A DNA stretch of 59,788 nt, filler included, from Basidiobolus meristosporus CBS 931.73 (lineage: Eukaryota > Fungi > Basidiobolomycota), in assembly GCA_002104905.1 (NCBI GenBank). It is 4 parts of 4 records of this genome, joined end to end, with 100 filler letters (N's around TTAATTAATTAA, not from the genome) between each part and the next. Parts side by side here need not be neighbours in the genome. Positions count along the whole stretch, not along the records: positions 31,064 to 51,268 come from MCFE01001009.1; 3 more parts are not named here. The stretch is one strand, 5' to 3'. Positions 1 to 59,788 of this stretch are shown one piece after another. Below the pieces are notes generated by a model. It searched no databases. It had not been told where the DNA came from and saw nothing but the letters and a program-made list of their open reading frames with translations. Within the stretch, counting starts at the first letter, position 1. Each line of letters opens with the position of its first letter. Made by a program: the position numbers and the translations under genes.

Positions 1-312
1 AGATCACAATTAGGACTAGCTAATATGAATACTTGGATGAGTGGGAGTGCTATCAAAATTTGTAATATGCACCTAAATATTCACCTGAGGTTGTCACTTT
101 GATCATTACCTACAAATCTTGAAGAATTGAGACAAAATTCTTTGTTAGGATTTACTGGGAATATTTTGACTAAAACATCAGGTTCCCAGTACATGAAGTT
201 TCTCCAAGTAAATCCTTACAAGGAATTTTGTCTGAATTCTCCAAGATTTGCAGGTAATGATCTAAGTGACTAAGTTAGGTGAGTATTTAGGTGGAATTTC
301 AAGCTTTTACAA
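1..312. mobile_element. Ty1/copia remnant: end of pol + PPT + partial LTR (+), fused to a partial LTR of the same family (-)
   Basis: 1-36 encodes RSQLGLANMN, like the RT/RH C-terminus LRSKLGLVSMS at 10177-10220. PPT GAGTGGGAG at 39-47. 48-200 is the reverse complement of the LTR at 9817-10165, and ~200-312 matches that LTR directly (ctaagtgactaagttaggtga). Confidence 0.8.
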
Positions 313-3141
313 GTGTAAGTTTAAAGTTACAGAGCAACTAAGTGGATTAGGATCAACTTTTCCTGGCTTGTACAGCATGATTATTTCAAGAATGGTGCAG
401 AAGAAATGGACCAAATGAAACCAAACTGAGTTTCAGGTGAGATGAATATTCAAAAATAATCTACACAAGTAGAAACAGAGGCAAATATATATTCCTGGTA
501 TAAGTATAAATATTTTGAAATAATTGTATATCTTCCCTGGCACAACTCGATCAATCATGATTCCAGTCCTCACACAGATCCGGAGTTAAAAAGTGATCTG
601 GGTTTCTAGAGCATTGATGTAGGAAAGAAGCGTGTACAACTTTATAAATTGGTGATGTACTGAAGGTTCTCGAATTCATATCATCTGTATCATTGGATGC
701 AGCACTAAATGCACTCTCATTCTGGTATGCACATTTGTATTCACTATTGATGTTCATGATGGTCAAAAATAAGAACGAAGCGACCATTCACGATACAAGA
801 TAGAGCTTTCCAAAAATCTTCTTTAGTTTGGCTCAGGGATGTGTGCCAACGTCTCCTGCAGATTCTTGATCTGAATGGTGGACAAAGCATCAGAGCCTTC
901 CAATCTTGCGCTCATCCTCCTGTACTACAACTCCAACATTGGCTCGTTGATATCAGTTAAATAGCCAGAATCCCACCATAACGCTGAAAGCCTGCTTGTG
1001 GGAGGTGTTTTGCCGCTGGCACCACTTTCCAAAACCAGTCATCTATTTCTGTGGGTAAGCAATAAATAGTTGACTCGAAGAAACCGATAGCGGAAAGACG
1101 ATGTGATATGACACAGCTGCAGCCTGATCACCACTTGCGTCACGGCATTTGGGAGACTTCCTGATGTGAGATTCCAATGATTTCATTGATCAGCGGATTG
1201 TCTCTACCGAGCAGGTGCTCGCAAACTGGTGTAGAGTAATGAAACACCTGGGATGTGTAACATGGCGCTCAGTTAATTCGTTTACTCAATCACAAGTGAG
1301 GATGGTTGACAAATTGCTTGCTCTGCGGTGCGACTATGGAGCTGGCATGTAGTACCCATTACTACCATAAACCACACAGTTTGGCCTACATTGGGCTAAC
1401 TCCGAGGTACATAATGAAGACATATCAGAATATAGCGTATAGGTACTCCACTGATCACTCACCTTACATTGCCATCCAAAAGAGTCCGAATGAGGGCTAG
1501 TGCTAGGGTTAGGGTTGAATGCAGCGGGTACAATCAAGTGATCATCAATGGCTATTTGTGGTGGAAGCATCCAGATCAGATTTCATTACATGCGATCAAT
1601 GAGGAATACTATAGTGCACACAATAGAACGGGGCTATTGTGGCCTTCGAGCTGCGTATCCACCGTTCTGCATTCAATAGAATGACCTGCGCATCAACCAA
1701 CCTTTTTAGGAAGGAAACTTTGAGGAGCTATTGCTTGCTTCCACACCATTGCTTTCATTGCTTCCACACCATTGCCTGATATGTCCCCGATCATTTGAAG
1801 TGTACAAAGCTTGACTGAATCACATGGGTTCTCGATTGCATAAATGAGCGCCATCAAATAAATCACAAATATTTCTAATCCCATAAGTCGATTCTTTATC
1901 TTGACCAGGCCCATATATATTGAAAATCCGAAGGTTACAAGTAAGATGTGATGATTCATGAAAAATTCCTTATCTACATTATCCGAATCCAAGTGTGTAG
2001 AGAAAATTTCATCTATCTGATCTCCGAAAGCACCTTTTGGTCCGGACTGGAATCCGATTTTTCAGGGTCGATTTCTATCAACTGGTTGGCCTCGTGTGAA
2101 GTTCACCACCATTTTTCGATATCCATGCAGTTGGTTAATGATCTCACATTCGTGTAACAAACATTACACTGGCCATGACACGCTTTGTGGTACGATGGCT
2201 GGTTCTACTGGCCAACAGGTTTCTTCCCTATTGTGTAATCTTCATATCAATGGATGCGCGAGAAGATGTTTCTCCGTCGCGACTTGGACGAGGGCATCCT
2301 AGAAAGGTATCCCCTCCATATTTGGATCGAGCAACTCAACACTCATCCAATGAATCCAGGTGAGATCTGGTTCCCAACATGCATCGATAACCCGTCTTTT
2401 TGGAAGTTTCTGAAACACCCACACTACACCGCCGATTCGAATATCCTGTTGCCATTTTTGGAAGCCAAGAATGACCATCTCCTGGCCCATTCTCTTGTAA
2501 TTCATTTGGTCCAGAGTGAAGGCTCGTCGTGTCAATGGGTTCAAGCCACCATTCAATAGCGTGTTGACTAGACGTCATACTCGCGATCGCCTTATCGGGA
2601 TCTTCCACTAATTTTCCCTAGGCAAGGCAACAATTGGGGCTGTGCGAAATGTATATTTGGCAGAATGTGAGATACGGGTCATGTGAAGACTCGCAATGAT
2701 ACAAGTCCATTAGGTATGAAATGCATATACATCAACATCCAGCGTTGGGTAGGCTCGTAATACAGACGACGATGCGGTGAATGTACAGAAGGTTGTTGAG
2801 TGGTACACCGGACAGCTGAATAGTAATACAGCTGACCATATAGTTGGTCGGTGTGACAGACGACAGCAGAGGAGGAAACAAACGCTGGGTGGGACAGGGC
2901 CATGGGATTATAAATCAACAAGCATTTTTTCGATTGGAATTCCGAGCGAAAGAATTATTTAATCATTTGAGGGATATTTACAATATAAATCTGCGGTGGT
3001 GTAAGGAACAATGCTTCAGCTGAAGCATGTACAGACCACTGTTTGGTTCTATCACCGCTACATAAAACAAGATCTAAACGTCACATGTATAAATATAATA
3101 TCTAATAACACATAAAAAAGAATATCGAATGGACAACCATT

Positions 3142-4146
3142 TCAGGACTTGGGGGGCAACAGGATTTTGTGTTCCGAACGGTAGTGTCTCTTCAGTGCGT
3201 CTGTACGGTAGAATGCTTTCGTACAGATGTCGCAGCTGTAGGGCCTTTCCCCAGTATGAAGGCGAATATGTCTATGAAGGTCGTGTCGACGGCGGAAATG
3301 GCGGGAGCAGTATGGGCACAAGTGGCCTTTCTTGTCTTTTCCGTCTTTGTGGCTGTTGGTCTGTGAGTCGAAACTATCAAGAACGGTGAATGGAAGGTTC
3401 ATGCCTTCTATGCCTCTTGTTCTGGGGTCATTCACAACCCCTGGGTAGTACTGTAGTGCTTTGGCAGTAGATGAGTGGATTCCTTTGGATGGATTGCAAT
3501 GGATGAACTTGATCTTAGTGGGCATAGAATCGAAGATGGCTTTGTTTAATGTCGGCTGCCTGTCGTAGCTATCGGCTTTTTCTGTAGCATTGAAGATGCT
3601 GATGTCCTTGGCATATTGTGCTTGATTAAGGAAGTGATTGGAGCTTATGTCCTGTTTCTGATCTCCGATGAACTCGATGGAGGCAGCGGTTGCGTCAAAA
3701 AGAGAGTCGAATTGCGGTGATGGATCTGGGGAAGCAGATCCACTAGAGCTAAATTCCGACGCAAGGCAGAAGGAGTTGGCCTCATTGGCGTCAGTGTGCT
3801 GGTAAAAGAGCGATGTGTCCATGGCTGGGATTAGGTGATCTTGTGAGTGCTCAGGATTAGGAGAGTGGATATATTGGCCATTAGAGCCTAGATATGGCAT
3901 GCTTGCACGCTTTCTATTAGGCTGATGACCAAGTAGTCCAGTGTCATTGCTCTGGATAGGTATGCTGACAGAAGCGATTCGAGGTCTGTCGATACACTCA
4001 GTAAGACCAATGTAAGGAATGTGATCGAAGTTGTTGGGAACTACAGGTATGCAGTTCATGTCCGCATACAGCCAGTCTTCGATATTTGCATCATGGGCTT
4101 TGGATGTGGATATATAGGAGCAATTTGCTGATTGTGGGAGCGGCAT
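3142..4146 (-). CDS. C2H2 zinc-finger transcription factor (two C-terminal fingers), 334 aa
   Basis: CPYCSRHFRRRHDLHRHIRLH-TGERPY-SCDICTKAFYRTDALKRHYRSEH with canonical TGERPY linker; low-complexity N-terminus; intronless ORF. Confidence 0.93.
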   Translation of the reverse strand: MPLPQSANCSYISTSKAHDANIEDWLYADMNCIPVVPNNFDHIPYIGLTECIDRPRIASVSIPIQSNDTGLLGHQPNRKRASMPYLGSNGQYIHSPNPEHSQDHLIPAMDTSLFYQHTDANEANSFCLASEFSSSGSASPDPSPQFDSLFDATAASIEFIGDQKQDISSNHFLNQAQYAKDISIFNATEKADSYDRQPTLNKAIFDSMPTKIKFIHCNPSKGIHSSTAKALQYYPGVVNDPRTRGIEGMNLPFTVLDSFDSQTNSHKDGKDKKGHLCPYCSRHFRRRHDLHRHIRLHTGERPYSCDICTKAFYRTDALKRHYRSEHKILLPPKS

Positions 4147-4335
4147 TGCGGAGGTGAGTGCGAGGAATGAAAGTAAACAATGACTAGAAGAACCTACGCC
4201 AGCCTTTTATCTCTCAGTCTGGTTGCACAAATAAGCATTTGCAAATCAAGTGTTTGTCCCCATTATCAATCCAGTATAGTGTATCCAATAGTCATGGTCA
4301 TGTAGCCGGGACTTGATAGGTTTGAGTAACAAGAG

Positions 4336-4368
4336 CTAGGTCAACACTAGGTCAACACTAGGTCAATA
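4336..4368. repeat. 11-bp tandem repeat x3 (CTAGGTCAACA)
   Basis: ctaggtcaaca-ctaggtcaaca-ctaggtcaata, upstream of the C2H2 gene. Confidence 0.9.
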
Positions 4369-4460
4369 CTCGGTACTCTATTCACTAAATTAAAAGTGTC
4401 AAAAAATTTGTTCGCAATGGGTATTGGCCCGATAAATCCAATAAGCGCTTAGGAAGACCA

Positions 4461-4496
4461 TCGATTACTGCTTCGATTACTGCTTCGATTACTGCT
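4461..4496. repeat. 12-bp tandem repeat x3 (TCGATTACTGCT)
   Basis: Three perfect copies read directly. Confidence 0.9.
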
Positions 4497-5705
4497 GCAA
4501 TAGGAACATCCATTTTATGCTTAATACTTTGATTTGAATGATTCTAAATTAAGCGAATTTCATGGTGGCCCTCCAATACTATAGACGCTGAGAGAACATT
4601 CCATCGGAACCCAGCACCATTGCTCAACTTTAATCATTGGGCACATGACCTTGCAACTGAGCGCCCCATCACCACACTCCTAGTGGGGTAAGAGTGGCCA
4701 CGATACTCATTCCAGGACATTTGACTGAGGAGGACAGATCCAGAATATATTCCTTCCACTTATATTCATCACGAAGGACAAGAATCTAGACCCGGGATTC
4801 TGCGGGTTGGTTGAACAGGAGTTAACTCATTTATAGGAATTCGTTGAATTTAGAGATTAAGGGGCTACGCAAGCTAAAGCCAAAATTGAAGAAAACAAAC
4901 CAAGCAACTACTTGGGGCCTCTTTAGCAGCAAAAGTAGCGAGATGAGCAAAGTTTGCCATGAAGAAGTGTGGGTGTAAACAGGATACCTAGCAGGGTTCT
5001 TTTCATGTTGGAATTCTGGGATTCAAGTCAGGCGCTTTGTATCACGAATGCTATCCAATCTCTATCGCACTCCCAGCAGATAATCTAGGTTCTTCCTTAA
5101 GCATGACCATCGCGCTATTTCCAGATTGCCACAAAATAGTCTAGTCAATACCTATTTTAGAAATGTCAAATAACCGTGGATGTCGTGGTTTGATTTTCAA
5201 TGCAACCGTCATATTTGTTACTCTACAGGTTACCTTTCTATAGAAGCGTTTATCTAAGTGCCATTTGGAGGGATGATCGAGCACGGATCTTCATAATACC
5301 ACAAATGACGTATATCTGAGCATCCAATCATTGCGTCAGTATTGGTTCGCAATCAATGTTATTCCCCGTTTGCAAACTTTAATCTTTTGCGCCCCACTTA
5401 CCGTTTCAGAAGGACGAGCTGGAACTGTGGTATCGCTGATTTGAAATGAATACTTAATCTGGTCAGTCCGTTCTGCTGCCACTAGATAGCTATAAGTCTT
5501 CTGGTTGGGTCGTTACCTTTGTCTTTTGGCTAGATGGCTTTCTCTTTCATGGAGGCCATTAGTTGTCAACTATTGGGGCTGATAATTCTATTGCTTATTC
5601 GGTGGATGTTGCGTCCGTCTATTTATATCTCGACGGAGTTGAAATGAGCAATGTGGTTAGTCAAGAGGCGTGGAGATAATCAATCCTGGGTTAACTTCTG
5701 TCGTT

Positions 5706-5780
5706 GCTAGAAGGCCTGTACAATCCGAAACTCCCTAATGTTACTGCTAGATGGTCTGTACAATCCGAATTTCCCTAATA
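5706..5780. repeat. Imperfect 40-bp direct repeat x2
   Basis: gctagaaggcctgtacaatccgaaactccctaat / gctagatggtctgtacaatccgaatttccctaat. Confidence 0.8.
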
Positions 5781-6469
5781 ATGATATATGAAAGCGTCTT
5801 ATCTAAGCTCTAACTGGCTCAAACGTTAGTATCGTTTGGTGAGAGGGGTCTATATCATTGCGGGGACTGTAGTTCAGCAATACAACCCTGTTTTCAACAT
5901 GCTTTCATTGTTTCTAAGGTCTTTCTGTGTGAGCAATATTTGCTTTGCAGGAATTCTCATAAAGAAATATTCCCTGAATGTAACATGCATATACCACATA
6001 TAAGCATCTACAGAGCTTCAATATAGCTTGGAGGCTTATAAGCCCATCATAAAATTTAGCTATATGGCAATGTGGTGTGGGAAGATTGTTTATAACGATT
6101 CCTGAAGCTTAGTAGGATTTATCCTACCATTGTACTTCGAGCATTCATGTGTGGATCTGGTGCTGATGAGTAGACAAGGAAGTGTAGCATGGCAGTATGA
6201 TGATCAATCATGGTTGATTAATCGACTAACATCCGGAATGTGGTGAGCTGGATGGTCAGAAATGCCTGGACTCAATCAATCGTAGGCAATCTAGGTTTAG
6301 CAATTAATACAAATTAGTCAACTCTTGGACGAGTAGAGAGCCTACTGAGGAACGTTCCATCTAGTATTTGGCCAGGTTGTCATGTGCAATCTAGAATTAG
6401 TTTATTGTGGTGAATGCAATCCAGAGTTAATGGACTGTGGATGGACTGTAAATGTACTGGAGATATACA

Positions 6470-7987
6470 CTAGAGATTTTTTTTCCCGCTAGTATGAATG
6501 CTCCCCTCTTTTCCAAGGACCGAGCGCACATGTTGAAGTAGTTTGAGTCTTCTGGTTAGGATGTCATGTAGCTGTACTCTACGCTTAGTGTTTGCCATGT
6601 TATGTGCTTGAATCAACACTATCAGTAGAAACCCTTCGATGATCATCGTTGGTGTATTGCAAATGAGTTGCCCTGTTTGATTCCAGTGCATGCCGCTAGC
6701 AATACACAACAGGGCTACAATCGTCATCAGCGAAGCTAGCACTGCACCTGGCATAGAGCAAACCACACCCATGCAATGGCTCACTCTGTAAATCAGGGTT
6801 TTTTTGCAATACAGTTGTTCTTCCGGTAGCGGTAGGCCCAAAGTCTGAAACAATGCCAGGTCAGAGTCCACGAGAACATCAAATTGCTCGTTCAAAATGG
6901 TATCCTGACGGAAATATACGTTTCGTAATACAAATCCATCCACAAAGCCGACCAGGCCGGTGTAAGTTCCGATGATCAGCCACCAGTTGGAGTCCCATTG
7001 CATATAATTCCCTATCGCAATCCAGAGAATAAACACGGCGGTTGATATGATGGCTCCAATCCCCGAGCCAATCACATCTGCGTAGTAGTCAATGGATCGG
7101 ACACCACGGCTCACCTTGTGAGGCTTGATTTCAATGATCGGGTTGGACTCATTGTCACCAGTCATCTGGCGAAGGAGAATTTCCAGTTCGCAATCAGCCT
7201 TCATGATTGATTTGAGACACTTTTCGAAATACTCCATGTGGCGGCGGCGAGTATTTTGTAGGAACATAGAGGTGAAGGTGAGTTCGACAGCAACTGCGGT
7301 GTTTATATAGAGCTGCCAGAGATCACTCCACCCAAGCACTTGTCCTGTCCCGATCCATGCGAAAATCCCCATCCAGTAGATGATGAGAGAGTAGATAGAG
7401 CCCACTGCCATTGATACCCAATTGCAGCACCTATCGAACCAGTTCTCAACGGGTAATTTCACCGCATCCCCTACATCATCTTTGGGTTCTTGCGTTGCCT
7501 TGTCCAAGTCAACAGGGTTCCGACAGACAGGAATGCCACTCAGTAGTCGCCTGAAAGTCGCGTTCCTCGAGCGCAGCTGGGCTATAACTGATAGCAGTCT
7601 GTGGCAGTGATTTTGCTGCTGGCGCATTAAGAGAGTATCCGATATATAACACTGGATCGAGCTTCCATCCTGCATTGCGATCTGCCAATTTTCCGGTGCG
7701 CCAAAGACTATGCCAAGAATTGCCCATACAATCAAGATAATCAGCGTAACCAGAAAGATCATTCTCGAGCCAGCGTACTGGGTAATAGTGTCGAAGAATC
7801 GCCCTCCCAGAGACTTTTTGGCCTCAGGGCTGTAAAGCTTCAGGCTTCTCGGAAGCTCTTCGCCAATGATAGTAACTTTCTCCTTATCATAGCTGGTAAC
7901 AAATTGGGTTGGCGCAGAGGCTTGAACGGAATGCTGCCTTCCGGGTGCGCTTATAGCTGTATAAAATCTACTTCGATACGAAGTCAT
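6470..7987 (-). CDS. FET4: Low-affinity iron permease (Fet4 / Iron_permease family), 505 aa
   Basis: Repeated Fet4 motifs WQIAMQDGSSIQCY, WQLYINTAVAVELTFTSMFLQN, WWLIIGTYTGLVGFVDGFVLRN, GQLICNTPTMIIEGFLLIVLIQAHN; multiple TM pairs. Confidence 0.92.
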   Translation of the reverse strand: MTSYRSRFYTAISAPGRQHSVQASAPTQFVTSYDKEKVTIIGEELPRSLKLYSPEAKKSLGGRFFDTITQYAGSRMIFLVTLIILIVWAILGIVFGAPENWQIAMQDGSSIQCYISDTLLMRQQQNHCHRLLSVIAQLRSRNATFRRLLSGIPVCRNPVDLDKATQEPKDDVGDAVKLPVENWFDRCCNWVSMAVGSIYSLIIYWMGIFAWIGTGQVLGWSDLWQLYINTAVAVELTFTSMFLQNTRRRHMEYFEKCLKSIMKADCELEILLRQMTGDNESNPIIEIKPHKVSRGVRSIDYYADVIGSGIGAIISTAVFILWIAIGNYMQWDSNWWLIIGTYTGLVGFVDGFVLRNVYFRQDTILNEQFDVLVDSDLALFQTLGLPLPEEQLYCKKTLIYRVSHCMGVVCSMPGAVLASLMTIVALLCIASGMHWNQTGQLICNTPTMIIEGFLLIVLIQAHNMANTKRRVQLHDILTRRLKLLQHVRSVLGKEGSIHTSGKKNL

Positions 7988-8026
7988 TGTTGTTGCTTAT
8001 GATATGATATTGGTATAACCAAGCAG

Positions 8027-8066
8027 TATATATAGAAGTTGAAGAATCAGATAAGTGTTATCAGAT
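8027..8066. promoter_or_regulatory. FET4 core promoter: TATA box plus two inverted ATCWGATAA iron-responsive GATA sites
   Basis: TATATATA at 8027-8034 (~40 bp before the ATG). ATCAGATAA (8046-8054), GTG, TTATCAGAT (8058-8066, = ATCTGATAA on -). Confidence 0.75.
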
Positions 8067-9239
8067 CTCTCACGAGTCCTGAGAAGTGTGTGGTTTTTTT
8101 CGCTACTAGACACAAAGAATGAGTAGAAGCACTCAAATGGGTCGAGTCTGGATTCGTTTCTTGATTCTTCTATTGCCAGCTGTTGTTTCGCGACAGCTTA
8201 GAGTGTAATCCGTGAAAATGGTGGATGGTTCCAGCCAATGTCTCGCGGTACTGCCTAAATGAGGAATATTGAACAGTTGCCTAAATGTGGAATTTCAATC
8301 ACATACTCCATTTATCAATCGGGTTGTGATATTGCATAATCCTGACTCTTTTTCTGTTAGCCAGCCAATCCCGTTTGGTCCTTGTTACTTGTGAACTAAT
8401 GTCCTTTTCGGCTCAATTTTCTATAACTCAGTTTATATGTTCCAGTTGGATAAATGCTGACTCTATATGTGTATCCAGCTTTAGTCCAGAAGCCTACTGC
8501 TTTTTTTAGACGAGCGGGCATCAATGCTTTGGCCAAACTTAGCATTGGTCCACAAGCAAGTATTTCCATATCAATTACCCTCTCTGAGGAGTTCAAAGAT
8601 GCTGCATGCTTATAAGATAACGTTCAATATGTTCCCTAGCGTACAGTGTATGGATGCAGAGTGAATGCATTAGTGTGCACCAGACATTGTTGCATAAGTG
8701 CTATCTCCTCTACCTTTTGATAATACTTCTAAGTCTCTGCGCTTATTTATTGAACATAAATTCAAAGTAAATGAAACGGATTCCTATGCAGACCCATAGG
8801 CTATTAGCGGCGAGGGGTATAGTGGCATTAAAGTATGTAGAGCCAGAGATCAAGGTAAAGACTCTACAAAGTATGGAGCAAGTAAAGGACAACCTAGTAA
8901 TGATTCCTCGCCGATGTCATCAGAATACTATCTGTAACTGTGATAAATCCATCAAAACAATAAATGCTGCTCTAAGGATAATCCTGTGTTATCTATGAGA
9001 TTTCATCTGCCTCTTGAAATACAAAACTGTACTCAATTTTTTGACTTGATCGCCATTATATTTAAACAATTTGTTAGGATGTTAGGATTATTGGTTAGTA
9101 GATGGCAAGGCAGAGCTGAGAACCTGCTAGAATCTACAGATAGCCAGAGCAAATCAAACATGATGCTTTCTGCCCATTGGGCTCAGCTACAACAATTACA
9201 TTATTTACAATGGGGAAAAGCAGGTATGTTATTGATGTA

Positions 9240-9816
9240 GCCAAAGTCACCTATGGTAGATATCATATAGAAGTAGTTCTTGGTGATAGGGAGCAGTAAA
9301 AGACAAAAGCAGATATTGTTGTATGTGCTCACTGTAGGTTCATGCTAAGTCATTATAGTTCCTAAGATGATGACATGAATACTTTCAGCTTTGGCATTGT
9401 TGCAACTCAAGAAAGCAGATGTCCCCCAATTGATGATAGATTAATTTTGTGTAGTAGCTGAGGGTGAGGGCATAAATATCACAAATGTTGGAAGAATTTT
9501 GGATATACTAGAAGTGATTGGGAGAATAAGTGGATCATGAGTTTTACTTAAGGTTAGGGGGATGATAATCACTAAAGGGTAAAGTCTTTATTTAGGTCAT
9601 AAATAAGGAAACCAAGTTGGAATATGGATATCTGTGATGTAGAAAGCCTACAAGGTAAACATGGACTTTACTTTTTCCCAAATATCCTCAATATCAAAGT
9701 CTAGAGGAGAATATAGCACGACTGCTAGCTCACTATAGTATCTCTTGAAGAAGTTTGTAACTAGAAGGGAAGAAGAGTCTTGCAATAAGCTGGTAAATAA
9801 CTGGAGGGGTACTTTT
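9240..9816. repeat. CpG-depleted decayed repeat, probably a second retroelement family, hit by the copia insertion
   Basis: 9550-9620 (gggatgataatcactaaagggtaaagtcttta) recurs at ~51090-51130; essentially no CpG. Confidence 0.45.
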
Positions 9817-10165
9817 TGTTGTAAGAGTCTTGGAGATATTGGAAGTGATTGGGAGAACAAGTAAATTATGTGGTTTTCACTTAATGATTTATTGAATGTA
9901 AAAGTAGTATTTATACTTTTACCTGGTCTTGGCATTACAAACACGTAGAATAGGTTAAGGAAGGTCCCAAGAACATGTGTGCAAAGTTTGGGGCTGTTTG
10001 GACAACTTTGAGAATTTTCATGTTCTGGGTACCTGGCATTTTGGTGAAAAATATTCTAAGTAAATCCCGACAAGGAATTTGGTGAGTATTCTCTAGGATT
10101 TGAAGGTGATGATCTAAGTGACTAAGTTAGGTGAATATTTAGGTGGAAATACAAATTTTACAACA
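9817..10165 (-). repeat. 3' LTR (349 bp)
   Basis: TGTTGTAA...TTACAACA terminal inverted repeats; near-identical to 20686-21035. Confidence 0.95.
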
Positions 10166-10176
10166 CTCCCACTCAG

Positions 10177-11730
10177 CTAAATGCTCATACTGACTAGTCC
10201 TAATTTTGACCTAAGATATTCAAACTTGTCTCTAGCTAATGGTTTGGTAAATATGTCTGCAATCATTTCATCTGTAGGACAGTAAACTAAGCTCACTAAG
10301 TTATTCTCTATAGCTTCACGTATGAAATGATGTCTAATATCTATGTGCTTGGTTCTAGCATGAAAAGTTGGATTTCTACCTAATTGTATACATCCTTGAT
10401 TATCTTGAAATAAAGTAATAGATGTTTTTTGACATAGGCCTAAATCTGTTAAGAGTTTTCTTAGCCACATTGCTTCTTTTGTAGCTTCACAGGCTGCCAT
10501 ATACTCTGCCTCTGTAGTAGAAAGTGCTATGGTTGGTTGCTTTCTTGAATTCCATGAAATTGCTCCTTTACAGTAAAGAAAGGTGTATCCTGTGGTGGAT
10601 CTTCTGTCTTCTAAATTTCGTCCCCAATCTGCATCAGAGTATCCCACAAGATCTTGTTCTGAGTCCTTATAAGTGTATCTTAAGCAAATATCAGCAGTTC
10701 CTTTTAGGTATCTAAAAATCCGCTTAACTGCTGCAATATGATCAGATCCATAGTTCTGATTATGTTGGCTGACAACTCCCACTGAATATGAGATATCTGG
10801 ACGTGTTCCAAGCATGATATACATCAGACTGCCAACCATAGATTGATAAGGAAAGTCAGGGCTTTCAGATGGCACCAAGCTCTCTTGATTTGGTTGAGTT
10901 TTGACCAAGTTAAGGTTTGTCTCCATTGGGGTAGCTGCCGGTTTACAGTCTTCCATTTTGTACTTCTTTAGTATATCTTGAATATACTTGGATTGGTTTA
11001 GGGTGATAGTCTGGGGACTTCTGTCTATGGAGAACTTAATCCCTAAGTAGTAACTGAGTTCTCCTAGATTGGACATCTTGAACTCCTTAGATAGGTTGGA
11101 TTTAGTCTCTTCCAATGTTTCTAGGTTATTGGTGGCTATAATAAGATCATCCACATATAGAGCTAATAGAACTGGATTTGCTCTATCTGGCTTATAGTAT
11201 ATACTATAGTCAGCATTACTCCTTTTGAAACTCAAAGATTCCAAATAAGAATCTATCTTGCAATTCCAGACTCTTGGTGATTGTTTGAGACCATATAGTG
11301 ACTTTTTAAGCTTGCAGACCAAATGGGGGTTATCTTGGTCAACAAACCCATCAGGCTGGTCCATATACACATCCTCATCAAGTTCTCCATTCAAAAGTGC
11401 AGTTTTTACATCCATTTGATGAATAAAAAACTTATATTTGGCTGCAATAGCCAATATTAATATGATGGAATTAAACTTGGCTACCGGTGCAAAGGTCTCA
11501 GTATAGTCAAGTCCTTTTGTTTGAGAGTATCCTTTGGCTACAAGTCTTGCTTTGTATCTTTCAATTGTACCATCAGCCTTGTACTTTGTCTTGAAGACCC
11601 ATCTGCATCCAATTGATTTTCGGTTGATTGGTAATTTGACTAAGTCCCAAGTTTGATTTTCCATCAGGGCCTGATATTCCTCAGTCATTGCAGATCTCCA
11701 AAACTTTGTCTGAGGGCTATTTAGGGCCAC
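10177..11730 (-). CDS. Copia reverse transcriptase + RNase H (part of frameshifted pol)
   Basis: RYKARLVAKGYSQ, HQMDVKTALLNG, LKKSLYGLKQSPR, YVDDLII, GYSDADW, STTEAEY, KHIDIRHHF, ADIFTKPL. Confidence 0.97.
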   Translation of the reverse strand: MALNSPQTKFWRSAMTEEYQALMENQTWDLVKLPINRKSIGCRWVFKTKYKADGTIERYKARLVAKGYSQTKGLDYTETFAPVAKFNSIILILAIAAKYKFFIHQMDVKTALLNGELDEDVYMDQPDGFVDQDNPHLVCKLKKSLYGLKQSPRVWNCKIDSYLESLSFKRSNADYSIYYKPDRANPVLLALYVDDLIIATNNLETLEETKSNLSKEFKMSNLGELSYYLGIKFSIDRSPQTITLNQSKYIQDILKKYKMEDCKPAATPMETNLNLVKTQPNQESLVPSESPDFPYQSMVGSLMYIMLGTRPDISYSVGVVSQHNQNYGSDHIAAVKRIFRYLKGTADICLRYTYKDSEQDLVGYSDADWGRNLEDRRSTTGYTFLYCKGAISWNSRKQPTIALSTTEAEYMAACEATKEAMWLRKLLTDLGLCQKTSITLFQDNQGCIQLGRNPTFHARTKHIDIRHHFIREAIENNLVSLVYCPTDEMIADIFTKPLARDKFEYLRSKLGLVSMSI

Positions 11731-11732
11731 TT

Positions 11733-12620
11733 TTACAGTCTGGGTTCATCAATATGGACTGAATAGGCATAGGCTAAGTTTGTACCCTCATTGATATAGT
11801 AATTTGGGCTGTTTCTTGTCCGATTGGATCTCCGGGCATTTGATACTGGAATGATCACTTCTGGGATATTCCTGGGCACTGATTCTGGCTGAACCATGAT
11901 TGTAGAGTCCTCTGAAGTGAAAAAATTTTCATTGTCTTGCTCTGATTCAATCCTGACAATTGGTGGACTTGAGATCAAATTTTTGTCATCATCTGATGTC
12001 ATTTTTTGTGAAAATTTTGAATTTTCATCAAACAACACATCCCTGGACTTGATCAGCTTCTTTGCTTTGGTATTGCAGAGTCTGTATGCCTTACTCTCAT
12101 TGCAGTAGCCCAAAAATATGCATTTTACACTTTTTGGCTCAAATTTTGACTGATTTCCAGCCAGTTTTTTGGCATATGCTGTACACCCAAATATTCTTAG
12201 ATGTTCTGCACTTGGTCTGTATCCATACCATGCTTCAAATGGAGTAGAATCACAAAGTATTCTGTTATAACTCCTATTTTTAAGATATACAGCAGTGGCA
12301 ACTGATTCCGCCCAAGAATCATAGGATAATTTTTGATCATGGATCATAGATCTTGCCATATCAATTATTGATCTGTTAGCTCGCTCTGCTACTCCATTTT
12401 GCTGTGGGGAGTATGGTACAGTAGTCTCTTGCTTTATCCCATGAATTTTGCAGAAGTGGATGAAGAGTTTGGAGGTATATTCTCCACCATTGTCAGAGCG
12501 TATTTTCTTGATTTTTCACAGGTTTCTCTCTCCACCATGGCTTTAAACTCCCTGAACTTAGACAGAGCTTCTTCCTTTCTCTCCATGAAGTAGACCCATG
12601 TGTATCTTGTATAATCATCA
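11733..12620 (-). pseudogene. Copia integrase core and C-terminus, frameshifted
   Basis: DDYTRYTWVY, RSDNGGEY, PQQNGVAERANR, WAESVATAVYLKNR, KFEPKSVKCIFLGY. A5 at 12512-12516 where the copy near 49350 has A6. Confidence 0.9.
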
Positions 12621-12720
12621 NNNNNNNNNNNNNNNNNNNNNNNNNNNNNNNNNNNNNNNNNNNNTTAATTAATTAANNNNNNNNNNNNNNNNNNNNNNNN
12701 NNNNNNNNNNNNNNNNNNNN
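12621..12720. other. Assembly gap (100 bp) with TTAATTAATTAA linker
   Basis: N run with the all-frame-stop linker at 12665-12676. Confidence 0.98.
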
Positions 12721-13333
12721 CAGTATGAGCGAATCATGATTTATAACCCTTCCTTGAGATTAGCGAACCACCACTCCAGTTCTAAGCCATCAATATACTT
12801 TTATATATTTCGGCAATTTATCGAAATATTCATCGAATGAAGCCCGAAGCGAAAACCAACCAAGGTTCCTCGGGGGTAAAGGCTTCTAACATCATAATGT
12901 ACAGTGATGAGCATACCACCCACATCCAATATATCTTGTTCTAGACGCATAAGTGGTGATTTGGTGATATGCCAGCCACTTTCTGGATCTTAGGGTAGCT
13001 CGACTCTAACTTTAATTTCTGATGCGGCTAGTAGAAATGTGCAGTTCTGGTTCTAACCACAAAGCTAATCTCAATACGACTCGTGCGATTGATTATAAAC
13101 GGACTACACTAGGCTTTCCGGATTTCAATTACACTTCTCAATCAATTCATTTCCACAATAACCATGTGAGATTGCGCTGTCTACTTTATTTATGATGTAA
13201 ATGTAACGTTGAACTTGGCCATAAAAGTGATGTGGAATTTATATTCTAGCTTTATGTCAGTTATGCCATGTAACAATAATGTGGTGATTATCAGGAATAT
13301 AATACAAATAAACTATGCGTGCCAAATACTACT

Positions 13334-14776
13334 CTACTGCTGGTCCACTTCAGCTGTGCGGTGACCGGTGATCTCCTCAATACTACGGCCCTTGGTCTCG
13401 GGCAAGAAGAAGAGAACCCCGATGAACCCGGCAATACAGCAGCAAACAAAGATCAAGAACACGTATCCGTGCATTGCGTCCTTCAGCGAGGGGAAGAAGA
13501 AGCCAACAATGAAGTTGCCCAGCCAGTTGAGTCCGAGTGCGCTGGAGGCCACCGTGGACACAGCTCTGGTGGGAATGAGCTCGGAGATGATCAGGAATGG
13601 AATGGGGCCCATGCCAAGTGCGAATGACACAACGAACGCAAACAATCCGAGAATCACAAGCCCCGAGTCATTGCACTCGATCCCGATGATCATCAGCACG
13701 TTGAACGCCGCCATTCCCGCAAGACTGAGGAGCACAAGGAACTTTCGTCCAACACGATCGATCAGGAGAATGGTGACAATCGTGGCTAGCAGGTTGATGG
13801 CCCCCACCCCGACCGTGAGATACTGAGCGGTCTTGTTGCCATAGATGGATGTGAAGATCGAGGTGGAGTAGTACATGATCCCGTTGATGCCACAGAGTTG
13901 CTGGATGACACACAGGAACATGCACATGAAGGCGTGCTTGCGGGTCAACGAATCCCTCATGATGAACTTGAATCCATCCATGATTGATGTCTGCTCCCCG
14001 CTGACCTTAGCTTCGGCTCTGGCATCCACCATCGTCTGGAGCTCCTTGGTGATGTCCATTCCCTTGCGAAGCTTCAGCAGTGACTTCTCGGCATCATCGA
14101 CACGGTCCTTGGAAATGTAGTAGCGTGGTGTCTCAGTGATGAATGAGAGCGTGACCAGCTGCAGGATTGCGACAGCCCCAGTCAGTGCCATACAGATACG
14201 CCATCCAGCTCTGCTCGAGAGTCCAAGCCCAGCTGCCTGGGTAACCAACTGACCAATGACGCAGGTAAGTTGGGTCATGGCTCCGTAAGCACCACGAACC
14301 CTGGTGGTAGAGACCTCGCCGATGTATGTGGGAAGAACCACTGTTCCGAACCCTGACCCAACACCGGTGAAGAAACGGCCCACAATCCACATCCCCTTGT
14401 TCTTCGAGAGACCAAGGAGCAAGGCGCCAAGGATAAAGAAAATGTTGTTGAACAGAAGCGAGTTGCGACGCCCAAACCTGGCCTGCGACCAACCGGCTGA
14501 CAGTCCGCCTATGGCTCCACCGATGGAGAAACTGCTCACCGCGAAGCCCCACAGCCAGTTGCCCATTGGGAAGCAGCTGGGGAATCCATCGACCTTTTCA
14601 TCGGGATTGGCACAGTCGATAATCGAGGATTGGATGATGTTGGTGTCGGAGGTATTCCAGCCATTGTTGAAGGAGACAAGACAAGCGATCGAGACGCACA
14701 TGACAGTGTAGAAGGAGAACCCGGCTTCAGACGAGTCGTTTGAGGATTTCACCTCTTTGGTAGAACGGCCAAACAT
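13334..14776 (-). CDS. MFS sugar porter (GLUT/hexose transporter-like), 480 aa from the likely ATG at 14776
   Basis: RFGRR, GRFFTGVG, PTYIGEVS, RGAYG, ETPRY, QQLCGINGIMYYS, IDRVGRK, SELIP, PETKG motifs; TATAAA ~55 bp before 14776, so the longer ORF start at 14938 is unlikely. Confidence 0.95.
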   Translation of the reverse strand: MFGRSTKEVKSSNDSSEAGFSFYTVMCVSIACLVSFNNGWNTSDTNIIQSSIIDCANPDEKVDGFPSCFPMGNWLWGFAVSSFSIGGAIGGLSAGWSQARFGRRNSLLFNNIFFILGALLLGLSKNKGMWIVGRFFTGVGSGFGTVVLPTYIGEVSTTRVRGAYGAMTQLTCVIGQLVTQAAGLGLSSRAGWRICMALTGAVAILQLVTLSFITETPRYYISKDRVDDAEKSLLKLRKGMDITKELQTMVDARAEAKVSGEQTSIMDGFKFIMRDSLTRKHAFMCMFLCVIQQLCGINGIMYYSTSIFTSIYGNKTAQYLTVGVGAINLLATIVTILLIDRVGRKFLVLLSLAGMAAFNVLMIIGIECNDSGLVILGLFAFVVSFALGMGPIPFLIISELIPTRAVSTVASSALGLNWLGNFIVGFFFPSLKDAMHGYVFLIFVCCCIAGFIGVLFFLPETKGRSIEEITGHRTAEVDQQ

Positions 14777-17430
14777 TGTAAAAGTGTAGTGAATTTTTAA
14801 GATGATGATAAGGCTGGCTACGGCGGGGATATTTATATAGTGGGTTCGCAGCGGATTCCAACGTTCTAGGAAATCCAATTTCCCATTTTTGGCTGGGTCA
14901 TTTGGAGGTCCATCTGGAAATAGCCTTATATGGCCCATCGACTTCCTGTAATGGATCCGCCCGAAATTTTCTTCCTAATTGATTCGAAGCGGTCTGCAGC
15001 ATGAAAATAACCTGACGCATCCACTCGTGACCAACTTGAAGTCAGAAATTACCTACGAAGTTGATAGGAGCACCCCGGATTTACTGAATCGTCTTTTTTT
15101 CCTAGCCTACTAGCAGTGTATCTCTCCATAGGTCGTGGGATCGACTGTGTAGAGTGAGCTGGAAACTGCTTCGAACAGAGTTGTTGAGAAAAATCTTCTG
15201 GAACTAGGGATATGGATATTGATTGGCCTAACCATATTGATCCCTTACCATCCCAAGCAGGTCCCAAATTTAGGCTGGCGGGATATTAGCGGGATTACCC
15301 CGACGATCTAGCTCCATGGAAATTCCCAAACATGGATGGGGATAATTTAAGTAACCCACCAATCCCCATTGGATGATCGTCTAAATGGGGGGGGGGAATC
15401 TCCTGGACGCGTTTGCGCCTCTCGGTGATCGGACTCAAGCGCAACCCCGATTCTAGATCCTACTATAAATCAGGTGCAAACCTGGTGTGCGATGGAGATG
15501 ACCCAAAGGCCGGTGGGTTTCACGTACTCATTGCATCATCAAGATCCACAAAGGTGCTCCTACTGATCTTTGGAGACCTACCTTCTGGAATCTCCATTGG
15601 CCGGGTCGGGTCGGTTCGTATGCTACCTATCGCTGCGCCCCTTCGCCACCATGATCGTTGGGACGAATTGGCACACCGCTGCCCATCCCCAGGAAATACT
15701 CTTGATCGGTGGATGACCTCTTGTACGAGGTCACGGTGGTTGACGTCACCCATCAAGGTCGAAAAGAATCCCTCCCCCTAGCAGCGGTGGGTCAGGTGAT
15801 GGTGAATTTTCGGAACGTTGCACAGCCAATATGTCTTTGTAACCCGATTTCCAGACCAGTCCCACCCAGCTCTCAAAGCCAAACCACGCAAGGTGGATTT
15901 TGGGCAGTTTCCCGGGGCCGAATGTTCCCGACAAGAGGATCTTACTGTACCGACCCACCGGCTCTGGAGGTTTGGATGGAATCTATCCGGGATCCTTTGC
16001 TAGGAGATACGTTTTGAGTTCACCTTCGAACTAAAAGGCTCGCTAGAGAACGGTGATTGACATTTCTTCGACTATGCTCTTAGCAGAAAATATTTTCCAA
16101 AAGCCCCAAGCCCTAGCCCTAGCCCTAGCCGAGATCTTCCATGGTTCGAGCATGCATTAAACTCTATGGAGATCCGTGCTGATGAAGTTCACGACTCTTC
16201 CGCCCAATAGTACAGTTGCGCAGCATTTGTCGCCCTCCAAACCCAACACCAACTCATGATCTCCGCTTAAACCCAAGCCGATTCCCACTAGCTGGTGGAC
16301 GATAGGGTTATGGTGGGGAGCCGAACGCCAACAGATCGGCAGTCAAAGGAAAGTGATCGTTGGGCGCTCGGTGAGAACATCTCCACGTGCCAGGAAGAAC
16401 CGAGAAGAAGGATACGCTTAATCCCGGTGCATCGCAGCCTACGATCTGGAAGTGGGCCCAAACATTCGGGAAACTGGGCCACGGGCACTGCGTGCGATCT
16501 CGGGTCGTTACCGTGGAGCATGTTTCAGGTGTCCGTGGGAACCTTGTCGGGATTCGGGGTATTTAAAAAAGAGCGTGGTCTTCCCACATTGATATACCGA
16601 GAGGAATTCGAGGGGGTCACATTTCCCAGGGGGCTTGGTGGCCAGGGTGCTGAGAATGCCTCGGGTAAGGTCCCAGGAGGTGGTGCGCAAATACTGGGTC
16701 TTTTGGGCACCTTGGAATCATTTGGGAACTTCCGGTATTCCCACCATTTCAATGGATTCTCGGTTGATACCGTACGAAATTTATTTCGACTCGCTACACA
16801 ACAACCTTATAAAAAAGAGGCTTCAGTCTCCAAATCTATGTTTCATCAAGGGTCAACCAATTACTTGGATCTGGAAGTCCCTTCTTACCCCAGTATACTG
16901 AGAAGCATAGAGTCGCGGGCAGCCCATACCCACCGAGAAAGGTAACCCAGCGAGTACCGGTGTTTGGCCTATTTTTGCTCCGAGGAGTTATATCTGGGGC
17001 TGTCATGGCCCAAAAGTGACACCCGGAGTGTTGTGCTATTCCGTGAACAATATTGCGATTGGCCTTTCCAGGATGTTCCCAATCAGGAATCTCAATGATG
17101 GACTAAATTAGCATTCTGGTATGGCCTTCAGATGAAATTCCACCCCAGACACTCTGCCTCTTGCACTGAAAAGCTAAAAGCGCTATTGAGGTTGGATTGT
17201 AGTTGCTTTCATTTGATCTCATCTAAGGGAATATCTATCAAGAAACATCACCACGATGTACTACCTGAAACTGCCAAGGCCTGAGCACATTTTGACCACA
17301 CTCTAGCCATAAAAATCTATGCCACTTCTTGAAGGTGTTGCAAAAACTATGCTGGTCTAGCAATCCCTATGATACAAATGTGGTCCCACAGGCAGGTGCA
17401 ATCTAAATAAGACCATGAGGGTCTTTTCAA

Positions 17431-17762
17431 TGTTGTAAGAGTCTTGGAGATATTAGAAGTGATTGGGAGGACAAGTAGATAATGTGGTTTTCACTTAATG
17501 ATTTATTGAATGTAAAAGTAGTATTTATGCTTTTACATGAGCTTCACATAACAAGCACGTAAAATAGGTTTAGGAAGATCCCAAGAACATGCGTGCAAAG
17601 TTTGGGGCTGTTTGGACAACTTATCTGATTTTCATGTTCTGGGTAAATATTCTAAGTAAATCCCAACAAGGAATTTGGCCAGTATTCTCTAGGATTTGAA
17701 AGGAATTATCTAAGTGACTAAGTTAGGTGAATATCCAGGTGGAATTACAAATTTTTACTACA
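17431..17762 (-). mobile_element. Solo LTR with TTCAA target-site duplication
   Basis: TGTTGTAA...TTACTACA; TTCAA at 17426-17430 and 17763-17767. Confidence 0.92.
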
Positions 17763-20685
17763 TTCAAGACTCCATCAGAATACTTGCAGCTTTACACATG
17801 GCCATTTTGACAATATCTTGATGGGATCCCAACAGCTTAGCCAATTATAGTTAATGTCTGATGATGCTTTAACTTCCTTTGGCCAGGCTTTCAGTGACTT
17901 AAAACCAGCTATATGGTGGTCAGCAGTCTATTACTCTCCCTATGAAAGAAAATGGTGTAAAGTCAGGCAGAATACAGTCACAGTATCTGCTGAACTCCAA
18001 GTTTCCCAACACCAACAACTTGCCATATCTCAGGTTTTAGCTGTTGAGAAGACAAGTGGGCATTTTTTACAGGAGTGAACTGGGCCAGCCAGAATTCATA
18101 CCAAATTTGGTAATCAGCTGCCCACTACTTCTACCAGAAATTGCAACTGAATATTTGAAGGAAAAACACCAGCAGTATACCAGCTGAAAAACAGATGGAT
18201 CCATTGCTCCAGTAAGGCAAATTAGTACTAATTGCAGTCCTGCACTGGGAAACAGAGTTTGGCCCTACATTTGATTTTCCTTCAGGGCCTGATACTCCTC
18301 AGTCAAAGCAGATCTCTAAAACTTTGTCTGAGAGCTAATTATGGCCTTTTTACAGTCTATGGCTCATCAATATGAACTAAATAGGTTTAGGCTAAGTTTG
18401 TACCCTCATTAATATAGTGATTTAGGCTATTTCAGGTCCAGTTGAATCTCCTGGCTTGCAATACTTGAATGATCACTTCTAGGATATTCCTAGGCGCTAT
18501 TCAGGCTGAACCATAGTTGTAGAGTCCTCTGGAGTGAAGAAACATTGATTGTTTTGCTTGGATTCAACTCCAACCAATAATTGACTGTAGATCAGAAATG
18601 TCATCATTTGATAATATTTTCTGGAATATCTTGATATTCATCAAGAAATACATACCAGGACTTGATTGACTTCTTATCTTTGGTATTGTAGAGACTGTAT
18701 GCCTTACTCTTACTGCAGTAGCTCAATAATAATCATTTTACACTTTTTGGCTTAAAACTGACCAATTTCCAGGCAGTTTTTCAGCATATGCTGTGCACCC
18801 AAATATTGTGAGAAGTTATGCACCTTTTCTTTATCTATGCCATGCTTCAAATGAAGTAGAATCACAAAGTTTTCTGTTAGAACTTCAATTCTTAGGGTGT
18901 ATAATTGAGACAACTGATTCTGCCAAAAATTTGTAGTATAATTTTTGATCATGGATCATAGGTCTTGCCATAGTGCTTATTGATCTGTTTCCCCCTTCTG
19001 CCACTCCATGTGACTGCAGGAAGTATGGTACAGCAGTCTCTTGGCTTATCCCATGAATTTTGCATAAGTGAATGAAGAGTTTTGAGGTTTATATTCTACC
19101 ATTGTTGGAGCATATTTTCTTTAGTTATTCACTAGTTTCTCTCACCATTATGACTTTGAGCTCCCTCTGCTTAAACACAGTTTCTGCCTTTCTTTCTATG
19201 AAGTAGGCCCATGTTTATCTTGTATAATTGTCAGTGAAAGTAATTGACTGCATGATCCTGCCCGTGGATAAACTTTGCATAGATCCACACAAATCTGATT
19301 GATTTAAATCCAATTTCTTTTAGTATCAGTTACCCCAGAACTCTGGAATAGTTATCTGGCTTGCTTTCCATATTTGCAGGCTTCACAGTGCTCTAAATTA
19401 CCTGGGGGATCAGTTTTTACTCTAAAAATTAGCTGCTCATTTATCATCTTATGCAGATATTCAAAGTTGATGTGTCCAAGTCCCCTGTGCTAGAGCATTG
19501 GTGTTTCTTCATTCAAGTTGCTTATATTGGCTTCCAGATTTGATGGAACATAAATCCACTGGCATGTATTCTTATCTCTGATACCCAAGGCAATAACAGC
19601 ACCATTTTGATCAGTGATCCCGCATCCAGAAATGTCTAAACTGAAACTGAGTTCTTCTACTATAGTCTTGCTTACACACGGTAGGTTCTTAGCTATTTCT
19701 GGTACATCAAGTAATTCTTTGATGGTAAGTATATCCATTCCTTCACTGCTTCTGAGACTCACTTGAATAGTTTCTTCTCCAATTGCATCAAGTGCTCTAT
19801 TTTCACATATGAAAACCTTCTTGATTGGAATTTCTGGATATTGGGTAAAAAGCACTTTTTAGTATGCAAAGGGATAAGATGCTCTAGAGTCAATATATCA
19901 TGTCTGAGAATCCTTGTTTATGGTTATATTCAGTGCAGATATGAATAGTCTACTCATAGTTGTAGCAGTATTCCCATATTCATGTTTGTCTGCTGATTCT
20001 CTCTTTTTGAAACACCAGTCTGATAGATGTCCTTTCCATTTGCAGTAGTTGCAAAATAGGTTGCTGTTGCCTTTAAAGGGTCTTTAGTACCCCCTTTATA
20101 GGTTATTATGCTTATTAAAGTGGTTTTTTCTTTCTTTTAATTGGTACTTGATTTTCTTAATTCTTCATTGAGGAGCCTTCCATATGCCTAGTTTAAGGTC
20201 CAGTCTTCAGTTTTGCACTCCACAGCTGATACAAGCCCCTAAAGCTTGTCTGTCAGGCTATTCAGCAGGGTAACTATCACATTGTCTTCAGTTGTTGGTA
20301 CACCCACTGATTCCAACTCATCAACAAACAGGGTAATTTTGCTGATTGGATTTTTCATATCTATTTGTGGCAGCATCTTGGTAGTAAAGAATTTTTGTCC
20401 AAGATAGATCTTCTTGGCAGCTGTACATGGCTGGTAGCTGCCTTCTAGTGCTTTCCAGGCATTCTTTACTGCTTTTGTTCTTGATCATTGAATTAGCAAT
20501 TTGTTGTTTACATTGAGGTATATGCAGTTAAAGCACTTTGTTCATCCTGCTGGTACTGTAAGGCTACTTCCCAGCATCTTTAGGAGGGCATCCTTCTCCC
20601 ATGACAATATCCCAAAGGCCTCTTTCCTGTATCAGCATCTTCAGCTTCACCTTCCAGACTTGGTAACTAGATCCATCCTACTTTT

Positions 20686-21035
20686 TGTTGTAAGAGTCTT
20701 GGAGATATTGGAAGTGATTTGGAGAACAAGTAGATTATGTGGTTTTCACTTAATGATTTATTGAATGTAAAAGTAGTATTTATACTTTTACATGGTCTTG
20801 GCATTACAAACACGTAGAATAGGTTAAGGAAGGTCCCAAGAACATGTGTGCAAAGTTTGGGGCTGTTTGGACAACTTTGAGAATTTTCATGTTCTGGGTA
20901 CCTGGTATTTTGGTGAAAATATTCTAAGTAAATCCCAACAAGGAATTTGGTCAGTATTCTCTAGGATTTGAAGATGATGATCTAAGTGACTAAGTTAGGT
21001 GAATATTTAGGTGGAAAATACGAATTTTTACAACA
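20686..21035 (-). mobile_element. Young solo LTR inserted into the gag of the older element, TSD CTTTT
   Basis: CTTTT at 20681-20685 and 21036-21040; gag sequence continues on both sides. Confidence 0.93.
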
Positions 21036-21098
21036 CTTTTTACATAGGGAATAATCCCAGTAGTAGCCATGGCAAGCATTGCAGAGAGTGACAGCTTA

Positions 21099-21110
21099 GG
21101 GCTCATAACC
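21099..21110 (-). other. Primer-binding site GGTTATGAGCCC (half-tRNA-iMet type)
   Basis: Directly abuts the 5' LTR end (TCTTACAACA|GGTTATGAGCCC on -); matches the Drosophila copia-type GGTTATGGGCCC PBS. Confidence 0.85.
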
Positions 21111-21729
21111 TGTTGTAAGAGTTTTGGACATAATAGAAGTGAAATGGAGAACAAGTATTGTATGTTGTTTTCACTTGGAGCTTTATTGAACGTAAAGTAG
21201 TGTTCATTCTTTAACATAATTGTGAAATACTAAGCAAGCTGAATAGATCTAGGGAGCTCCCAAGAGCATTTGTACAATGCTTGGGGCTGTTTGGACAACT
21301 TTTAGAATTTTCATGCTCTGGGTACCTGATCTTTTGGTGAAGATATTTCAGTTAAATCCCAGCAGAAAATTTGGTTGAAGTACCATAATATTTGTAGATA
21401 ATAATATAAGTGATTAAGTTAGGCAAGTATAGAGGTGGATTTACAAACTTTTGCAACATTCTGTGGACTTTTCTTAATTTTTTTTCTAGGGGTAGGTGTG
21501 TCAACAATGCTTACAGAGTGTTATGTTGGAGTTTCCTTAGGCATATTTGTCTTTGGCTTTACTAGTAGCATTTTATTGAAATATGTCAAAGCAACAAATG
21601 AATGGAGGTATGCTCATAGTGCCAGAAGGAGCTGAAAGCTACAACAGGTACTAGTGGGTTAATATTTGATTATTATTATAAGTGTAAAGGTCCGGTTATT
21701 AGTTTGCAAGATGATGGCTATGTCTGCAG

Positions 21730-22070
21730 CAGTAAGTTTTGTATGTACACCAAAATATTCAATTGAATTGTTCACTTAGATCATAGCCCACAGATTTTAA
21801 AGTTTTTTGCTCAGATTCCTTATGGTGATATACTGATACATCCATCCAAAATATCTGAAACTTGAGACATAAGTAAGCTTCAAGTTGTCCAAAATCCCTG
21901 TAACTTTGCACTCATGGTCTTGGGACCTTCCTAAGCATATTCTGTAATTTGTTTGCCAAGGACATTTAAGAGTATAATTACCACTTTTACATGCTATAAA
22001 TCCGTAGGTGAAAACCATAAAATCTACTAGCTCACTCAATCACTGCAAATACCTCCAAGCTCTTACCATA
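21730..22070 (+). mobile_element. Highly diverged LTR of the same family, opposite orientation
   Basis: ttcacttagatcat, caagttgtccaaa, actttgcac, tcttgggaccttcct, gtgaaaacca, ctccaagctcttacc align to the reverse complement of the LTR; ends approximate. Confidence 0.7.
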
Positions 22071-22874
22071 TATCCCCAAGGCCGTTTCAGTACCTTGTGA
22101 CTCTTCCGAGTGTAAAATCACTGCCACTTTTGTATTTGAGAAAGCAGAAAAATACTTCAAATACTGGCTGAGATAGAAAATTGAGTTCAGTGATTTGAAA
22201 CAGACAAGAATCATAACTGAAGTAATTTTTGCAGCTGCAAATACTACTGATTATGACTCTGGAACTTGAGAGATCATTAACCATAATATCGATGATCCTA
22301 TATGCACATTCCCAACAATACCACACAGCAAAAATTGTGGTTGATTCCTTACAGTTCAATCCAAACTGTAGCGGTACCACGCCTGGTTTGCCCCTTATTG
22401 GAGACGAAAAATCTCCGGTCTGTGCGACCACTGGGATTTGCAGGAGTCAGTGGAGATCTGGGCGCGGAGGACTCCAATTGCTCTCCGCCCGTGGTTGGTC
22501 GATTGACTAAGCACCACTTTCGGGTGATTGAATGTAGCACATTATGCCAGAATCATACGAGCTTCATAGCGTGGCAAGTAGATTTGGTAAACGAGGTTTA
22601 AGTCAGTAGAGTGACACCGCAGAATAGTTCTATCAATTGGACGCTATGAGAGATTCTCCATTATGTGTGCACAATGAGCGCATATCAGATGGATACAATC
22701 AACAATGAATCCCTTCACATTCATGTCACACAATGTCGGCCATCTGAAGATAGGAAGAAACTTCTGCCAGCGTCTTGATTGTTGGATGCGCTTACCATGA
22801 TGATGGGTAAAACCTACTTGTTGGAGTTCTGCGTTATATATTTTACTGAGCAGGACAAGTGTTGTTTGCTTGGC

Positions 22875-23312
22875 ATGAAATTTCTTTCAGTTTCCATATC
22901 AGTTGCGCTGGTTACTCAGATAATTGGTACACCCATAGACGAATGCTACGGGTGGTCAGGGGTCTCAGTCGAGCCTGCTGCTGACCAAAAAGCAACTTTA
23001 TCATCAAACGATCTGGTTGCCCTCAAATGGACCGCTTCAGGCTCAGGAATCACCAACATCCGCGAGGTAGATCTGTTCAGCGCCAAGGATCACCAGTTCT
23101 TGCATACCCAGTACCGCAGTTATCCTGGCATTAGTGCAGCTGAGGGACAACTTTCATTCATCCTCACTGTGCCTCTCTGCTTGCAACGGGACGGTAGATA
23201 CTATCTTGAGGTGTATTCCAGCACCGCCGGGCAAGACATGAACTGTCACGCACAAACCCAGGTCTTCGAGTTGACCCCGGACCCGAACGGAAACTTCACT
23301 GGGTGTCCTTAG
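22875..23312 (+). CDS. Small secreted protein, 145 aa, 4 Cys, probable beta-sandwich
   Basis: Signal peptide MKFLSVSISVALVTQIIG; TATA-like ttatatattt ~40 bp upstream; W-T-A...I-x-x-V-D-L...Y-Y-L pattern loosely like Kre9/Knh1-N-type domains (family call weak). Confidence 0.75.
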   Translation: MKFLSVSISVALVTQIIGTPIDECYGWSGVSVEPAADQKATLSSNDLVALKWTASGSGITNIREVDLFSAKDHQFLHTQYRSYPGISAAEGQLSFILTVPLCLQRDGRYYLEVYSSTAGQDMNCHAQTQVFELTPDPNGNFTGCP

Positions 23313-24056
23313 CCCAGAGAATCGTGTTCAGCTTCATCTTCAATAAACTCATTATATGGTAGAAATGGCGCGTCAGTTGGGTAGCTACTCATGCACAAAA
23401 TTCGCTGTATAACCCTTGTTTATTACAATTAAGCATCACTTACATCGTGATGGAGTGCATCTATTCCAGACCGGTGCGCTGAACCAGATGGCGTACATTA
23501 TCCGGTTAGGGATAACAGCAATTGGCAGGCACGGAATCAGGAAAGTGATACAGCATTCAATCTCAGGAAAGCATTCAGCAACCCTCTTTCGGCCGGAGTG
23601 AATAACCGATTGGAAAGTCCTTCTAAGGCCTTGGGTGTGTCACTTCGAATGGAGCGCTCAGCTGGGCACGAATGTGGCCGGCTGCTGGTGATCGTTTAAT
23701 CAGAGTTGTTCAACAACGGAGTGATTGCGAGAGAATAAGGAAAAAATTCAAATGAATATGACACCTCAGCCAATCACCACAAGACCCGATTGCCGTTTAT
23801 GTTCGTTCACTTCATTTCGAAATCCCGGGTGTCTTGACACAAGCGAAATTAAGTGGGAAAATTTTCACGCAATGCCCACTTCGAAGAGCGATCTTCTTTT
23901 CGAAGCGGCGTGCGACCTTGGGCGTTCTCTCTGACGTCAACTCAGGCACCATGCTGGCTGTATAAATGCCTCCGTTTTCCGACAAGGCCCATTGTATATT
24001 TTCCTCGCTAGCCGAGAATCCAATCATCATCTATTTAGCCGGTTGCATCATTCGAC

Positions 24057-24850
24057 ATGATCGGTGTTCGCGTTCTCACTATCGCCCTGGCCGCCCTTCT
24101 TGCCTTTGTTACCTTGAGTGAGGCTCACTCGTGGGTCGACTGCCTGGACTGGCGCTTCAAGGACTCCAAGAAGAAGAGCTTTGACGATAATGCTGGTGAA
24201 TGTCGCGGATACGCCCGCCGTTTCCCCGTCAAGTACGGGAAGAATGGTCAAGTAACTCCCAAGAAGCCCTTCGGAACATTGGATAGTGACTGGCCGAATC
24301 GCCACTACAAACAATCTGAGCTGCACCCTGGTAGGTCCTCCAGCGCCACGTAGCTGTCGTTCAATATTCTTAACTCCCTTCCTTTATTAAAGATAACTGG
24401 CCTGCATGCTCAACCGGCAAGCGCTACAAGAACGGCGAGCACGAGGAGGTCGGATCCGACGAAACCCGTGCCTCCCCCGTCAGTAAAGCTTATGGTCAGA
24501 ACAAGTGGGGCCGTATGACCATCAAGAAGGTTGGTCAACAACTTTGTGTGCGCTGGCCAGCCAAGACTCATCAGCATGAGCCCAACAACATCGTGTATAT
24601 CAACATGCCACCAAAGCCCACTTCCAAGGATCCCACCCAGAAGGAGATGAACAAATGGACCATTGCCAAGTTGAACTACGGTAACTGCTTCTCTGGTGGC
24701 TCCGACAAGGCTCGTTGTGGGGGCTGCTTCAAGATTCCCAAGGATCGCAAGCCTGGAGAGTATCTCATTCAATGGAGATGGAAGTTGAATGGCAGCGATG
24801 GCAAGCCCGAGTGGTACACCTCCTGTGCTGATGTGAAGATTAACAAATGA
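24057..24850 (+). CDS. Secreted LPMO-like / histidine-brace candidate, 243 aa; exons 24057-24330, 24393-24850
   Basis: Signal peptide ending SEA|HSW; 62-nt GTAGGT..CTTAAC..AAG intron restores one frame; WPAKTH; C-terminal GEYLIQWRW...EWYTSCADVKI; 8 Cys; TATAAA at 23961. Confidence 0.85.
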
Positions 24851-26566
24851 ACGTGAAGCCCTGTGTGTCACCAAAGACACCTGAATGCTCAACCCAGCAT
24901 TAAATATAATCCAAATAAATTGATCCATATTTACTGCAGCAAAGGACTCGGTCATTTATTAAGAGATCAATTGGTTACTTAAATTAGAGCGATGTCGGTG
25001 ATGGGGGCGCATCTTCCAGGCAACTTTGGATCAGTGTTTGGCTCACACATCAATCCTTTGTCACAGAGGTCGATGTCGATCTTGTCGCTTGTGCATGAGG
25101 TATTGATCTAGCAACGATATTGGCAATCAGCAGACTTACTTCCGATTGATTGGAACTAGAAACCCTCCCTTACCTGGCCTTTACGAATGCATACACCAAC
25201 ATCGCTTCCTGGCCCCTTAACACACTCGAGGTTTGATGAGCAAATGGTGGAGCCTCCGCAAGCTGTACCTATCTGTGATGTGTCGTTAGGGCCAGCATGG
25301 CTGGTGCCGTTTTATTTTTCAGGACCTACCTCGCCTGGCCTTCTACAGGTTCCTCTTCCGTGTGACTTCTTCACACACTCTAATCCTGGAATACTATTTG
25401 GATTTAGTTGCAGCGAAAACGACTAGCCGGCAAGGTGGATGGAAATTACCATTCCAGTTGGCGTGGCCCGCCGCACGGCAAGCTTCTACCTCTGGTGAAG
25501 GCCCGCTGGTTTACAATGATTCGTTTATACGTGTGGTGTAGACCATTGATCTAGATGTACCAACCCTGGTGAACTTCTTGCAAATACCATAGCTATACTC
25601 GGATTTATCCTCCACCATGCAAGTTTCGTCTTGGCCACTATGCAGTAAGTCCAATGGTGAACAACAGCCAGCATTCTAAAGAGTCGAGCAAAATTACCAT
25701 CGTAGAAGCTCTTCCCCGCCACACACTACAATCCCGAACCACTAAGTTATTTGATTCCAGGAAAATCCAATCCAAGGTCACTCAACCTTTTCCCTCAGTT
25801 TTGGTGGCGCTTTGACAGGTGAAACCCTGTTCGTTTCCGGTCCTTAGACAATCGAGCCCAAGCCTGCAGGTGTAAACACTGCTTCTTGATGGATCACAGA
25901 TGCTTCCTAGCTGAAAGATACCAGTAAGTAAACCTGGATCATCAGGCACTGGCCTCTAGATTCACCTCTCCAAATGTCAAGCCTGCCTTGGCACACGTTC
26001 CCGTAGCACCTGGGAGCTTCGAGGTAACTATGCAAAGTTCATTCGCCCCGCTTCGGCTCATTGTTAGTATCCGGGAGGCTGTCCAAAGAGCAGGCTACTT
26101 TTACCATGGAATGTTGCTCAAACCACCACATACTAGGTTACAAATGCTCTTTAGTCAACATGTGGTCAACCAAACGGATAGGACGTACGTACGTGTGCAG
26201 ACCACTGAACCGCCACTTCCCAGAAGCATCAACACGTGCCATCTCATCTTACTTGGAGGGGAGGGATTGCCGGTGTGAGGGCGGAGGGGATATTTATTCC
26301 TTGCCTTCAAAACGGCCGTTCAAACAACGCATCATCTCGGATGGCTTTGGTGGGGTTGATTGGAGGATTTTATTTGTGGCAGTTTTGAGATATGATAGGT
26401 GTGTTTCAACAGAGGGGGATTCGATTACCTAAAAGACAATTAAGCGAGTTTGTACACCAAATCAAAAAATCGTTCTTCATTAGTTGGAACGAGAACGCGT
26501 TGCTGTGGTATAGACTCCTATAGCGTGGCGTAAAACTACGATGATGCTATATTCTCTCCCATGGAT

Positions 26567-27646
26567 TTACTGCTCCTCTTTCTCTTCAGTGGAGTGGGTG
26601 TAATCGAATGGATCCCCGAGGGCGACCTTGATGAGAAGCTTTCTGCCCTCCAAGGTGAGCTCCTTCTTCTCCTCCAACACCTTCTTTTGATCCTCTTCTT
26701 TCTCAAACTCTACGAAACCAAAGCCTTTGGAGCGGCCGGTTTTGGAGGTGACGATCAGAGATCTGGTGACCTTGGTGTCTGGGAACAATCCCTCCAAGGC
26801 GGAGGTCTCTAGGTTGTAGGGTAGGTTGCCAATAAACAAGCTCTGGGTGGAGGGCGCTCCGAGGGGGGCCTTTGGCTTGCCTCCGAATCTACGACCGCGT
26901 CTAGCTCTAGGTCCTCTCTCGTCCTCATCAACCGATTGCTCGGATAAATCAAGGTTGCCTAGCTCCTCACTGACTTGTGAAACGCCATTCTCGGCATCGA
27001 CATCGGCGCCGGCTTCGTTGGTGGCGTCGCGTTTGTTGGAGAATCGGCGGGGCGCCTTGGAGCTCTATAACCAAAGTGTTAGCCAGGTCTCCATGCCCAC
27101 TCATACATATGGTCCGGTAGTTACCAATACAACTTCGTCTTCGTTCGCGCCACGTCCTCTACCTCTACCTGCTCCACGTCCACGCTTGGCTCTTCCGCGT
27201 CCACGAGCTCCCTTTTTACCCTCACCAGAGGCCTCGTTTTCCTCACCTTCGTTGACGTGGTTCTCATCCTTGCTAGGTTCAGGTTCACGTTTGATGGGGC
27301 GGGCGAGTTCTACCTTGAGCACTCTACCGTCCAACTCGGACTTGTCCTTTTCACTGACGGCCTTTTGGGCATCATCTAATTTTTCGAAGCTAATGAAGCC
27401 ATAGCCTAGAGAGCGTTTACCGCGGGTAAGAATGGTGGCTTCGCTGCTATAGGGAGAAGGGAAGGGCGTGAGATCAGCTGGTGGCTATGGGGGTGAAAGT
27501 GGGCTAGCCAAGAGCGCTTACATGGGGCCGAAACTATCGAAAGCGGCCTTCAGCTCTTCTTGGGTGGTCTGGAAGGGCAAGTTGCCGATGAACACTTTGG
27601 TACTTTGCTCGTTGTTGAGCACTTCTGGTTGACTCTCTTCGGACAT
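26567..27646 (-). CDS. Two-RRM, RGG-linker RNA-binding protein (Sbp1-like architecture), ~314 aa; exons 27646-27522, 27446-27125, 27064-26567
   Basis: RNP2 VFIGNL / LFIGNL and RNP1 LGYGFISF / KGFGFVEF; RGRGRAKRGRGAGRGRGRG linker; 75- and 60-nt introns keep frame (second donor slightly ambiguous). Confidence 0.9.
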
Positions 27647-28181
27647 GGTGAAGTGAACTTTACACTAAGGGGGCTGAGATTACTAACGTTTGAACGGATA
27701 TTTCCAAAATACCTCTCCTGCCGACTCGTCACTTTCCAATTTACCTTACCGCACTCCTATTGACCCTGGCCTGGTCTACGTACGCATCCCACGCGATCTC
27801 CCATATTTCCCCTGGCATTCGTAATCGAAGAGTGGCTTTCGAATAACATCCATATCGATGGCCAATCCGATATTTTCCCCGTCCAAAAGTGGATCCCTGA
27901 TTTCGTCATCCACTCGATGGGAAGGCGCATAATTAACCCCCAATTTACCCATAATAAACCACGTTGATTGATTGGGATTCGGTGGAAAATTCCCCTATCC
28001 CTCACTAGTCCGCATAATTGTCACGATATTCTCTGGAGACCAATCGTCTTCAATCAAACGGATGTGTTTATTTTGGGCTTAGTTAATCCACCGTGCTAGA
28101 CATTTTAGTCATTTACTGGATGCCAAGTGGGTTTACAATAGCATAAGCAGAATAAATATTATAGGTTGCAGTGCGGATAAA

Positions 28182-29468
28182 CTAAATCATGGTTTCAGCT
28201 AGACTCTTTTGGCCCATCTTGACAAATCTGGGATAGGTGTATCGGAACATCAAGGTGCGGACCTCGCTGAATGCCCTGTCAAAGATGTCCAGGCGGATGT
28301 CGTTGGACTGGAACCTACGCCGGATCTCTCGCACCGCTGATGCTTCGAGGTTCAGCTCGAACTCTGAGTCAGCCGAGATGAAGGTGTTGTAGATGCTGTT
28401 GATCTCGAGTATCACCCAGGTGGGAAGTTCCGCTGCACCCGAGAGTTCTCGTGTCTTGTGGCGAAGCTTCTGGATGCGCTCGAAGAACAGAGCATTCTCC
28501 ACACTGAAGTCACGGAGGGAGAACCGCTTGAACACCTCGAACTGCTGCGGATCCTCGACCATCGACTCGAATGAGGCCATGCTGGAGCTTCTGCTGCCTC
28601 CAGCACCGCCTCGGAGTGCATTGACGGCTGGGAGAACAATGCTGAAGCAGTGGCTGATCATCAAGGCGACCACACTCCAGTGGGCAGCTGGGAAGATCTT
28701 GATCACATCTCTGAGTGATGGCAGTGCAGCGAATAGGATGTACAGGATGAAGGCAATCACACCCAGGGTGAAGTCGGCCATGAGCTCACGCTTGATTCCG
28801 TAGGCATCATCGACACCACGGAGCCAGGTGATGAAGAGAGGGCACAGCACGAACACATAAAAGGCGGAGGTGAGGTAGACAGGGATGAACTCCCAGCCAA
28901 CCAGGCAGTTCCCCAAGGCCATGGTCGGGGTGATCTGGAACTTGGTGGTGAACGCTTGGACCAGCAGGGTGAGGGCCATCTGGAAGGACAACGCACCGAT
29001 GATCAGTCGGACAATGTAGTTTGTGGTGAACTTCTCGCGGTGCTTGTAGTACCAGTTCTCATCCAGGACCATGGTAGGTGCGGAGGTGATGGTGGGTTTC
29101 TCTGAGCCGAGATCCACATAGTGATCCGCGCTGGAGCCAGCCACTAGTTTGGCCTGGCTGAAATGGTACAGGAAGGCAAGTCGCATGAACCGACCAGCGA
29201 CCGAGGTGAGCCACAGCGGCATACCAATGGACGAGACCCAGATGTTGACAAAGCAGGGGAAGCTGTCGTAGGTCGGCTCTCGCCCGAGATAGAGAGTGGT
29301 GACCAGCGAGTTACCGATCACCATGAACACCGAGAGGGTGATACTGCGGTAGCGAATGGCCGGCGACTGATACTGGGAGATGAACAGGAACGTGGTGGAG
29401 ATGAGGAAGAAGTTCCACCCAATGGTTACCGGGTAATAGAACTTCTGGGATGTTGTCCAGTTATCCAT
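28182..29468 (-). CDS. 7TM receptor-like protein fused to an RGS domain, 428 aa
   Basis: Seven hydrophobic segments, then RGS motifs FKRFSLRDFSVENALFFERI, IYNTFI...ELNL, IFDRAFSEV..LM...YPRF; TATATAA upstream supports the ATG at 29468. Confidence 0.9.
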   Translation of the reverse strand: MDNWTTSQKFYYPVTIGWNFFLISTTFLFISQYQSPAIRYRSITLSVFMVIGNSLVTTLYLGREPTYDSFPCFVNIWVSSIGMPLWLTSVAGRFMRLAFLYHFSQAKLVAGSSADHYVDLGSEKPTITSAPTMVLDENWYYKHREKFTTNYIVRLIIGALSFQMALTLLVQAFTTKFQITPTMALGNCLVGWEFIPVYLTSAFYVFVLCPLFITWLRGVDDAYGIKRELMADFTLGVIAFILYILFAALPSLRDVIKIFPAAHWSVVALMISHCFSIVLPAVNALRGGAGGSRSSSMASFESMVEDPQQFEVFKRFSLRDFSVENALFFERIQKLRHKTRELSGAAELPTWVILEINSIYNTFISADSEFELNLEASAVREIRRRFQSNDIRLDIFDRAFSEVRTLMFRYTYPRFVKMGQKSLAETMI

Positions 29469-30221
29469 TAGTGAGCCAGATATTTTGGTGTATAGGAGGA
29501 TGTAATGTATTTGTGATATTGCAGACATTCCGGTCATCGAGCTTTCTTATATAGTACGTTAGATTGGAGTATGGAGTTCACTGCAGGAGCCATCGTGAAC
29601 GCATAGTATTACTTCGTTCGGCAGGGCACCCTCACAGAAGCTGGGGTCGTTGTACACTGATTTAATCGGGTGGTGGAGTACCATTCTAACTCGGATTGAG
29701 GAAATTACGACCACTTTGAAGGCAAATGTATCACTTGTCCGCGCTTTAGTACATATGATCAAATCAGTCGAATTTGTTTTATCTTGGAATGAATCTGTAA
29801 GAAATGATCCGTTACGCGCAACTGCCATGATTCGATTTTCAACTGGGAATTCGCTACCCCGCAATTATTTCGACTCTTTTCTGCACTCTACGGAGCGGGT
29901 CTTAATTTCCCTGAACACATAGATCAGATGACTTCGAATTTGGGAATTAACCTACGCACCACACATGCAACTCTGCGTGGAGCAGATAATATAGGCGTCG
30001 TGCAGCCCAACGCACTTCGGAGTAGCCACCGAGGCCTAGTAGGGAGAACTCCGCTTTGCTCTACGTCTGTTTTCTTTGGCTTTGAATGTACACTTCACCG
30101 GTGCGCATTATCTACCCTGCATTGGTTGGTATCTCCAGCTCGATCTGCTTGGTATAAATTCATTTTCGATGCTCAGACTGTTCGTACACAACTACCGCAG
30201 TCAACTAGTTTTCGATAAGCA

Positions 30222-30963
30222 ATGGACAGCTGGACTACATCCCAGAAATTCTATTACCCGGTAACCATTGGGTGGAACTTCTTCCTCATCTCCACCACGT
30301 TCCTGTTCATCTCCCAGTATCAGTCGCCGGCCATTCGCTACCGCAGCATCACCCTATCGGTGTTCATGGTGATCGGTAACTCGCTGGTCACCACTCTCTA
30401 TCTCGGGCGAGAGCCGACCTACAACAGCTTCCCCTGCTTTGTCAACATCTGGGTCTCGTCCATTGGTATGCCGCTGTGGCTCACCTCGGTCGCTGGTCGG
30501 TTCATGCGACTTGCCTTCCTGTACCACTTCAGCCAGGCCAAACTAGTGGCTGGCTCCAGCGCGGATCACTATGTGGATCTCGGCTCAGAGAAACCCACCA
30601 TCACCTCCGCACCTACCATGGTCCTGGATGAGAACTGGTACTACAAGCACCGCGAGAAGTTCACCACAAACTACATTGTCCGACTGATCATCGGTGCGTT
30701 GTCCTTCCAGATGGCCCTCACCCTGCTGGTCCAAGCGTTCACACCAAGTTCCAGATCACCCCGACCATGGCCTTGGGGAACTGCCTGGTTGGCTGGGAGT
30801 TCATCCCTGTCTACCTCACCTCCGCCTTCTATGTGTTCGTGCTGTGCCCTCTGTTCATCACCTGGCTCCGTGGTGTCGATGATGCCTACGGAATCAAGCG
30901 TGAGCTCATGGCCGACTTCACCCTGGGTGTGATTGCCTTCATCCTGTACATCCTATTCGCTGC
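30222..30963 (+). CDS. Second 7TM-RGS copy (divergent orientation), 1-bp frameshift at ~30742, runs into gap
   Basis: Near-identical reverse complement of 28730-29468; TTC-AC-ACC vs TTC-ACC-ACC. Confidence 0.85.
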
Positions 30964-31063
30964 NNNNNNNNNNNNNNNNNNNNNNNNNNNNNNNNNNNNN
31001 NNNNNNNTTAATTAATTAANNNNNNNNNNNNNNNNNNNNNNNNNNNNNNNNNNNNNNNNNNNN
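30964..31063. other. Assembly gap (100 bp) with linker
   Basis: TTAATTAATTAA at 31008-31019. Confidence 0.98.
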
Positions 31064-31243
31064 TTCTAGTGAAAATACACAACCATCGAGCCTCTCATCG
31101 CATGAAACATTGGGCCCGGTCCATTGGTTTGTAAAAGGTTTCGGGAAATTTCCAAAATTTTCCATTCGAGATCTTGGTAGTTATACTACCATACGATAGC
31201 ATAACATTTGTGTGGTTTGTTATGTACTTGGTATCAAAACTCT

Positions 31244-31480
31244 CTAATAATCATCGTAGTCATCCCCACCACTGCCCCCTCCATACTTCCTTCTTCCGTG
31301 GCTGTGGTCGCCATAATCATAATCACCACCACCATGACCTACTCCCTTGTAGTCGGGATCGTAAGAACGCTCAAGGACTGTAGCATTGATGACCACCGCT
31401 GCGGAGACGACAAGGAATAGCTTTACAGCGGAGAATCTCCTGTGGAAATAATGATACAAAGCAGTGGACAGTCGGGTCAT
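31244..31480 (-). CDS. DY/G-rich secreted repeat protein copy 1 (diverged; family ATG replaced by AGG at 31441; possible pseudogene)
   Basis: RRFSAVKLFLVVSAAVVINATVLERSYDPDYKGVGHGGGDY...YDDY aligns to the family N-terminus MKYSIAKLLLVISAALA. Confidence 0.65.
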   Translation of the reverse strand: MTRLSTALYHYFHRRFSAVKLFLVVSAAVVINATVLERSYDPDYKGVGHGGGDYDYGDHSHGRRKYGGGSGGDDYDDY

Positions 31481-31788
31481 TTTATAGTGCGACTGAAGTA
31501 TGTAATACAGTAGTATACTTCATCTGTATTACGAGTTTGAAATCGAGTCATAAGTTCTGGTGCCCTCGCTCTGCAATGTCTATAGTAGGTTCACGCTTTG
31601 TTTCCTTGTAGTGCTCCTGTTATACCAACTTAGTAGGACCTAAACTTTCTGTTGTGACTAAACACTGGCACACTAGTTGGCCTGATCTTGTTGCTGGTAG
31701 AGATTTCCAACATTTAAGAAAATATATGGAGATATTCACTCGAATGTCGTTTATTGTGTACTTGGTATCAAGAGGGTATCCAAAATCT

Positions 31789-32172
31789 CTAATAGTCGTC
31801 ATAACCATCACCACGACCACGACCACCACCACCATGCTTCCTCCTTCCATCGTAGTCATCATCGTAGTCGTTGCCGTCGTATCTCTTTCTCCCGTGGCCG
31901 CGGCCATCGTAGTCATCATCGTAGTCGTCACCATCATGTCTCCTTCCTCGGCCACGGCCATTGCCATCGTAATCATCATCGTAGTCGCCACCTCCGCCAC
32001 CACCATATCTCCTTCTTCCGTGACCATGGCTGTCGTAGTCATCGTCGTAGTCACCGCCACCACCGTGACCTACTCCCTTGTAGCCAGGATCGTAAGAGCG
32101 CTCAAGGACTGTGGCGTTGATAGCCAACGCAGCGGAGATGACAAGGAGAAGCTTTGCAACAGAGTATTTCAT
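31789..32172 (-). CDS. DY/G-rich secreted repeat protein copy 2, 127 aa
   Basis: MKYSVAKLLLVISAALA signal; DYDDDYD / GHGRRR repeats; TATA upstream, AATAAA downstream. Confidence 0.9.
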   Translation of the reverse strand: MKYSVAKLLLVISAALAINATVLERSYDPGYKGVGHGGGGDYDDDYDSHGHGRRRYGGGGGGDYDDDYDGNGRGRGRRHDGDDYDDDYDGRGHGRKRYDGNDYDDDYDGRRKHGGGGRGRGDGYDDY

Positions 32173-32619
32173 CTTGAGATAGTGAGTTGGAGGAGTGGAC
32201 GGCTGGTGGTATTTATAAGAAGAAACCATGCGTGAGTATTAGCACGCTCTATAGGTTTATCAGTGTTGTGGGTTTGTATACGCACATTCAAATGCAGAGT
32301 GCATACACTGCAAGCTAGCCATGGCTTACGACAGGATCTACCTTCACTCTGCAGCGTCAGTTTGTAGATCTTCAGGTGTAGGTGTGTCCCGTGCGCCGCG
32401 TAGTACTTGCAGCATCAATATGTGCCAGCTACGAATCAATCACTATTTTGGTCAGATCTTGTTGTTTGCCCATTTCAGCAATAAGAAGGCAAGCAGTGGT
32501 TTCAGAAATTTAAGCTCACATGGCTGCTTAATGCCTGTAAGTATTTACAACTCTGGATGTGTAATGGCGTAGCATAGTTTATTGTGTATCTGGTATCAAA
32601 AAGAATGTATCTCAAGTCT

Positions 32620-32988
32620 CTAGTAGTCGTCATAGCCATCACCACGGCCACCACCACCACCATGCCTCTTTCTCCCATCGTAGTCATCATCGTAATCATT
32701 GCCATGCTTCTTTCTTCTTCCGTGACCGTGACCATCGTAGTCATCGTCGTAGTCATCGCCATCATATCTCCTTCCTCTTCCACGGCCATTGCCATCATAG
32801 TCGTCATCGTAGTCATCGTCATACTTCTTTCTTCTTCCATGGCCATTACCATCGTAATCATCGTCGTAGTCACCGCCACCATGACCTACCCCCTTGTAGT
32901 CAGGGTCGTAGGAGCGCTCAAGGACTGTAGCGTTGATAGCCAACGCAGCGGAGACGACAAGGAGAAGCTTTGCAATGGAGTATTTCAT
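32620..32988 (-). CDS. DY/G-rich secreted repeat protein copy 3, 122 aa
   Basis: Same family signal peptide and repeats. Confidence 0.9.
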   Translation of the reverse strand: MKYSIAKLLLVVSAALAINATVLERSYDPDYKGVGHGGGDYDDDYDGNGHGRRKKYDDDYDDDYDGNGRGRGRRYDGDDYDDDYDGHGHGRRKKHGNDYDDDYDGRKRHGGGGGRGDGYDDY

Positions 32989-33443
32989 GCTGAGATAGTG
33001 ATTTGAAGGAGGGACCGATCGGATTTATATACAGGGTGGTGAGAGTAAACACAAGCAGTAGCACGCTTCACTGGTGTTGTGGATTTGTATTGCACAATAA
33101 ATCTTTGGGATCGAATCATGACATGTGGTAGTCACCTCCCACAGTCTGCAGTGTTAAGGCATCGAATATTATGATCCTCTATTTAATTCAGGCACCACGT
33201 GTTACTTATAGTCACAGCGGGATGCTCTAAATGACTACAACTGATTAATATTAGCTAAGTACACCATTGGCAAATTACCAGAATTTCCTGAACTTCGTAT
33301 AGTCTATTGTGGTTCTTATGCCAGCATGAAGCTAATATCATTCAAGGAATCTTGCAACTTTGTTAATTGGGGACAATCGCTGTTTATTAGATATTTGGTA
33401 TCAAGAGGGCATCTAGAGGGTATCAAGAGGGTATCTAGAATCT

Positions 33444-33803
33444 CTAGTAGTCATCATAGCCATCACCACGGCCACCACTACCACCACCATACTTCTTTCT
33501 TCCATCATATTCATCATCGTAATCGTTGCCATGCTTCTTTCTTCTTCCGTGACCGTGGCCATCGTAGTCATCACCATCGTATCTCCTTCCTCTTCCACGG
33601 CCATTGCCATCATAGTCGTCATCGTAGTCATCGTCATACTTCTTTCTTCTTCCATGGCCATTGCCGTCGTAATCATCGTCATAGTCACCGCCACCATGAC
33701 CTACCCCCTTGTATTCAGGGTCGTAGGAGCGCTCAAGGACTGTAGCATTGATAGCCAATGCAGCGGAGATGACAAGGAGAAGCTTTGCAATGGAGTATTT
33801 CAT
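33444..33803 (-). CDS. DY/G-rich secreted repeat protein copy 4, 119 aa
   Basis: Same family; DPEY variant. Confidence 0.9.
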   Translation of the reverse strand: MKYSIAKLLLVISAALAINATVLERSYDPEYKGVGHGGGDYDDDYDGNGHGRRKKYDDDYDDDYDGNGRGRGRRYDGDDYDGHGHGRRKKHGNDYDDEYDGRKKYGGGSGGRGDGYDDY

Positions 33804-34267
33804 GCTGAGATAGTGATTTGAAGGAGGGGCTGATCAGATTTATATACAGGGTGGTGAGAGTAAGCATAAGCAGTAGCACAAGCAGTAGCATGCTTCATCA
33901 GTGTTGTGGGATTTGTGTTGAGCCTTGCAATCGCTTCAAGCTGCAATGTCAAGACATCAGATATGGGGATTGCCATTTGCTCTATGCACCACCTGTTACT
34001 TACAGCGTCAGTATGGCGTCAACTTCGGCGAGATATCAGCTTATTGCAGTATGTTCTAACAGGTTACAATTTGATCTGTTTCCTTTGTCAGATAAGCACA
34101 CCATTAGCAAACTACCAAAAATTTCCTGAACATCGTATTTCAGTATTCAATACTGAAGTTGTCATAATTTTACATCAAATATCAATTGTAGGTAATCGCA
34201 CAACTTTGAAAATCAGGTGCGATGGCTGTTTATTAGGTTTTTGGTATCAAGATGGTATCTCAAGTCC

Positions 34268-34558
34268 CTAATAATCGGCATAACCACCACCGCGGCCATG
34301 CTGCCTTCTTCCGTCATAGTCAACATCGTAATCATTGCCATGCTTCTTTCTTCTTCCGTGACCGTGACCGTGGCCATCGTAGTCATCGTCATACTTCTTT
34401 CTTCTTCCATGACCATTGCCGTCGTAGTCATCGTCATAGTCACCACCACCATGACCCATCCCCTTGTAGTCAGGATCGTAAGAGCGCTCAAGGACTGTAG
34501 CACTGATAGTCAGCGCCGTGGAGATGACAAGGAGAAGCTTTGCGATGGAATATTTCAT
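34268..34558 (-). CDS. DY/G-rich secreted repeat protein copy 5, 96 aa
   Basis: MKYSIAKLLLVISTALT; ends GGGYADY. Confidence 0.85.
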   Translation of the reverse strand: MKYSIAKLLLVISTALTISATVLERSYDPDYKGMGHGGGDYDDDYDGNGHGRRKKYDDDYDGHGHGHGRRKKHGNDYDVDYDGRRQHGRGGGYADY

Positions 34559-34939
34559 GTTGGAAGCGTGGCAGGAAACCATATCTTTTTGTAGGGTTAT
34601 GGGAGTATATACATGCAGTAGTGCGCTGTACAGTTTCATCAGTACTGTAGCCTGGTATCGAGACATGATACCGATGTCTTTACTCCGCAATTTAACTCAC
34701 AACTTTGTTTACTTGAGATGCTCCTGTTATATCAACTCTTCTGTTGCGGGTCCTAACCAATCACGGGCATACTAGTTGGCCTGATCTTGTTGCTGGTAGA
34801 GATTTCCAACATATAAGCCCTGGCGAGGTATTTTATGTAAATGAGGCATTTTATGCAATTTGGGGCCAGAAAATATATGGAAATATTCACTCGAATGTCG
34901 TTTATTGTGTACTTGGTATCAAGAGGGTATCCAAAATCT

Positions 34940-35320
34940 CTAATAGTCGTCATAACCATCACCACGACCACGACCACCACCACCATGCTTCCTCCTTCCA
35001 TCGTAGTCATCATCGTAGTCGTTACCGTCATATCTCTTTCTTCCGTGGCCGCGGCCATCGTAGTCATCGTCGTAGTCGTCACCATCATGTCTCCTTCCAC
35101 GGCCACGGCCATTGCCATCGTAATCATCATCGTAGTCGCCACCTCCACCACCGCCATATCTCCTTCCGTGACCATGGCCGTCGTAGTCATCGTCGTAGTC
35201 ACCGCCACCACCGTGACCTACTCCCTTGTAGCCAGGATCGTAAGAGCGCTCAAGGACTGTGGCGTTGATAGCCAACGCAGCGGAGATGACAAGGAGAAGC
35301 TTTGCAACAGAGTATTTCAT
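34940..35320 (-). CDS. DY/G-rich secreted repeat protein copy 6, 126 aa
   Basis: Near-duplicate of copy 2. Confidence 0.9.
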   Translation of the reverse strand: MKYSVAKLLLVISAALAINATVLERSYDPGYKGVGHGGGGDYDDDYDGHGHGRRYGGGGGGDYDDDYDGNGRGRGRRHDGDDYDDDYDGRGHGRKRYDGNDYDDDYDGRRKHGGGGRGRGDGYDDY

Positions 35321-35767
35321 TTTGAGATGGTGAGTTGGAGGAGTGGACGGCTGGTGGTATTTATAAGAAGAAATCATGCGTGAGTATTAGCACGCTCTAT
35401 AGGTTTATCAGTGTTGTGGGTTTGTATACGCACATTCAAATGCAGAGTGCATACACTGCAAGCTAGCCATGGCTTACGACAGGATCTACCTTCACTCTGC
35501 AGCGTCAGTTTGTAGATCTTCAGGTGTAGGTGTGTCCCGTGCGCCGCGTAGTACTTGCAGTATCAATATGTGCCAGCTACGAATCAATCACTATTTTGGT
35601 CAGATCTTGTTGTTTGCCCATTTCAGCAATAAGAAGGCAAGCAGTGGTTTCAGAAATTTAAGCTCACATGGCTGCTTAATGCCTGTAAGTATTTACAACT
35701 CTGGATGTGTAATGGCGTAGCATAGTTTATTGTGTATCTGGTATCAAAAAGAATGTATCTCAAGTCT

Positions 35768-36136
35768 CTAGTAGTCATCATAGCCATCACCACGGCCACC
35801 ACCACCACCATGCCTCTTTCTCCCATCGTAGTCATCATCGTAATCATTGCCATGCTTCTTTCTTCTTCCGTGACCGTGGCCATCGTAGTCATCGTCGTAG
35901 TCATCGCCATCATATCTCCTTCCTCTTCCACGGCCATTGCCATCATAGTCGTCATCGTAGTCATCGTCATACTTCTTTCTTCTTCCATGACCATTACCAT
36001 CGTAGTCATCGTCATAGTCACCGCTACCATGACCTACCCCCTTGTATTCAGGGTCGTAGGAGCGCTCAAGGACTGTAGCATTGATAGCCAATGCAGCGGA
36101 GATGACAAGGAGAAGCTTTGCAATGGAGTATTTCAT
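35768..36136 (-). CDS. DY/G-rich secreted repeat protein copy 7, 122 aa (copy 3/4 chimera)
   Basis: 3' part and downstream spacer as copy 3; 5' part (DPEY) and promoter as copy 4. Confidence 0.9.
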   Translation of the reverse strand: MKYSIAKLLLVISAALAINATVLERSYDPEYKGVGHGSGDYDDDYDGNGHGRRKKYDDDYDDDYDGNGRGRGRRYDGDDYDDDYDGHGHGRRKKHGNDYDDDYDGRKRHGGGGGRGDGYDDY

Positions 36137-36573
36137 GCTGAGATAGTGATTTGAAGGAGGGGCTGATCAGATTTATATACAGGGTGGTGAGAGTAAGCAC
36201 AAGCAGTAGCATGCTTCATCAGTGTTGTGGATTTGTGTTGAGCCTTGCAATCGCTTCAAGCTGCAGTGTTAAGGCATGGGGATTGTCGGTTTGATACATG
36301 TGCCACGTGTTAATTTTGGCCACAGTGGGGTGTCAACTTGTCACAATATGCTCTACCAGGCCACAATTTGGTCTGTTTTCTTTGCTAGATAACCGCACTA
36401 ACAGCAAATTACCAGATATTTCCTGAACTTCGTGTTTCAGCATTCGGTACTTGACCTCTTGTGGGTTCTTATGTTGGCATGAAGCTGATGTTATCAGAGG
36501 AATCTTACAACCTTGTAAATGGGGAAAATTACACTTTATTAGTTATTTGATATCAAAAGGGTATCTGGAATCA

Positions 36574-36777
36574 TTAATAGTCGTCATAGTCGCCACCCCC
36601 ACCTCCGCCATATCTCCTTGTTCCGTGATCATGGGCGTCGTATTCATCGTCGTAATCACCACCGCCGCCATGGCCTACTCCCTTGTAGTCAGGATCGTAG
36701 GAGCACTCAAGAACTGTAGTATTGATAGCCAACGCTGCGGAGATGACAAGAAGGAGCTTTGCTACAGAGTATTTCAT
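36574..36777 (-). CDS. DY/G-rich secreted repeat protein copy 8, short 67 aa
   Basis: Family signal peptide; only one to two repeats; LERS changed to LECS. Confidence 0.8.
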   Translation of the reverse strand: MKYSVAKLLLVISAALAINTTVLECSYDPDYKGVGHGGGGDYDDEYDAHDHGTRRYGGGGGGDYDDY

Positions 36778-37088
36778 CTGGAGATAGTAAGTTAGAGTGA
36801 CAAACCTAGTGCATATATAGGGTGATGAGAGTGAGTATATGTGATATCATGCTCTACAGTTTATGTAAGATCTAACAGGCTACAATATGGCTCTAATCAT
36901 TTGTTAATCAAGCACACCATTAGCAAATTACCAAAATTCCTGAACTTTGGTATTCAAAATATAACCTGTGGTGGTTTCTTATGCTGATAGTATTGGTGTG
37001 TAATTTTATCACTTAGTAAACTGGGGATAATCAGTGCTTGTTGTGTATTTGGTGTCAGGAGGATATCATGAAGGTATCAAGAGAGTAT

Positions 37089-37421
37089 CTAGAATTTCTG
37101 GTAGTCGTCATAACCATCACCACGGCCGCTACCACCATACTTCTTTCTTCCATCGTAGTCGTTGCCATGCTTCTTTCTTCCGTGACCGTGACCATCGTAG
37201 TCATCGCCATCGTATCGCCTTCTTCCACGGCCATTGCCATCGTAGTCATCACCATACTTCTTTCTTCTTCCATGGCCATTGCTGTCATAATCATTGTCGT
37301 AGTCACCACCACCATGACCCATCCCCTTGTAGTCAGGATCGTAAGAGCGCTCAAGGACAATAGCATTGATAGTCAGTGCCGTGGAGATGACAAGGAGAAG
37401 CTTTGCGATGGAATATTTCAT
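37089..37421 (-). CDS. DY/G-rich secreted repeat protein copy 9, 110 aa
   Basis: Shares promoter with copy 5; stop lost, giving a YDDYQKF end. Confidence 0.85.
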   Translation of the reverse strand: MKYSIAKLLLVISTALTINAIVLERSYDPDYKGMGHGGGDYDNDYDSNGHGRRKKYGDDYDGNGRGRRRYDGDDYDGHGHGRKKHGNDYDGRKKYGGSGRGDGYDDYQKF

Positions 37422-37802
37422 GTTGGAAGCGTGGCAGGAAACCATATCTTTTTGTAGGGTGATGGGAGTATATACATGCAGTAGTGCGCTGTACAGTTTC
37501 ATCAGTACTGTAGCTTGGTATCGAGACATGATACCGATGTCTTTACTCCGCAATTTAACTCACAACTTTGTTTACTTGAGATGCTCCTGTTATATCAACT
37601 CTTCTGTTGCGAGTCCTAACCAATCACGGGCATACTAGTTGGCCTGATCTTGTTGCTGGTAGAGATTTCCAACATATAAGCCCTGGCGAGGTATTTTATG
37701 TAAATGAGGCATTTTATGCAATTTGGGGCCAGAAAATATATGGAAATATTCACTCGAATGTCGTTTATTGTGTACTTGGTATCAAGAGGGTATCCAAAAT
37801 CT

Positions 37803-38174
37803 CTAATAGTCGTCATAGCCATCACCACGACCACGACCACCACCACCATGCTTCCTCCTTCCATCGTAGTCATCATCGTAGTCATCGCCGTCGTATCTCT
37901 TTCTTCCGTGGCCGCGGCCATCGTAGTCATCATCGTAGTCGTCACCATCATGTCTCCTTCCTCTTCCACGGCCATTGCCATCGTAGTCGTCATCGTAGTC
38001 ATCGTCATACTTCTTTCTTCTTCCATGGCCATTACCGTCGTAGTCATCGTCGTAGTCACCACCACCATGACCTACCCCCTTGTAGTCAGGATCATAAGAG
38101 CGCTCAAGGACTGTTGCGTTGATAGCCAACGCAGCGGAGATGACAAGGAGAAGCTTTGCAATGGAGTATTTCAT
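37803..38174 (-). CDS. DY/G-rich secreted repeat protein copy 10, 123 aa (copy 2/3-type chimera)
   Basis: 3' end and spacer as copies 2/6; 5' end as copy 3. Confidence 0.9.
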   Translation of the reverse strand: MKYSIAKLLLVISAALAINATVLERSYDPDYKGVGHGGGDYDDDYDGNGHGRRKKYDDDYDDDYDGNGRGRGRRHDGDDYDDDYDGRGHGRKRYDGDDYDDDYDGRRKHGGGGRGRGDGYDDY

Positions 38175-38697
38175 GCTGAGATAGTGATTTGAAGGAGAGA
38201 CCGATCAGGTTTATATATAGGGTGGTGAGAGTAAGCATATGTAGCAGCATGCATATAGCTTTCGACGCGTTCGCCTTGCATTCATACGATAAGACTTGGA
38301 TTAAATGCTAAGCTGGGTAAATCAATATGATGCAGGCTTGTTTGTAGGTTCATCATCTTGTTAGCTTTCCCACAATTCGATATTTTGGGCGCGATGGTTG
38401 CTTATTGAGTGCTTGTGGGCTCTAATGATCGACATATCTATCACACCGACCCTTGATCGTTGAAAAGGCACAGTGTCTGAAGTGTGAAGTAAGTTTGCTT
38501 GTGGATGTCAAGCAATGGATATAATATCAGCCTTCTGGTCTCATAAATCCCGTAACTAAGCACTGTATTAAGCGGGCTATTTTTTCAAGGTTCAAGTAGC
38601 TGCAGCCTATCATATCTATAAATATATACACCCGTCAACGTATTGTAAGTAAACATCGTTTATTGTGTACTTGGTAACAAGAGGGTATCTAGAATTT

Positions 38698-39054
38698 CTA
38701 ATAGTCGTCATAACCATCACCACGGCCACCACCATACTTCTTTCTTCCATGTCCATTGCCATCATAGTCATACTTCTTTCTTCTCCCGTGACCGTGACCA
38801 TCGTAATCATCCTCGTAGTCATCTCCATCGTATCTCCTTCTTCCACGACCATTACCGTCATAATCGTCATCGTAGTCGTTGCCATACTTCTTTCTTCTTC
38901 CATGACCATTGCCGTCATAATCATCGTCATAGTCACCGCCACCACCATGACCTACCCCCTTGTAGTCAGGATCGTAAGAGCGCTCAAGGACTGAAGCATT
39001 GATGGCCAACGCAGCGGAGATGACAAGGAGAAGCTTTGCAATGGAGTATTTCAT
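38698..39054 (-). CDS. DY/G-rich secreted repeat protein copy 11, 118 aa
   Basis: Family signal and repeats. Confidence 0.9.
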   Translation of the reverse strand: MKYSIAKLLLVISAALAINASVLERSYDPDYKGVGHGGGGDYDDDYDGNGHGRRKKYGNDYDDDYDGNGRGRRRYDGDDYEDDYDGHGHGRRKKYDYDGNGHGRKKYGGGRGDGYDDY

Positions 39055-39360
39055 CTTGAGATGGTGATTTGAAGGAGCGAACGACTGGATGCATTTATAG
39101 GATAATGAGAGTAGACGCATGCAGTAGCACACTTTATCAGTGTTGTTGATTTGTATCGGTGGACTGCATAGCGCTAACATTGATGTGTGATCTCATCTTA
39201 TGAGGGAGTTGATTTATGCCAAAACTTGCGTTCAACATGTGCTCGGATTTGATTGATATGTCAACTATGGTTACCACTATTTCCATGTTTAATGGCTCAA
39301 TCACGTAGAATCGATCAAAGGAGATAGTGTTGTGCCCTGAGCTGAACTTTGGAGAGTGAA

Positions 39361-39433
39361 GGGGCGTTGGCCTAATGGATAAGGCATCAGACTTCGGATC
39401 TGGGGATTGTGGGTTCGAGTCCCATGCGCCTCG
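39361..39433 (+). tRNA. tRNA-Arg(UCG) copy 1
   Basis: 73-nt cloverleaf: acceptor GGGGCGT/GCGCCTC, D-arm GCCT/AGGC, anticodon loop CT-TCG-GA, T-arm GTGGG-TTCGAGT-CCCAT; T4 run after. Confidence 0.96.
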
Positions 39434-39670
39434 TTTTAGTATTGCAGCACTTCGATCCAGATTGGGTCAATCGCACTTTTTCTAACACTTCACCATGTTC
39501 GCCATTTCGGTGATTATCGGATGATTTGGATCAACTTCCAACATTTAAGCTGCCATTTTATGCTTTGCTAACGTCGCGTTGATAACCTTATAAATGGATA
39601 CACCTTACAACATACCATGTGTAAATATCAGTTTATTGAGTATCTGGTATCAAAAAGGTATCTCAAGTCT

Positions 39671-40036
39671 CTAGTAGTCTTCATAGCCATCACCACGACC
39701 ACGACCACCATGCCTCTTTCTCCCATCGTAGTCATCATCGTAATCATTGCCATGCTTCTTTCTTCTTCCATGACCGTGGCCATCGTAATCGTCGTCGTAG
39801 TCATCACCATCATATCTCCTTCTTCTTCCACCGCCATTGCCATCGTAGTCGTCGTCATAGTCATCACCATATTTCTTTCCTCTTCCATGGCCATTGCCGT
39901 CATAATCATCATCGTAGTCACCACCGCCATGACCTACCCCCTTGTAGTCAGGGTCGTAGGAACGCTCAAGGACTGTAGCATTGATAGCCAACGCAGCAGA
40001 GATGACAAGGAGAAGCTTTGCAACGGAGTATTTCAT
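39671..40036 (-). CDS. DY/G-rich secreted repeat protein copy 12, 121 aa
   Basis: Family signal and repeats. Confidence 0.9.
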   Translation of the reverse strand: MKYSVAKLLLVISAALAINATVLERSYDPDYKGVGHGGGDYDDDYDGNGHGRGKKYGDDYDDDYDGNGGGRRRRYDGDDYDDDYDGHGHGRRKKHGNDYDDDYDGRKRHGGRGRGDGYEDY

Positions 40037-40364
40037 CTTGAGATAGTGATTTGAAGGAGTGGCTGACCGAATGTATTTATAGGATAATGAGGGTAGACGC
40101 ATGCAATAGCACACATTATCAGTTTTGTCGATTTGTATCGGTGAGCTGCACGGCACTAACATTGATGTGGGATCCCTTCTTATGAAGGAGTTGATTTATG
40201 CCAATACTTGCGTTTAACATGTGTTCGGATTCGAAGGATACGTCGAATAGGGTTACTACTATATCTCCAGATTTTGGTCCAACACGGTATTGGATTTTAA
40301 GTAGGCTCATAGAATTGCTAAAGAAGGGTAGTCTTCTACCCTGAGCTGTACTTTGAAGAGTGAG

Positions 40365-40437
40365 GGGGCGTTGGCCTAATGGATAAGGCATCAGACTTCG
40401 GATCTGGGGATTGTGGGTTCGAGTCCCATGCGCCTCG
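40365..40437 (+). tRNA. tRNA-Arg(UCG) copy 2
   Basis: Identical to copy 1. Confidence 0.96.
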
Positions 40438-41087
40438 TATTTTGTGCTTCATCGTCAGATGTCTCGAACTAGAGCCATAATAGCATTTAGCTCTGCAAAT
40501 ATTTTCACAGTTTAGACATTTAGCAATTGCAACAAAATTATAGACATCACATACTGCTACTCTGTGCTCGTAGCAGGATGAGGCCAGAGGAACCCACCAC
40601 TGGTTTTGGGCAATTTAATTGCAATCTCACCAGTAAATCCATTTTTCCGTTGTCGTTAACATACTTCTTCCTTTCCAGATTGTTCGAAGAGTAATAAAAT
40701 CCTCGAAATGCCCTAGCCCATGCCGATGTGTCCGTACAAAGTAGAACCGGAGGATTTCTATACAGCACATCGGTGTTATGATTCGCATTTGATAGAGTAG
40801 CATAGTGTTTTGATGTCTGCAGTTGTATTATATATGAAACTAGCAGTAATCATCATCAGTGTCCTTGAAATGCTCGTGCTCATGTCCTTTCATTTACTTC
40901 GTATTAGCGTGACTATTAAAAACAAGTGAATTACCTAGTGAACAAGAAAAAATATAGCAGAGCACCTGCATTTGTAGGAAATATAATATATTCTCTGTTT
41001 AGGAAGTAATAATTCTTTGTGAAAGTACTGTTTATTAAGTTGTATAACGAGGTTAAGTCTTTGGTATTCAGAGGGTATCTTAAGTCT

Positions 41088-41468
41088 CTAATAGTCGTCG
41101 TAGTCATCACCATGGCCACGGCCACCACTATACTTCCTTCTTCCATGGCCATTGCCATCGCCATCATAGTCATTATCGTAATCATTGCCATACTTCTTTC
41201 TTTTTCCGTGACCGTGGCCATCGTAGTCATCTCCATCATATCTCCTTCTTCCACGGCCATTACCATCGTAATCATCGTCGTAGTTGCCACCTCCACCGCC
41301 GCCATATCTCCTTCCGTGACCATTGCCGTCATAATCATCGTCATAGTCACCGCCACCACCATGACCTACCCCCTTGTAGTCAGGATCGTAAGAGCGCTCA
41401 AGGACTGAAGCATTGATGGCCAACGCAGCAGAGATGACAAGGAGAAGCTTTGCAATGGAGTATTTCAT
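41088..41468 (-). CDS. DY/G-rich secreted repeat protein copy 13, 126 aa
   Basis: Family signal and repeats; promoter shared with copy 11. Confidence 0.9.
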   Translation of the reverse strand: MKYSIAKLLLVISAALAINASVLERSYDPDYKGVGHGGGGDYDDDYDGNGHGRRYGGGGGGNYDDDYDGNGRGRRRYDGDDYDGHGHGKRKKYGNDYDNDYDGDGNGHGRRKYSGGRGHGDDYDDY

Positions 41469-41774
41469 CTTGGGATGGTGATTTGAAGGCGTGAACGACT
41501 GGATGCATTTATAGGATAATGAGAGTAGACGCATGTAGTAGCACACTTTATCAGTGTTGTTGATTTGTATCGGTGGACTGCATAGCGCTAACAGTGATGT
41601 GTCATCTCATCTTATGAAGGAGTTGATTTATGCCAAAACTTGCGTTCAACATGTGCTCGGATTTGATTGATATGTCAACTATGGTTACCACTATTTCCAT
41701 GTTTAATGGCTCAATCACGTAGAATCGATCAAAGGAGATAGTGTTGTGCCCTGAGCTGAACTTTGGAGAGTGAA

Positions 41775-41847
41775 GGGGCGTTGGCCTAATGGATAAGGCA
41801 TCAGACTTCGGATCTGGGGATTGTGGGTTCGAGTCCCATGCGCCTCG
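41775..41847 (+). tRNA. tRNA-Arg(UCG) copy 3
   Basis: Identical to copy 1, flanks also nearly identical. Confidence 0.96.
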
Positions 41848-42084
41848 TTTTAGTATTGCAGCACTTCGATCCAGATTGGGTCAATCGCACTTTTTCTAAC
41901 ACTTCACCATGTTCGCCATTTCGGTGATTATCGGATGATTTGGATCAACTTCCAACATTTAAGCTGCCATTTTATGCTCTGCTAACGTTGCGTTGATAAC
42001 CTTATAAATGGATACACCTTACAACATACCATGTGTAAATATCAGTTTATTGAGTATCTGGTATCAAAAAGGTATCTCAAGTCT

Positions 42085-42465
42085 CTAATAATCGTCATAA
42101 CCATCACCTCGGCCGCCGCCACCACGACCACCATACTTCTTTCTTCCATTACCATCGTAGTCATCATCGTAATCATTGTCATACTTCTTTCTCTTTCCGT
42201 GACCGTGGCCATCGTAGTCATCGTCGTAGTCATTGCCGTCATATCTCCTTCCTCTTCCGCGACCATTGCCATCGTAGTCGTCGTCATAGTCATCGCCGTA
42301 CTTCTTTCTTCTTCCGTGACCGTGGCCATCATAGTCATCATCATAGTCACCGCCACCATGACCTACCCCCTTGTAGTCAGGATCGTAAGAGCGCTCAAGA
42401 ACTGTAGCATTGATAGCTAGCGCAGCGGAGATGACAAGGAGAAGCTTTGCAATGGAGTATTTCAT
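42085..42465 (-). CDS. DY/G-rich secreted repeat protein copy 14, 126 aa
   Basis: Family signal and repeats. Confidence 0.9.
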   Translation of the reverse strand: MKYSIAKLLLVISAALAINATVLERSYDPDYKGVGHGGGDYDDDYDGHGHGRRKKYGDDYDDDYDGNGRGRGRRYDGNDYDDDYDGHGHGKRKKYDNDYDDDYDGNGRKKYGGRGGGGRGDGYDDY

Positions 42466-42787
42466 GCTGAGATAGTGATTTGAAGGAGGGCCGATCAGAT
42501 TTATATACAGGGTGGTGAGAGTAAGCATAAGCAGTAGCACAAGCAGTAGCATGCTTCATCAGTGTTGGCGATTTGTATTGATGATTTAAGCTGCACAGCA
42601 CTAACATTGATGTATGCTCCCATCTTGTGATAGAATCAACTTGTGTCAACATTTGCGTTCAACATGTGTTCGGATGTGATTGATATGCCAACTATGGCTA
42701 CCGCTGTTTCCATGCTTAATGGCTCAGCCATATAGAATTGATAAAAAGAGAAAGTAGTTTACCCTGAGCTGGAAATTTGAGAGTGAA

Positions 42788-42860
42788 GGGGCGTTGGCCT
42801 AATGGATAAGGCATCAGACTTCGGATCTGGGGATTGTGGGTTCGAGTCCCATGCGCCTCG
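42788..42860 (+). tRNA. tRNA-Arg(UCG) copy 4
   Basis: Identical to copy 1; T5 run after. Confidence 0.96.
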
Positions 42861-43093
42861 TTTTTGTAATTTAACACCATAATCGAAATGGAGTCAGTAA
42901 CACTGTTTGAATTATTCGCCAAGGTCACCATTTCGAAGTAAATCAAATGATTTGGATATTTCAATTTCCAACTTGAAAGTTTTAGCGTTACATTTTGATA
43001 CCCTTGTAGATAGTCACAATTCTGAACATGTCATGTGTAAATGTTGGTTTATTGTGTATTTGGTATTTGGTACCAAGAAGGTATCTCAAGTCT

Positions 43094-43480
43094 CTAATAA
43101 TCGTCATAACCATCACCTCGGCCGCCGCCGCCACCGCCGTACTTCTTTCTTCCATGACCATTACCATCATAATCGTCGTCATAATCATTGTCATACTTCT
43201 TTCTTCTTCCGTGACCATGACCATCGTAGTCATCGTCGTAGTCATCCCCGTCATATCTCCTTCTTCTTCCACGGCCATTACCATCATAATCATCATCGTA
43301 GTCGTTACCATACTTCTTTCTTCCTCCATGGCCATTACCGTCATAATCATCGTCATAGTCACCACCACCACCGTGACCTACCCCCTTGTAGTCAGGATCG
43401 TAAGAGCGCTCAAGGACTGAAGCATTGATAGCCAACGCAGCGGAGATGACAAGGAGAAGCTTTGCAACGGAGTATTTCAT
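43094..43480 (-). CDS. DY/G-rich secreted repeat protein copy 15, 128 aa
   Basis: Family signal and repeats. Confidence 0.9.
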   Translation of the reverse strand: MKYSVAKLLLVISAALAINASVLERSYDPDYKGVGHGGGGDYDDDYDGNGHGGRKKYGNDYDDDYDGNGRGRRRRYDGDDYDDDYDGHGHGRRKKYDNDYDDDYDGNGHGRKKYGGGGGGRGDGYDDY

Positions 43481-44474
43481 GTTGATATAATGGTTGGAAA
43501 TAATCAGAAGATCAAGGCATTTATACATATTACAATGCAAGAATATGCAGAAGCACGCCCATCAGTGTTTGCTGATCACACGTACAGTGTTGAGGAGAGA
43601 TGTCCGTAGCATTCATGGCTTTAATCTAGTGCGCATTTAGCAGTTTTATAATGCGATATGTGTTGTTGGTTAAGCACACTCAGTACCAAACTACCTGTGC
43701 TGACAACTCAGCTTGTAAGCTGTACATCAATTAGATGCTTCCCAACTTGTGCTATACTTGCAGTCATGGCTCTTTCTGCAGGTGACTTGAGTTTGATATG
43801 TCCAGATGCATATTATGTTTTGAAATCAGATTTTCTTGAGTGCCAATGACACGCCTGTGGTAATGCTGTACCTAGGTTTTCTGGCCAACGAGAAGCAGTA
43901 GTCAATCATATAGTATTGTGGCATATTTCTAAATGGAATTCTGAGTCAGTTTACTTCAGGCCATTACACTGTGCAATATTCCTAGTAATGGCCAGACATT
44001 TCTTTGTAGCATATTAACCAGCAATAGTAGTAGCAGTAGTAGTCAAAATCATCGTTGGTGAAGCGTTTCAGCAGATTGAAATAATAGGAAGCAAAGTATA
44101 ACGTGCTTTATGTTTGCTTGCATAGACTCACGGTGAAATGCCACTCTCAATTTGCGAGATAAATATATTCAAGCACCTGAATACGGGGTAACCCAAGGAG
44201 GAGGATTTTAGTGGCGAAATTTGTCAGGTATTTAGTTCGGATATATTCGGATATATTGTATTAGGTAACCACTCCAAATAGATAATCCACAATTTCCTTT
44301 TATGACCCACTGTTCTTCGCGGAGGTTACTAATGGGGGAATGTTTTATTGATATGACAAACGTTCTCTAGTTGGAATGACAAGAAATATTTTATATGTTC
44401 TAGATGTATGGCAAGCATTTCTATTTAACTAGGCCTGTTAGCATTTTCTATCACTGGAAACGAATCTAAGCAAA

Positions 44475-46406
44475 ATGAGACATGTAATTATTGGAGGTGT
44501 AGCCGGAGGAGCAACAGCAGCCGCCCGATTGAGAAGAGTGGATGAGACGGCTGAGATCATTTTATTGGAGAAGGGTCCCTATATCTCTTACGCCAACTGT
44601 GGTTTGCCGTACTATATCGGCGGAGTCATTGCCAAACGCGAAAAACTGCTGCTGCAGACGCCAAAGTCGTTTGGTACGCGTTTCCGTATTGACGTCAGAA
44701 TAGAGAGCGAAGTAATTGCCATCCATCCAGAGGATAAAAGCCTGACCATTCGTAGGGCAAATGGAGAAGAATACAAAGAAACTTACGACAAGCTGCTACT
44801 ATCACCAGGTGCCAATCCCGTGAAGCCGCCATTGGAGGGTATCAATTCCGAAGGCATCTTCACCCTGCGCAACGTAGAAGATACCGACCATATCAAAGCG
44901 TACATTGCTGAGAAACAGGTAAAGCGTGCCGTAGTAGTAGGTGCCGGTTTTATCGGGCTGGAGATGGCGGAGAACCTGCACCATGCCGGGGTGGCTGTTT
45001 CCGTAGTCGAAATGGGCAACCAGGTTATGGCTCCTATCGACTTCTCTATGGCAGCGTATATCCATCAACACTTGACACAAAAGGGCACATCTTTATATCT
45101 TGAAGAAGGTGTTACCCACTTCCAGCGTACAGACAGCGGCATTACTGTTTTCCTGAAAAGTGGCAGGACCATTCCTGCCGATATGGTATTACTCTCTATC
45201 GGCGTGCGTCCAGCAACAGCATTGGCGCAACAGGCCGGCTTGAAGTTGGGAGAGACGGGTGGCATCTGGGTAGATAAACACTTGGAAACCTCCCAAAAGG
45301 ATATCTATGCAGTGGGTGATGCTATTGAATATCCTCATCCGTTGACCGGGAAACCGTGGCTCAACTATCTTGCCAATCCGGCTAATCGCCAAGGTCGTAT
45401 CGTAGCCGATAACATGGTATTTGGCAACACGGTTTCTTATGAAGGGGCTATCGGTACTTCTATCGCCAAAGTATTCGATATGACTGTGGCTTCTACAGGA
45501 CTGGCAGCCAAGCGTTTGAAGCAGTTGGGAATGGAGTATCAGAGTTCAGTTACCCACTCCTCTTCCCATGCAGGCTATTATCCGGACGCTTTGCCCTTGA
45601 CGCTGAAGCTAACCTTTCACCCTAAGACTGGTAAGCTTTACGGTGCGCAATGTGTGGGCTACGAAGGAGTGGACAAGCGTATCGACCAAATAGCTGGAGT
45701 CATCAAACATGGCGGGACGGTATATGACCTGACGGAAACTGAGCACACCTATGCACCCCCTTTCTCATCTGCCAAAGATCCTATAGCCATTGGTGGATAT
45801 GTTGCCTCCAATATAATCAGCGGGGCTATGCCGGCTATTTCCTGGCGCGAACTCGTTGATGAGAAAGACCAAGTGATGATGTTTGATACCCGTACTGCCG
45901 AAGAATACTCATTTGGCTCCATTCCGGGGGCTGTCAATGTTCCCTTGAATGAATTGCGTGAGCACATTGCTGAAATCCCGATGGATAGACCAGTTGTTCT
46001 ATTCTGTGCCATAGGACTGCGCGGCTATCTAGCTCAGCGCATCTTGATGGGACGCGGTTATCGCAATGTTCGCAACCTAATCGGCGGCTATAAAACTTAT
46101 TCCACCAGCGTAGCTCCTATTGCAAAGCCTTCTACCGAGGTTCCTTCACCACAAGAGGCTGGTGAGGCGACAAAGATAAACGTATGCGGGTTACAGTGTC
46201 CCGGGCCTATCATGCAGGTAACAGAAGCGATGAACAGCATTGCGGTTGGCAAACGTGTTACAGTCACGGCAACTGATGCAGGTTTGGCTCGTGACGCCTC
46301 TGCCTGGTGCGACACTACAGGCAACAAATTGATATCAAAGCATGAAGAAAAAGGTCGCTACACAGTTGTTCTAGAAAAAGGAGAACCCGCCACTAAACAG
46401 AATTGA
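44475..46406 (+). CDS. cdr: Bacterial-type CoA-disulfide/persulfide reductase - rhodanese - TusA/SirA fusion, 643 aa
   Basis: GGVAGG FAD motif, SYANCGLPY redox Cys, GAGFIGLE NAD motif, YAVGDA, YAPPFS, rhodanese CAIGLRG, TusA CGLQCPGP; intronless. Confidence 0.95.
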   Translation: MRHVIIGGVAGGATAAARLRRVDETAEIILLEKGPYISYANCGLPYYIGGVIAKREKLLLQTPKSFGTRFRIDVRIESEVIAIHPEDKSLTIRRANGEEYKETYDKLLLSPGANPVKPPLEGINSEGIFTLRNVEDTDHIKAYIAEKQVKRAVVVGAGFIGLEMAENLHHAGVAVSVVEMGNQVMAPIDFSMAAYIHQHLTQKGTSLYLEEGVTHFQRTDSGITVFLKSGRTIPADMVLLSIGVRPATALAQQAGLKLGETGGIWVDKHLETSQKDIYAVGDAIEYPHPLTGKPWLNYLANPANRQGRIVADNMVFGNTVSYEGAIGTSIAKVFDMTVASTGLAAKRLKQLGMEYQSSVTHSSSHAGYYPDALPLTLKLTFHPKTGKLYGAQCVGYEGVDKRIDQIAGVIKHGGTVYDLTETEHTYAPPFSSAKDPIAIGGYVASNIISGAMPAISWRELVDEKDQVMMFDTRTAEEYSFGSIPGAVNVPLNELREHIAEIPMDRPVVLFCAIGLRGYLAQRILMGRGYRNVRNLIGGYKTYSTSVAPIAKPSTEVPSPQEAGEATKINVCGLQCPGPIMQVTEAMNSIAVGKRVTVTATDAGLARDASAWCDTTGNKLISKHEEKGRYTVVLEKGEPATKQN

Positions 46407-46957
46407 AGCATTTTGCGTGGCTACAAAAATGCTCCACCTTCCTATAACGTTAGTTTAGTTAGTTTCCCAATTTGGGATTATATAAAGTCATTTGCAATCA
46501 TGCCATTCCATTCCATAAATGTATGAGGCTCTTGTGCTCACTAAATCCAGATCAATTATGCTCCCGATATTCTCAAAATAGTACATAATTGACCAATTCG
46601 TCCCTTGCTTCAAGATCTTGATATGGATTGAAAATGAATATGAATGCTAGCCAAAGAAGGCAATTGAAGGCAATACTTCAACTAATGTAATCCCTAATTG
46701 TTACAAATACTTTACTCGTACACAAATAGAACAGCTAATAGTACTAATTGGTTGGATATTTGTCAGCCATTAGAAAATATCATACGATAAACTGGCTCTT
46801 TTTGTTATGAAAGTCTTGCAGATTGTAAGGCACGTGAAGTAAATGTAGGTTTTTTGATTTTCACATCATGAATATTGCATGTAAAGGGAGTTTTTAAACT
46901 TTAGTAAGCTCTGGCAAGACAACATGTAAAAATATTTATGAAGATCCCACAAATACA

Positions 46958-47051
46958 TGTTGTAAGAGTTTTTGCGTTATTGGAATGATTAGAAGTACAA
47001 GTATATCATGTGGTTCTCACTTAATGACGGATTGAATGTAAAAGTTGTATT
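46958..47051 (-). mobile_element. Partial older LTR interrupted by a younger copia insertion
   Basis: tgttgtaagagtttttg...gaatgtaaaagttgtatt, cut exactly where the next TGTTGCAAG begins. Confidence 0.75.
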
Positions 47052-50000
47052 TGTTGCAAGAGTCTTGGAGATGTTGGAAGTGATTGGCAGAACAAGTAGA
47101 TTATGTGGTTTTCACTTAATGATTCATTGAATGCAAAAGTAGTATTTATACTTTACATGGTCATGGGATAATAAACACATAGAATAGATTTAAGAAGGTC
47201 CCAAGAGCATGTGTGCAAAGTTAGGGGCTGTTTGGATAACTTATCCAATTTTCATGTTCTAGTACCTGATATGTGGGTGAAAATATTCCAAGTAGATCCC
47301 AACAAAAAATTTAGTCATTATTCTCTAAGATTTGTTGGTAATGATCAAAGTGACTAAGTTAGGTGAATATTTAGAAGGAATTCCAAACTTTTACAACACT
47401 CCCACCCAACTAAATGATAATATTGACTAGTCCTAATTTTGACCTAAGATATTCAAGTTTGTCTCTAGCTAATGGTTTGGTAAATAGGTCTGCAATCATT
47501 TCATCTGTAGGACAGTAAACCAAATTAGCTAAGCTAATCTCTATAGCTTCACATATGAAATGAAGTCTAATATCAGTGTGCCTAGTTCTAGCATGAAAAG
47601 TTGGATTTCTAGCTAATTGTATACTTGCTTGATTATCTTGAACTAAAGTAATAGGCATTTTTATTGTAAAAATTTGTAATTCCACCTAAATATTCACCTA
47701 ACTTAGTCACTTAGAGCATTACCTTCAAGTCCTAGGGAATACTGACAAAACTCCTTGTCAGGATATACTTAGAATATTTACCCAGTACATGAAAATTCTC
47801 AAAGTTGTCCAAATAACCCCAAACTTTGAAAACATGCTCTTGGGCCCATCCTTAACCTATTCTGCATGCTTGTAATGCCAAGATCATGTAAAAAGTATAA
47901 ATACTACTTTTACATTCAATAAATCATCAAGTGAAAACCACATAATCCATTTGTCCTCTCAAATCACTTCCAATATCTTCAAGACTCTTGCAACAATTTT
48001 TTGCTAGTAGAGCCAGATGTGCTCTATCTGGCTTATAGTAGATAGCATAGTCAGCAGTACTCCTTTGGACACTCAAGATTCTAAATAAGAATACATCTTG
48101 CTATTCCCAGCTCTTGTTAATTGTTTGAGACCATATAGCAACATTCTAAGCTTGAAGACCAAGTGGGAGTAATCCTGGTCAGCAAAGCCATCAGGCTGGT
48201 CTATATACATGCTATCATCAGTTTTTACATTCAAAAATGCAGTTTCTACATCCATTCAATGTATAAAAACTAATATTTGGCAGCAATAGCTAAAATACAT
48301 CCGATGGAATCAAACTTGGCTACTAGTGCAGAGGTCTCATTATAGTCACATTCTTTTGTTTGAGAGTATCCTTTGGCCATAAGTTTTGCTTTGATCTTAT
48401 AATCTTACCATTAGCCTTGTACTTTTTCCTGAAGACCCATCTTAGTACAATCAAATTTTGATTGATTGGTAATTTGACAGAGTCTCCAGTTTGATGTTCT
48501 ATCAGTGCCTGATAATCCTTGATCATTGCAGATCTCCAAAACTTTTTCTAAGAGCTATTTAAGGCCTATCTTACAGTCTGTGTTGCATCAATATGGTCTG
48601 AATAGGCATAAACTGAGTTTGTACCCTCCTTGGTATAGTAATTTGGTCCATTTCTGGTCCTGTAGAATCTCCTAGTTTGCAATACTGGAATGATCACACC
48701 AAGGGTATTCCTGGGTGCTGATACATGCTGAACCACAGTTGAAGAGTCCTCTGGAGAGAAAAAATCTTCATTCTCTTGCTCTGATTCAATCCTGACTGCT
48801 GGTGGACTTGAAATCAGATTTTTGTTATCACTCAGTGTATATTTTTGGGAATTCTTAATTTTTCATCAAAGAACACATCCCTGGCATTAATCAGCTTCTT
48901 TGCTTTGGCAGTGTAGAGTCTGTATGATTTACTCTCATTGCAGCAGCCTAAAAATAAGCATTTTGCACTTTTTGGCTCAGATTTGGACTGATTACCAGGC
49001 AGTTCCTTGGCAAATACTTAACACCCAAACATTCTTAGATATTCTGCACTTTGTCAGTGATCATACCATGTCTCAGGTGGAGTAGAATCATGTGGTGTTC
49101 TGCTATAGCTCCTACTTTTAAGAAATGCAGCTGTAGCAACTAATCTAACTTAATATTATAGGATGATTTTGATCATGGACCATATATCCTGCTATATCCA
49201 TTTTCTTGCATGATTTGCACCTTCTGCTACCCCATTTTGCTGTGAAGAGTATGGTACAGTAGTCTCTTGCTTTATCCCATGAATTTTGCAGAAGTGGATG
49301 AAGAGCTTTGAGGATTGTTTTCCACCATTGTCAGAGCATATTTTCTTAATTTTTTCACCAATGTCTCTCTCCACCAAGGCTGTAAGCTCCTTGAGCTTAG
49401 AGAGAGCTTCTTTCTTTCTCTCCACAAAGTAGACCCATGTGTATCTTGAATAATCATCAATGAAAGTGATTTAATAATACATCCTGCCTAAAGAAAAATA
49501 TTGCATAGGTCTACACAGATCTGAGTGAGTTAAATCTAATTTCTTCTTAGTTTTGATTTACCCAGAGCTCCTGAAAAGTTGTATGGCTTGTTCCCCAGAT
49601 ATGCAGGCTTCACAATGCTCCAAACCAGCTGTGGGATCAATTTTACCTTGGAAATTAGCTGATCTTTGATCAATTTGTGCAAATATTCAAAATGTTGTGC
49701 ATCAACATTTAAAACTTGGCCAATTTCACTCCATTAGAAAGTCTAGTACCCTAACAGATTTTCCCTAATCCAAACATAACTAATCACTGTTATGGTCTAT
49801 TTTAACTCTTCTCAGAATCTATTTTTAGCTGTCATACCTGATCAATTTTCAAGTGGTCATTACGTCCTCAATTGATCTGCTAAGCCTTTCCAAAGGATTA
49901 GTCATCTGAGAACTATCCAATCACTTAAAGTTGCCAAGACATCAGCTGATTGATGATGCAATTTTCATTTATCTTATGCACCTATCAACACCCCAACAGA

Positions 50001-50520
50001 TTTCAATTAGTCCAGTCTCTTGGTGCCTACTAATTTAACTTGATCTGAAAAATATAAATAAAGATTACTGAACCTTTTGGTTTAGTGTGTGTCTCAACAA
50101 AATTAAGAATTTAACAATTCCGTTCTAGTTTCCACCCAAGCCTAGCATATCTAGCATTCCCAAGAACACCAAGCCTAGCCTGTAGAGCAAACCAATTCTG
50201 TTGCCTTTATAGCCCAACTCAACTATATACAAGACCAATATTAGACCAGAACCTCTCTGCTAATATTTCTGTCACCCTTTACAACTCTAAGATTCTGTGC
50301 TTAGTTGTCACTTAGGTTCAGTTAAGTCATTCAAGAGTTTTATTACGTTTTCTCTTGGATACAACACAAGATTGCTTTGTTCAAATTGCCTGTGCCAAAA
50401 CATTGATGTTTCCTCACTTAAGTAGCTCATAACTGATTTCTGAAAGGATGGAGCATAGTCAACTTGTATAGATTCTGATCTATGATACCCAAAGCAATAG
50501 GGGCACCATTTTGATTAGTC
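47052..50520 (-). mobile_element. Degraded copia element (3' LTR 47052-47398, PPT, deleted RT, integrase, pre-integrase) with internal insertions
   Basis: Collinear with 9817-12620 and 19300-19620; many stops; ~750 bp of RT missing; foreign sequence at ~49710-50380. Confidence 0.88.
47662..47995 (+). mobile_element. Solo LTR, opposite orientation, TSD ATTTT
   Basis: ATTTT at 47657-47661 and 47996-48000; reverse complement of the family LTR. Confidence 0.9.
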
Positions 50521-51268
50521 AGGGTTGGGGGGGAGGAAAGTCACCAAGTGGTGGAGTCTTTATTTATTTATGACAAAGTTAATCCCAATTAATTCCTAGA
50601 AAGCAAGGTCTGAGAAATATCTCCCTGGTAAGCCAGGTCTGAGAGTTGAGAAGCTGAGTGGTACTGTATTACCTAGTTATATAGGTCTGAGAGAGGTTTC
50701 CTGGAAACTCAGGCCTGAGAAGTAAGAATCTGAGTATATCTGAGGTAAGTTATACTGGTTTGTGGTAGCTGAATTGTGGCTAGAATGGCCAGTTGAGTGA
50801 GAGAACTGAGGGGAACTTCTGAGCAATCACCAGTCAAATATACCAGGCAAATCTGACCAATTAGGGCCAGGGGGGAAACAGTCACCAACTGGTGAAATCA
50901 TTATTTCAGCTGAAACAAAGAAGACAGCACTATTGTCACAGTCTTAATACAGGAGTGTCTAGCTGAGGGGAACTTGTAGGTAAGTTAACAAGGGTAAATT
51001 ATAGTTCACAGTGCTCAAGACAATGTTCAGTGGGAAGAGGGGTAGCAAGAGGGACAAGAATGATTTTTGAACAACATTGATAAGGGTTAGGCGGGATGAT
51101 AATCACCAAAAGGTGAAATCTTAGGGTCAGGGGAACCCTATAAAAAATAATTTGGGTTAGGGGAAGACAGTCATCAACAGGTGAAATCTTTATCTCAGTT
51201 GAAACAAAGAAGCCAGCACTACTGTTGTAGCTTTGGTACAAGAGTGTGTAGCTGATGGGAATTTGTAG
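50521..51268. repeat. CpG-depleted repeat with internal ~290-bp duplication, related to 9550-9620
   Basis: 50871-50990 and 51161-51268 are imperfect direct repeats; a GGG..AGTCACCAA..GGTGAAATC-like motif occurs about four times. Confidence 0.6.
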
Positions 51269-51368
51269 NNNNNNNNNNNNNNNNNNNNNNNNNNNNNNNN
51301 NNNNNNNNNNNNTTAATTAATTAANNNNNNNNNNNNNNNNNNNNNNNNNNNNNNNNNNNNNNNNNNNN
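51269..51368. other. Assembly gap (100 bp) with linker
   Basis: TTAATTAATTAA at 51313-51324. Confidence 0.98.
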
Positions 51369-51815
51369 GGCTCGTCCTTCACCAACTTCCATCACTGCGA
51401 GAACACCACTCTCCAAGACGCTGATGACCGTATCTTCTCCACCACTGTCAAGGCCCACTACAACATCGACACCTCGATTGGAGTCGAGAACATTCCATTC
51501 GACCGCATCTTTGAAGGAGTCCGCAAGACCACCCTTGATGTGTTCGCCCACGATGACTCTGCCTCAGTCCAGGCCACCATGTACCGCATGGCTGAGTTGA
51601 TCTTGAAGCGCTTCCCAGAAGTCCGTGATGTGTACTACGCCCTCCCCAACAGCCATCACTTCACCACCAACCTTGCCCCCTTCAACCTCCCTAATGCTGG
51701 CCAAGAGATGGCCATTTTCTCCCCTGTAACTGATTTCTCTAGCTATATCACTGCTACCATTGGTCGTCGTGGTAACAAGTTTCAATTTTCATCAGTGCCT
51801 GCCTTCTCTGATTAG
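51369..51815 (+). CDS. uaZ: Uricase (urate oxidase) C-terminal half; 5' part in gap; possibly decaying
   Basis: GSSFTNF..ENTTL..DDRIFST, DSASVQATMY, YYALPNSH; tail DFSSYITAT departs from the usual DPxGxI pattern. Confidence 0.85.
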   Translation, partial: GSSFTNFHHCENTTLQDADDRIFSTTVKAHYNIDTSIGVENIPFDRIFEGVRKTTLDVFAHDDSASVQATMYRMAELILKRFPEVRDVYYALPNSHHFTTNLAPFNLPNAGQEMAIFSPVTDFSSYITATIGRRGNKFQFSSVPAFSD

Positions 51816-52438
51816 ATAACCGTCACAATTGGCCGCCACTACCCCGTATTCGGTCATCGTAAAATACGACTGGTTCGCCTCACATTTAGCAACAGGCCAA
51901 GGTACTAAAATCCTCGAGAGTTTTACTATGCTGTGTTGCAGTTCAAGAAGATTTGTCTTTTGACAGAGCGTCAACTCAGGATATGAATGCGCAATGCGAA
52001 TTACTAGTATATCCTCACAATATTTCAGGATCTAGTCTATCCATCTCATGAATGTTCCATGAATAGAAGCTTCAGTTGGCGATTGCAACAATTGATACTC
52101 TCCAAGACTTACAGAATACAGAAAATCTTACTACTCCACTCTAGTGGTTGACACCTATCCTTCTTTGTACAACTCTGCGAATCTCAGTCTGTGACCCATT
52201 TTGTCGAATCAAACGTCATACTTGTGTTGAAGTAACAAATAATTTTTAACAGAACCATTTTGTAAACTTTTTATCTAGTGGTGTATGGAAATTAGTTTTT
52301 ATTGGCTAGTGGATCAAGTGAAAGCATAAAATTTGAGGTTGAGCAAAAAACTTCCATGACTTGTAGTTTGTTTCCCCCACGACCAATGATGGGGGTGAAG
52401 TAACCCAAGATGTCAGTAATGGGTGAGGAGATGACTAT

Positions 52439-52595
52439 TTAGGAATGGTGTCTATTGGGGAAAACATAGTACACATCATGGACTTCGGGGAAGTACAAGA
52501 TCAACTCAGCCATGCGGTACATGGTGGCCTGGACTGAGGCAGAGTCATCATGAGCGAACACATCCAAGGTGGTCTTGCAGGCACCTTCAAAGATA
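52439..52595 (-). pseudogene. Inverted uricase C-terminal fragment
   Basis: KTTLDVFAHDDSASVQATMYRMAELIL-YFPEVHDVYYVFPNRH; reverse-complement copy of 51510-51660 with a small deletion. Confidence 0.85.
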
Positions 52596-52634
52596 CAGTA
52601 GAATAGGATGAGTAATCCCTGATACCAAAGCTGA

Positions 52635-52832
52635 CACGATGTTATTGAGCTCACCGCTCAAGTCCTCCTCGATGGCAAGTTCGAAACCTCCTACACCGAG
52701 GCTGACAACTCTGTCGTTGTCCCCACCGACACTGTCAAGAACACCCTCTATGTCCTCGCCCAGAAGGCCGAGAATGTCCAGACCATCGAGCGTTTCGGTT
52801 ACGAGATTGGTCAACACTTCATCAACAGATAC
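52635..52832 (+). pseudogene. Uricase N-terminal fragment
   Basis: HDVIELTAQVLLDGKFETSYTEADNSVVVPTDTVKNTLYVLAQK...GQHFINRY; no start and no continuation. Confidence 0.88.
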
Positions 52833-53717
52833 TCTGACCGAGCAGAGTCCATTCGTAGAGATCAGTGATTTACTATGGTTTGTTATTAGCTTCTTTTTTG
52901 TATATTGACACTTGAGCTAATAGTTTGATGATTCATTAACATTCATTAATTGTTGCGCTACCAACGTTTCAAGTATTCTCTTCTGGTATTTGGTGATTTT
53001 GGTGGCCAGTATCCCAGCATCTTGTGGTAATCACCGAGCTTTTACCCGCAGAATTTATTGGGTAATACCCTGAGATTGTTTCAATTATGTAGGTAGTTCT
53101 TGGATGCATTTGGGGTTTCTAGAACCATGAACAGGTGCTTTGACTGACACGGATCGGTTCTAGTTAATCACCGATTCGGGTGCCCGATATGGAGAAATCA
53201 GGTAAGAGATGTCTTTCATCTGAATATTCATCACAACATGCACTCGTTCGATCAGATTCTGTTTAATTTCCGCGTGGTAGGCCATGGCTTTTATCTTGGT
53301 GTATATCCTTTTTGATTACCTGCTCTTTCTTAAGCACACCACCCAGCTTGCCTCATACGGACTGTTGGCGATACTTTGGAAGCAATGGAGGGGAAGTGGC
53401 GGGGAGGGCTGATGCAAGTATATTCATTATTGTAAATGTTAAACCAAACCAATGATTAGGCTTGGCAAAGAAATAACCGGTTATTACGAGTTCTATCTGG
53501 CCCATTCTTGATCTATTATCACGCAGGGTTAGTTAAAATGTATGGTTTGACCAGTTCCATCTATATACACATTCCTATATTTGGTTAAAGTGGGCTGATC
53601 TAACCAGAGAACTTCGCAGGGTGAGGGAAAATGTGTGCTTTGACATAAATACTCTCTCACTCCACCTTCGGCTTCTGGCGATATTTATATCTTCATCAAA
53701 ATTCAACCCTCCCCAAC

Positions 53718-54281
53718 ATGTATCCTCATTCTATGAACACAGCAGATCGCTCAAATATGATGGAATTGGTATTTCATTCGCTTGGGGTTTATCCTTCGAT
53801 GGCCGATACTTTTCCGCCCAGGTATGCCAGTTCGGCCTCCGTTATGCCGCACAGAATGCTCTTCGAGAATAGTCTATTATTTTCACATTTCTTAGAGCTA
53901 GGTGAACAACTACCAACCTCGAATCATCGTATTTCGGGCTATTACGATTCTCTAGTCCCACAATCCACAAGCCCGCAAGTGTCAACAGTTGGCTCCAACA
54001 CGGCTTCAGAGAATTCCTCACGTAAAAACAGTCAAGGGAAGGTCAAAACTCTTCAGAGAGATCGTCCATATGCCTGCACACATTGCCTAAGGACATTCAC
54101 AAGAAAGTATGATTTAGAACGTCATGAAAGATTACATACTGGTGATCGGCCTTACCAGTGTGCATTTTGTCACAATTCGTATGCCAGAGTGGACGCCAGG
54201 CAACGCCACTACAAATATGACGGCACATGCTCTTTTCTGTATACTATTACGAAAAGCAGTGGTATTGAAATGCCGTTTTAA
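53718..54281 (+). CDS. C2H2 zinc-finger transcription factor, 187 aa
   Basis: CTHCLRTFTRKYDLERHERLH-TGDRPY-QCAFCHNSYARVDARQRH; same finger type as 3142-4146. Confidence 0.88.
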   Translation: MYPHSMNTADRSNMMELVFHSLGVYPSMADTFPPRYASSASVMPHRMLFENSLLFSHFLELGEQLPTSNHRISGYYDSLVPQSTSPQVSTVGSNTASENSSRKNSQGKVKTLQRDRPYACTHCLRTFTRKYDLERHERLHTGDRPYQCAFCHNSYARVDARQRHYKYDGTCSFLYTITKSSGIEMPF

Positions 54282-55212
54282 AGTGCATTTCGTTACCAAT
54301 TCCAATTGTATATACATAGTTCATTTGCTCTCTATGCTATCATATCTCTCTACCATTGAATCGAATTTCGTAGCGGTTTTTGGCAACACAGCTGATACCC
54401 GATCTATTTACTGTAATGCCCTTTATGTGTAGTAAGATAGTAAATAGTTCAGTGGATCTTGTTGGCGATAAACTTGTTTCAATGTCACATTACAAATAAT
54501 GACGAAAGCGATTTCCGCCATAGTTGTCTCAGTGCTCAACATCACCTATATGAAAGGAGAGTTTCGGCCAAAGCATACCTGTTAATGACATTGTGTCAGC
54601 TCTAGCTCTCCTTGATCTGAATGATCTGTTACAGTAAGCAAATATTCTATAATAATATAGACGCAATCAGTATGTGAGATGTGGAGTACAGAGGCAGTTT
54701 ATAGTAAGTAACATAAATCAGGTCCTTGGCAGGAATATGCAATGCACCATGATTTGAAATACATTAGTTGTACATATTAGTGTTGGAAATATCGGATATA
54801 TGATAAATAGAGAGGTCAAGGTATACCAAATTATATAGTTCCCACCAGCTACACTCGCAGGGGTGGAGAAACATGAAAATGGCGCAGTGGTCAAAACATT
54901 CTTATCATCTGGACCTTAGGGTAAGGCACCCTATTTCCTTATATAATACGCGTGATTTCCATCATATGATTTTATGATGATAGCTCAACTGATCGGCTAA
55001 AAGTGTGGCAAGGCAAAGGCTGGCTGGTTGATTTTCTTTGGAGCATGCCGATAAAAAAAGATGAAATGTTTAACTGGGTGGAAGTCGATATTATCCTCTT
55101 AGGATATATTATTGCTCTAAGCCGCCACAAAGTCTGACTTCTCTTGCTTGATGTATACAGGGCTTGTTCATGAACAAAAGGGGCTGCATGGTCTTCTGTA
55201 TTTCTGGAAGAA

Positions 55213-56288
55213 TCATTGCTCACCGTGCCGCCGAAGAGAAAGCTTCATTCCTTGGTTGGAAAACCAATCTGACAAAGGTGTAACGTCTTTCTCCTTTGAT
55301 TAGTAAACTGGTTGGATATGTTACCCCAAGATATTGGGCTCTTACCGGCCATTCCTGGAAAACTGCGCGGTGGATACACCGTAAAGGGTTCACTATAAAC
55401 GTGAGTGAGCATGTAGTTATGTCCTTCTTTCCAAGTCCTGGGAATGGAAAAGATGTGTTAGGAGCAATATCGAATTACAACTTCTCACTTTTCTACCTCA
55501 TGATATCCCACAGACTAAACCGTAGTCTATATTTTCCTTCCACCCTTACCGAGAGGTCAGGAAACAGAAAAAAAACGCCAGGGTTGCCGTCCATATGCCT
55601 GAGTTGATACGAGGAGGAGACGGTGCAGCCTATTAAATTTCGGACGTTAACAGGCCCGCCAAGAGATATAATAGAAGAACCTTGCCGCTCTTGACTAGAC
55701 GTTGGTATGGACGCCGGATTGACTACTACGTTACAATCATGCTGGAAATCAGCTGACCAAAGGTCCGCATGTACAACAAAATTTGCGATTTCGACCGTAC
55801 TTTGGAGAAGTCAGTTAGTGCAAGGGAGTCAGACGGCATTATTGAAAGGTGTGCTACTTTTCAGTGGTCGTATTGTTGGTCTTGAGCTCCAGTATCGGGA
55901 GTGGCCCAATTAGTCTACGGTCCTTGTCACCAAATCCACACATTCTCGCCCGTGTAGGCTGTTGAAGGATTTCCAAAGAGTATCTGATGGGTTGAAAATG
56001 GTTAATGAGTTGAGCACCAATGTAATCCACGCCAGCACTACCTGGTCATCGTTGTTGTAAGAATACGGTGAGGAAAAACAAAAACACGTGAATGCAAAAA
56101 GGATAAAAGCAAAAAGGATAAGGGAGTGACTTTTCCTTTCTTATAATAAATTTACTGGGCAGAAGTGAAGTTGAAGTTACCATATCAGGTGGGACGTACC
56201 AAGTTCTATATGGCATGCAGAGCGGTGCCGTTATAAAGTAGGATCCGATATAGTTTGGGGGTTGTTGGAATACCAAGTTATCTGTCAT
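55213..56288 (-). CDS. Velvet-domain regulator (VelB/VosA-like), ~261 aa; exons 56288-56156, 56041-55858, 55799-55497, 55437-55346, 55286-55213
   Basis: Hand translation: YSLEILQQPTRARMCGFGDKDRRLIGPLP; RNLIGCTVSS; GVFFLFPDLSVRVEGKYRLRF; SEPFTVYPPRSFPGM; TPLSDWFSNQGMKLSLRR. Four GT-AG introns (114, 58, 59, 59 nt) give one open frame. Alternative ATG at 56306. Confidence 0.92.
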
Positions 56289-59200
56289 ACCTTTATGCCA
56301 CCCCATTTACCTTCACTCTTAACCAACTGGTTTCTTGCTGCTAATTGGTTAGCAGCTGTTGATAATCTAGATTGAAGATGGACAAATGTATTATCAGGAA
56401 TTATGGACTTTGAACCTGATTGGCCGAACGAGTTCGAGGACGCATCCGTCTGCTTCAATCTTGAGCGATCATAGTCTGGTTGCCTATTTCTGCATATACC
56501 ATCTGCTCTTACGATATAGCGAATGTCTAAAGGAGGCTTTACATAGGATTTATATTTAGGCTAATGAGTCAGCAGCGTTAAATGCTTCCGCATCAGTTAA
56601 ACAACCCGCTCTACCTCAAGATTAGTTACCATCCTTTTCCCTCACCGAATCCTGCTCAATTAACCTGAACATGACTGCTTTGATTTGACAATGTGCTACA
56701 ATCGAACCATAAACTAAGCTTTGTTCTGGTTGTTGTTTCTGAGCTCGATCTGTGGGATTTCTTGTCTATCCTCACAGAGTACCTGTGAAGATTGCGATAA
56801 TTAGTGGCGCACCTTATCTCATGTTTCATGTATCGTTAATCCTCCATGTATTTGTCCAAATGTTATCTTATTTGGATGACTCGCCCCCAAGGTAGGTGAT
56901 AGAAAGATGGAAGCGAGAATAAAATGGTCAACACAGTTCATTCCCTATTTTGGCCATTAGTGTATGATACATGCTACGTACGTCCTAGGACCAGAACAAT
57001 TGTGAAGTCTAAATGTGGCAATACACAATTAAACGAGCTATATGAAGTTCTCTGTGTGATTCCTTTTTATTCTCTGATGCATTATCCTCTCCTTATTGGA
57101 ATGAATATTAGTGATTAGGCCCCAGTACACAGTTGCTGAGCCCGTATCACACTGATTCACATGATACTATCATGTTACGAACGCGTTACCGCATATAGAC
57201 TCCATATTGGAGGGGGAGTAATGGTGTTTGTAACACTAACGTTTACAGAAAGCGAAAATCAAGCTACAAACTCTTTCGAGGATAGCACTTTGGGAAGCCT
57301 AGAGATCAGCGATCATGCCAAATTAGCCGATTTGCTCGTCAATTTAATCGAATTTTATTGGCGAGAATTGGTTGCAAGTATTCCTGTAGTCAAATTTATT
57401 CATATTCTCAATTTTATACTATTAGCCGAGAATACCTTTTCAACAATTCTCTTTCCTTATGGAAGTGTCAGAGTGTTGAGAGTATACTCACATTACATGA
57501 CGCTAAACAAAATAATATATGAATATATGACAAACTTAGACATTGGTGCTGGTGTAAAATCTAATGACGAGCTTATATTTGAAAAGCATACTTCGATTCA
57601 GGTATATTACTTATTACCTCATTGATTCGAGGAGAGTTCAAAGTTATTTGGTGAGCTAGGATTATGATATCATATCCACTAGCCAGTTGACAGTGAATTA
57701 GCATGATTGCCATACTTTATAATAGGTCTGTTTTCATCAAGAGAGATTGATCAAGTTGGAGAATTTATAACTTGAAGCTTGTATGATTATGCCTGGTAAG
57801 GATTTAGTACAGTATCAGTTCTTATCTAGTATCAAATCTATTCTATGCCTTATTTTCATGTGATAGCTGTCTCACCTGATTTTAGGATTTATTGATTTCC
57901 CGGAAGTGATGGCAATTTTCCAGGAGAGGGAGGTCCTTCTTTCCATTGTTTGCCTGGCGATTATTTCAATACAAATAAAAAAGCCAATCTATAGATTTAA
58001 AGTATCCTTGGTAAATATCCTTGATCTGGAGTTAGTGGGAGATATATAAAGTGATAAACCACCCAACGCGCTGTCCCAGCAAATATTGCAGTATGACCTA
58101 GTAAGCGCAACGAAGACCAAGCCCCAATATTGTATGCCTTATTACTAGTATGTACCTTGTCCAGAGCACAGTCCGGGTATTGAAAGAAGCTAATGGTACC
58201 TTATTAGACAGAGTCATTGTTGGCTACATCAATTGTTATGCTGTACCCTACCAAGGTGGATTACTGCGCAACAGTTGTCACCAAAAGAATCTGTTGGGGT
58301 AGATGACGGTATTCGAAATTCGCAGGAAAGTAACATGTACTGATTTTTTCTTCAGCCAGGCTAAAAATGGCACTCCATACCTTTTTTGGATTTTCTGTGG
58401 ATGAATTACTGTCTTGTCGATTGCTTTGCCAGGTGTTGAGCCATGCCTACCACATCAAATTTCAACCACATTGTTTTCATTGAACACATGGTTACAGAAA
58501 GCTATTGCACATACATAGGCTAAGACCACATCTCAGAATACTATTGTTTCCAAGTACATGTTTTGTTTGATAGTAAATGTATATTTACTAACTTGGACCT
58601 GGTCTAGTCCATGTTATCAGTTATAGCTTAAGCCATATGCATTGAGCGGCTCTGGGTCGGTAATGCTTTGACGATTTTTCTTTTAATTCCTTTTGACACA
58701 AATCAGCCACACGGTATGGATAAATTTATACCAGAAGAAACAAAAAGCTGCATCAATTCCTATCCAAGTCAAATACATATATACACTCAACAATGCACCG
58801 AAAGTATCATTGGTTGATTCTTCTTCCCATTTTATTCAAGTACGAGACATGTGTCCACGTACCAATACATTATTCAATCAGTGCTTATCACTTACAAACA
58901 GATGCTACCTTAGGAAGTAACGAAGACTAGAAATTGAGTAAATGGCTTACACAACATACAACCACTCGTCCCACTGGCTTTCGTTTGAGAGAGGCAATGG
59001 ACTTGAGACTCGGACTTCAAGATAAATGACGTAGATTTCCTACATGTGGGAACAAAGTATCTCTTGTCAGTCGCAGCCACCTGAACTTTCCATTCTCTCC
59101 AAGAGATCCATGGCTGGAACCTTGGAGTAATGCGTTTTTATTGATGGGAAGGCTTACAACCCGTCTATCACTAGCTTTTGAACATCGATTAAGATCCCTA

Positions 59201-59788
59201 TTGGATATGACTAAGTATAATCCAACTTTTTTAGAGGCTTAGTTACTTAACTCGGACAGTAACCACGATGGAATATGGGTGATAATCCACCCGAGGTATG
59301 GAAGCACGTTCTGCAAGCTTTCGAGTTGATTTTTGTGCTGAGGTAAGGCATTCCAAATCAATGTTCAAGGGTTAGGGTTAGGCTCAAGGTGGGTATTATT
59401 ATATTCATATCAAGGAGAGGAAAGGTGCGGGGTTCGAATCGTGGAGAAATGAAGCCACTGGTTGATTGTTTCCATCGATTCGAAATCGAATTGTCTGACG
59501 CGTAACATACGATAATCAGTTTTCGAATCGAAGGGTAATAGTAAATGATCAATATAAGCCAAACAGAAAGGAATGCGCTGATAAGAGCTTCAATGAATAA
59601 TTTGTGACATTTGAAAGAGATGCTGACTACACGTGCATACCGTATCTTTTGTAGGATCGCCTACAGTACACCCTACAGAATGTCAAACTCGAATAGTATC
59701 CTAGGGCTACGTAGTTGAACAAAATGTGTACCTAGCCGAATCTGGAAATAAGTAAAGATCTACGCAGTGATTTCCCGGTTAGTTCCAA

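What the first reader, a model, noticed from the sequence alone, without database searches (positions are those of the whole stretch)
24057..24850. Secreted His1 'HSW' protein: candidate uncharacterised LPMO / copper histidine-brace family
The ORF track splits it; one intron joins it. The predicted mature protein starts at His (SEA|HSWVDC), has a second candidate ligand in WPAKTH, and ends GEYLIQWRW...EWYTSCADVKI. That matches the G-x-Y-x-x-Q-W-x-W...Y/F-x-x-C-x-D-V/I strand of AA10/AA11/AA15/AA16-type LPMOs, with Tyr as a possible axial residue. The HSW start and very Lys-rich surface differ from canonical AA9-AA17 and X325 N-termini as I recall them. There is no CBM. Inference: a copper enzyme acting on chitin/chitosan or anionic polysaccharide, or a copper-binding protein.
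Basis: partly seen in the sequence, partly recalled or inferred. Interest (0 to 1): 0.78.

Follow-up and report, generated by a model that had tools for sequence, protein, structure and literature searches.

The report
Uncharacterised secreted LPMO-like copper protein
A real, strongly conserved two-exon Basidiobolus gene encodes a small secreted protein with the fold and the copper-binding residues of polysaccharide-cutting LPMO enzymes, but it belongs to an untested family that lies outside the established LPMO families.

Summary
Positions 24057-24850 (+) hold a two-exon gene (62-nt GT..AG intron, 243 codons). It is colinear with a B. ranarum orthologue that has an intron at the same site, and it is under strong purifying selection (pN/pS 0.05-0.11). 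The signal peptide ends ...SEA, so His24 becomes residue 1.

The only significant sequence link to a solved structure is AA11 (E~5e-4, last 37 residues). It places Glu231-x-Tyr233 on AfAA11B Glu139/Tyr141.

Pfam LPMO_10 and AA9 do not capture the family. It touches only the C-terminal part of the uncharacterised DUF7492. Relatives occur in Basidiobolus, Mortierellomycotina, dictyostelids, an ichthyosporean and marine protists, and none is characterised. Public names already include 'Chitin-binding type-4 domain'.

Verdict: a probable copper histidine-brace protein and a plausible new LPMO family. Catalysis and substrate are untested.

The parts
23961..23966 (+). TATAAA box, 91-96 nt upstream of the ATG (candidate core promoter)
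   Evidence: Read directly from the sequence. Function not tested.
24057..24330 (+). Exon 1: codons 1-91 plus the first base of the split Asp92 codon. Codons 1-23 (24057-24125) are the signal peptide.
   Evidence: tblastn with P0001. Identity to B. ranarum 74%, pN/pS 0.11.
24126..24128 (+). His24 codon: predicted mature N-terminal His (His1 of the brace)
   Evidence: In 143 relatives the -1 residue is A/S/G in 139 and the -3 residue is small or aliphatic in 140. Structural alignments to about 50 LPMOs start at this residue, on their mature His.
24331..24392 (+). Intron, 62 nt, GT..AG, phase 1
   Evidence: Sequence. The B. ranarum locus has an intron at the same site (74 nt, 49% identity, 12-nt indel).
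24393..24850 (+). Exon 2: last two bases of the Asp92 codon, codons 93-243, and stop TGA at 24848-24850
   Evidence: Identity to B. ranarum 83%, pN/pS 0.045.
24569..24571 (+). His151 codon (WPAKTH): predicted second His of the histidine brace
   Evidence: His in 140 of 141 superfamily members. The fragment model places it within one residue of the second brace His of CelS2, CBP21, TdAA15A, AfAA11B and SliLPMO10E.
24809..24817 (+). Glu231-Trp232-Tyr233: predicted second-sphere Glu and axial Tyr
   Evidence: HMMER alignment to AA11 structures puts them on AfAA11B Glu139/Tyr141 (residue roles from PMC12186267). Tyr is kept in 136/141 and Glu or Gln in 110/141.
24914..24919 (+). AATAAA, 64 nt after the stop (candidate polyadenylation signal)
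   Evidence: Read directly from the sequence. Not tested.

Best explanation
The gene encodes a 243-residue pre-protein. After removal of a 23-residue signal peptide it becomes a ~220-residue, untethered, basic (pI ~9.5), single-domain secreted protein with the LPMO beta-sandwich fold.

Inferred copper site: the free amino group and side chain of His24 (mature residue 1), together with His151, hold one copper ion in a histidine brace. Tyr233 sits in the axial position. Glu231 sits beside the copper as the second-sphere residue that positions H2O2 or O2. This is the same Tyr-Glu arrangement described for AA11 chitin-active LPMOs.

Most likely action: once reduced, the enzyme oxidatively cleaves a polysaccharide. 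Chitin or another fungal or arthropod wall polymer is my first guess, and an anionic glycan is the alternative, given the positive surface charge.

Shown here: the gene model, purifying selection, the secretion signal context, the fold, and the equivalence and conservation of the three ligand positions.

Inferred only: copper binding, redox catalysis and the substrate.

My odds: copper histidine-brace site about 0.8; polysaccharide-oxidising LPMO about 0.5; chitin as substrate about 0.3.
For: - Gene model and selection.
- Signal-peptide context in 143 relatives.
- AF2 model of the orthologue: pLDDT 87.2, pTM 0.84.
- Foldseek: the top 50 hits are all LPMOs or LPMO-like proteins apart from two chains of the copper protein PmoD.
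- In 141 relatives His151 is kept in 140 and Tyr233 in 136, whereas the other candidate, His83, is kept in only 69.
- A broad-family profile hits only AA11 structures in the PDB (E 4.8e-4 to 9.5e-4). It aligns G-x-Y-x-x-x-W-x-W ... E-x-Y-x-x-C, with E231/Y233 on Glu139/Tyr141. PMC12186267 gives the roles of those residues.
- Fragment model (pLDDT 91.7): its start superposes 10-11 residues before the known second His in five LPMOs from AA10, AA11 and AA15.
- Tyr233 lies 10 residues before the last aligned residue. The same holds for the axial Phe/Tyr of CelS2, CBP21, TdAA15A and AfAA11B.
Against: - No coordinates are exposed, so the His24-His151 distance was not measured. The equivalence rests on alignment end-points and on conservation.
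- TM-scores to solved LPMOs are modest (0.3-0.45) and sequence identity is 9-18%.
- No biochemical data exist for any member, and no paper was found.
- No RNA run was listed.
- LPMO-like proteins with a histidine brace but no polysaccharide activity are known (X325; review PMC13353379).
- The window protein has Thr150 where 128 of 141 relatives have Asn next to the second His.
- There is no CBM.
- Many distant relatives are surface-tethered in organisms that do not degrade biomass.
Confidence: 0.6

Rival explanations
1. It is an LPMO-like copper-binding protein with no polysaccharide-cleaving activity. It would work in copper acquisition or handling, in H2O2 production, or in redox signalling at the cell surface, as proposed for X325/Bim1-type proteins and for AA16 'oxidoreductases'.
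For: - There is no CBM.
- The superfamily is common in dictyostelids, an ichthyosporean and marine protists.
- In those organisms most members carry long S/T/P-rich tails, and 28 of 66 have a TM-like or GPI-like hydrophobic segment. That resembles GPI-anchored X325.
- A BIM1-like cluster appears among the language-model neighbours.
- Review PMC13353379 stresses that a histidine brace does not predict LPMO activity.
Against: - The window protein and its Basidiobolus/Mortierella clade are short, untethered and soluble.
- There is no Pfam BIM1-like hit.
- The catalytic-type Glu/Gln-x-Tyr pair is kept in most members.
Confidence: 0.25
2. It is simply a divergent member of the known family AA11, already covered by CAZy or dbCAN, so it is not a separate family.
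For: - AA11 structures are the only significant PDB sequence hits.
- It shares the Tyr-Glu arrangement that PMC12186267 calls unique to AA11.
- dbCAN 'AA11' is reported as enriched in Mortierellomycotina and Zoopagomycota secretomes (PMC9391592).
- 17 of the 30 language-model neighbours are LPMO_10-labelled clusters, the listed one mainly from Ascomycota.
Against: - Similarity covers only the last ~37 residues.
- It is non-significant with the close-family profile (E 0.3-0.9) and reaches only E~5e-4 with the broad profile.
- There is no LPMO_10 hit for the window exons or for 87 of 91 relatives.
- His1-to-His2 spacing is 127 residues here, against 60 in AfAA11B.
- The N-terminal motif H-S-W-x-x-C and the Cys pattern are family-specific.
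- Structural Z to AA11 (9.8-10.0) is not higher than to AA10 (11.4).
Confidence: 0.12
3. It is a non-catalytic carbohydrate-binding or effector protein that merely keeps the LPMO scaffold, like the Magnaporthe NIS1 effector.
Against: His24, His151 and Tyr233 are near-invariant across very distant eukaryotes. That is not expected if the metal site were dispensable. The match to NIS1 covers only about half of the domain (110-112 residues).
Confidence: 0.03

Closest known systems
AA11 lytic polysaccharide monooxygenases (AoAA11 4MAH/4MAI, AfAA11A 7P3U, AfAA11B 9EXJ/9HDG)
   Same: - They are the only solved proteins with a significant sequence match (E~5e-4).
- They share G-x-Y-x-x-x-W-x-W ... E-x-Y-x-x-C-A on the last two strands, with axial Tyr plus second-sphere Glu.
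   Different: - Similarity is confined to ~37 residues.
- The His1-to-His2 segment is 127 residues here against 60 in AfAA11B.
- The N-terminus is H-S-W-x-x-C with an invariant Cys at +5.
- There is no Pfam LPMO_10 match.
- The domain is basic.
Pfam DUF7492 (PF24320), an uncharacterised, mainly ascomycete family
   Same: - It is the best Pfam hit. The orthologue P0001 scores 29.5 bits against a cut-off of 27, and 34 of 91 relatives touch the model.
- It is the nearest other family among predicted structures (TM 0.65, 193 residues aligned).
   Different: - Only profile positions ~174-259 of 265 ever align.
- Window exon 2 alone scores 23.4 bits, below the cut-off.
- DUF7492 has no known function, and no paper mentions it.
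AA10 / AA15 LPMOs (CelS2 4OY7, CBP21 2BEM, TdAA15A 5MSZ)
   Same: - His1, the second His after a 'W-x-x-x-x-His' strand exit, and the axial aromatic residue all sit at equivalent positions.
   Different: - Sequence identity is 12-14%, and there is no significant HMM match.
- The axial residue is Tyr here, not Phe.
- The Glu sits in the AA9/AA11 position (E-x-Y).
X325 / Bim1-like copper proteins (LaX325 6IBH)
   Same: Both have an LPMO-like fold with an N-terminal His and no CBM. Distant relatives of the window protein are surface-tethered, as X325 is.

Membership tests
LPMO superfamily (copper histidine-brace mono-oxygenases/peroxygenases) | His as the first residue of the mature protein, directly after signal-peptide cleavage | tested here: met
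   The sequence reads ...SEA|HSW. In 143 relatives the -1 residue is A/S/G in 139 and the -3 residue is small or aliphatic in 140, and His sits at median position 25. This rests on the -3/-1 rule, not on SignalP or MS.
LPMO superfamily (copper histidine-brace mono-oxygenases/peroxygenases) | Immunoglobulin/fibronectin-like beta-sandwich LPMO fold | tested here: met
   [not shown]
LPMO superfamily (copper histidine-brace mono-oxygenases/peroxygenases) | Second brace His at the structurally equivalent position | tested here: met
   His151 is kept in 140 of 141 relatives. The fragment alignment puts it within one residue of the second brace His of CelS2 (His144), CBP21 (His114), TdAA15A (His91), AfAA11B (His61) and SliLPMO10E (His120). 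The inter-His distance was not measured, because coordinates are not exposed.
LPMO superfamily (copper histidine-brace mono-oxygenases/peroxygenases) | Axial Tyr/Phe and second-sphere Glu/Gln | tested here: met
   Tyr233 is kept in 136/141, and position 231 is Glu or Gln in 110/141. They align to AfAA11B Tyr141/Glu139.
LPMO superfamily (copper histidine-brace mono-oxygenases/peroxygenases) | Binds one Cu and oxidatively cleaves a polysaccharide | not testable with these tools
   This needs protein expression, EPR or ITC, and product analysis.
AA11 | Significant sequence similarity over the catalytic domain to characterised AA11 members | tested here: not met
   The close-family profile gives E 0.3-0.9. 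The broad profile gives E~5e-4, but over 35-39 residues only. The dbCAN/CAZy AA11 model could not be run.
AA10 / AA15 (Pfam LPMO_10, PF03067) | Match to PF03067 at or above its gathering score (23 bits) | tested here: not met
   No hit for the window exons or for P0001. Only 4 of 91 relatives hit, with a best E of 0.0014.
AA9 (Pfam PF03443) | Match at or above the gathering score (27.8 bits) | tested here: not met
   Exon 2 scores 20.2 bits and P0001 scores 21.5 bits.
Pfam DUF7492 (PF24320) | Match at or above the gathering score (27 bits) over the domain | tested here: inconclusive
Window exon 2 scores 23.4 bits. The orthologue P0001 scores 29.5 bits but covers only profile positions 183-238 of 265.
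X325 / BIM1-like (PF20238) | Pfam match and a GPI-anchored architecture | tested here: not met
   There is no PF20238 hit. The protein ends two residues after the last strand, with no hydrophobic tail.

The most novel reading that the evidence does not exclude
The gene belongs to a distinct, pan-eukaryotic and so far unclassified LPMO family, 'H-S-W-x-x-C ... W-P-A-K-N-H ... E-x-Y-T-S-C', related to DUF7492. It would be a second lineage, besides AA11, with a Tyr-Glu copper site. In protists the family is mostly tethered to the cell surface. In Basidiobolus and Mortierellomycotina it became a soluble, basic, multi-copy secreted enzyme. If its members cleave a polysaccharide, it would merit a new CAZy AA family. 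It would also point to LPMO roles in the wall or matrix biology of amoebae, ichthyosporeans and early fungi.
Probability: 0.35. Interest if true: 0.7.

Novelty: new variant of a known kind. Interest (0 to 1): 0.52.

Why it matters
New LPMO families have repeatedly revealed new substrates and new biology, for example AA13 on starch, AA14 on xylan-coated cellulose, AA15 in animals, AA17 on pectin in oomycete infection, and X325 in copper uptake.

This family has a complete predicted histidine brace and the AA11-type Tyr-Glu pair. It escapes the Pfam LPMO models. It occurs in lineages where LPMO biology is essentially unexplored: an animal-gut or opportunistic zygomycete, Mortierellaceae, dictyostelids, an ichthyosporean and marine protists.

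It also gives a natural second context for testing the claim that the Tyr-Glu arrangement determines the unusual redox properties of AA11.

Tried and rejected
- The exons were searched separately. The public orthologue P0001 (same length; 84% and 95% identical to exons 1 and 2) served as proxy for family, fold and profile work.
- RNA evidence for the intron: no run was listed.
- A literature search for 'DUF7492' found nothing. Searches combining LPMO terms with Mortierella, Basidiobolus, Dictyostelium or AlphaFold found no paper on this family.
- 'AA18' was checked and rejected. It is cited to Santos et al. 2025, the paper on the metagenomic enzyme CelOCE, which I take to be unrelated.
- His83 (RHYxQ) was considered as the second ligand and rejected. 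It is kept in only 69 of 141 relatives, and its spacing to the axial Tyr (150 residues) is outside the LPMO range.
- I tried to find a relative matching the full DUF7492 profile. I scanned 50 relatives one by one. One member of A2 scores E 2.9e-14, but I did not identify it. Every individually scanned member matches the C-terminal part of the profile only.
- Gene-cluster context: the neighbours are unrelated.
- Measuring brace geometry was not possible, because the tools return no coordinates.

Full report
**1. Observation**

The region 24057-24850 (+) contains two ORFs in different frames, 24057-24353 and 24515-24850. A 62-nt intron spans 24331-24392, with a GTAGGT donor, a CTTAAC branch-like site and an AG acceptor. 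It joins the ORFs through a split Asp codon (G|AT) into a 243-codon reading frame that ends at TGA 24848-24850.

The exons were handled separately.

The model is independently supported:
- The annotated B. ranarum protein P0001 (K7432_012774, 243 aa) aligns to the window without gaps. Residues 1-91 match 24057-24329 at 84% identity, and residues 92-241 match exon 2 at 95%.
- The B. ranarum locus (L001) has an intron at exactly the same place. It is 74 nt long and contains an AT microsatellite.
- Identity is 74% and 83% in the exons, 49% in the intron and 41-42% in the flanks.
- Differences between the two species are overwhelmingly synonymous. pN/pS is 0.11 for exon 1 and 0.045 for exon 2, and synonymous sites are saturated.

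This is therefore a real gene under purifying selection, in a Basidiobolus species distinct from the sequenced B. ranarum. A TATAAA box (23961-23966) and an AATAAA (24914-24919) flank it. No RNA-seq run was listed for it.

**2. The protein and its family**

Exon 1 starts with a typical signal peptide (MIGVRVLTIALAALLAFVTLSEA) followed by HSWVDC. A word search with exon 2 found 49 relatives in Basidiobolus and Mortierellomycotina. All are 'hypothetical', 'secreted' or auto-named 'Chitin-binding type-4 domain-containing'.

An exhaustive profile search found 423 cluster representatives at E<=1e-3. They include:
- dictyostelid amoebae (Heterostelium, Acytostelium, Tieghemostelium, Cavenderia);
- the ichthyosporean Chromosphaera;
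- marine protist transcriptomes and metagenomes.

Of the first 198 proteins fetched in these searches, 141 are at least 200 aa long and have H-S-[WFYHL]-x-x-C within their first 80 residues. In the 143 relatives with a complete N-terminus, the residue before the His is A/S/G in 139, the -3 residue is small or aliphatic in 140, and the His sits at median position 25. That is the signature of signal-peptidase cleavage directly before the His.

Conservation across the 141 sequences:
- His151 is kept in 140.
- Tyr233 is kept in 136.
- Position 231 is Glu or Gln in 110.
- Trp219 and Trp221 are kept in 135 and 138.
- Six Cys positions are kept in at least 133.
- His83, the other candidate ligand, is kept in only 69.

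**3. Fold**

AlphaFold2 on the 46-sequence family alignment, with P0001 as lead, gives pLDDT 87.2 and pTM 0.84.

- Foldseek against the PDB returns LPMOs or LPMO-like proteins among its 50 best, apart from two chains of the copper protein PmoD, with TM 0.3-0.45.

No single family stands out by structure.

**4. Ligand equivalence**

The tools expose no coordinates, so I used alignment end-points.

a) Nearly every structural alignment begins at model residue 24, paired with the mature N-terminal His of the target: residue 1, or 28 in CBP21, 35 in CelS2 and 26 in the AfAA11B entry numbering.

b) Tyr233 lies 10 residues before the last aligned residue (243). The axial residues lie equally 10 residues before the last aligned target residue: CelS2 Phe219, range end 229; CBP21 Phe187, end 197; TdAA15A Phe184, end 194; AfAA11B Tyr141, which is entry residue 166, end 176. 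The numbers for AfAA11B, and F185 in mature numbering for ScAA10C, come from PMC12186267. The other numbers come from my own knowledge of the literature.

c) I folded the C-terminal half alone (P0001 141-243, pLDDT 91.7). Its first residue superposes on CelS2 133, CBP21 103, TdAA15A 80, AfAA11B entry residue 75 and SliLPMO10E 109. His151, ten residues further on, therefore falls within one residue of the second brace His in each: 144, 114, 91, 86 (= His61) and 120. The local pattern 'strand ... W-P-A-K-x-H' parallels the strand exit that carries the second His in AA10.

d) By sequence, a 91-member broad profile hits only AA11 structures in the PDB (E 4.8e-4 to 9.5e-4). It aligns G-x-Y-x-x-x-W-x-W ... 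E-x-Y-x-x-C, so that Glu231 and Tyr233 coincide with AfAA11B Glu139 and Tyr141.

PMC12186267 describes the axial-Tyr plus Glu combination as unique to AA11, and Glu139 as crucial for productive H2O2 use.

**5. What it is not**

- Pfam AA9 (20-21 bits against a cut-off of 27.8) and LPMO_10 (no hit; 4 of 91 relatives weakly) do not capture it.
- The close-family profile has no significant match to any solved protein.
- The best Pfam model is DUF7492, an uncharacterised, mostly ascomycete family. Only profile positions ~174-259 of 265 ever align. Exon 2 scores 23.4 bits and P0001 29.5 bits, against a cut-off of 27.
- Among ESM Atlas predicted structures, DUF7492 is the nearest other family (TM 0.65), ahead of AA10 and AA9 (0.53-0.55).
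- AA18 is cited to Santos et al. 2025, the CelOCE paper, and I take it to be unrelated.
- No paper on DUF7492 or on this family was found.

Caveats:
- UniRef and Atlas automatic names ('Chitin-binding type-4 domain', 'Lytic polysaccharide monooxygenase') show that pipelines have already flagged the resemblance.
- A zygomycete secretome study reports dbCAN 'AA11' as enriched in Mortierellomycotina and Zoopagomycota (PMC9391592).
- I could not run dbCAN, so I cannot exclude that CAZy-style models already file these proteins as distant AA11.

**6. Architecture and context**

The window protein has no further domain and no tail. It is basic: 29 Lys, and pI 9.4-9.6 for each mature exon part. It has one N-x-S sequon (N224).

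- Its Basidiobolus/Mortierella clade is short and basic (median domain pI 9.1). It is multi-copy and often tandem, for example K493DRAFT_332704 to 332706.
- The distant tier is acidic (median pI 5.3). It usually carries long S/T/P-rich tails, and 28 of 66 tails contain a TM-like or GPI-like hydrophobic segment. A few members have a cytoplasmic WW domain.
- Neighbouring genes in the piece are unrelated: a sugar transporter, an RGS protein and a retroelement fragment.

**7. Interpretation**

Most likely this is a secreted copper histidine-brace protein with an AA11-like Tyr-Glu site, about 0.8. It is probably an LPMO, about 0.5. The substrate is unknown. Chitin or another wall polymer is my first guess, from the AA11 likeness and the ecology of the hosts. 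An anionic glycan is plausible given the positive charge. Chitosan is electrostatically unlikely. All of these substrate statements are inference.

The main rival is a non-cleaving copper or redox protein in the manner of X325 or AA16. A lesser rival is a divergent AA11.

**8. Novelty and interest**

This is a new, uncharacterised variant within the known LPMO superfamily, not a new kind of system. Interest is moderate (0.52). However, the resemblance is already hinted at by automatic annotation, and function is unproven.

Noticed in passing
window 13334-14938 (-): A 534-aa ORF with a full Sugar_tr/MFS match (E 4.5e-105): a sugar transporter gene. No evident link to the LPMO-like gene.
   Followed up: partly
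window 28182-29537 (-): A 451-aa ORF with a C-terminal RGS (regulator of G-protein signalling) domain, E 4e-13.
   Followed up: partly
window 19490-19855 (-): A 121-aa ORF with a sub-threshold Pol polyprotein beta-barrel (Pol_BBD) match. Probably a decayed retroelement fragment between the genes.
   Followed up: no
P0115, P0120, P0128 (distant relatives): These protist homologues combine the N-terminal LPMO-like domain, an S/T/P-rich spacer, a TM-like segment and a C-terminal WW domain. That would be an extracellular histidine-brace domain wired to a cytoplasmic protein-interaction module, an architecture I do not know from described LPMOs.
   Followed up: partly
L001:2590-2665 (B. ranarum orthologous intron): The orthologous intron carries an (AT)n microsatellite that is absent from the window's intron. 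This accounts for the 12-nt length difference.
   Followed up: no
B. meristosporus K493DRAFT_332704/332705/332706; Mortierella sp. BGX28_006494/006495; other pairs: Paralogues of this family have consecutive locus tags in several genomes, which suggests tandem duplication and lineage-specific expansion. The window piece itself holds only one copy.
   Followed up: partly
window 24566-24568 (Thr150): The residue before the second His is Thr in the window and in B. ranarum, but Asn in 128 of 141 relatives. AA11 second spheres also contain a conserved Asn (PMC12186267), so this may tune the copper site. Equivalence was not tested.
   Followed up: no

Follow-up and report, generated by a model that had tools for sequence, protein, structure and literature searches.

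A tandem array of secreted block-repeat protein genes in Basidiobolus meristosporus, possible precursors of Kex2-processed peptides

Secreted precursors with repeated cores between basic cleavage sites are already catalogued in fungi as the Kex2-processed repeat proteins (KEPs), and the array described here shares with them a signal peptide and three or more nearly identical cores, each 8 aa or longer and bounded by KR/RR/KK/RK sites (Le Marquer et al., 2019, PMC6339444; Umemura, 2020, PMC7329392). Unlike in KEPs, its linkers are runs of two to four basic residues and not a single dipeptide, and the resulting block pattern is balanced in charge. Among 1461 fungal strains, the one studied here was the richest in KEPs, with 43, and the Basidiobolus-only type S-3 (#158) comprised 7 Y-rich members with multiple D, none of which (0/7) had DUF3328 within 15 genes (Umemura, 2020, PMC7329392). 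Judging by the description of the type, S-3 is very probably the family of the array: the strain is the same, the repeat holds Tyr and several Asp, and no DUF3328 gene is nearby, whereas 7 members were counted against at least 43 copies in the assembly.

The MF-alpha1/2 precursors of Saccharomyces cerevisiae share this general build: a glycosylated leader follows the signal peptide, and Kex2 and Kex1 free the tandem cores at dibasic sites. They differ in having a long pro-region, where the array leader is of about 8-25 residues with one sequon, and in being encoded by 2 genes as opposed to 15 or more; the array cores are polyanionic and of low complexity, they lack STE13 dipeptides, and the proteins do not match the Pfam MF_alpha and MF_alpha_N models. 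Rep1 of Ustilago maydis is likewise a secreted pre-pro-protein that yields many peptides (11) when it is cut in the secretory pathway, and these act as surface material in bulk, not as signals. It is, however, a single gene without sequence similarity to the array family, and its repellents are amphipathic and form amyloid fibrils, whereas the array peptides would be highly charged and hydrophilic.

A further analogue is found in the M96 family of Phytophthora, with more than 40 tandem genes for secreted His/Gly/Ser/Tyr-rich putative oospore-wall proteins that are induced more than 100-fold in mating and vary in copy number between relatives. Both are tandem, lineage-specific families with tens of genes whose secreted products are His/Gly/Tyr-rich and of low complexity, spore-wall material being the proposed role of M96. 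The M96 proteins are Ser-rich, of about 271 aa and without the acidic/basic block build, they belong to an oomycete and not a fungus, and they are not homologous to the array, since profile searches matched nothing outside B. meristosporus. Sandcastle-worm cement, mussel foot proteins and squid-beak His-rich proteins are Gly/Tyr/His/Lys-rich, disordered and secreted, and they condense with oppositely charged partners. The likeness to these animal materials is one of composition only; the array proteins hold both charges in one short chain, and any DOPA, phosphoserine or condensation in them is putative.

Layout of the array and its range

The array lies on a 20,205-bp contig of B. meristosporus CBS 931.73, within the window (the whole stretch of 59,788 nucleotides that was analysed, by whose positions all array coordinates are given). 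Fifteen minus-strand ORFs in one orientation span 31244-43480, and four tRNA genes lie between them:

31244-31480, minus strand: gene 1, divergent terminal copy (family part 31244-31441, upstream ATG at 31480), one acidic block
31789-32172, minus strand: gene 2, 127 aa; TATA box 32211-32217, AATAAA 31750-31755
32620-32988, minus strand: gene 3, 122 aa; ORF whose counterpart on L001 (10001-10189) is frameshifted
33444-33803, minus strand: gene 4, 119 aa; identical to public protein P0003
34268-34558, minus strand: gene 5, 96 aa; variant signal peptide, sequon lost (ISATV), degenerate TATA box (TACAAAA)
34940-35320, minus strand: gene 6, 126 aa; recent duplicate of gene 2 (6% third-codon-position difference)
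35768-36136, minus strand: gene 7, 122 aa; recent duplicate of gene 3
36574-36777, minus strand: gene 8, 67 aa; short, one acidic block, the only Cys of the array
37089-37421, minus strand: gene 9, 110 aa; variant signal peptide, sequon lost (INAIV), QKF end
37803-38174, minus strand: gene 10, 123 aa; ORF
38698-39054, minus strand: gene 11, 118 aa; ORF
39361-39433, plus strand: tRNA-Arg(TCG) in array spacer (Rfam tRNA, 57 bits)
39671-40036, minus strand: gene 12, 121 aa; ORF
40365-40437, plus strand: tRNA-Arg(TCG) in array spacer (Rfam tRNA)
41088-41468, minus strand: gene 13, 126 aa; ORF
41775-41847, plus strand: tRNA-Arg(TCG) in array spacer (Rfam tRNA)
42085-42465, minus strand: gene 14, 126 aa; ORF
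42788-42860, plus strand: tRNA-Arg(TCG) in array spacer (Rfam tRNA)
43094-43480, minus strand: gene 15, 128 aa; TATA box 43519-43525, AATAAA 43048-43053

The sequence-only reading had described 15 co-oriented, intronless genes, and this description holds, each copy being a single ORF from ATG to stop that needs no introns. It had also called the signal peptide near-invariant and the proteins Cys-free. The former is true of the 14 of 15 ORFs that start with MKYS(I/V)AKLL, among which genes 5 and 9 are variant, and not of gene 1, whose degenerate N-terminus lacks the MKYS start and reads ..FSAVKLFLVV..; the latter applies to the other copies, with one Cys in gene 8 (LECSYDP). The counterpart of gene 1 on scaffold MCFE01000056 likewise has no MKYS start, the counterpart on L001 (11540-11737) differs from gene 1 by one residue, and the public model P0007 assigns a spliced MK start to it. 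Public gene models of the family fuse neighbours or set the start upstream of the signal peptide. Long ORFs on the plus strand and in other frames over the array are by-products of a coding frame rich in GAT/GAC/TAT/GGT.

New here are the four interleaved tRNA-Arg(TCG) genes, an arrangement also found in the arrays on L001, L002 and L003, and the adjoining Bacteroidales-like oxidoreductase gene, which was recently acquired.

Three further scaffolds of the assembly hold 13, 10 and 5 more copies, for at least 43 in all, and the reads of a second, diverged isolate contain multi-copy homologues of the signal-peptide/stub region, with a neighbouring gene that is 86% identical in DNA. With the gene 15 protein as the query, no relatives were found in 5.8 billion proteins, 1.84 billion representatives, JGI metagenomes, Pfam, NCBIfam or PDB, and exhaustive profile searches gave no match outside B. 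meristosporus. The family appears lineage-restricted, and the earlier statement that it belongs to no named family is confirmed for Pfam, NCBIfam and PDB. A weak lead comes from language-model neighbours, which include the multi-peptide precursors apidaecin and MF-alpha.

Selection on the copies and architecture of their products

The copies can be aligned end to end with 53 invariant columns, and the pattern of the array is far beyond chance. Nucleotide diversity at codon positions 1, 2 and 3 is 0.080, 0.055 and 0.268, so that third positions are some 4-5 times more variable than first and second, and dN/dS (NG86) is about 0.1. Between most copies and their nearest paralogue, third positions differ by 15-20% and amino acids by only 2.5-12%. 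Every copy has a TATA-like box 35-45 nt upstream of its ATG, which in 12 of 14 copies takes the form TATA(A/T)A(A/T) at -40 to -45. AATAAA follows the stop at 33-55 nt in 13 of 14; apart from these signals the spacers cannot be aligned. Each copy would then be an independent transcription unit with its own predicted TATA-box promoter and poly(A) signal. That the array is instead inert repeated DNA, or a set of decaying, unexpressed pseudogenes, might be read from the frameshifted copy on L001 and the degenerate terminal copy, and is hardly credible given that 14 of 15 frames are intact despite 15-40% silent-site divergence among copies, that variation is concentrated at third positions, that core promoter and poly(A) signals are kept amid unalignable spacers, and that the diverged isolate retains the family.

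The signal peptide is of 17 residues and ends in an A-L-A cleavage motif, followed by a short leader with one N-x-T/S sequon (INATVLER...); in the 14 MKYS copies this stub reads IN(A/T)(T/S)VLERSYDP.YKG.GHGGG. Beyond it come one to four acidic D/Y blocks, each closing with G(N/H)G(H/R)G and two to four K/R, and a YDDY-type tail. The core has the form Y-(D/G)-x-D-Y-D-D-D-Y-D-G-(N/H)-G-(H/R)-G, typically three or four per product. The junctions obey a rule: among 149 basic runs in 40 proteins, Gly stands before 147 and Tyr or His after 145. Residues in basic columns remain basic in 92%, and the Tyr and His columns rank among the most conserved. In four copies on other scaffolds one dibasic site is gone (RSRY, GSRY), with no further decay.

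Charged residues make up a fraction of 0.40-0.48, and the charge blockiness kappa is 0.41-0.49 compared to 0.16 ± 0.045 in shuffles (z = 4-7). The Atlas model has a mean pLDDT of 0.52 and a pTM of 0.27, and the products are predicted to be small, secreted, disordered proteins.

Released peptides or intact proteins

Three or more repeats of 8 aa or longer between dibasic sites and four or more fragments at KR/RR, the two published KEP criteria, were found in 13 of the 14 complete copies. Together with the signal peptide and its A-L-A motif, this supports the KEP part of the earlier interpretation, and we consider it an even call that the array encodes Kex2-processed-repeat-type precursors of anionic Tyr/Asp peptides. 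Canonical (K/R)R is present in 118 of the 149 basic runs (79%). Against cleavage, P1 lacks Arg in the other 21% (RKK, KK), 82% of the runs extend beyond the pair of residues that a kexin requires and are conserved, and 198 of 674 basic residues sit outside the runs, chiefly in RG repeats within the predicted peptides, a pattern that would also fit an intact charge-patterned protein. The four copies on other scaffolds that have lost a dibasic site count against cleavage too. As to the protease itself, an S8 protease survey lists no S8B kexin among 60 B. meristosporus sequences, nor any for Conidiobolus coronatus; the latter is not among the lineages that a published KEP survey names as lacking KEX2, and kexins are reported from related genera.

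The main alternative is that the proteins stay uncut and are secreted as blocky polyampholytes, whose acidic Tyr and basic Arg/Lys/His blocks would attract one another, by charge and by Arg-Tyr contacts, both inside a chain and from chain to chain, with the protein then condensing into wall, matrix or adhesive material. Examples of such sites would be the wall of zygospores or conidia and the sticky tip of capilliconidia, which belong to the biology of the genus Basidiobolus; hardening might come from Tyr cross-links or Ca2+/metal, and gene dosage would supply the bulk. This structural or adhesive option, also raised by the sequence-only reading, draws on the charge blockiness and charged fraction, the conservation of three- to four-residue basic runs and RG repeats past what a cut site needs, the conserved Tyr/His columns and the documented tandem-array analogue in oomycete M96, with M96-3 the third language-model neighbour (0.70) as a lead only. 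We nevertheless rate it as possible and rather unlikely: on general knowledge and the KEP definitions, one would expect a kexin-containing Golgi to cut any fully disordered secretory protein that exposes 4-5 (K/R)R sites on its way through, the sequences have no wall anchor (no GPI-type hydrophobic C-terminus, Cys or Pir-type repeat), and about 100 mature residues make a short matrix protein.

Two other fates of released peptides fare less well. Specific pheromone- or hormone-type signals read by a receptor, as with yeast alpha-factor, are suggested by the precursor architecture and by the MF-alpha precursors among the weak language-model neighbours. They are improbable here, as the STE13 X-A/X-P spacer is missing after the cut sites (P1' is Y or H, then D or G), the four cores of one protein differ systematically while dozens of variants coexist, 15 to over 40 gene copies exceed the dosage known signals need, and the peptides are low-complexity polyanions. 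The extension to RiPPs, here Tyr-cross-linked cyclic products of the ustiloxin/dikaritin kind, is very improbable and unsupported: the Tyr-rich repeats and the KEP architecture are common ground with ustiloxin precursors, but the Y-x-I-x core is missing, S-3 members lack DUF3328 neighbours as noted above, and no DUF3328/UstYa, tyrosinase, methyltransferase or other tailoring gene occurs within the window or next to any of the other three arrays.

For the preferred reading, as Kex2-processed precursors, a kexin-type protease would cut the basic runs in the late secretory pathway, until which point the basic linkers would act as internal counter-ions neutralising the acidic cores, and a Kex1-type carboxypeptidase would then remove the basic residues. 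Fifteen genes with about four cores each would yield abundant, strongly anionic Tyr/Asp peptides of 11-21 residues with Gly/His or Gly/Arg tails. Because four core positions differ, many variants coexist and gene dosage is very high, such peptides would work in bulk and not as a single receptor-specific signal. Candidate roles are the binding of Ca2+ or other metals, through the D-x-D-x-D-G-like string and GHG tail of each core, a Tyr-based modification or cross-linking of the wall or matrix, and, B. meristosporus being a gut-associated fungus, an anionic antimicrobial action in the gut.

Layout of the array and of its proteins

The array, to which public proteins match, lies on a 20,205-bp contig of Basidiobolus meristosporus CBS 931.73 (31064-51268), and an ORF listing together with a motif scan recovers the 15 co-oriented genes claimed for it by the sequence-only reading, all on the minus strand between 31244 and 43480 and spaced 641-1432 bp start-to-start. 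Fourteen of the 15 begin with MKYS(I/V)AKLL; the remaining one, at the end of the contig (31244-31441), is degenerate at its N-terminus. The near-invariant signal peptide that had been proposed was also confirmed: as judged by eye, MKYSIAK serves as the basic n-region in 14 of the 15 copies, a hydrophobic core of 10 residues follows, and A-L-A fills positions -3 to -1. The description of the proteins as Cys-free is only nearly right since it holds for nearly all copies and fails for the short copy at 36574-36777, which has a Cys.

Through alignment of 40 copies from four scaffolds, we read the layout as a 17-residue signal peptide ending in A-L-A, a fixed stub with one N-x-T/S sequon (absent from two variant copies), up to four acidic D/Y cores set between basic runs, and a Gly-rich C-terminal tail with a YDDY end. 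Each core has its own positional signature, the second always ending in GNGRGR.. and the third in G(H/R)GHG (GHGHG or GRGHG). The composition is dominated by G (21.7%), D (20.8%) and Y (12.4%), followed by R (9.4%), K (6.4%) and H (4.7%), and the mature proteins have a pI of 4.1-6.6 and a net charge of -1 to -13. Intrinsic disorder would agree with the low-confidence Atlas model of one copy (pLDDT 0.52, pTM 0.27).

It is also important to consider the quality of the public gene models of the family, which are often wrong (P0001, P0002, P0004, P0005 and P0006). Among these five, two fuse neighbouring genes by an invented intron, one splices round a frameshift, and two begin at upstream ATGs before the TATA box and so bury the signal peptide. 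Secretome and Kex2-processed repeat protein (KEP) surveys built on such models will therefore undercount the family.

Age, transcription units and distribution of the family

Among the 14 complete copies in the window, diversity at codon positions 1, 2 and 3 is 0.080, 0.055 and 0.268, respectively. Where two copies share a residue, the D, Y, G and H codons show synonymous differences in 28-34% of cases, and amino-acid differences in the same columns reach only 7-12%. The NG86 dN/dS of about 0.1 is qualitative only, because dS is inflated for two-fold codons, and for this reason we rely on the codon-position diversity and on the synonymous differences among identical residues. Most copies stand 15-20% from their nearest paralogue at third positions and only two groups of recent duplicates are present, which argues that the array is old and has been kept by purifying selection rather than by recent amplification or strong homogenisation. 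These selection signals contradict a pseudogene reading. Long ORFs on the plus strand and in other frames were considered as coding and ruled out, since the variation falls at the third positions of the minus-strand frame.

The spacers are unalignable (pairwise difference about 0.55) except over the roughly 100 bp that precede and the roughly 60 bp that follow each ORF. A TATA(A/T)A(A/T) box stands at -40 to -45 from the MKYS ATG in 12 of 14 copies, and AATAAA follows the stop by 33-55 nt in 13 of 14; every copy looks like a transcription unit of its own. The upstream in-frame ATGs chosen in some public models lie 5' of the TATA box, whose position places them outside the likely mRNA.

Features of the window outside the family genes
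39361-39433, plus strand: tRNA-Arg(TCG) gene in an array spacer
40365-40437, plus strand: tRNA-Arg(TCG) gene in an array spacer
41775-41847, plus strand: tRNA-Arg(TCG) gene in an array spacer
42788-42860, plus strand: tRNA-Arg(TCG) gene in an array spacer
44475-46406, plus strand: Pyr_redox_2 + Rhodanese + TusA gene, CoA-disulfide-reductase-like, intronless, 643 aa, adjoining the array

The four tRNA-Arg(TCG) genes are identical, and they occupy the spacers of the longer units (997-1432 bp start-to-start) on the strand opposite to the family genes. The same interleaving is found in the three other arrays of the assembly, the diverged one on L002 included, so that the ancestral repeat unit was a gene plus a tRNA, the two having been co-amplified. 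A role in supplying tRNA to these Arg-rich genes was ruled out, as the family almost never uses CGA and CGG, the codons read by anticodon UCG, which are the rarest of its Arg codons (AGA 79, CGT 27, AGG 27, CGC 17, CGA 4, CGG 0). That the tRNA genes serve as insulators is speculation.

Other arrays of the family in the same assembly
MCFE01000056 (L001): 13 copies, flanked by a CAP-domain gene and ribosomal protein genes
MCFE01001205 (L003): 10 copies, flanked by the same oxidoreductase gene as in the window
MCFE01000314 (L002): 5 copies, a diverged array

The assembly thus holds at least 43 copies, versus the 7 counted in a published survey for type S-3, by its description very probably the same family. 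L001 1-11917 and L003 1-13208 are collinear with 31064-46451 of the window at 95-98.6% identity with differing copy numbers (15 in the window versus 13 in the complete relative array of L001), and these two scaffolds stem from a very recent segmental duplication or, if the genome is not haploid, represent haplotypes. The copy at L001 10001-10189 is frameshifted; its window counterpart at 32620-32988 is intact. L002 is 80-90% identical to the window, and its single genes are closest to particular window genes, not to their own neighbours.

In a second isolate bearing the same species label (read runs X4 and X5), contigs cover the signal-peptide/stub region of several copies at about 85-92% identity. 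Summed over this region, the depth is several times as high as on the neighbouring oxidoreductase gene, depth not being equal to copy number, and the oxidoreductase gene itself has 86% DNA identity. Taken together, the coverage of several copies, the excess depth and the divergence of the neighbour indicate that the family is present and multi-copy in a clearly diverged isolate.

A word-indexed search of 5.8 billion proteins with the whole protein gave 6 clusters, all from B. meristosporus, and the same kind of search with the N-terminal 42 residues gave only 8 candidates, none from outside the species. When 1.84 billion representatives were searched exhaustively with an HMMER profile, the 4 hits were again all from B. 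meristosporus, and a scan of JGI metagenomes gave no family match. The sequence-only reading had recognised no named family, and this agrees with the curated collections, where neither Pfam (E<=0.1) nor NCBIfam nor PDB sequences (E<=10) gave a hit. Neighbours in the ESM Atlas all score below 0.8 and are for this reason leads only.

Processed peptides or intact proteins

The KEP architecture that had been proposed, a signal peptide plus repeats split by dibasic sites, is borne out under both published operational definitions in 13 of the 14 complete window copies. By the rule of Umemura 2020 (three or more tandem repeats of 8 aa or longer, set between KR, KK, RK or RR and none above 100 aa) these copies give 4-5 fragments, and the 67-aa copy gives only 2; by that of Le Marquer 2019 (at least 4 fragments on in-silico cutting at KR or RR) 13 of 14 copies give 4-6. 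The N-terminal ER signal peptide expected of a KEP is present as well. Judged from its sequences, the family is a KEP by operational definition. Among the 1461 fungal strains surveyed in Umemura 2020 (PMC7329392), B. meristosporus CBS 931.73 has the most KEPs (43), and the paper describes type S-3 as found in Basidiobolus only, with 7 members of high Y and multiple D content and no DUF3328 neighbour. By that description, as distinct from accession, S-3 is very probably the array family, which seems to have been counted as a KEP in a kingdom-wide survey yet never described or studied.

There are 149 basic runs of at least 2 residues, of which 147 are preceded by Gly and 145 are followed by Tyr or His, so that the junction rule G-(K/R)n-(Y/H) is strict; (K/R)R occurs in 118 of them. 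Since the established alpha-factor pathway works in this way, a secretory protein that is disordered and exposes four or five (K/R)R sites would be expected to be cut by a Golgi kexin and its fragments then trimmed by a Kex1-type carboxypeptidase. The predicted products are polyanionic Tyr/Asp peptides of 11-21 residues with G-H-G, G-R-G or G at the C-terminus. As the four cores are not alike and occur in many coexisting variants, we favour a role in which the peptides would act in bulk and physicochemically rather than as a receptor-specific signal; metal or Ca2+ binding, wall or matrix chemistry via Tyr, and anionic antimicrobial action are candidate roles by inference only. Compared with calcium-binding loops of the DxDxDG or EF-hand kind, the cores all contain the string D-D-D-Y-D-G but have G, H or R at the positions downstream of it, and no EF-hand or TSP3 model matches. 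A survey of S8 proteases reports no S8B (kexin-type) member among the 60 S8 proteins of the strain; kexins are reported from genera related to Basidiobolus, and KEX2 is near-universal in fungi. That survey appears to have missed kexins generally.

The main rival to processed peptides is an intact, self-associating wall, matrix or adhesive protein; the sequences are strong and blocky polyampholytes, as such a protein would be expected to be. The charged fraction is 0.40-0.48 and kappa is 0.41-0.49 versus 0.16 in shuffles, 82% of the basic runs exceed the length required of a cut site, 29% of the basic residues lie outside the runs (largely in RG repeats), and residues in basic columns remain basic in 92% of cases. 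A well-documented analogue is Phytophthora M96, where more than 40 genes in tandem encode secreted proteins that are rich in His/Gly/Ser/Tyr and putatively belong to the oospore wall. M96 resembles the array family in organisation and composition without homology, as the profile search of 1.84 billion representatives returned B. meristosporus proteins only. Against an intact protein stand the lack of any anchoring feature and its expected vulnerability to kexin. In one form of this rival, which we consider improbable, the intact proteins would be single-chain complex coacervates in which acidic Tyr blocks and basic Arg/Lys/His blocks of one short secreted chain condense to form the capilliconidial adhesive droplet or material of the spore wall, possibly hardened by Tyr cross-links, with pH, Ca2+ or partial kexin cutting as the trigger. 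If true, this would be a convergent fungal counterpart of marine coacervate glues and of the oomycete M96 wall proteins, fed by 15 to more than 40 gene copies.

Two further kinds of processed peptide were weighed. The suggestion that the genes encode RiPP precursors, such as those of the dikaritin/ustiloxin type, is not supported because no tailoring genes lie near any of the four arrays: neither a DUF3328 (UstYa) gene nor a tyrosinase is found near the precursor genes, which are surrounded by an oxidoreductase gene, a retroelement remnant, genes for a CAP-domain protein, ribosomal proteins and an esterase-like protein, and unknowns, and the survey gives DUF3328 for 0 of the 7 S-3 members (Umemura 2020). 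An alpha-factor-like pheromone has little support since the STE13 signature (X-A or X-P after the cut site) is absent, the Tyr or His found after 145 of 149 runs being followed by D or G; Pfam gave no hit to MF_alpha domains.

Neighbouring genes and significance

The oxidoreductase encoded beside the array has 83-85% identity with Bacteroides proteins, rising to 91% with a protein encoded on a Bacteroidales-like metagenome scaffold. Its bacterial relatives are longer (about 815 aa) and carry extra C-terminal DsrE-type domains, which the shorter fungal version lacks. Other fungal scaffolds likewise have the gene next to the array, and a second version that is about 82% identical occurs among the source strain's reads. 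As the gene sits on fungal scaffolds beside the array, it looks like a very recent transfer from a gut bacterium to the fungus. Farther along the contig, broken minus-strand ORFs in an AT-rich stretch at 47410-49425 (GC 0.33-0.38) with an integrase-core (rve) match and reverse-transcriptase-like text look like a decayed copia-type LTR retroelement. On the 195-kb scaffold L001, the far end of the array is flanked by a gene for a CAP/PR-1-type cysteine-rich secretory protein (12194-12673, minus strand), past which lie two genes without a Pfam match and then ribosomal protein genes.

To our knowledge, KEPs are widespread in fungi, a function is known for almost none of them, and early-diverging fungi have been studied least. 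New in this work are the anatomy and true copy number of the array, the evidence that purifying selection has acted over a long time, the strictness of the junction rule, the patterning of charge, the occurrence of the family in a second isolate, and the interleaved tRNA genes. The position of the locus beside what looks like a recently acquired gut-Bacteroidales gene, together with its tRNA interleaving, makes it useful for the study of array growth. No other secreted-peptide locus is as amplified in this strain, which a kingdom-wide survey placed first by number of KEPs. The cores of the family are unusually simple and have a distinctive chemistry (Tyr in acidic surroundings, D-x-D-x-D-G-like strings, Gly/His tails), so that the question of processed peptide versus intact polyampholyte is directly decidable. 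Whichever holds, the KEPs of zygomycete-grade fungi would gain a first functional handle, and a new protein material, or a new peptide with metal-binding or antimicrobial action, may result.

Follow-up and report, generated by a model that had tools for sequence, protein, structure and literature searches.

Enzymes that fuse a coenzyme A disulfide reductase to a rhodanese domain (CoADR-RHD) use NAD(P)H to reduce FAD, which in turn reduces a Cys-CoA center, and the rhodanese cysteine presents the sulfane sulfur. The solved CoADR-RHD enzymes (PDB 3ICR, 3NTA/3NTD, and 8A56) have an architecture of a single redox cysteine plus a rhodanese cysteine. A four-module oxidoreductase of 814 to 825 residues in Bacteroides (sp. 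GD17, B. fluxus, and B. muris) has the order CoADR-rhodanese-TusA-DsrE. TusA and DsrE proteins exchange sulfur in other systems (PMC4175335). In the fungus Basidiobolus meristosporus, approximately 5% of the gene set is already known to be bacterial; for strain CBS 931.73, Tabima et al. (2020) described 806 candidates for transfer, with Bacteroidetes among the donor phyla, and these candidates contain few introns or none, resemble the host in composition, and are evenly covered (PMC7466969).

We analyzed a window of 59,788 nucleotides from B. meristosporus CBS 931.73, meaning the whole stretch of DNA examined, which contains an ORF related to these enzymes. The fungal protein has the domain order, cofactor motifs, and three cysteines of the Bacteroides four-module oxidoreductase, and part of the upstream intergenic DNA of the Bacteroides gene is also common to the fungal loci. 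In contrast to its Bacteroides parent, the fungal gene is without the C-terminal DsrE/DrsE_2 module (approximately 170 amino acids), the B. meristosporus copy is also without approximately 10 to 18 linker residues, and the gene, embedded in fungal DNA, has none of the sigma-70, peptidase C11, and MarR neighbors. The single redox Cys and rhodanese Cys are arranged as in the solved two-domain CoADR-RHD enzymes, from which the fungal protein differs in its extra TusA domain and its eukaryotic host. It resembles the transfers cataloged for the same strain by Tabima et al. in being intronless, with host-like GC, fungal neighbors, even coverage, and a donor in a gut-bacterial phylum; whereas the text of that study deals with secondary-metabolite genes, donor synteny relics, domain truncation, and between-species selection are shown here for the reductase gene. 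The gene is not named in the text of Tabima et al. (PMC7466969). A full-text literature search linking CoA-disulfide reductase, transfer, and fungi returned nothing relevant, and a survey of 44 early-diverging fungi makes no mention of a CoA-disulfide reductase transfer.

Architecture and predicted activity of the fungal reductase

A sequence-only reading of the window had described an intact, intronless ORF of 643 residues at 44475-46406, and this was borne out by an ORF scan and Pfam. The features of the ORF are as follows.

44475..46406, plus strand: bacterial-derived CoADR-rhodanese-TusA coding sequence, intronless and intact, 643 amino acids plus stop; translation identical to protein P0124 of this 20,205-bp contig
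44478..45770, plus strand: flavoprotein disulfide reductase module (Pfam Pyr_redox_2, residues 2-285; Pyr_redox_dim, residues 331-432)
45852..46103, plus strand: rhodanese domain (Pfam, residues 460-543)
46173..46379, plus strand: TusA domain (Pfam, residues 567-635)
46389..46406, plus strand: novel C-terminal tail ATKQN and stop codon; bacterial homology ends at approximately 46391, within the TusA-DsrE linker

The ORF scan identified the ATG at 44475 as the first in-frame start possible after the upstream in-frame stop, and the AAA-ATG context pointed out earlier is seen in the sequence. Pyr_redox_2 matched at 1.5e-61, and Pyr_redox was also detected. An FAD motif (GGVAGG) occupies residues 7-12 and an NAD(P)H motif (GAGFIGLE) residues 156-163; by Pfam and these motifs, the protein has the class I pyridine nucleotide-disulfide oxidoreductase fold. 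The catalytic cysteines said to be retained are indeed present: the redox residue Cys42 (SYANC; codon 44598-44600) is invariant across all fungal and bacterial rows, the rhodanese active-site residue Cys511 (CAIGLRG; codon 46005-46007) is conserved, and TusA has Cys575 (CPGP; codon 46197-46199). The description of the C terminus was also accurate, in that the ORF stops five residues past EKGEP, whereas the Bacteroides homologues of 811 to 825 residues continue into DsrE/DrsE_2.

Comparison with proteins of known structure gave a match to Bacillus anthracis CoADR-RHD (3ICR) with an E value of 2e-174 over residues 3-545; the Shewanella-type persulfide reductase (3NTA/3NTD) and a CoA-persulfide reductase (8A56) also matched, the alignments again extending to residue 545, with E values for the set ranging from 2e-174 to 1e-152. 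The fold, the single SxANC cysteine, and the fused rhodanese with its active-site Cys loop are those of the CoADR-RHD family. The CoADR equivalog model TIGR03385 scored 483.7 bits against a cutoff of 578.8, and NF010037 scored 365 against a cutoff of 394; the protein is therefore not filed as a plain CoADR, and scores below these cutoffs are expected for this subfamily. On balance, the features favor a cytosolic NAD(P)H- and FAD-dependent CoA persulfide/polysulfide reductase as the predicted activity, the cytosolic location being the default since there is no N-terminal extension. In such an enzyme, NAD(P)H would supply electrons by way of FAD to Cys42, acting with bound CoA, and rhodanese Cys511 and TusA Cys575 would carry sulfane sulfur that is reduced to H2S.

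As a baseline for conservation, we used 236 invariant or near-invariant columns in 79 bacterial homologues. Each fungus has changes in only 4 of the 236 columns; these fall in the TusA domain or the tail, and residues 1-545 have no such change. The bacterially invariant residues replaced in the fungi are A570V, K583T, and F604L, in TusA.

Bacterial relatives and placement in the fungal genome

The window protein clusters at 97 to 99% with three CBS 931.73 proteins. The next-best matches are Bacteroides proteins of 811 to 825 residues, with 83 to 86% identity over residues 1-638. The resemblance to Bacteroides enzymes described in the sequence-only reading was correct, at approximately 85% amino acid identity. 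At the DNA level, identity is 79% to Bacteroides sp. GD17 and approximately 78% to the closest metagenome bin. Among the best 120 matches, those with a source name are, Basidiobolus aside, all Bacteroides; most matches are nameless. In the Atlas, the clusters nearest to the protein are bacterial or archaeal.

Eighty named Bacteroidota loci were taken for phylogenetic analysis. A quick tree had 85 rows, of which L001 and L052 were disregarded (wrong, longest ORF); in it, the four Basidiobolus rows formed one clade (SH-aLRT, 99) inside a starred Bacteroides clade. In a careful maximum likelihood tree of 59 rows and 662 shared columns, Basidiobolus was monophyletic (100/99) on a stem of 0.094 and joined a Bacteroides group (sp. 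GD17, B. fluxus, B. muris, and B. heparinolyticus) at 94/86; Basidiobolus and this group lay within a larger Bacteroides clade at 88/90. The nesting in Bacteroidales anticipated from BLASTp and phylogeny was thus observed, and the fungal clade appears to lie inside Bacteroides with moderate support (enclosing nodes, 86 to 94). The donor can be narrowed down to a clade whose sequences are labeled mostly as Bacteroides. In the careful tree, the closest metagenome lineage (P0014 and P0036) is no nearer to the fungi than is Bacteroides sp. GD17. The 91% identity of a further protein, P0002, is confined to the N-terminal 445 residues, and P0002 has a repeat of approximately 100 residues that resembles an assembly error.

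Bacterial DNA homology begins near the ATG and ends at approximately 46391, five codons before the stop. Beyond these limits lie two flanks.

43541..44417, no strand assigned: nonbacterial upstream flank, 96 to 99% collinear with the other B. meristosporus copies
46407..47051, no strand assigned: nonbacterial downstream flank, ahead of a high-copy repeat; crossed from the gene interior by contigs of runs X1 and X2

A tblastx search against 81 bacterial loci found no bacterial matches in the flanks of the gene. Neither the copia-like ORF (47410-47685) nor the small array ORFs had a Pfam match. Short-read contigs from X1 and X2 span both junctions, the 5' one at 44045-44610 and the 3' one at 45293-46609 and 45594-46975, and word depth in these runs is approximately 425 to 520 in gene and flanks alike, as would be expected of an integrated gene under the proposal that depth should equal that of the flanks. 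X1 and X2 possibly come from the assembly's own sample; the junction contigs therefore test the assembler rather than the culture. The gene has a GC content of 0.495 and a CpG observed/expected (o/e) ratio of 0.87, compared with 0.389 and 0.57 in the upstream flank and 0.332 and 0.33 in the first kilobase downstream, beyond which (from 47064) CpG o/e falls to 0.00 to 0.05. The compositional contrast noticed earlier was thus measured, but it does not point to foreign DNA: the strain's own genes have a published GC average of 0.4865 (PMC7466969), close to the value for the reductase gene, so the contrast is one of coding against repeat DNA.

The gene is present at four collinear loci in CBS 931.73, with intact ORFs at three of them. 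The other copies are as follows.

ORY02540: on a 195-kb contig of CBS 931.73
ORX88953: on a 67-kb contig of CBS 931.73
ORX64446: on a 13-kb contig of CBS 931.73, the frameshifted locus (L004)

The three intact ORFs differ from one another by 6 to 19 nucleotides and 3 to 6 residues. The frameshifts of L004 may represent decay or, on this short contig, uncorrected long-read indels. Collinearity of the four loci covers the gene and both flanks, at 96 to 99% near the gene and approximately 88% farther out, and the paralogue at locus L002 has a Zn_clus/Fungal_trans (Zn2Cys6) gene and an MFS transporter gene 6 to 10 kb upstream. An orthologue in Basidiobolus ranarum (KAK9700965; 89% protein identity and 85% DNA identity) has likewise lost DsrE and comes from an independent assembly (GCA_040143965.1), on an 8.3-kb contig. 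The first 2 kb of that contig have almost no CpG and contain a repeat that also lies beside the B. meristosporus copies. The flanking DNA of one species does not align with that of the other, and a common insertion site is thus unproven. In run X4, from another isolate under the same species label, matches at 90% likeness or more fall on the repeat alone, which does not imply that the gene is absent from it.

Donor relics and the number of transfers

Bacteroides sp. GD17 and the metagenome bin have the same gene order: sigma-70, a 132-amino-acid gene, peptidase C11, the reductase, and MarR. Upstream of the B. ranarum reductase gene (locus L003), and in the donor gene order, we found relics of this neighborhood: positions 2590-2651 resemble sigma-70 residues 187-210 (84.6%; E value, 6e-15), 2649-2754 resemble the last 27 sigma-70 codons of GD17 and the noncoding DNA that follows (85 to 86%; E values, 1e-28 to 1e-29), and 2939-3112 resemble the tail of the peptidase C11 gene and intergenic DNA (E value, approximately 1e-7). 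B. meristosporus retains only a 44-nucleotide intergenic core of the donor neighborhood.

44418..44461, plus strand: relic of the donor 5' intergenic region, the core of a conserved motif that precedes the gene in Bacteroides; 75% identical to the B. ranarum relic

No sigma-70, peptidase C11, or MarR relics were found in any B. meristosporus locus, and tblastn at E values up to 10 found no DsrE remnant in any fungal locus; the C-terminal DsrE/DrsE_2 module of the Bacteroides four-module protein is absent from the fungal one. In both species, homology ends within the TusA-DsrE linker, approximately 15 to 30 nucleotides farther along in B. ranarum, and derived bases directly before the breakpoint are common to both. 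As relics running from sigma-70 to the reductase lie in donor order, the insert would have comprised at least approximately 4 kb of donor DNA. The relics are the strongest evidence for transfer and had not been anticipated in the sequence-only reading.

With nesting in the donor group, physical integration, and presence in a second species and assembly, horizontal transfer from a Bacteroides-type gut anaerobe to Basidiobolus is strongly supported. The origin proposed in the sequence-only reading is upheld by phylogeny, integration, junction contigs, the orthologue, and donor relics, but the description of the transfer as recent is not: the DNA is only approximately 79% identical to that of the nearest sampled bacterium, dS is approximately 0.9 to 1.5, and the transfer is not very recent and predates the species split. 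Basidiobolus has two major clades, and the B. meristosporus and B. ranarum lineages represent these (10.1101/2025.03.31.646025). The shared region of truncation, the derived bases, A570V, and the change at site 604 lead us to favor one transfer before these species separated.

Two other origins were weighed against this one. An assembly chimera or bacterial contamination, with the gene lying outside the fungal genome, might be suspected from the lack of introns, the 85% identity to gut Bacteroides proteins, the retained bacterial-type start, and the possibility that X1 and X2 come from the assembly's sample; yet the four collinear copies lie on separate contigs and adjoin fungal genes, B. ranarum has the orthologue in an independent assembly, and DsrE is missing from every fungal copy, although it is present in full-length homologues from 79 bacterial loci. 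The decay of the donor neighbor genes, the even depth, the bridging of both junctions by contigs, the flanks without bacterial sequence, and gene DNA only approximately 79% identical to that of any sampled bacterium all argue in the same direction, and this explanation, named earlier as the one that would overturn the proposal, is effectively refuted already and carries a negligible probability. Independent transfers into each species from two closely related, unsampled Bacteroides donors would account for flanks that do not align and for donor relics of unequal extent. They would also fit the neutral-looking sigma-70 relic of B. ranarum, which is approximately 15% diverged from the Bacteroides consensus and so looks younger than half the between-species dS (0.24 to 0.34); a single old transfer at equal rates fits this loosely, on only approximately 170 sites. 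However, the fungal clade is monophyletic with its own stem, the 3' truncation points fall within the same linker and share derived bases, A570V at a bacterially invariant site is shared and site 604 has changed in both species, and intergenic relic bases are common to both, which makes a pair of transfers improbable.

Taken together, we consider it very probable that a Bacteroides insert entered a common ancestor of the two species, lost DsrE, and gave rise to a selected ORF that was later duplicated in B. meristosporus and whose product is predicted to be a CoA-persulfide/polysulfide reductase. Under this account, at least approximately 4 kb of Bacteroides DNA would have entered the nuclear genome of the B. 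meristosporus/B. ranarum ancestor, extending from inside the sigma-70 gene through the small hypothetical gene and peptidase C11 to the CoADR-rhodanese-TusA-DsrE gene. The 3' end of the insert would have fallen in the TusA-DsrE linker, so that the DsrE module was lost, and the neighboring donor genes would have decayed or been deleted afterwards. Purifying selection would have maintained a CoADR-rhodanese-TusA frame of 643 to 667 amino acids, and duplication in B. meristosporus would have produced the four collinear loci, three of them intact.

Retention in the fungi and implications

In the comparison of B. meristosporus with B. ranarum, dN is 0.059 to 0.064 and dS is 0.47 to 0.68, giving a dN/dS ratio of 0.086 (NG86) or 0.137 (YN00). 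A ratio of 0.09 to 0.14 between species indicates that the gene is under selection, and if the transfer was single, the path between the species lies wholly within fungi. In run X3, another sample from the same study with 27 million contig letters, positions 44479-46221 are present at approximately 99.9% and the flanks are not. This coding-only coverage is suggestive of a transcriptome, the kind of library being a guess.

Two readings of the retained gene differ from that of a persulfide reductase under selection. The gene could be a silent passenger, functionless in the fungus and not yet decayed; none of the runs that contain it is recorded as RNA, and one of the four copies is frameshifted. 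Against this stand the excess of between-species dS (approximately 0.5 to 0.7) over dN (approximately 0.06), the intact ORFs in both species, and the decay of co-transferred donor neighbors to fragments, which is the fate expected of unselected DNA; the frameshifts, moreover, are perhaps uncorrected long-read indels, and we regard a passenger as highly improbable. A retained gene with another role, as a glutathione- or protein-persulfide reductase, an NADH oxidase, or a TusA sulfur donor for tRNA thiolation or molybdenum cofactor synthesis, is unlikely to a lesser degree. Because the main thiol in fungi is glutathione, the physiological substrate may be something other than CoA persulfide. DsrE has been lost, changes at invariant sites are restricted to TusA, where sites 583-584 vary among paralogues, and the TIGR03385 score lies below its cutoff. 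However, the CoADR-rhodanese core (residues 1-545) keeps all bacterially invariant residues, and similarity extends over the full length of the solved CoADR-RHD, Npsr, and CoA-persulfide reductase proteins. These observations lead us to retain CoA persulfide/polysulfide reduction as the favored prediction.

One more transfer in Basidiobolus is unsurprising, but the reductase gene offers unusually good resolution: the breakpoint at which a domain was lost can be placed within approximately 30 nucleotides, and the donor gene order is preserved as decayed relics in B. ranarum. Selection can be measured wholly within fungi, which provides a clean model for the eukaryotic domestication of a bacterial gene. 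We tentatively suggest, as a possibility short of an expectation, that this may be the first CoA-persulfide/polysulfide reductase working in a eukaryote, its DsrE entry module lost, its TusA domain retuned, and its gene amplified for survival in a sulfide-rich gut. If so, the B. ranarum relics would record a multigene bacterial insert whittled down to one useful gene. The benefit to a gut-dwelling fungus would be in coping with sulfide and reactive sulfur species, and if the enzyme is active, a bacterial trait, CoA-based persulfide reduction, would have been brought to a eukaryote in the sulfide-rich gut.

Copies of the reductase gene in genomes and reads

Short-read runs X1 and X2, whose contigs bridge both junctions of the reductase gene, also yielded a second contig over window positions 44475-44610. 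This contig differs at 13 of 136 positions, has a similar depth, and loses its match to the window upstream of the ATG. These data point to another, more diverged copy of the reductase gene in the same sample, one whose 5' flank is different. The copy on a 13-kb contig (L004, 10001-11932) is frameshifted from approximately codon 451 and again from approximately codon 584, and the deposited 537-aa model uses introns to skip the frameshifts. This copy represents either a pseudogene or a sequence with uncorrected long-read indels. In two B. meristosporus loci with paralogous copies, a further gene was found 5.3 to 5.8 kb downstream of the reductase gene, a position that falls past the end of the window's contig:

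L002 17762-18124: Protoglobin-domain gene, 120 aa
L085 17213-17575: Protoglobin-domain gene, 120 aa

Run X3 (2013), from another sample of the same study, contains window positions 44479-46221 of the coding region at approximately 99.9% identity, with neither flank present, and also contains the repeat at 47048-47260. This pattern of coverage is compatible with a transcriptome library.

In the closest metagenome bin (L001), the reductase gene encoding P0002 contains a direct repeat of approximately 300 nt (9809-10416) that duplicates approximately 100 residues, and as a result the apparent 91% match is inflated. The sister proteins P0014 and P0036 lack the repeat, which is probably an assembly error.

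A conserved upstream motif

In the Bacteroides loci, a conserved motif lies 50 to 100 nt upstream of the reductase gene, and a MarR-family gene lies downstream:

L005 ~1880-1960, with corresponding positions in L006 and L008-L010: conserved motif whose core is an inverted repeat (TTTTCCAATGGAAA type)

The motif is a likely operator or promoter element. Part of it is kept in both fungi, B. meristosporus and B. ranarum.

Repeats flanking the fungal gene

Upstream, window positions 31064-43540 hold diverged array units with small ORFs on the minus strand, each with a signal-peptide-like start and 57-nt tandem repeats rich in D, Y, G, H, and K. A Pfam search assigned no family to any of these small ORFs, which are also called as genes upstream of other reductase copies. 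Each of the last four units carries one tRNA gene:

39361: tRNA-Arg(TCG)
40365: tRNA-Arg(TCG)
41775: tRNA-Arg(TCG)
42788: tRNA-Arg(TCG)

Downstream, word depth over 47052-47995 reaches 1e5 to 1e6 in runs X1 and X2, and this segment is therefore a member of a very abundant repeat family. It contains the following:

47084-47396 and 47664-47962: nested inverted repeats
47410-47685 (-): ORF between the inverted repeats, similar to the C-terminus of copia-type Pol; no match in a Pfam search

Farther downstream, window positions 49125-49615 align with 316-1189 of the B. ranarum contig carrying the orthologue (L003) at 67 to 72% identity in the opposite orientation. In B. ranarum the stretch lies in the upstream flank, and in B. 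meristosporus it lies downstream of every copy; it may be either a common repeat family or the trace of an orthologous, rearranged locus.

The 4.2-kb repeat-rich flank at 47064-51268 contains only five CpG dinucleotides (observed/expected, 0.00 to 0.05), with normal GpC, and its edge (47064) coincides with the start of the very high-copy repeat at approximately 47052. B. ranarum contig L003 shows the same signature over its initial 2 kb (CpG observed/expected, 0 to 0.04). This distribution suggests that a methylation-driven or RIP-like process removed CpG from repeats but spared the transferred reductase gene.
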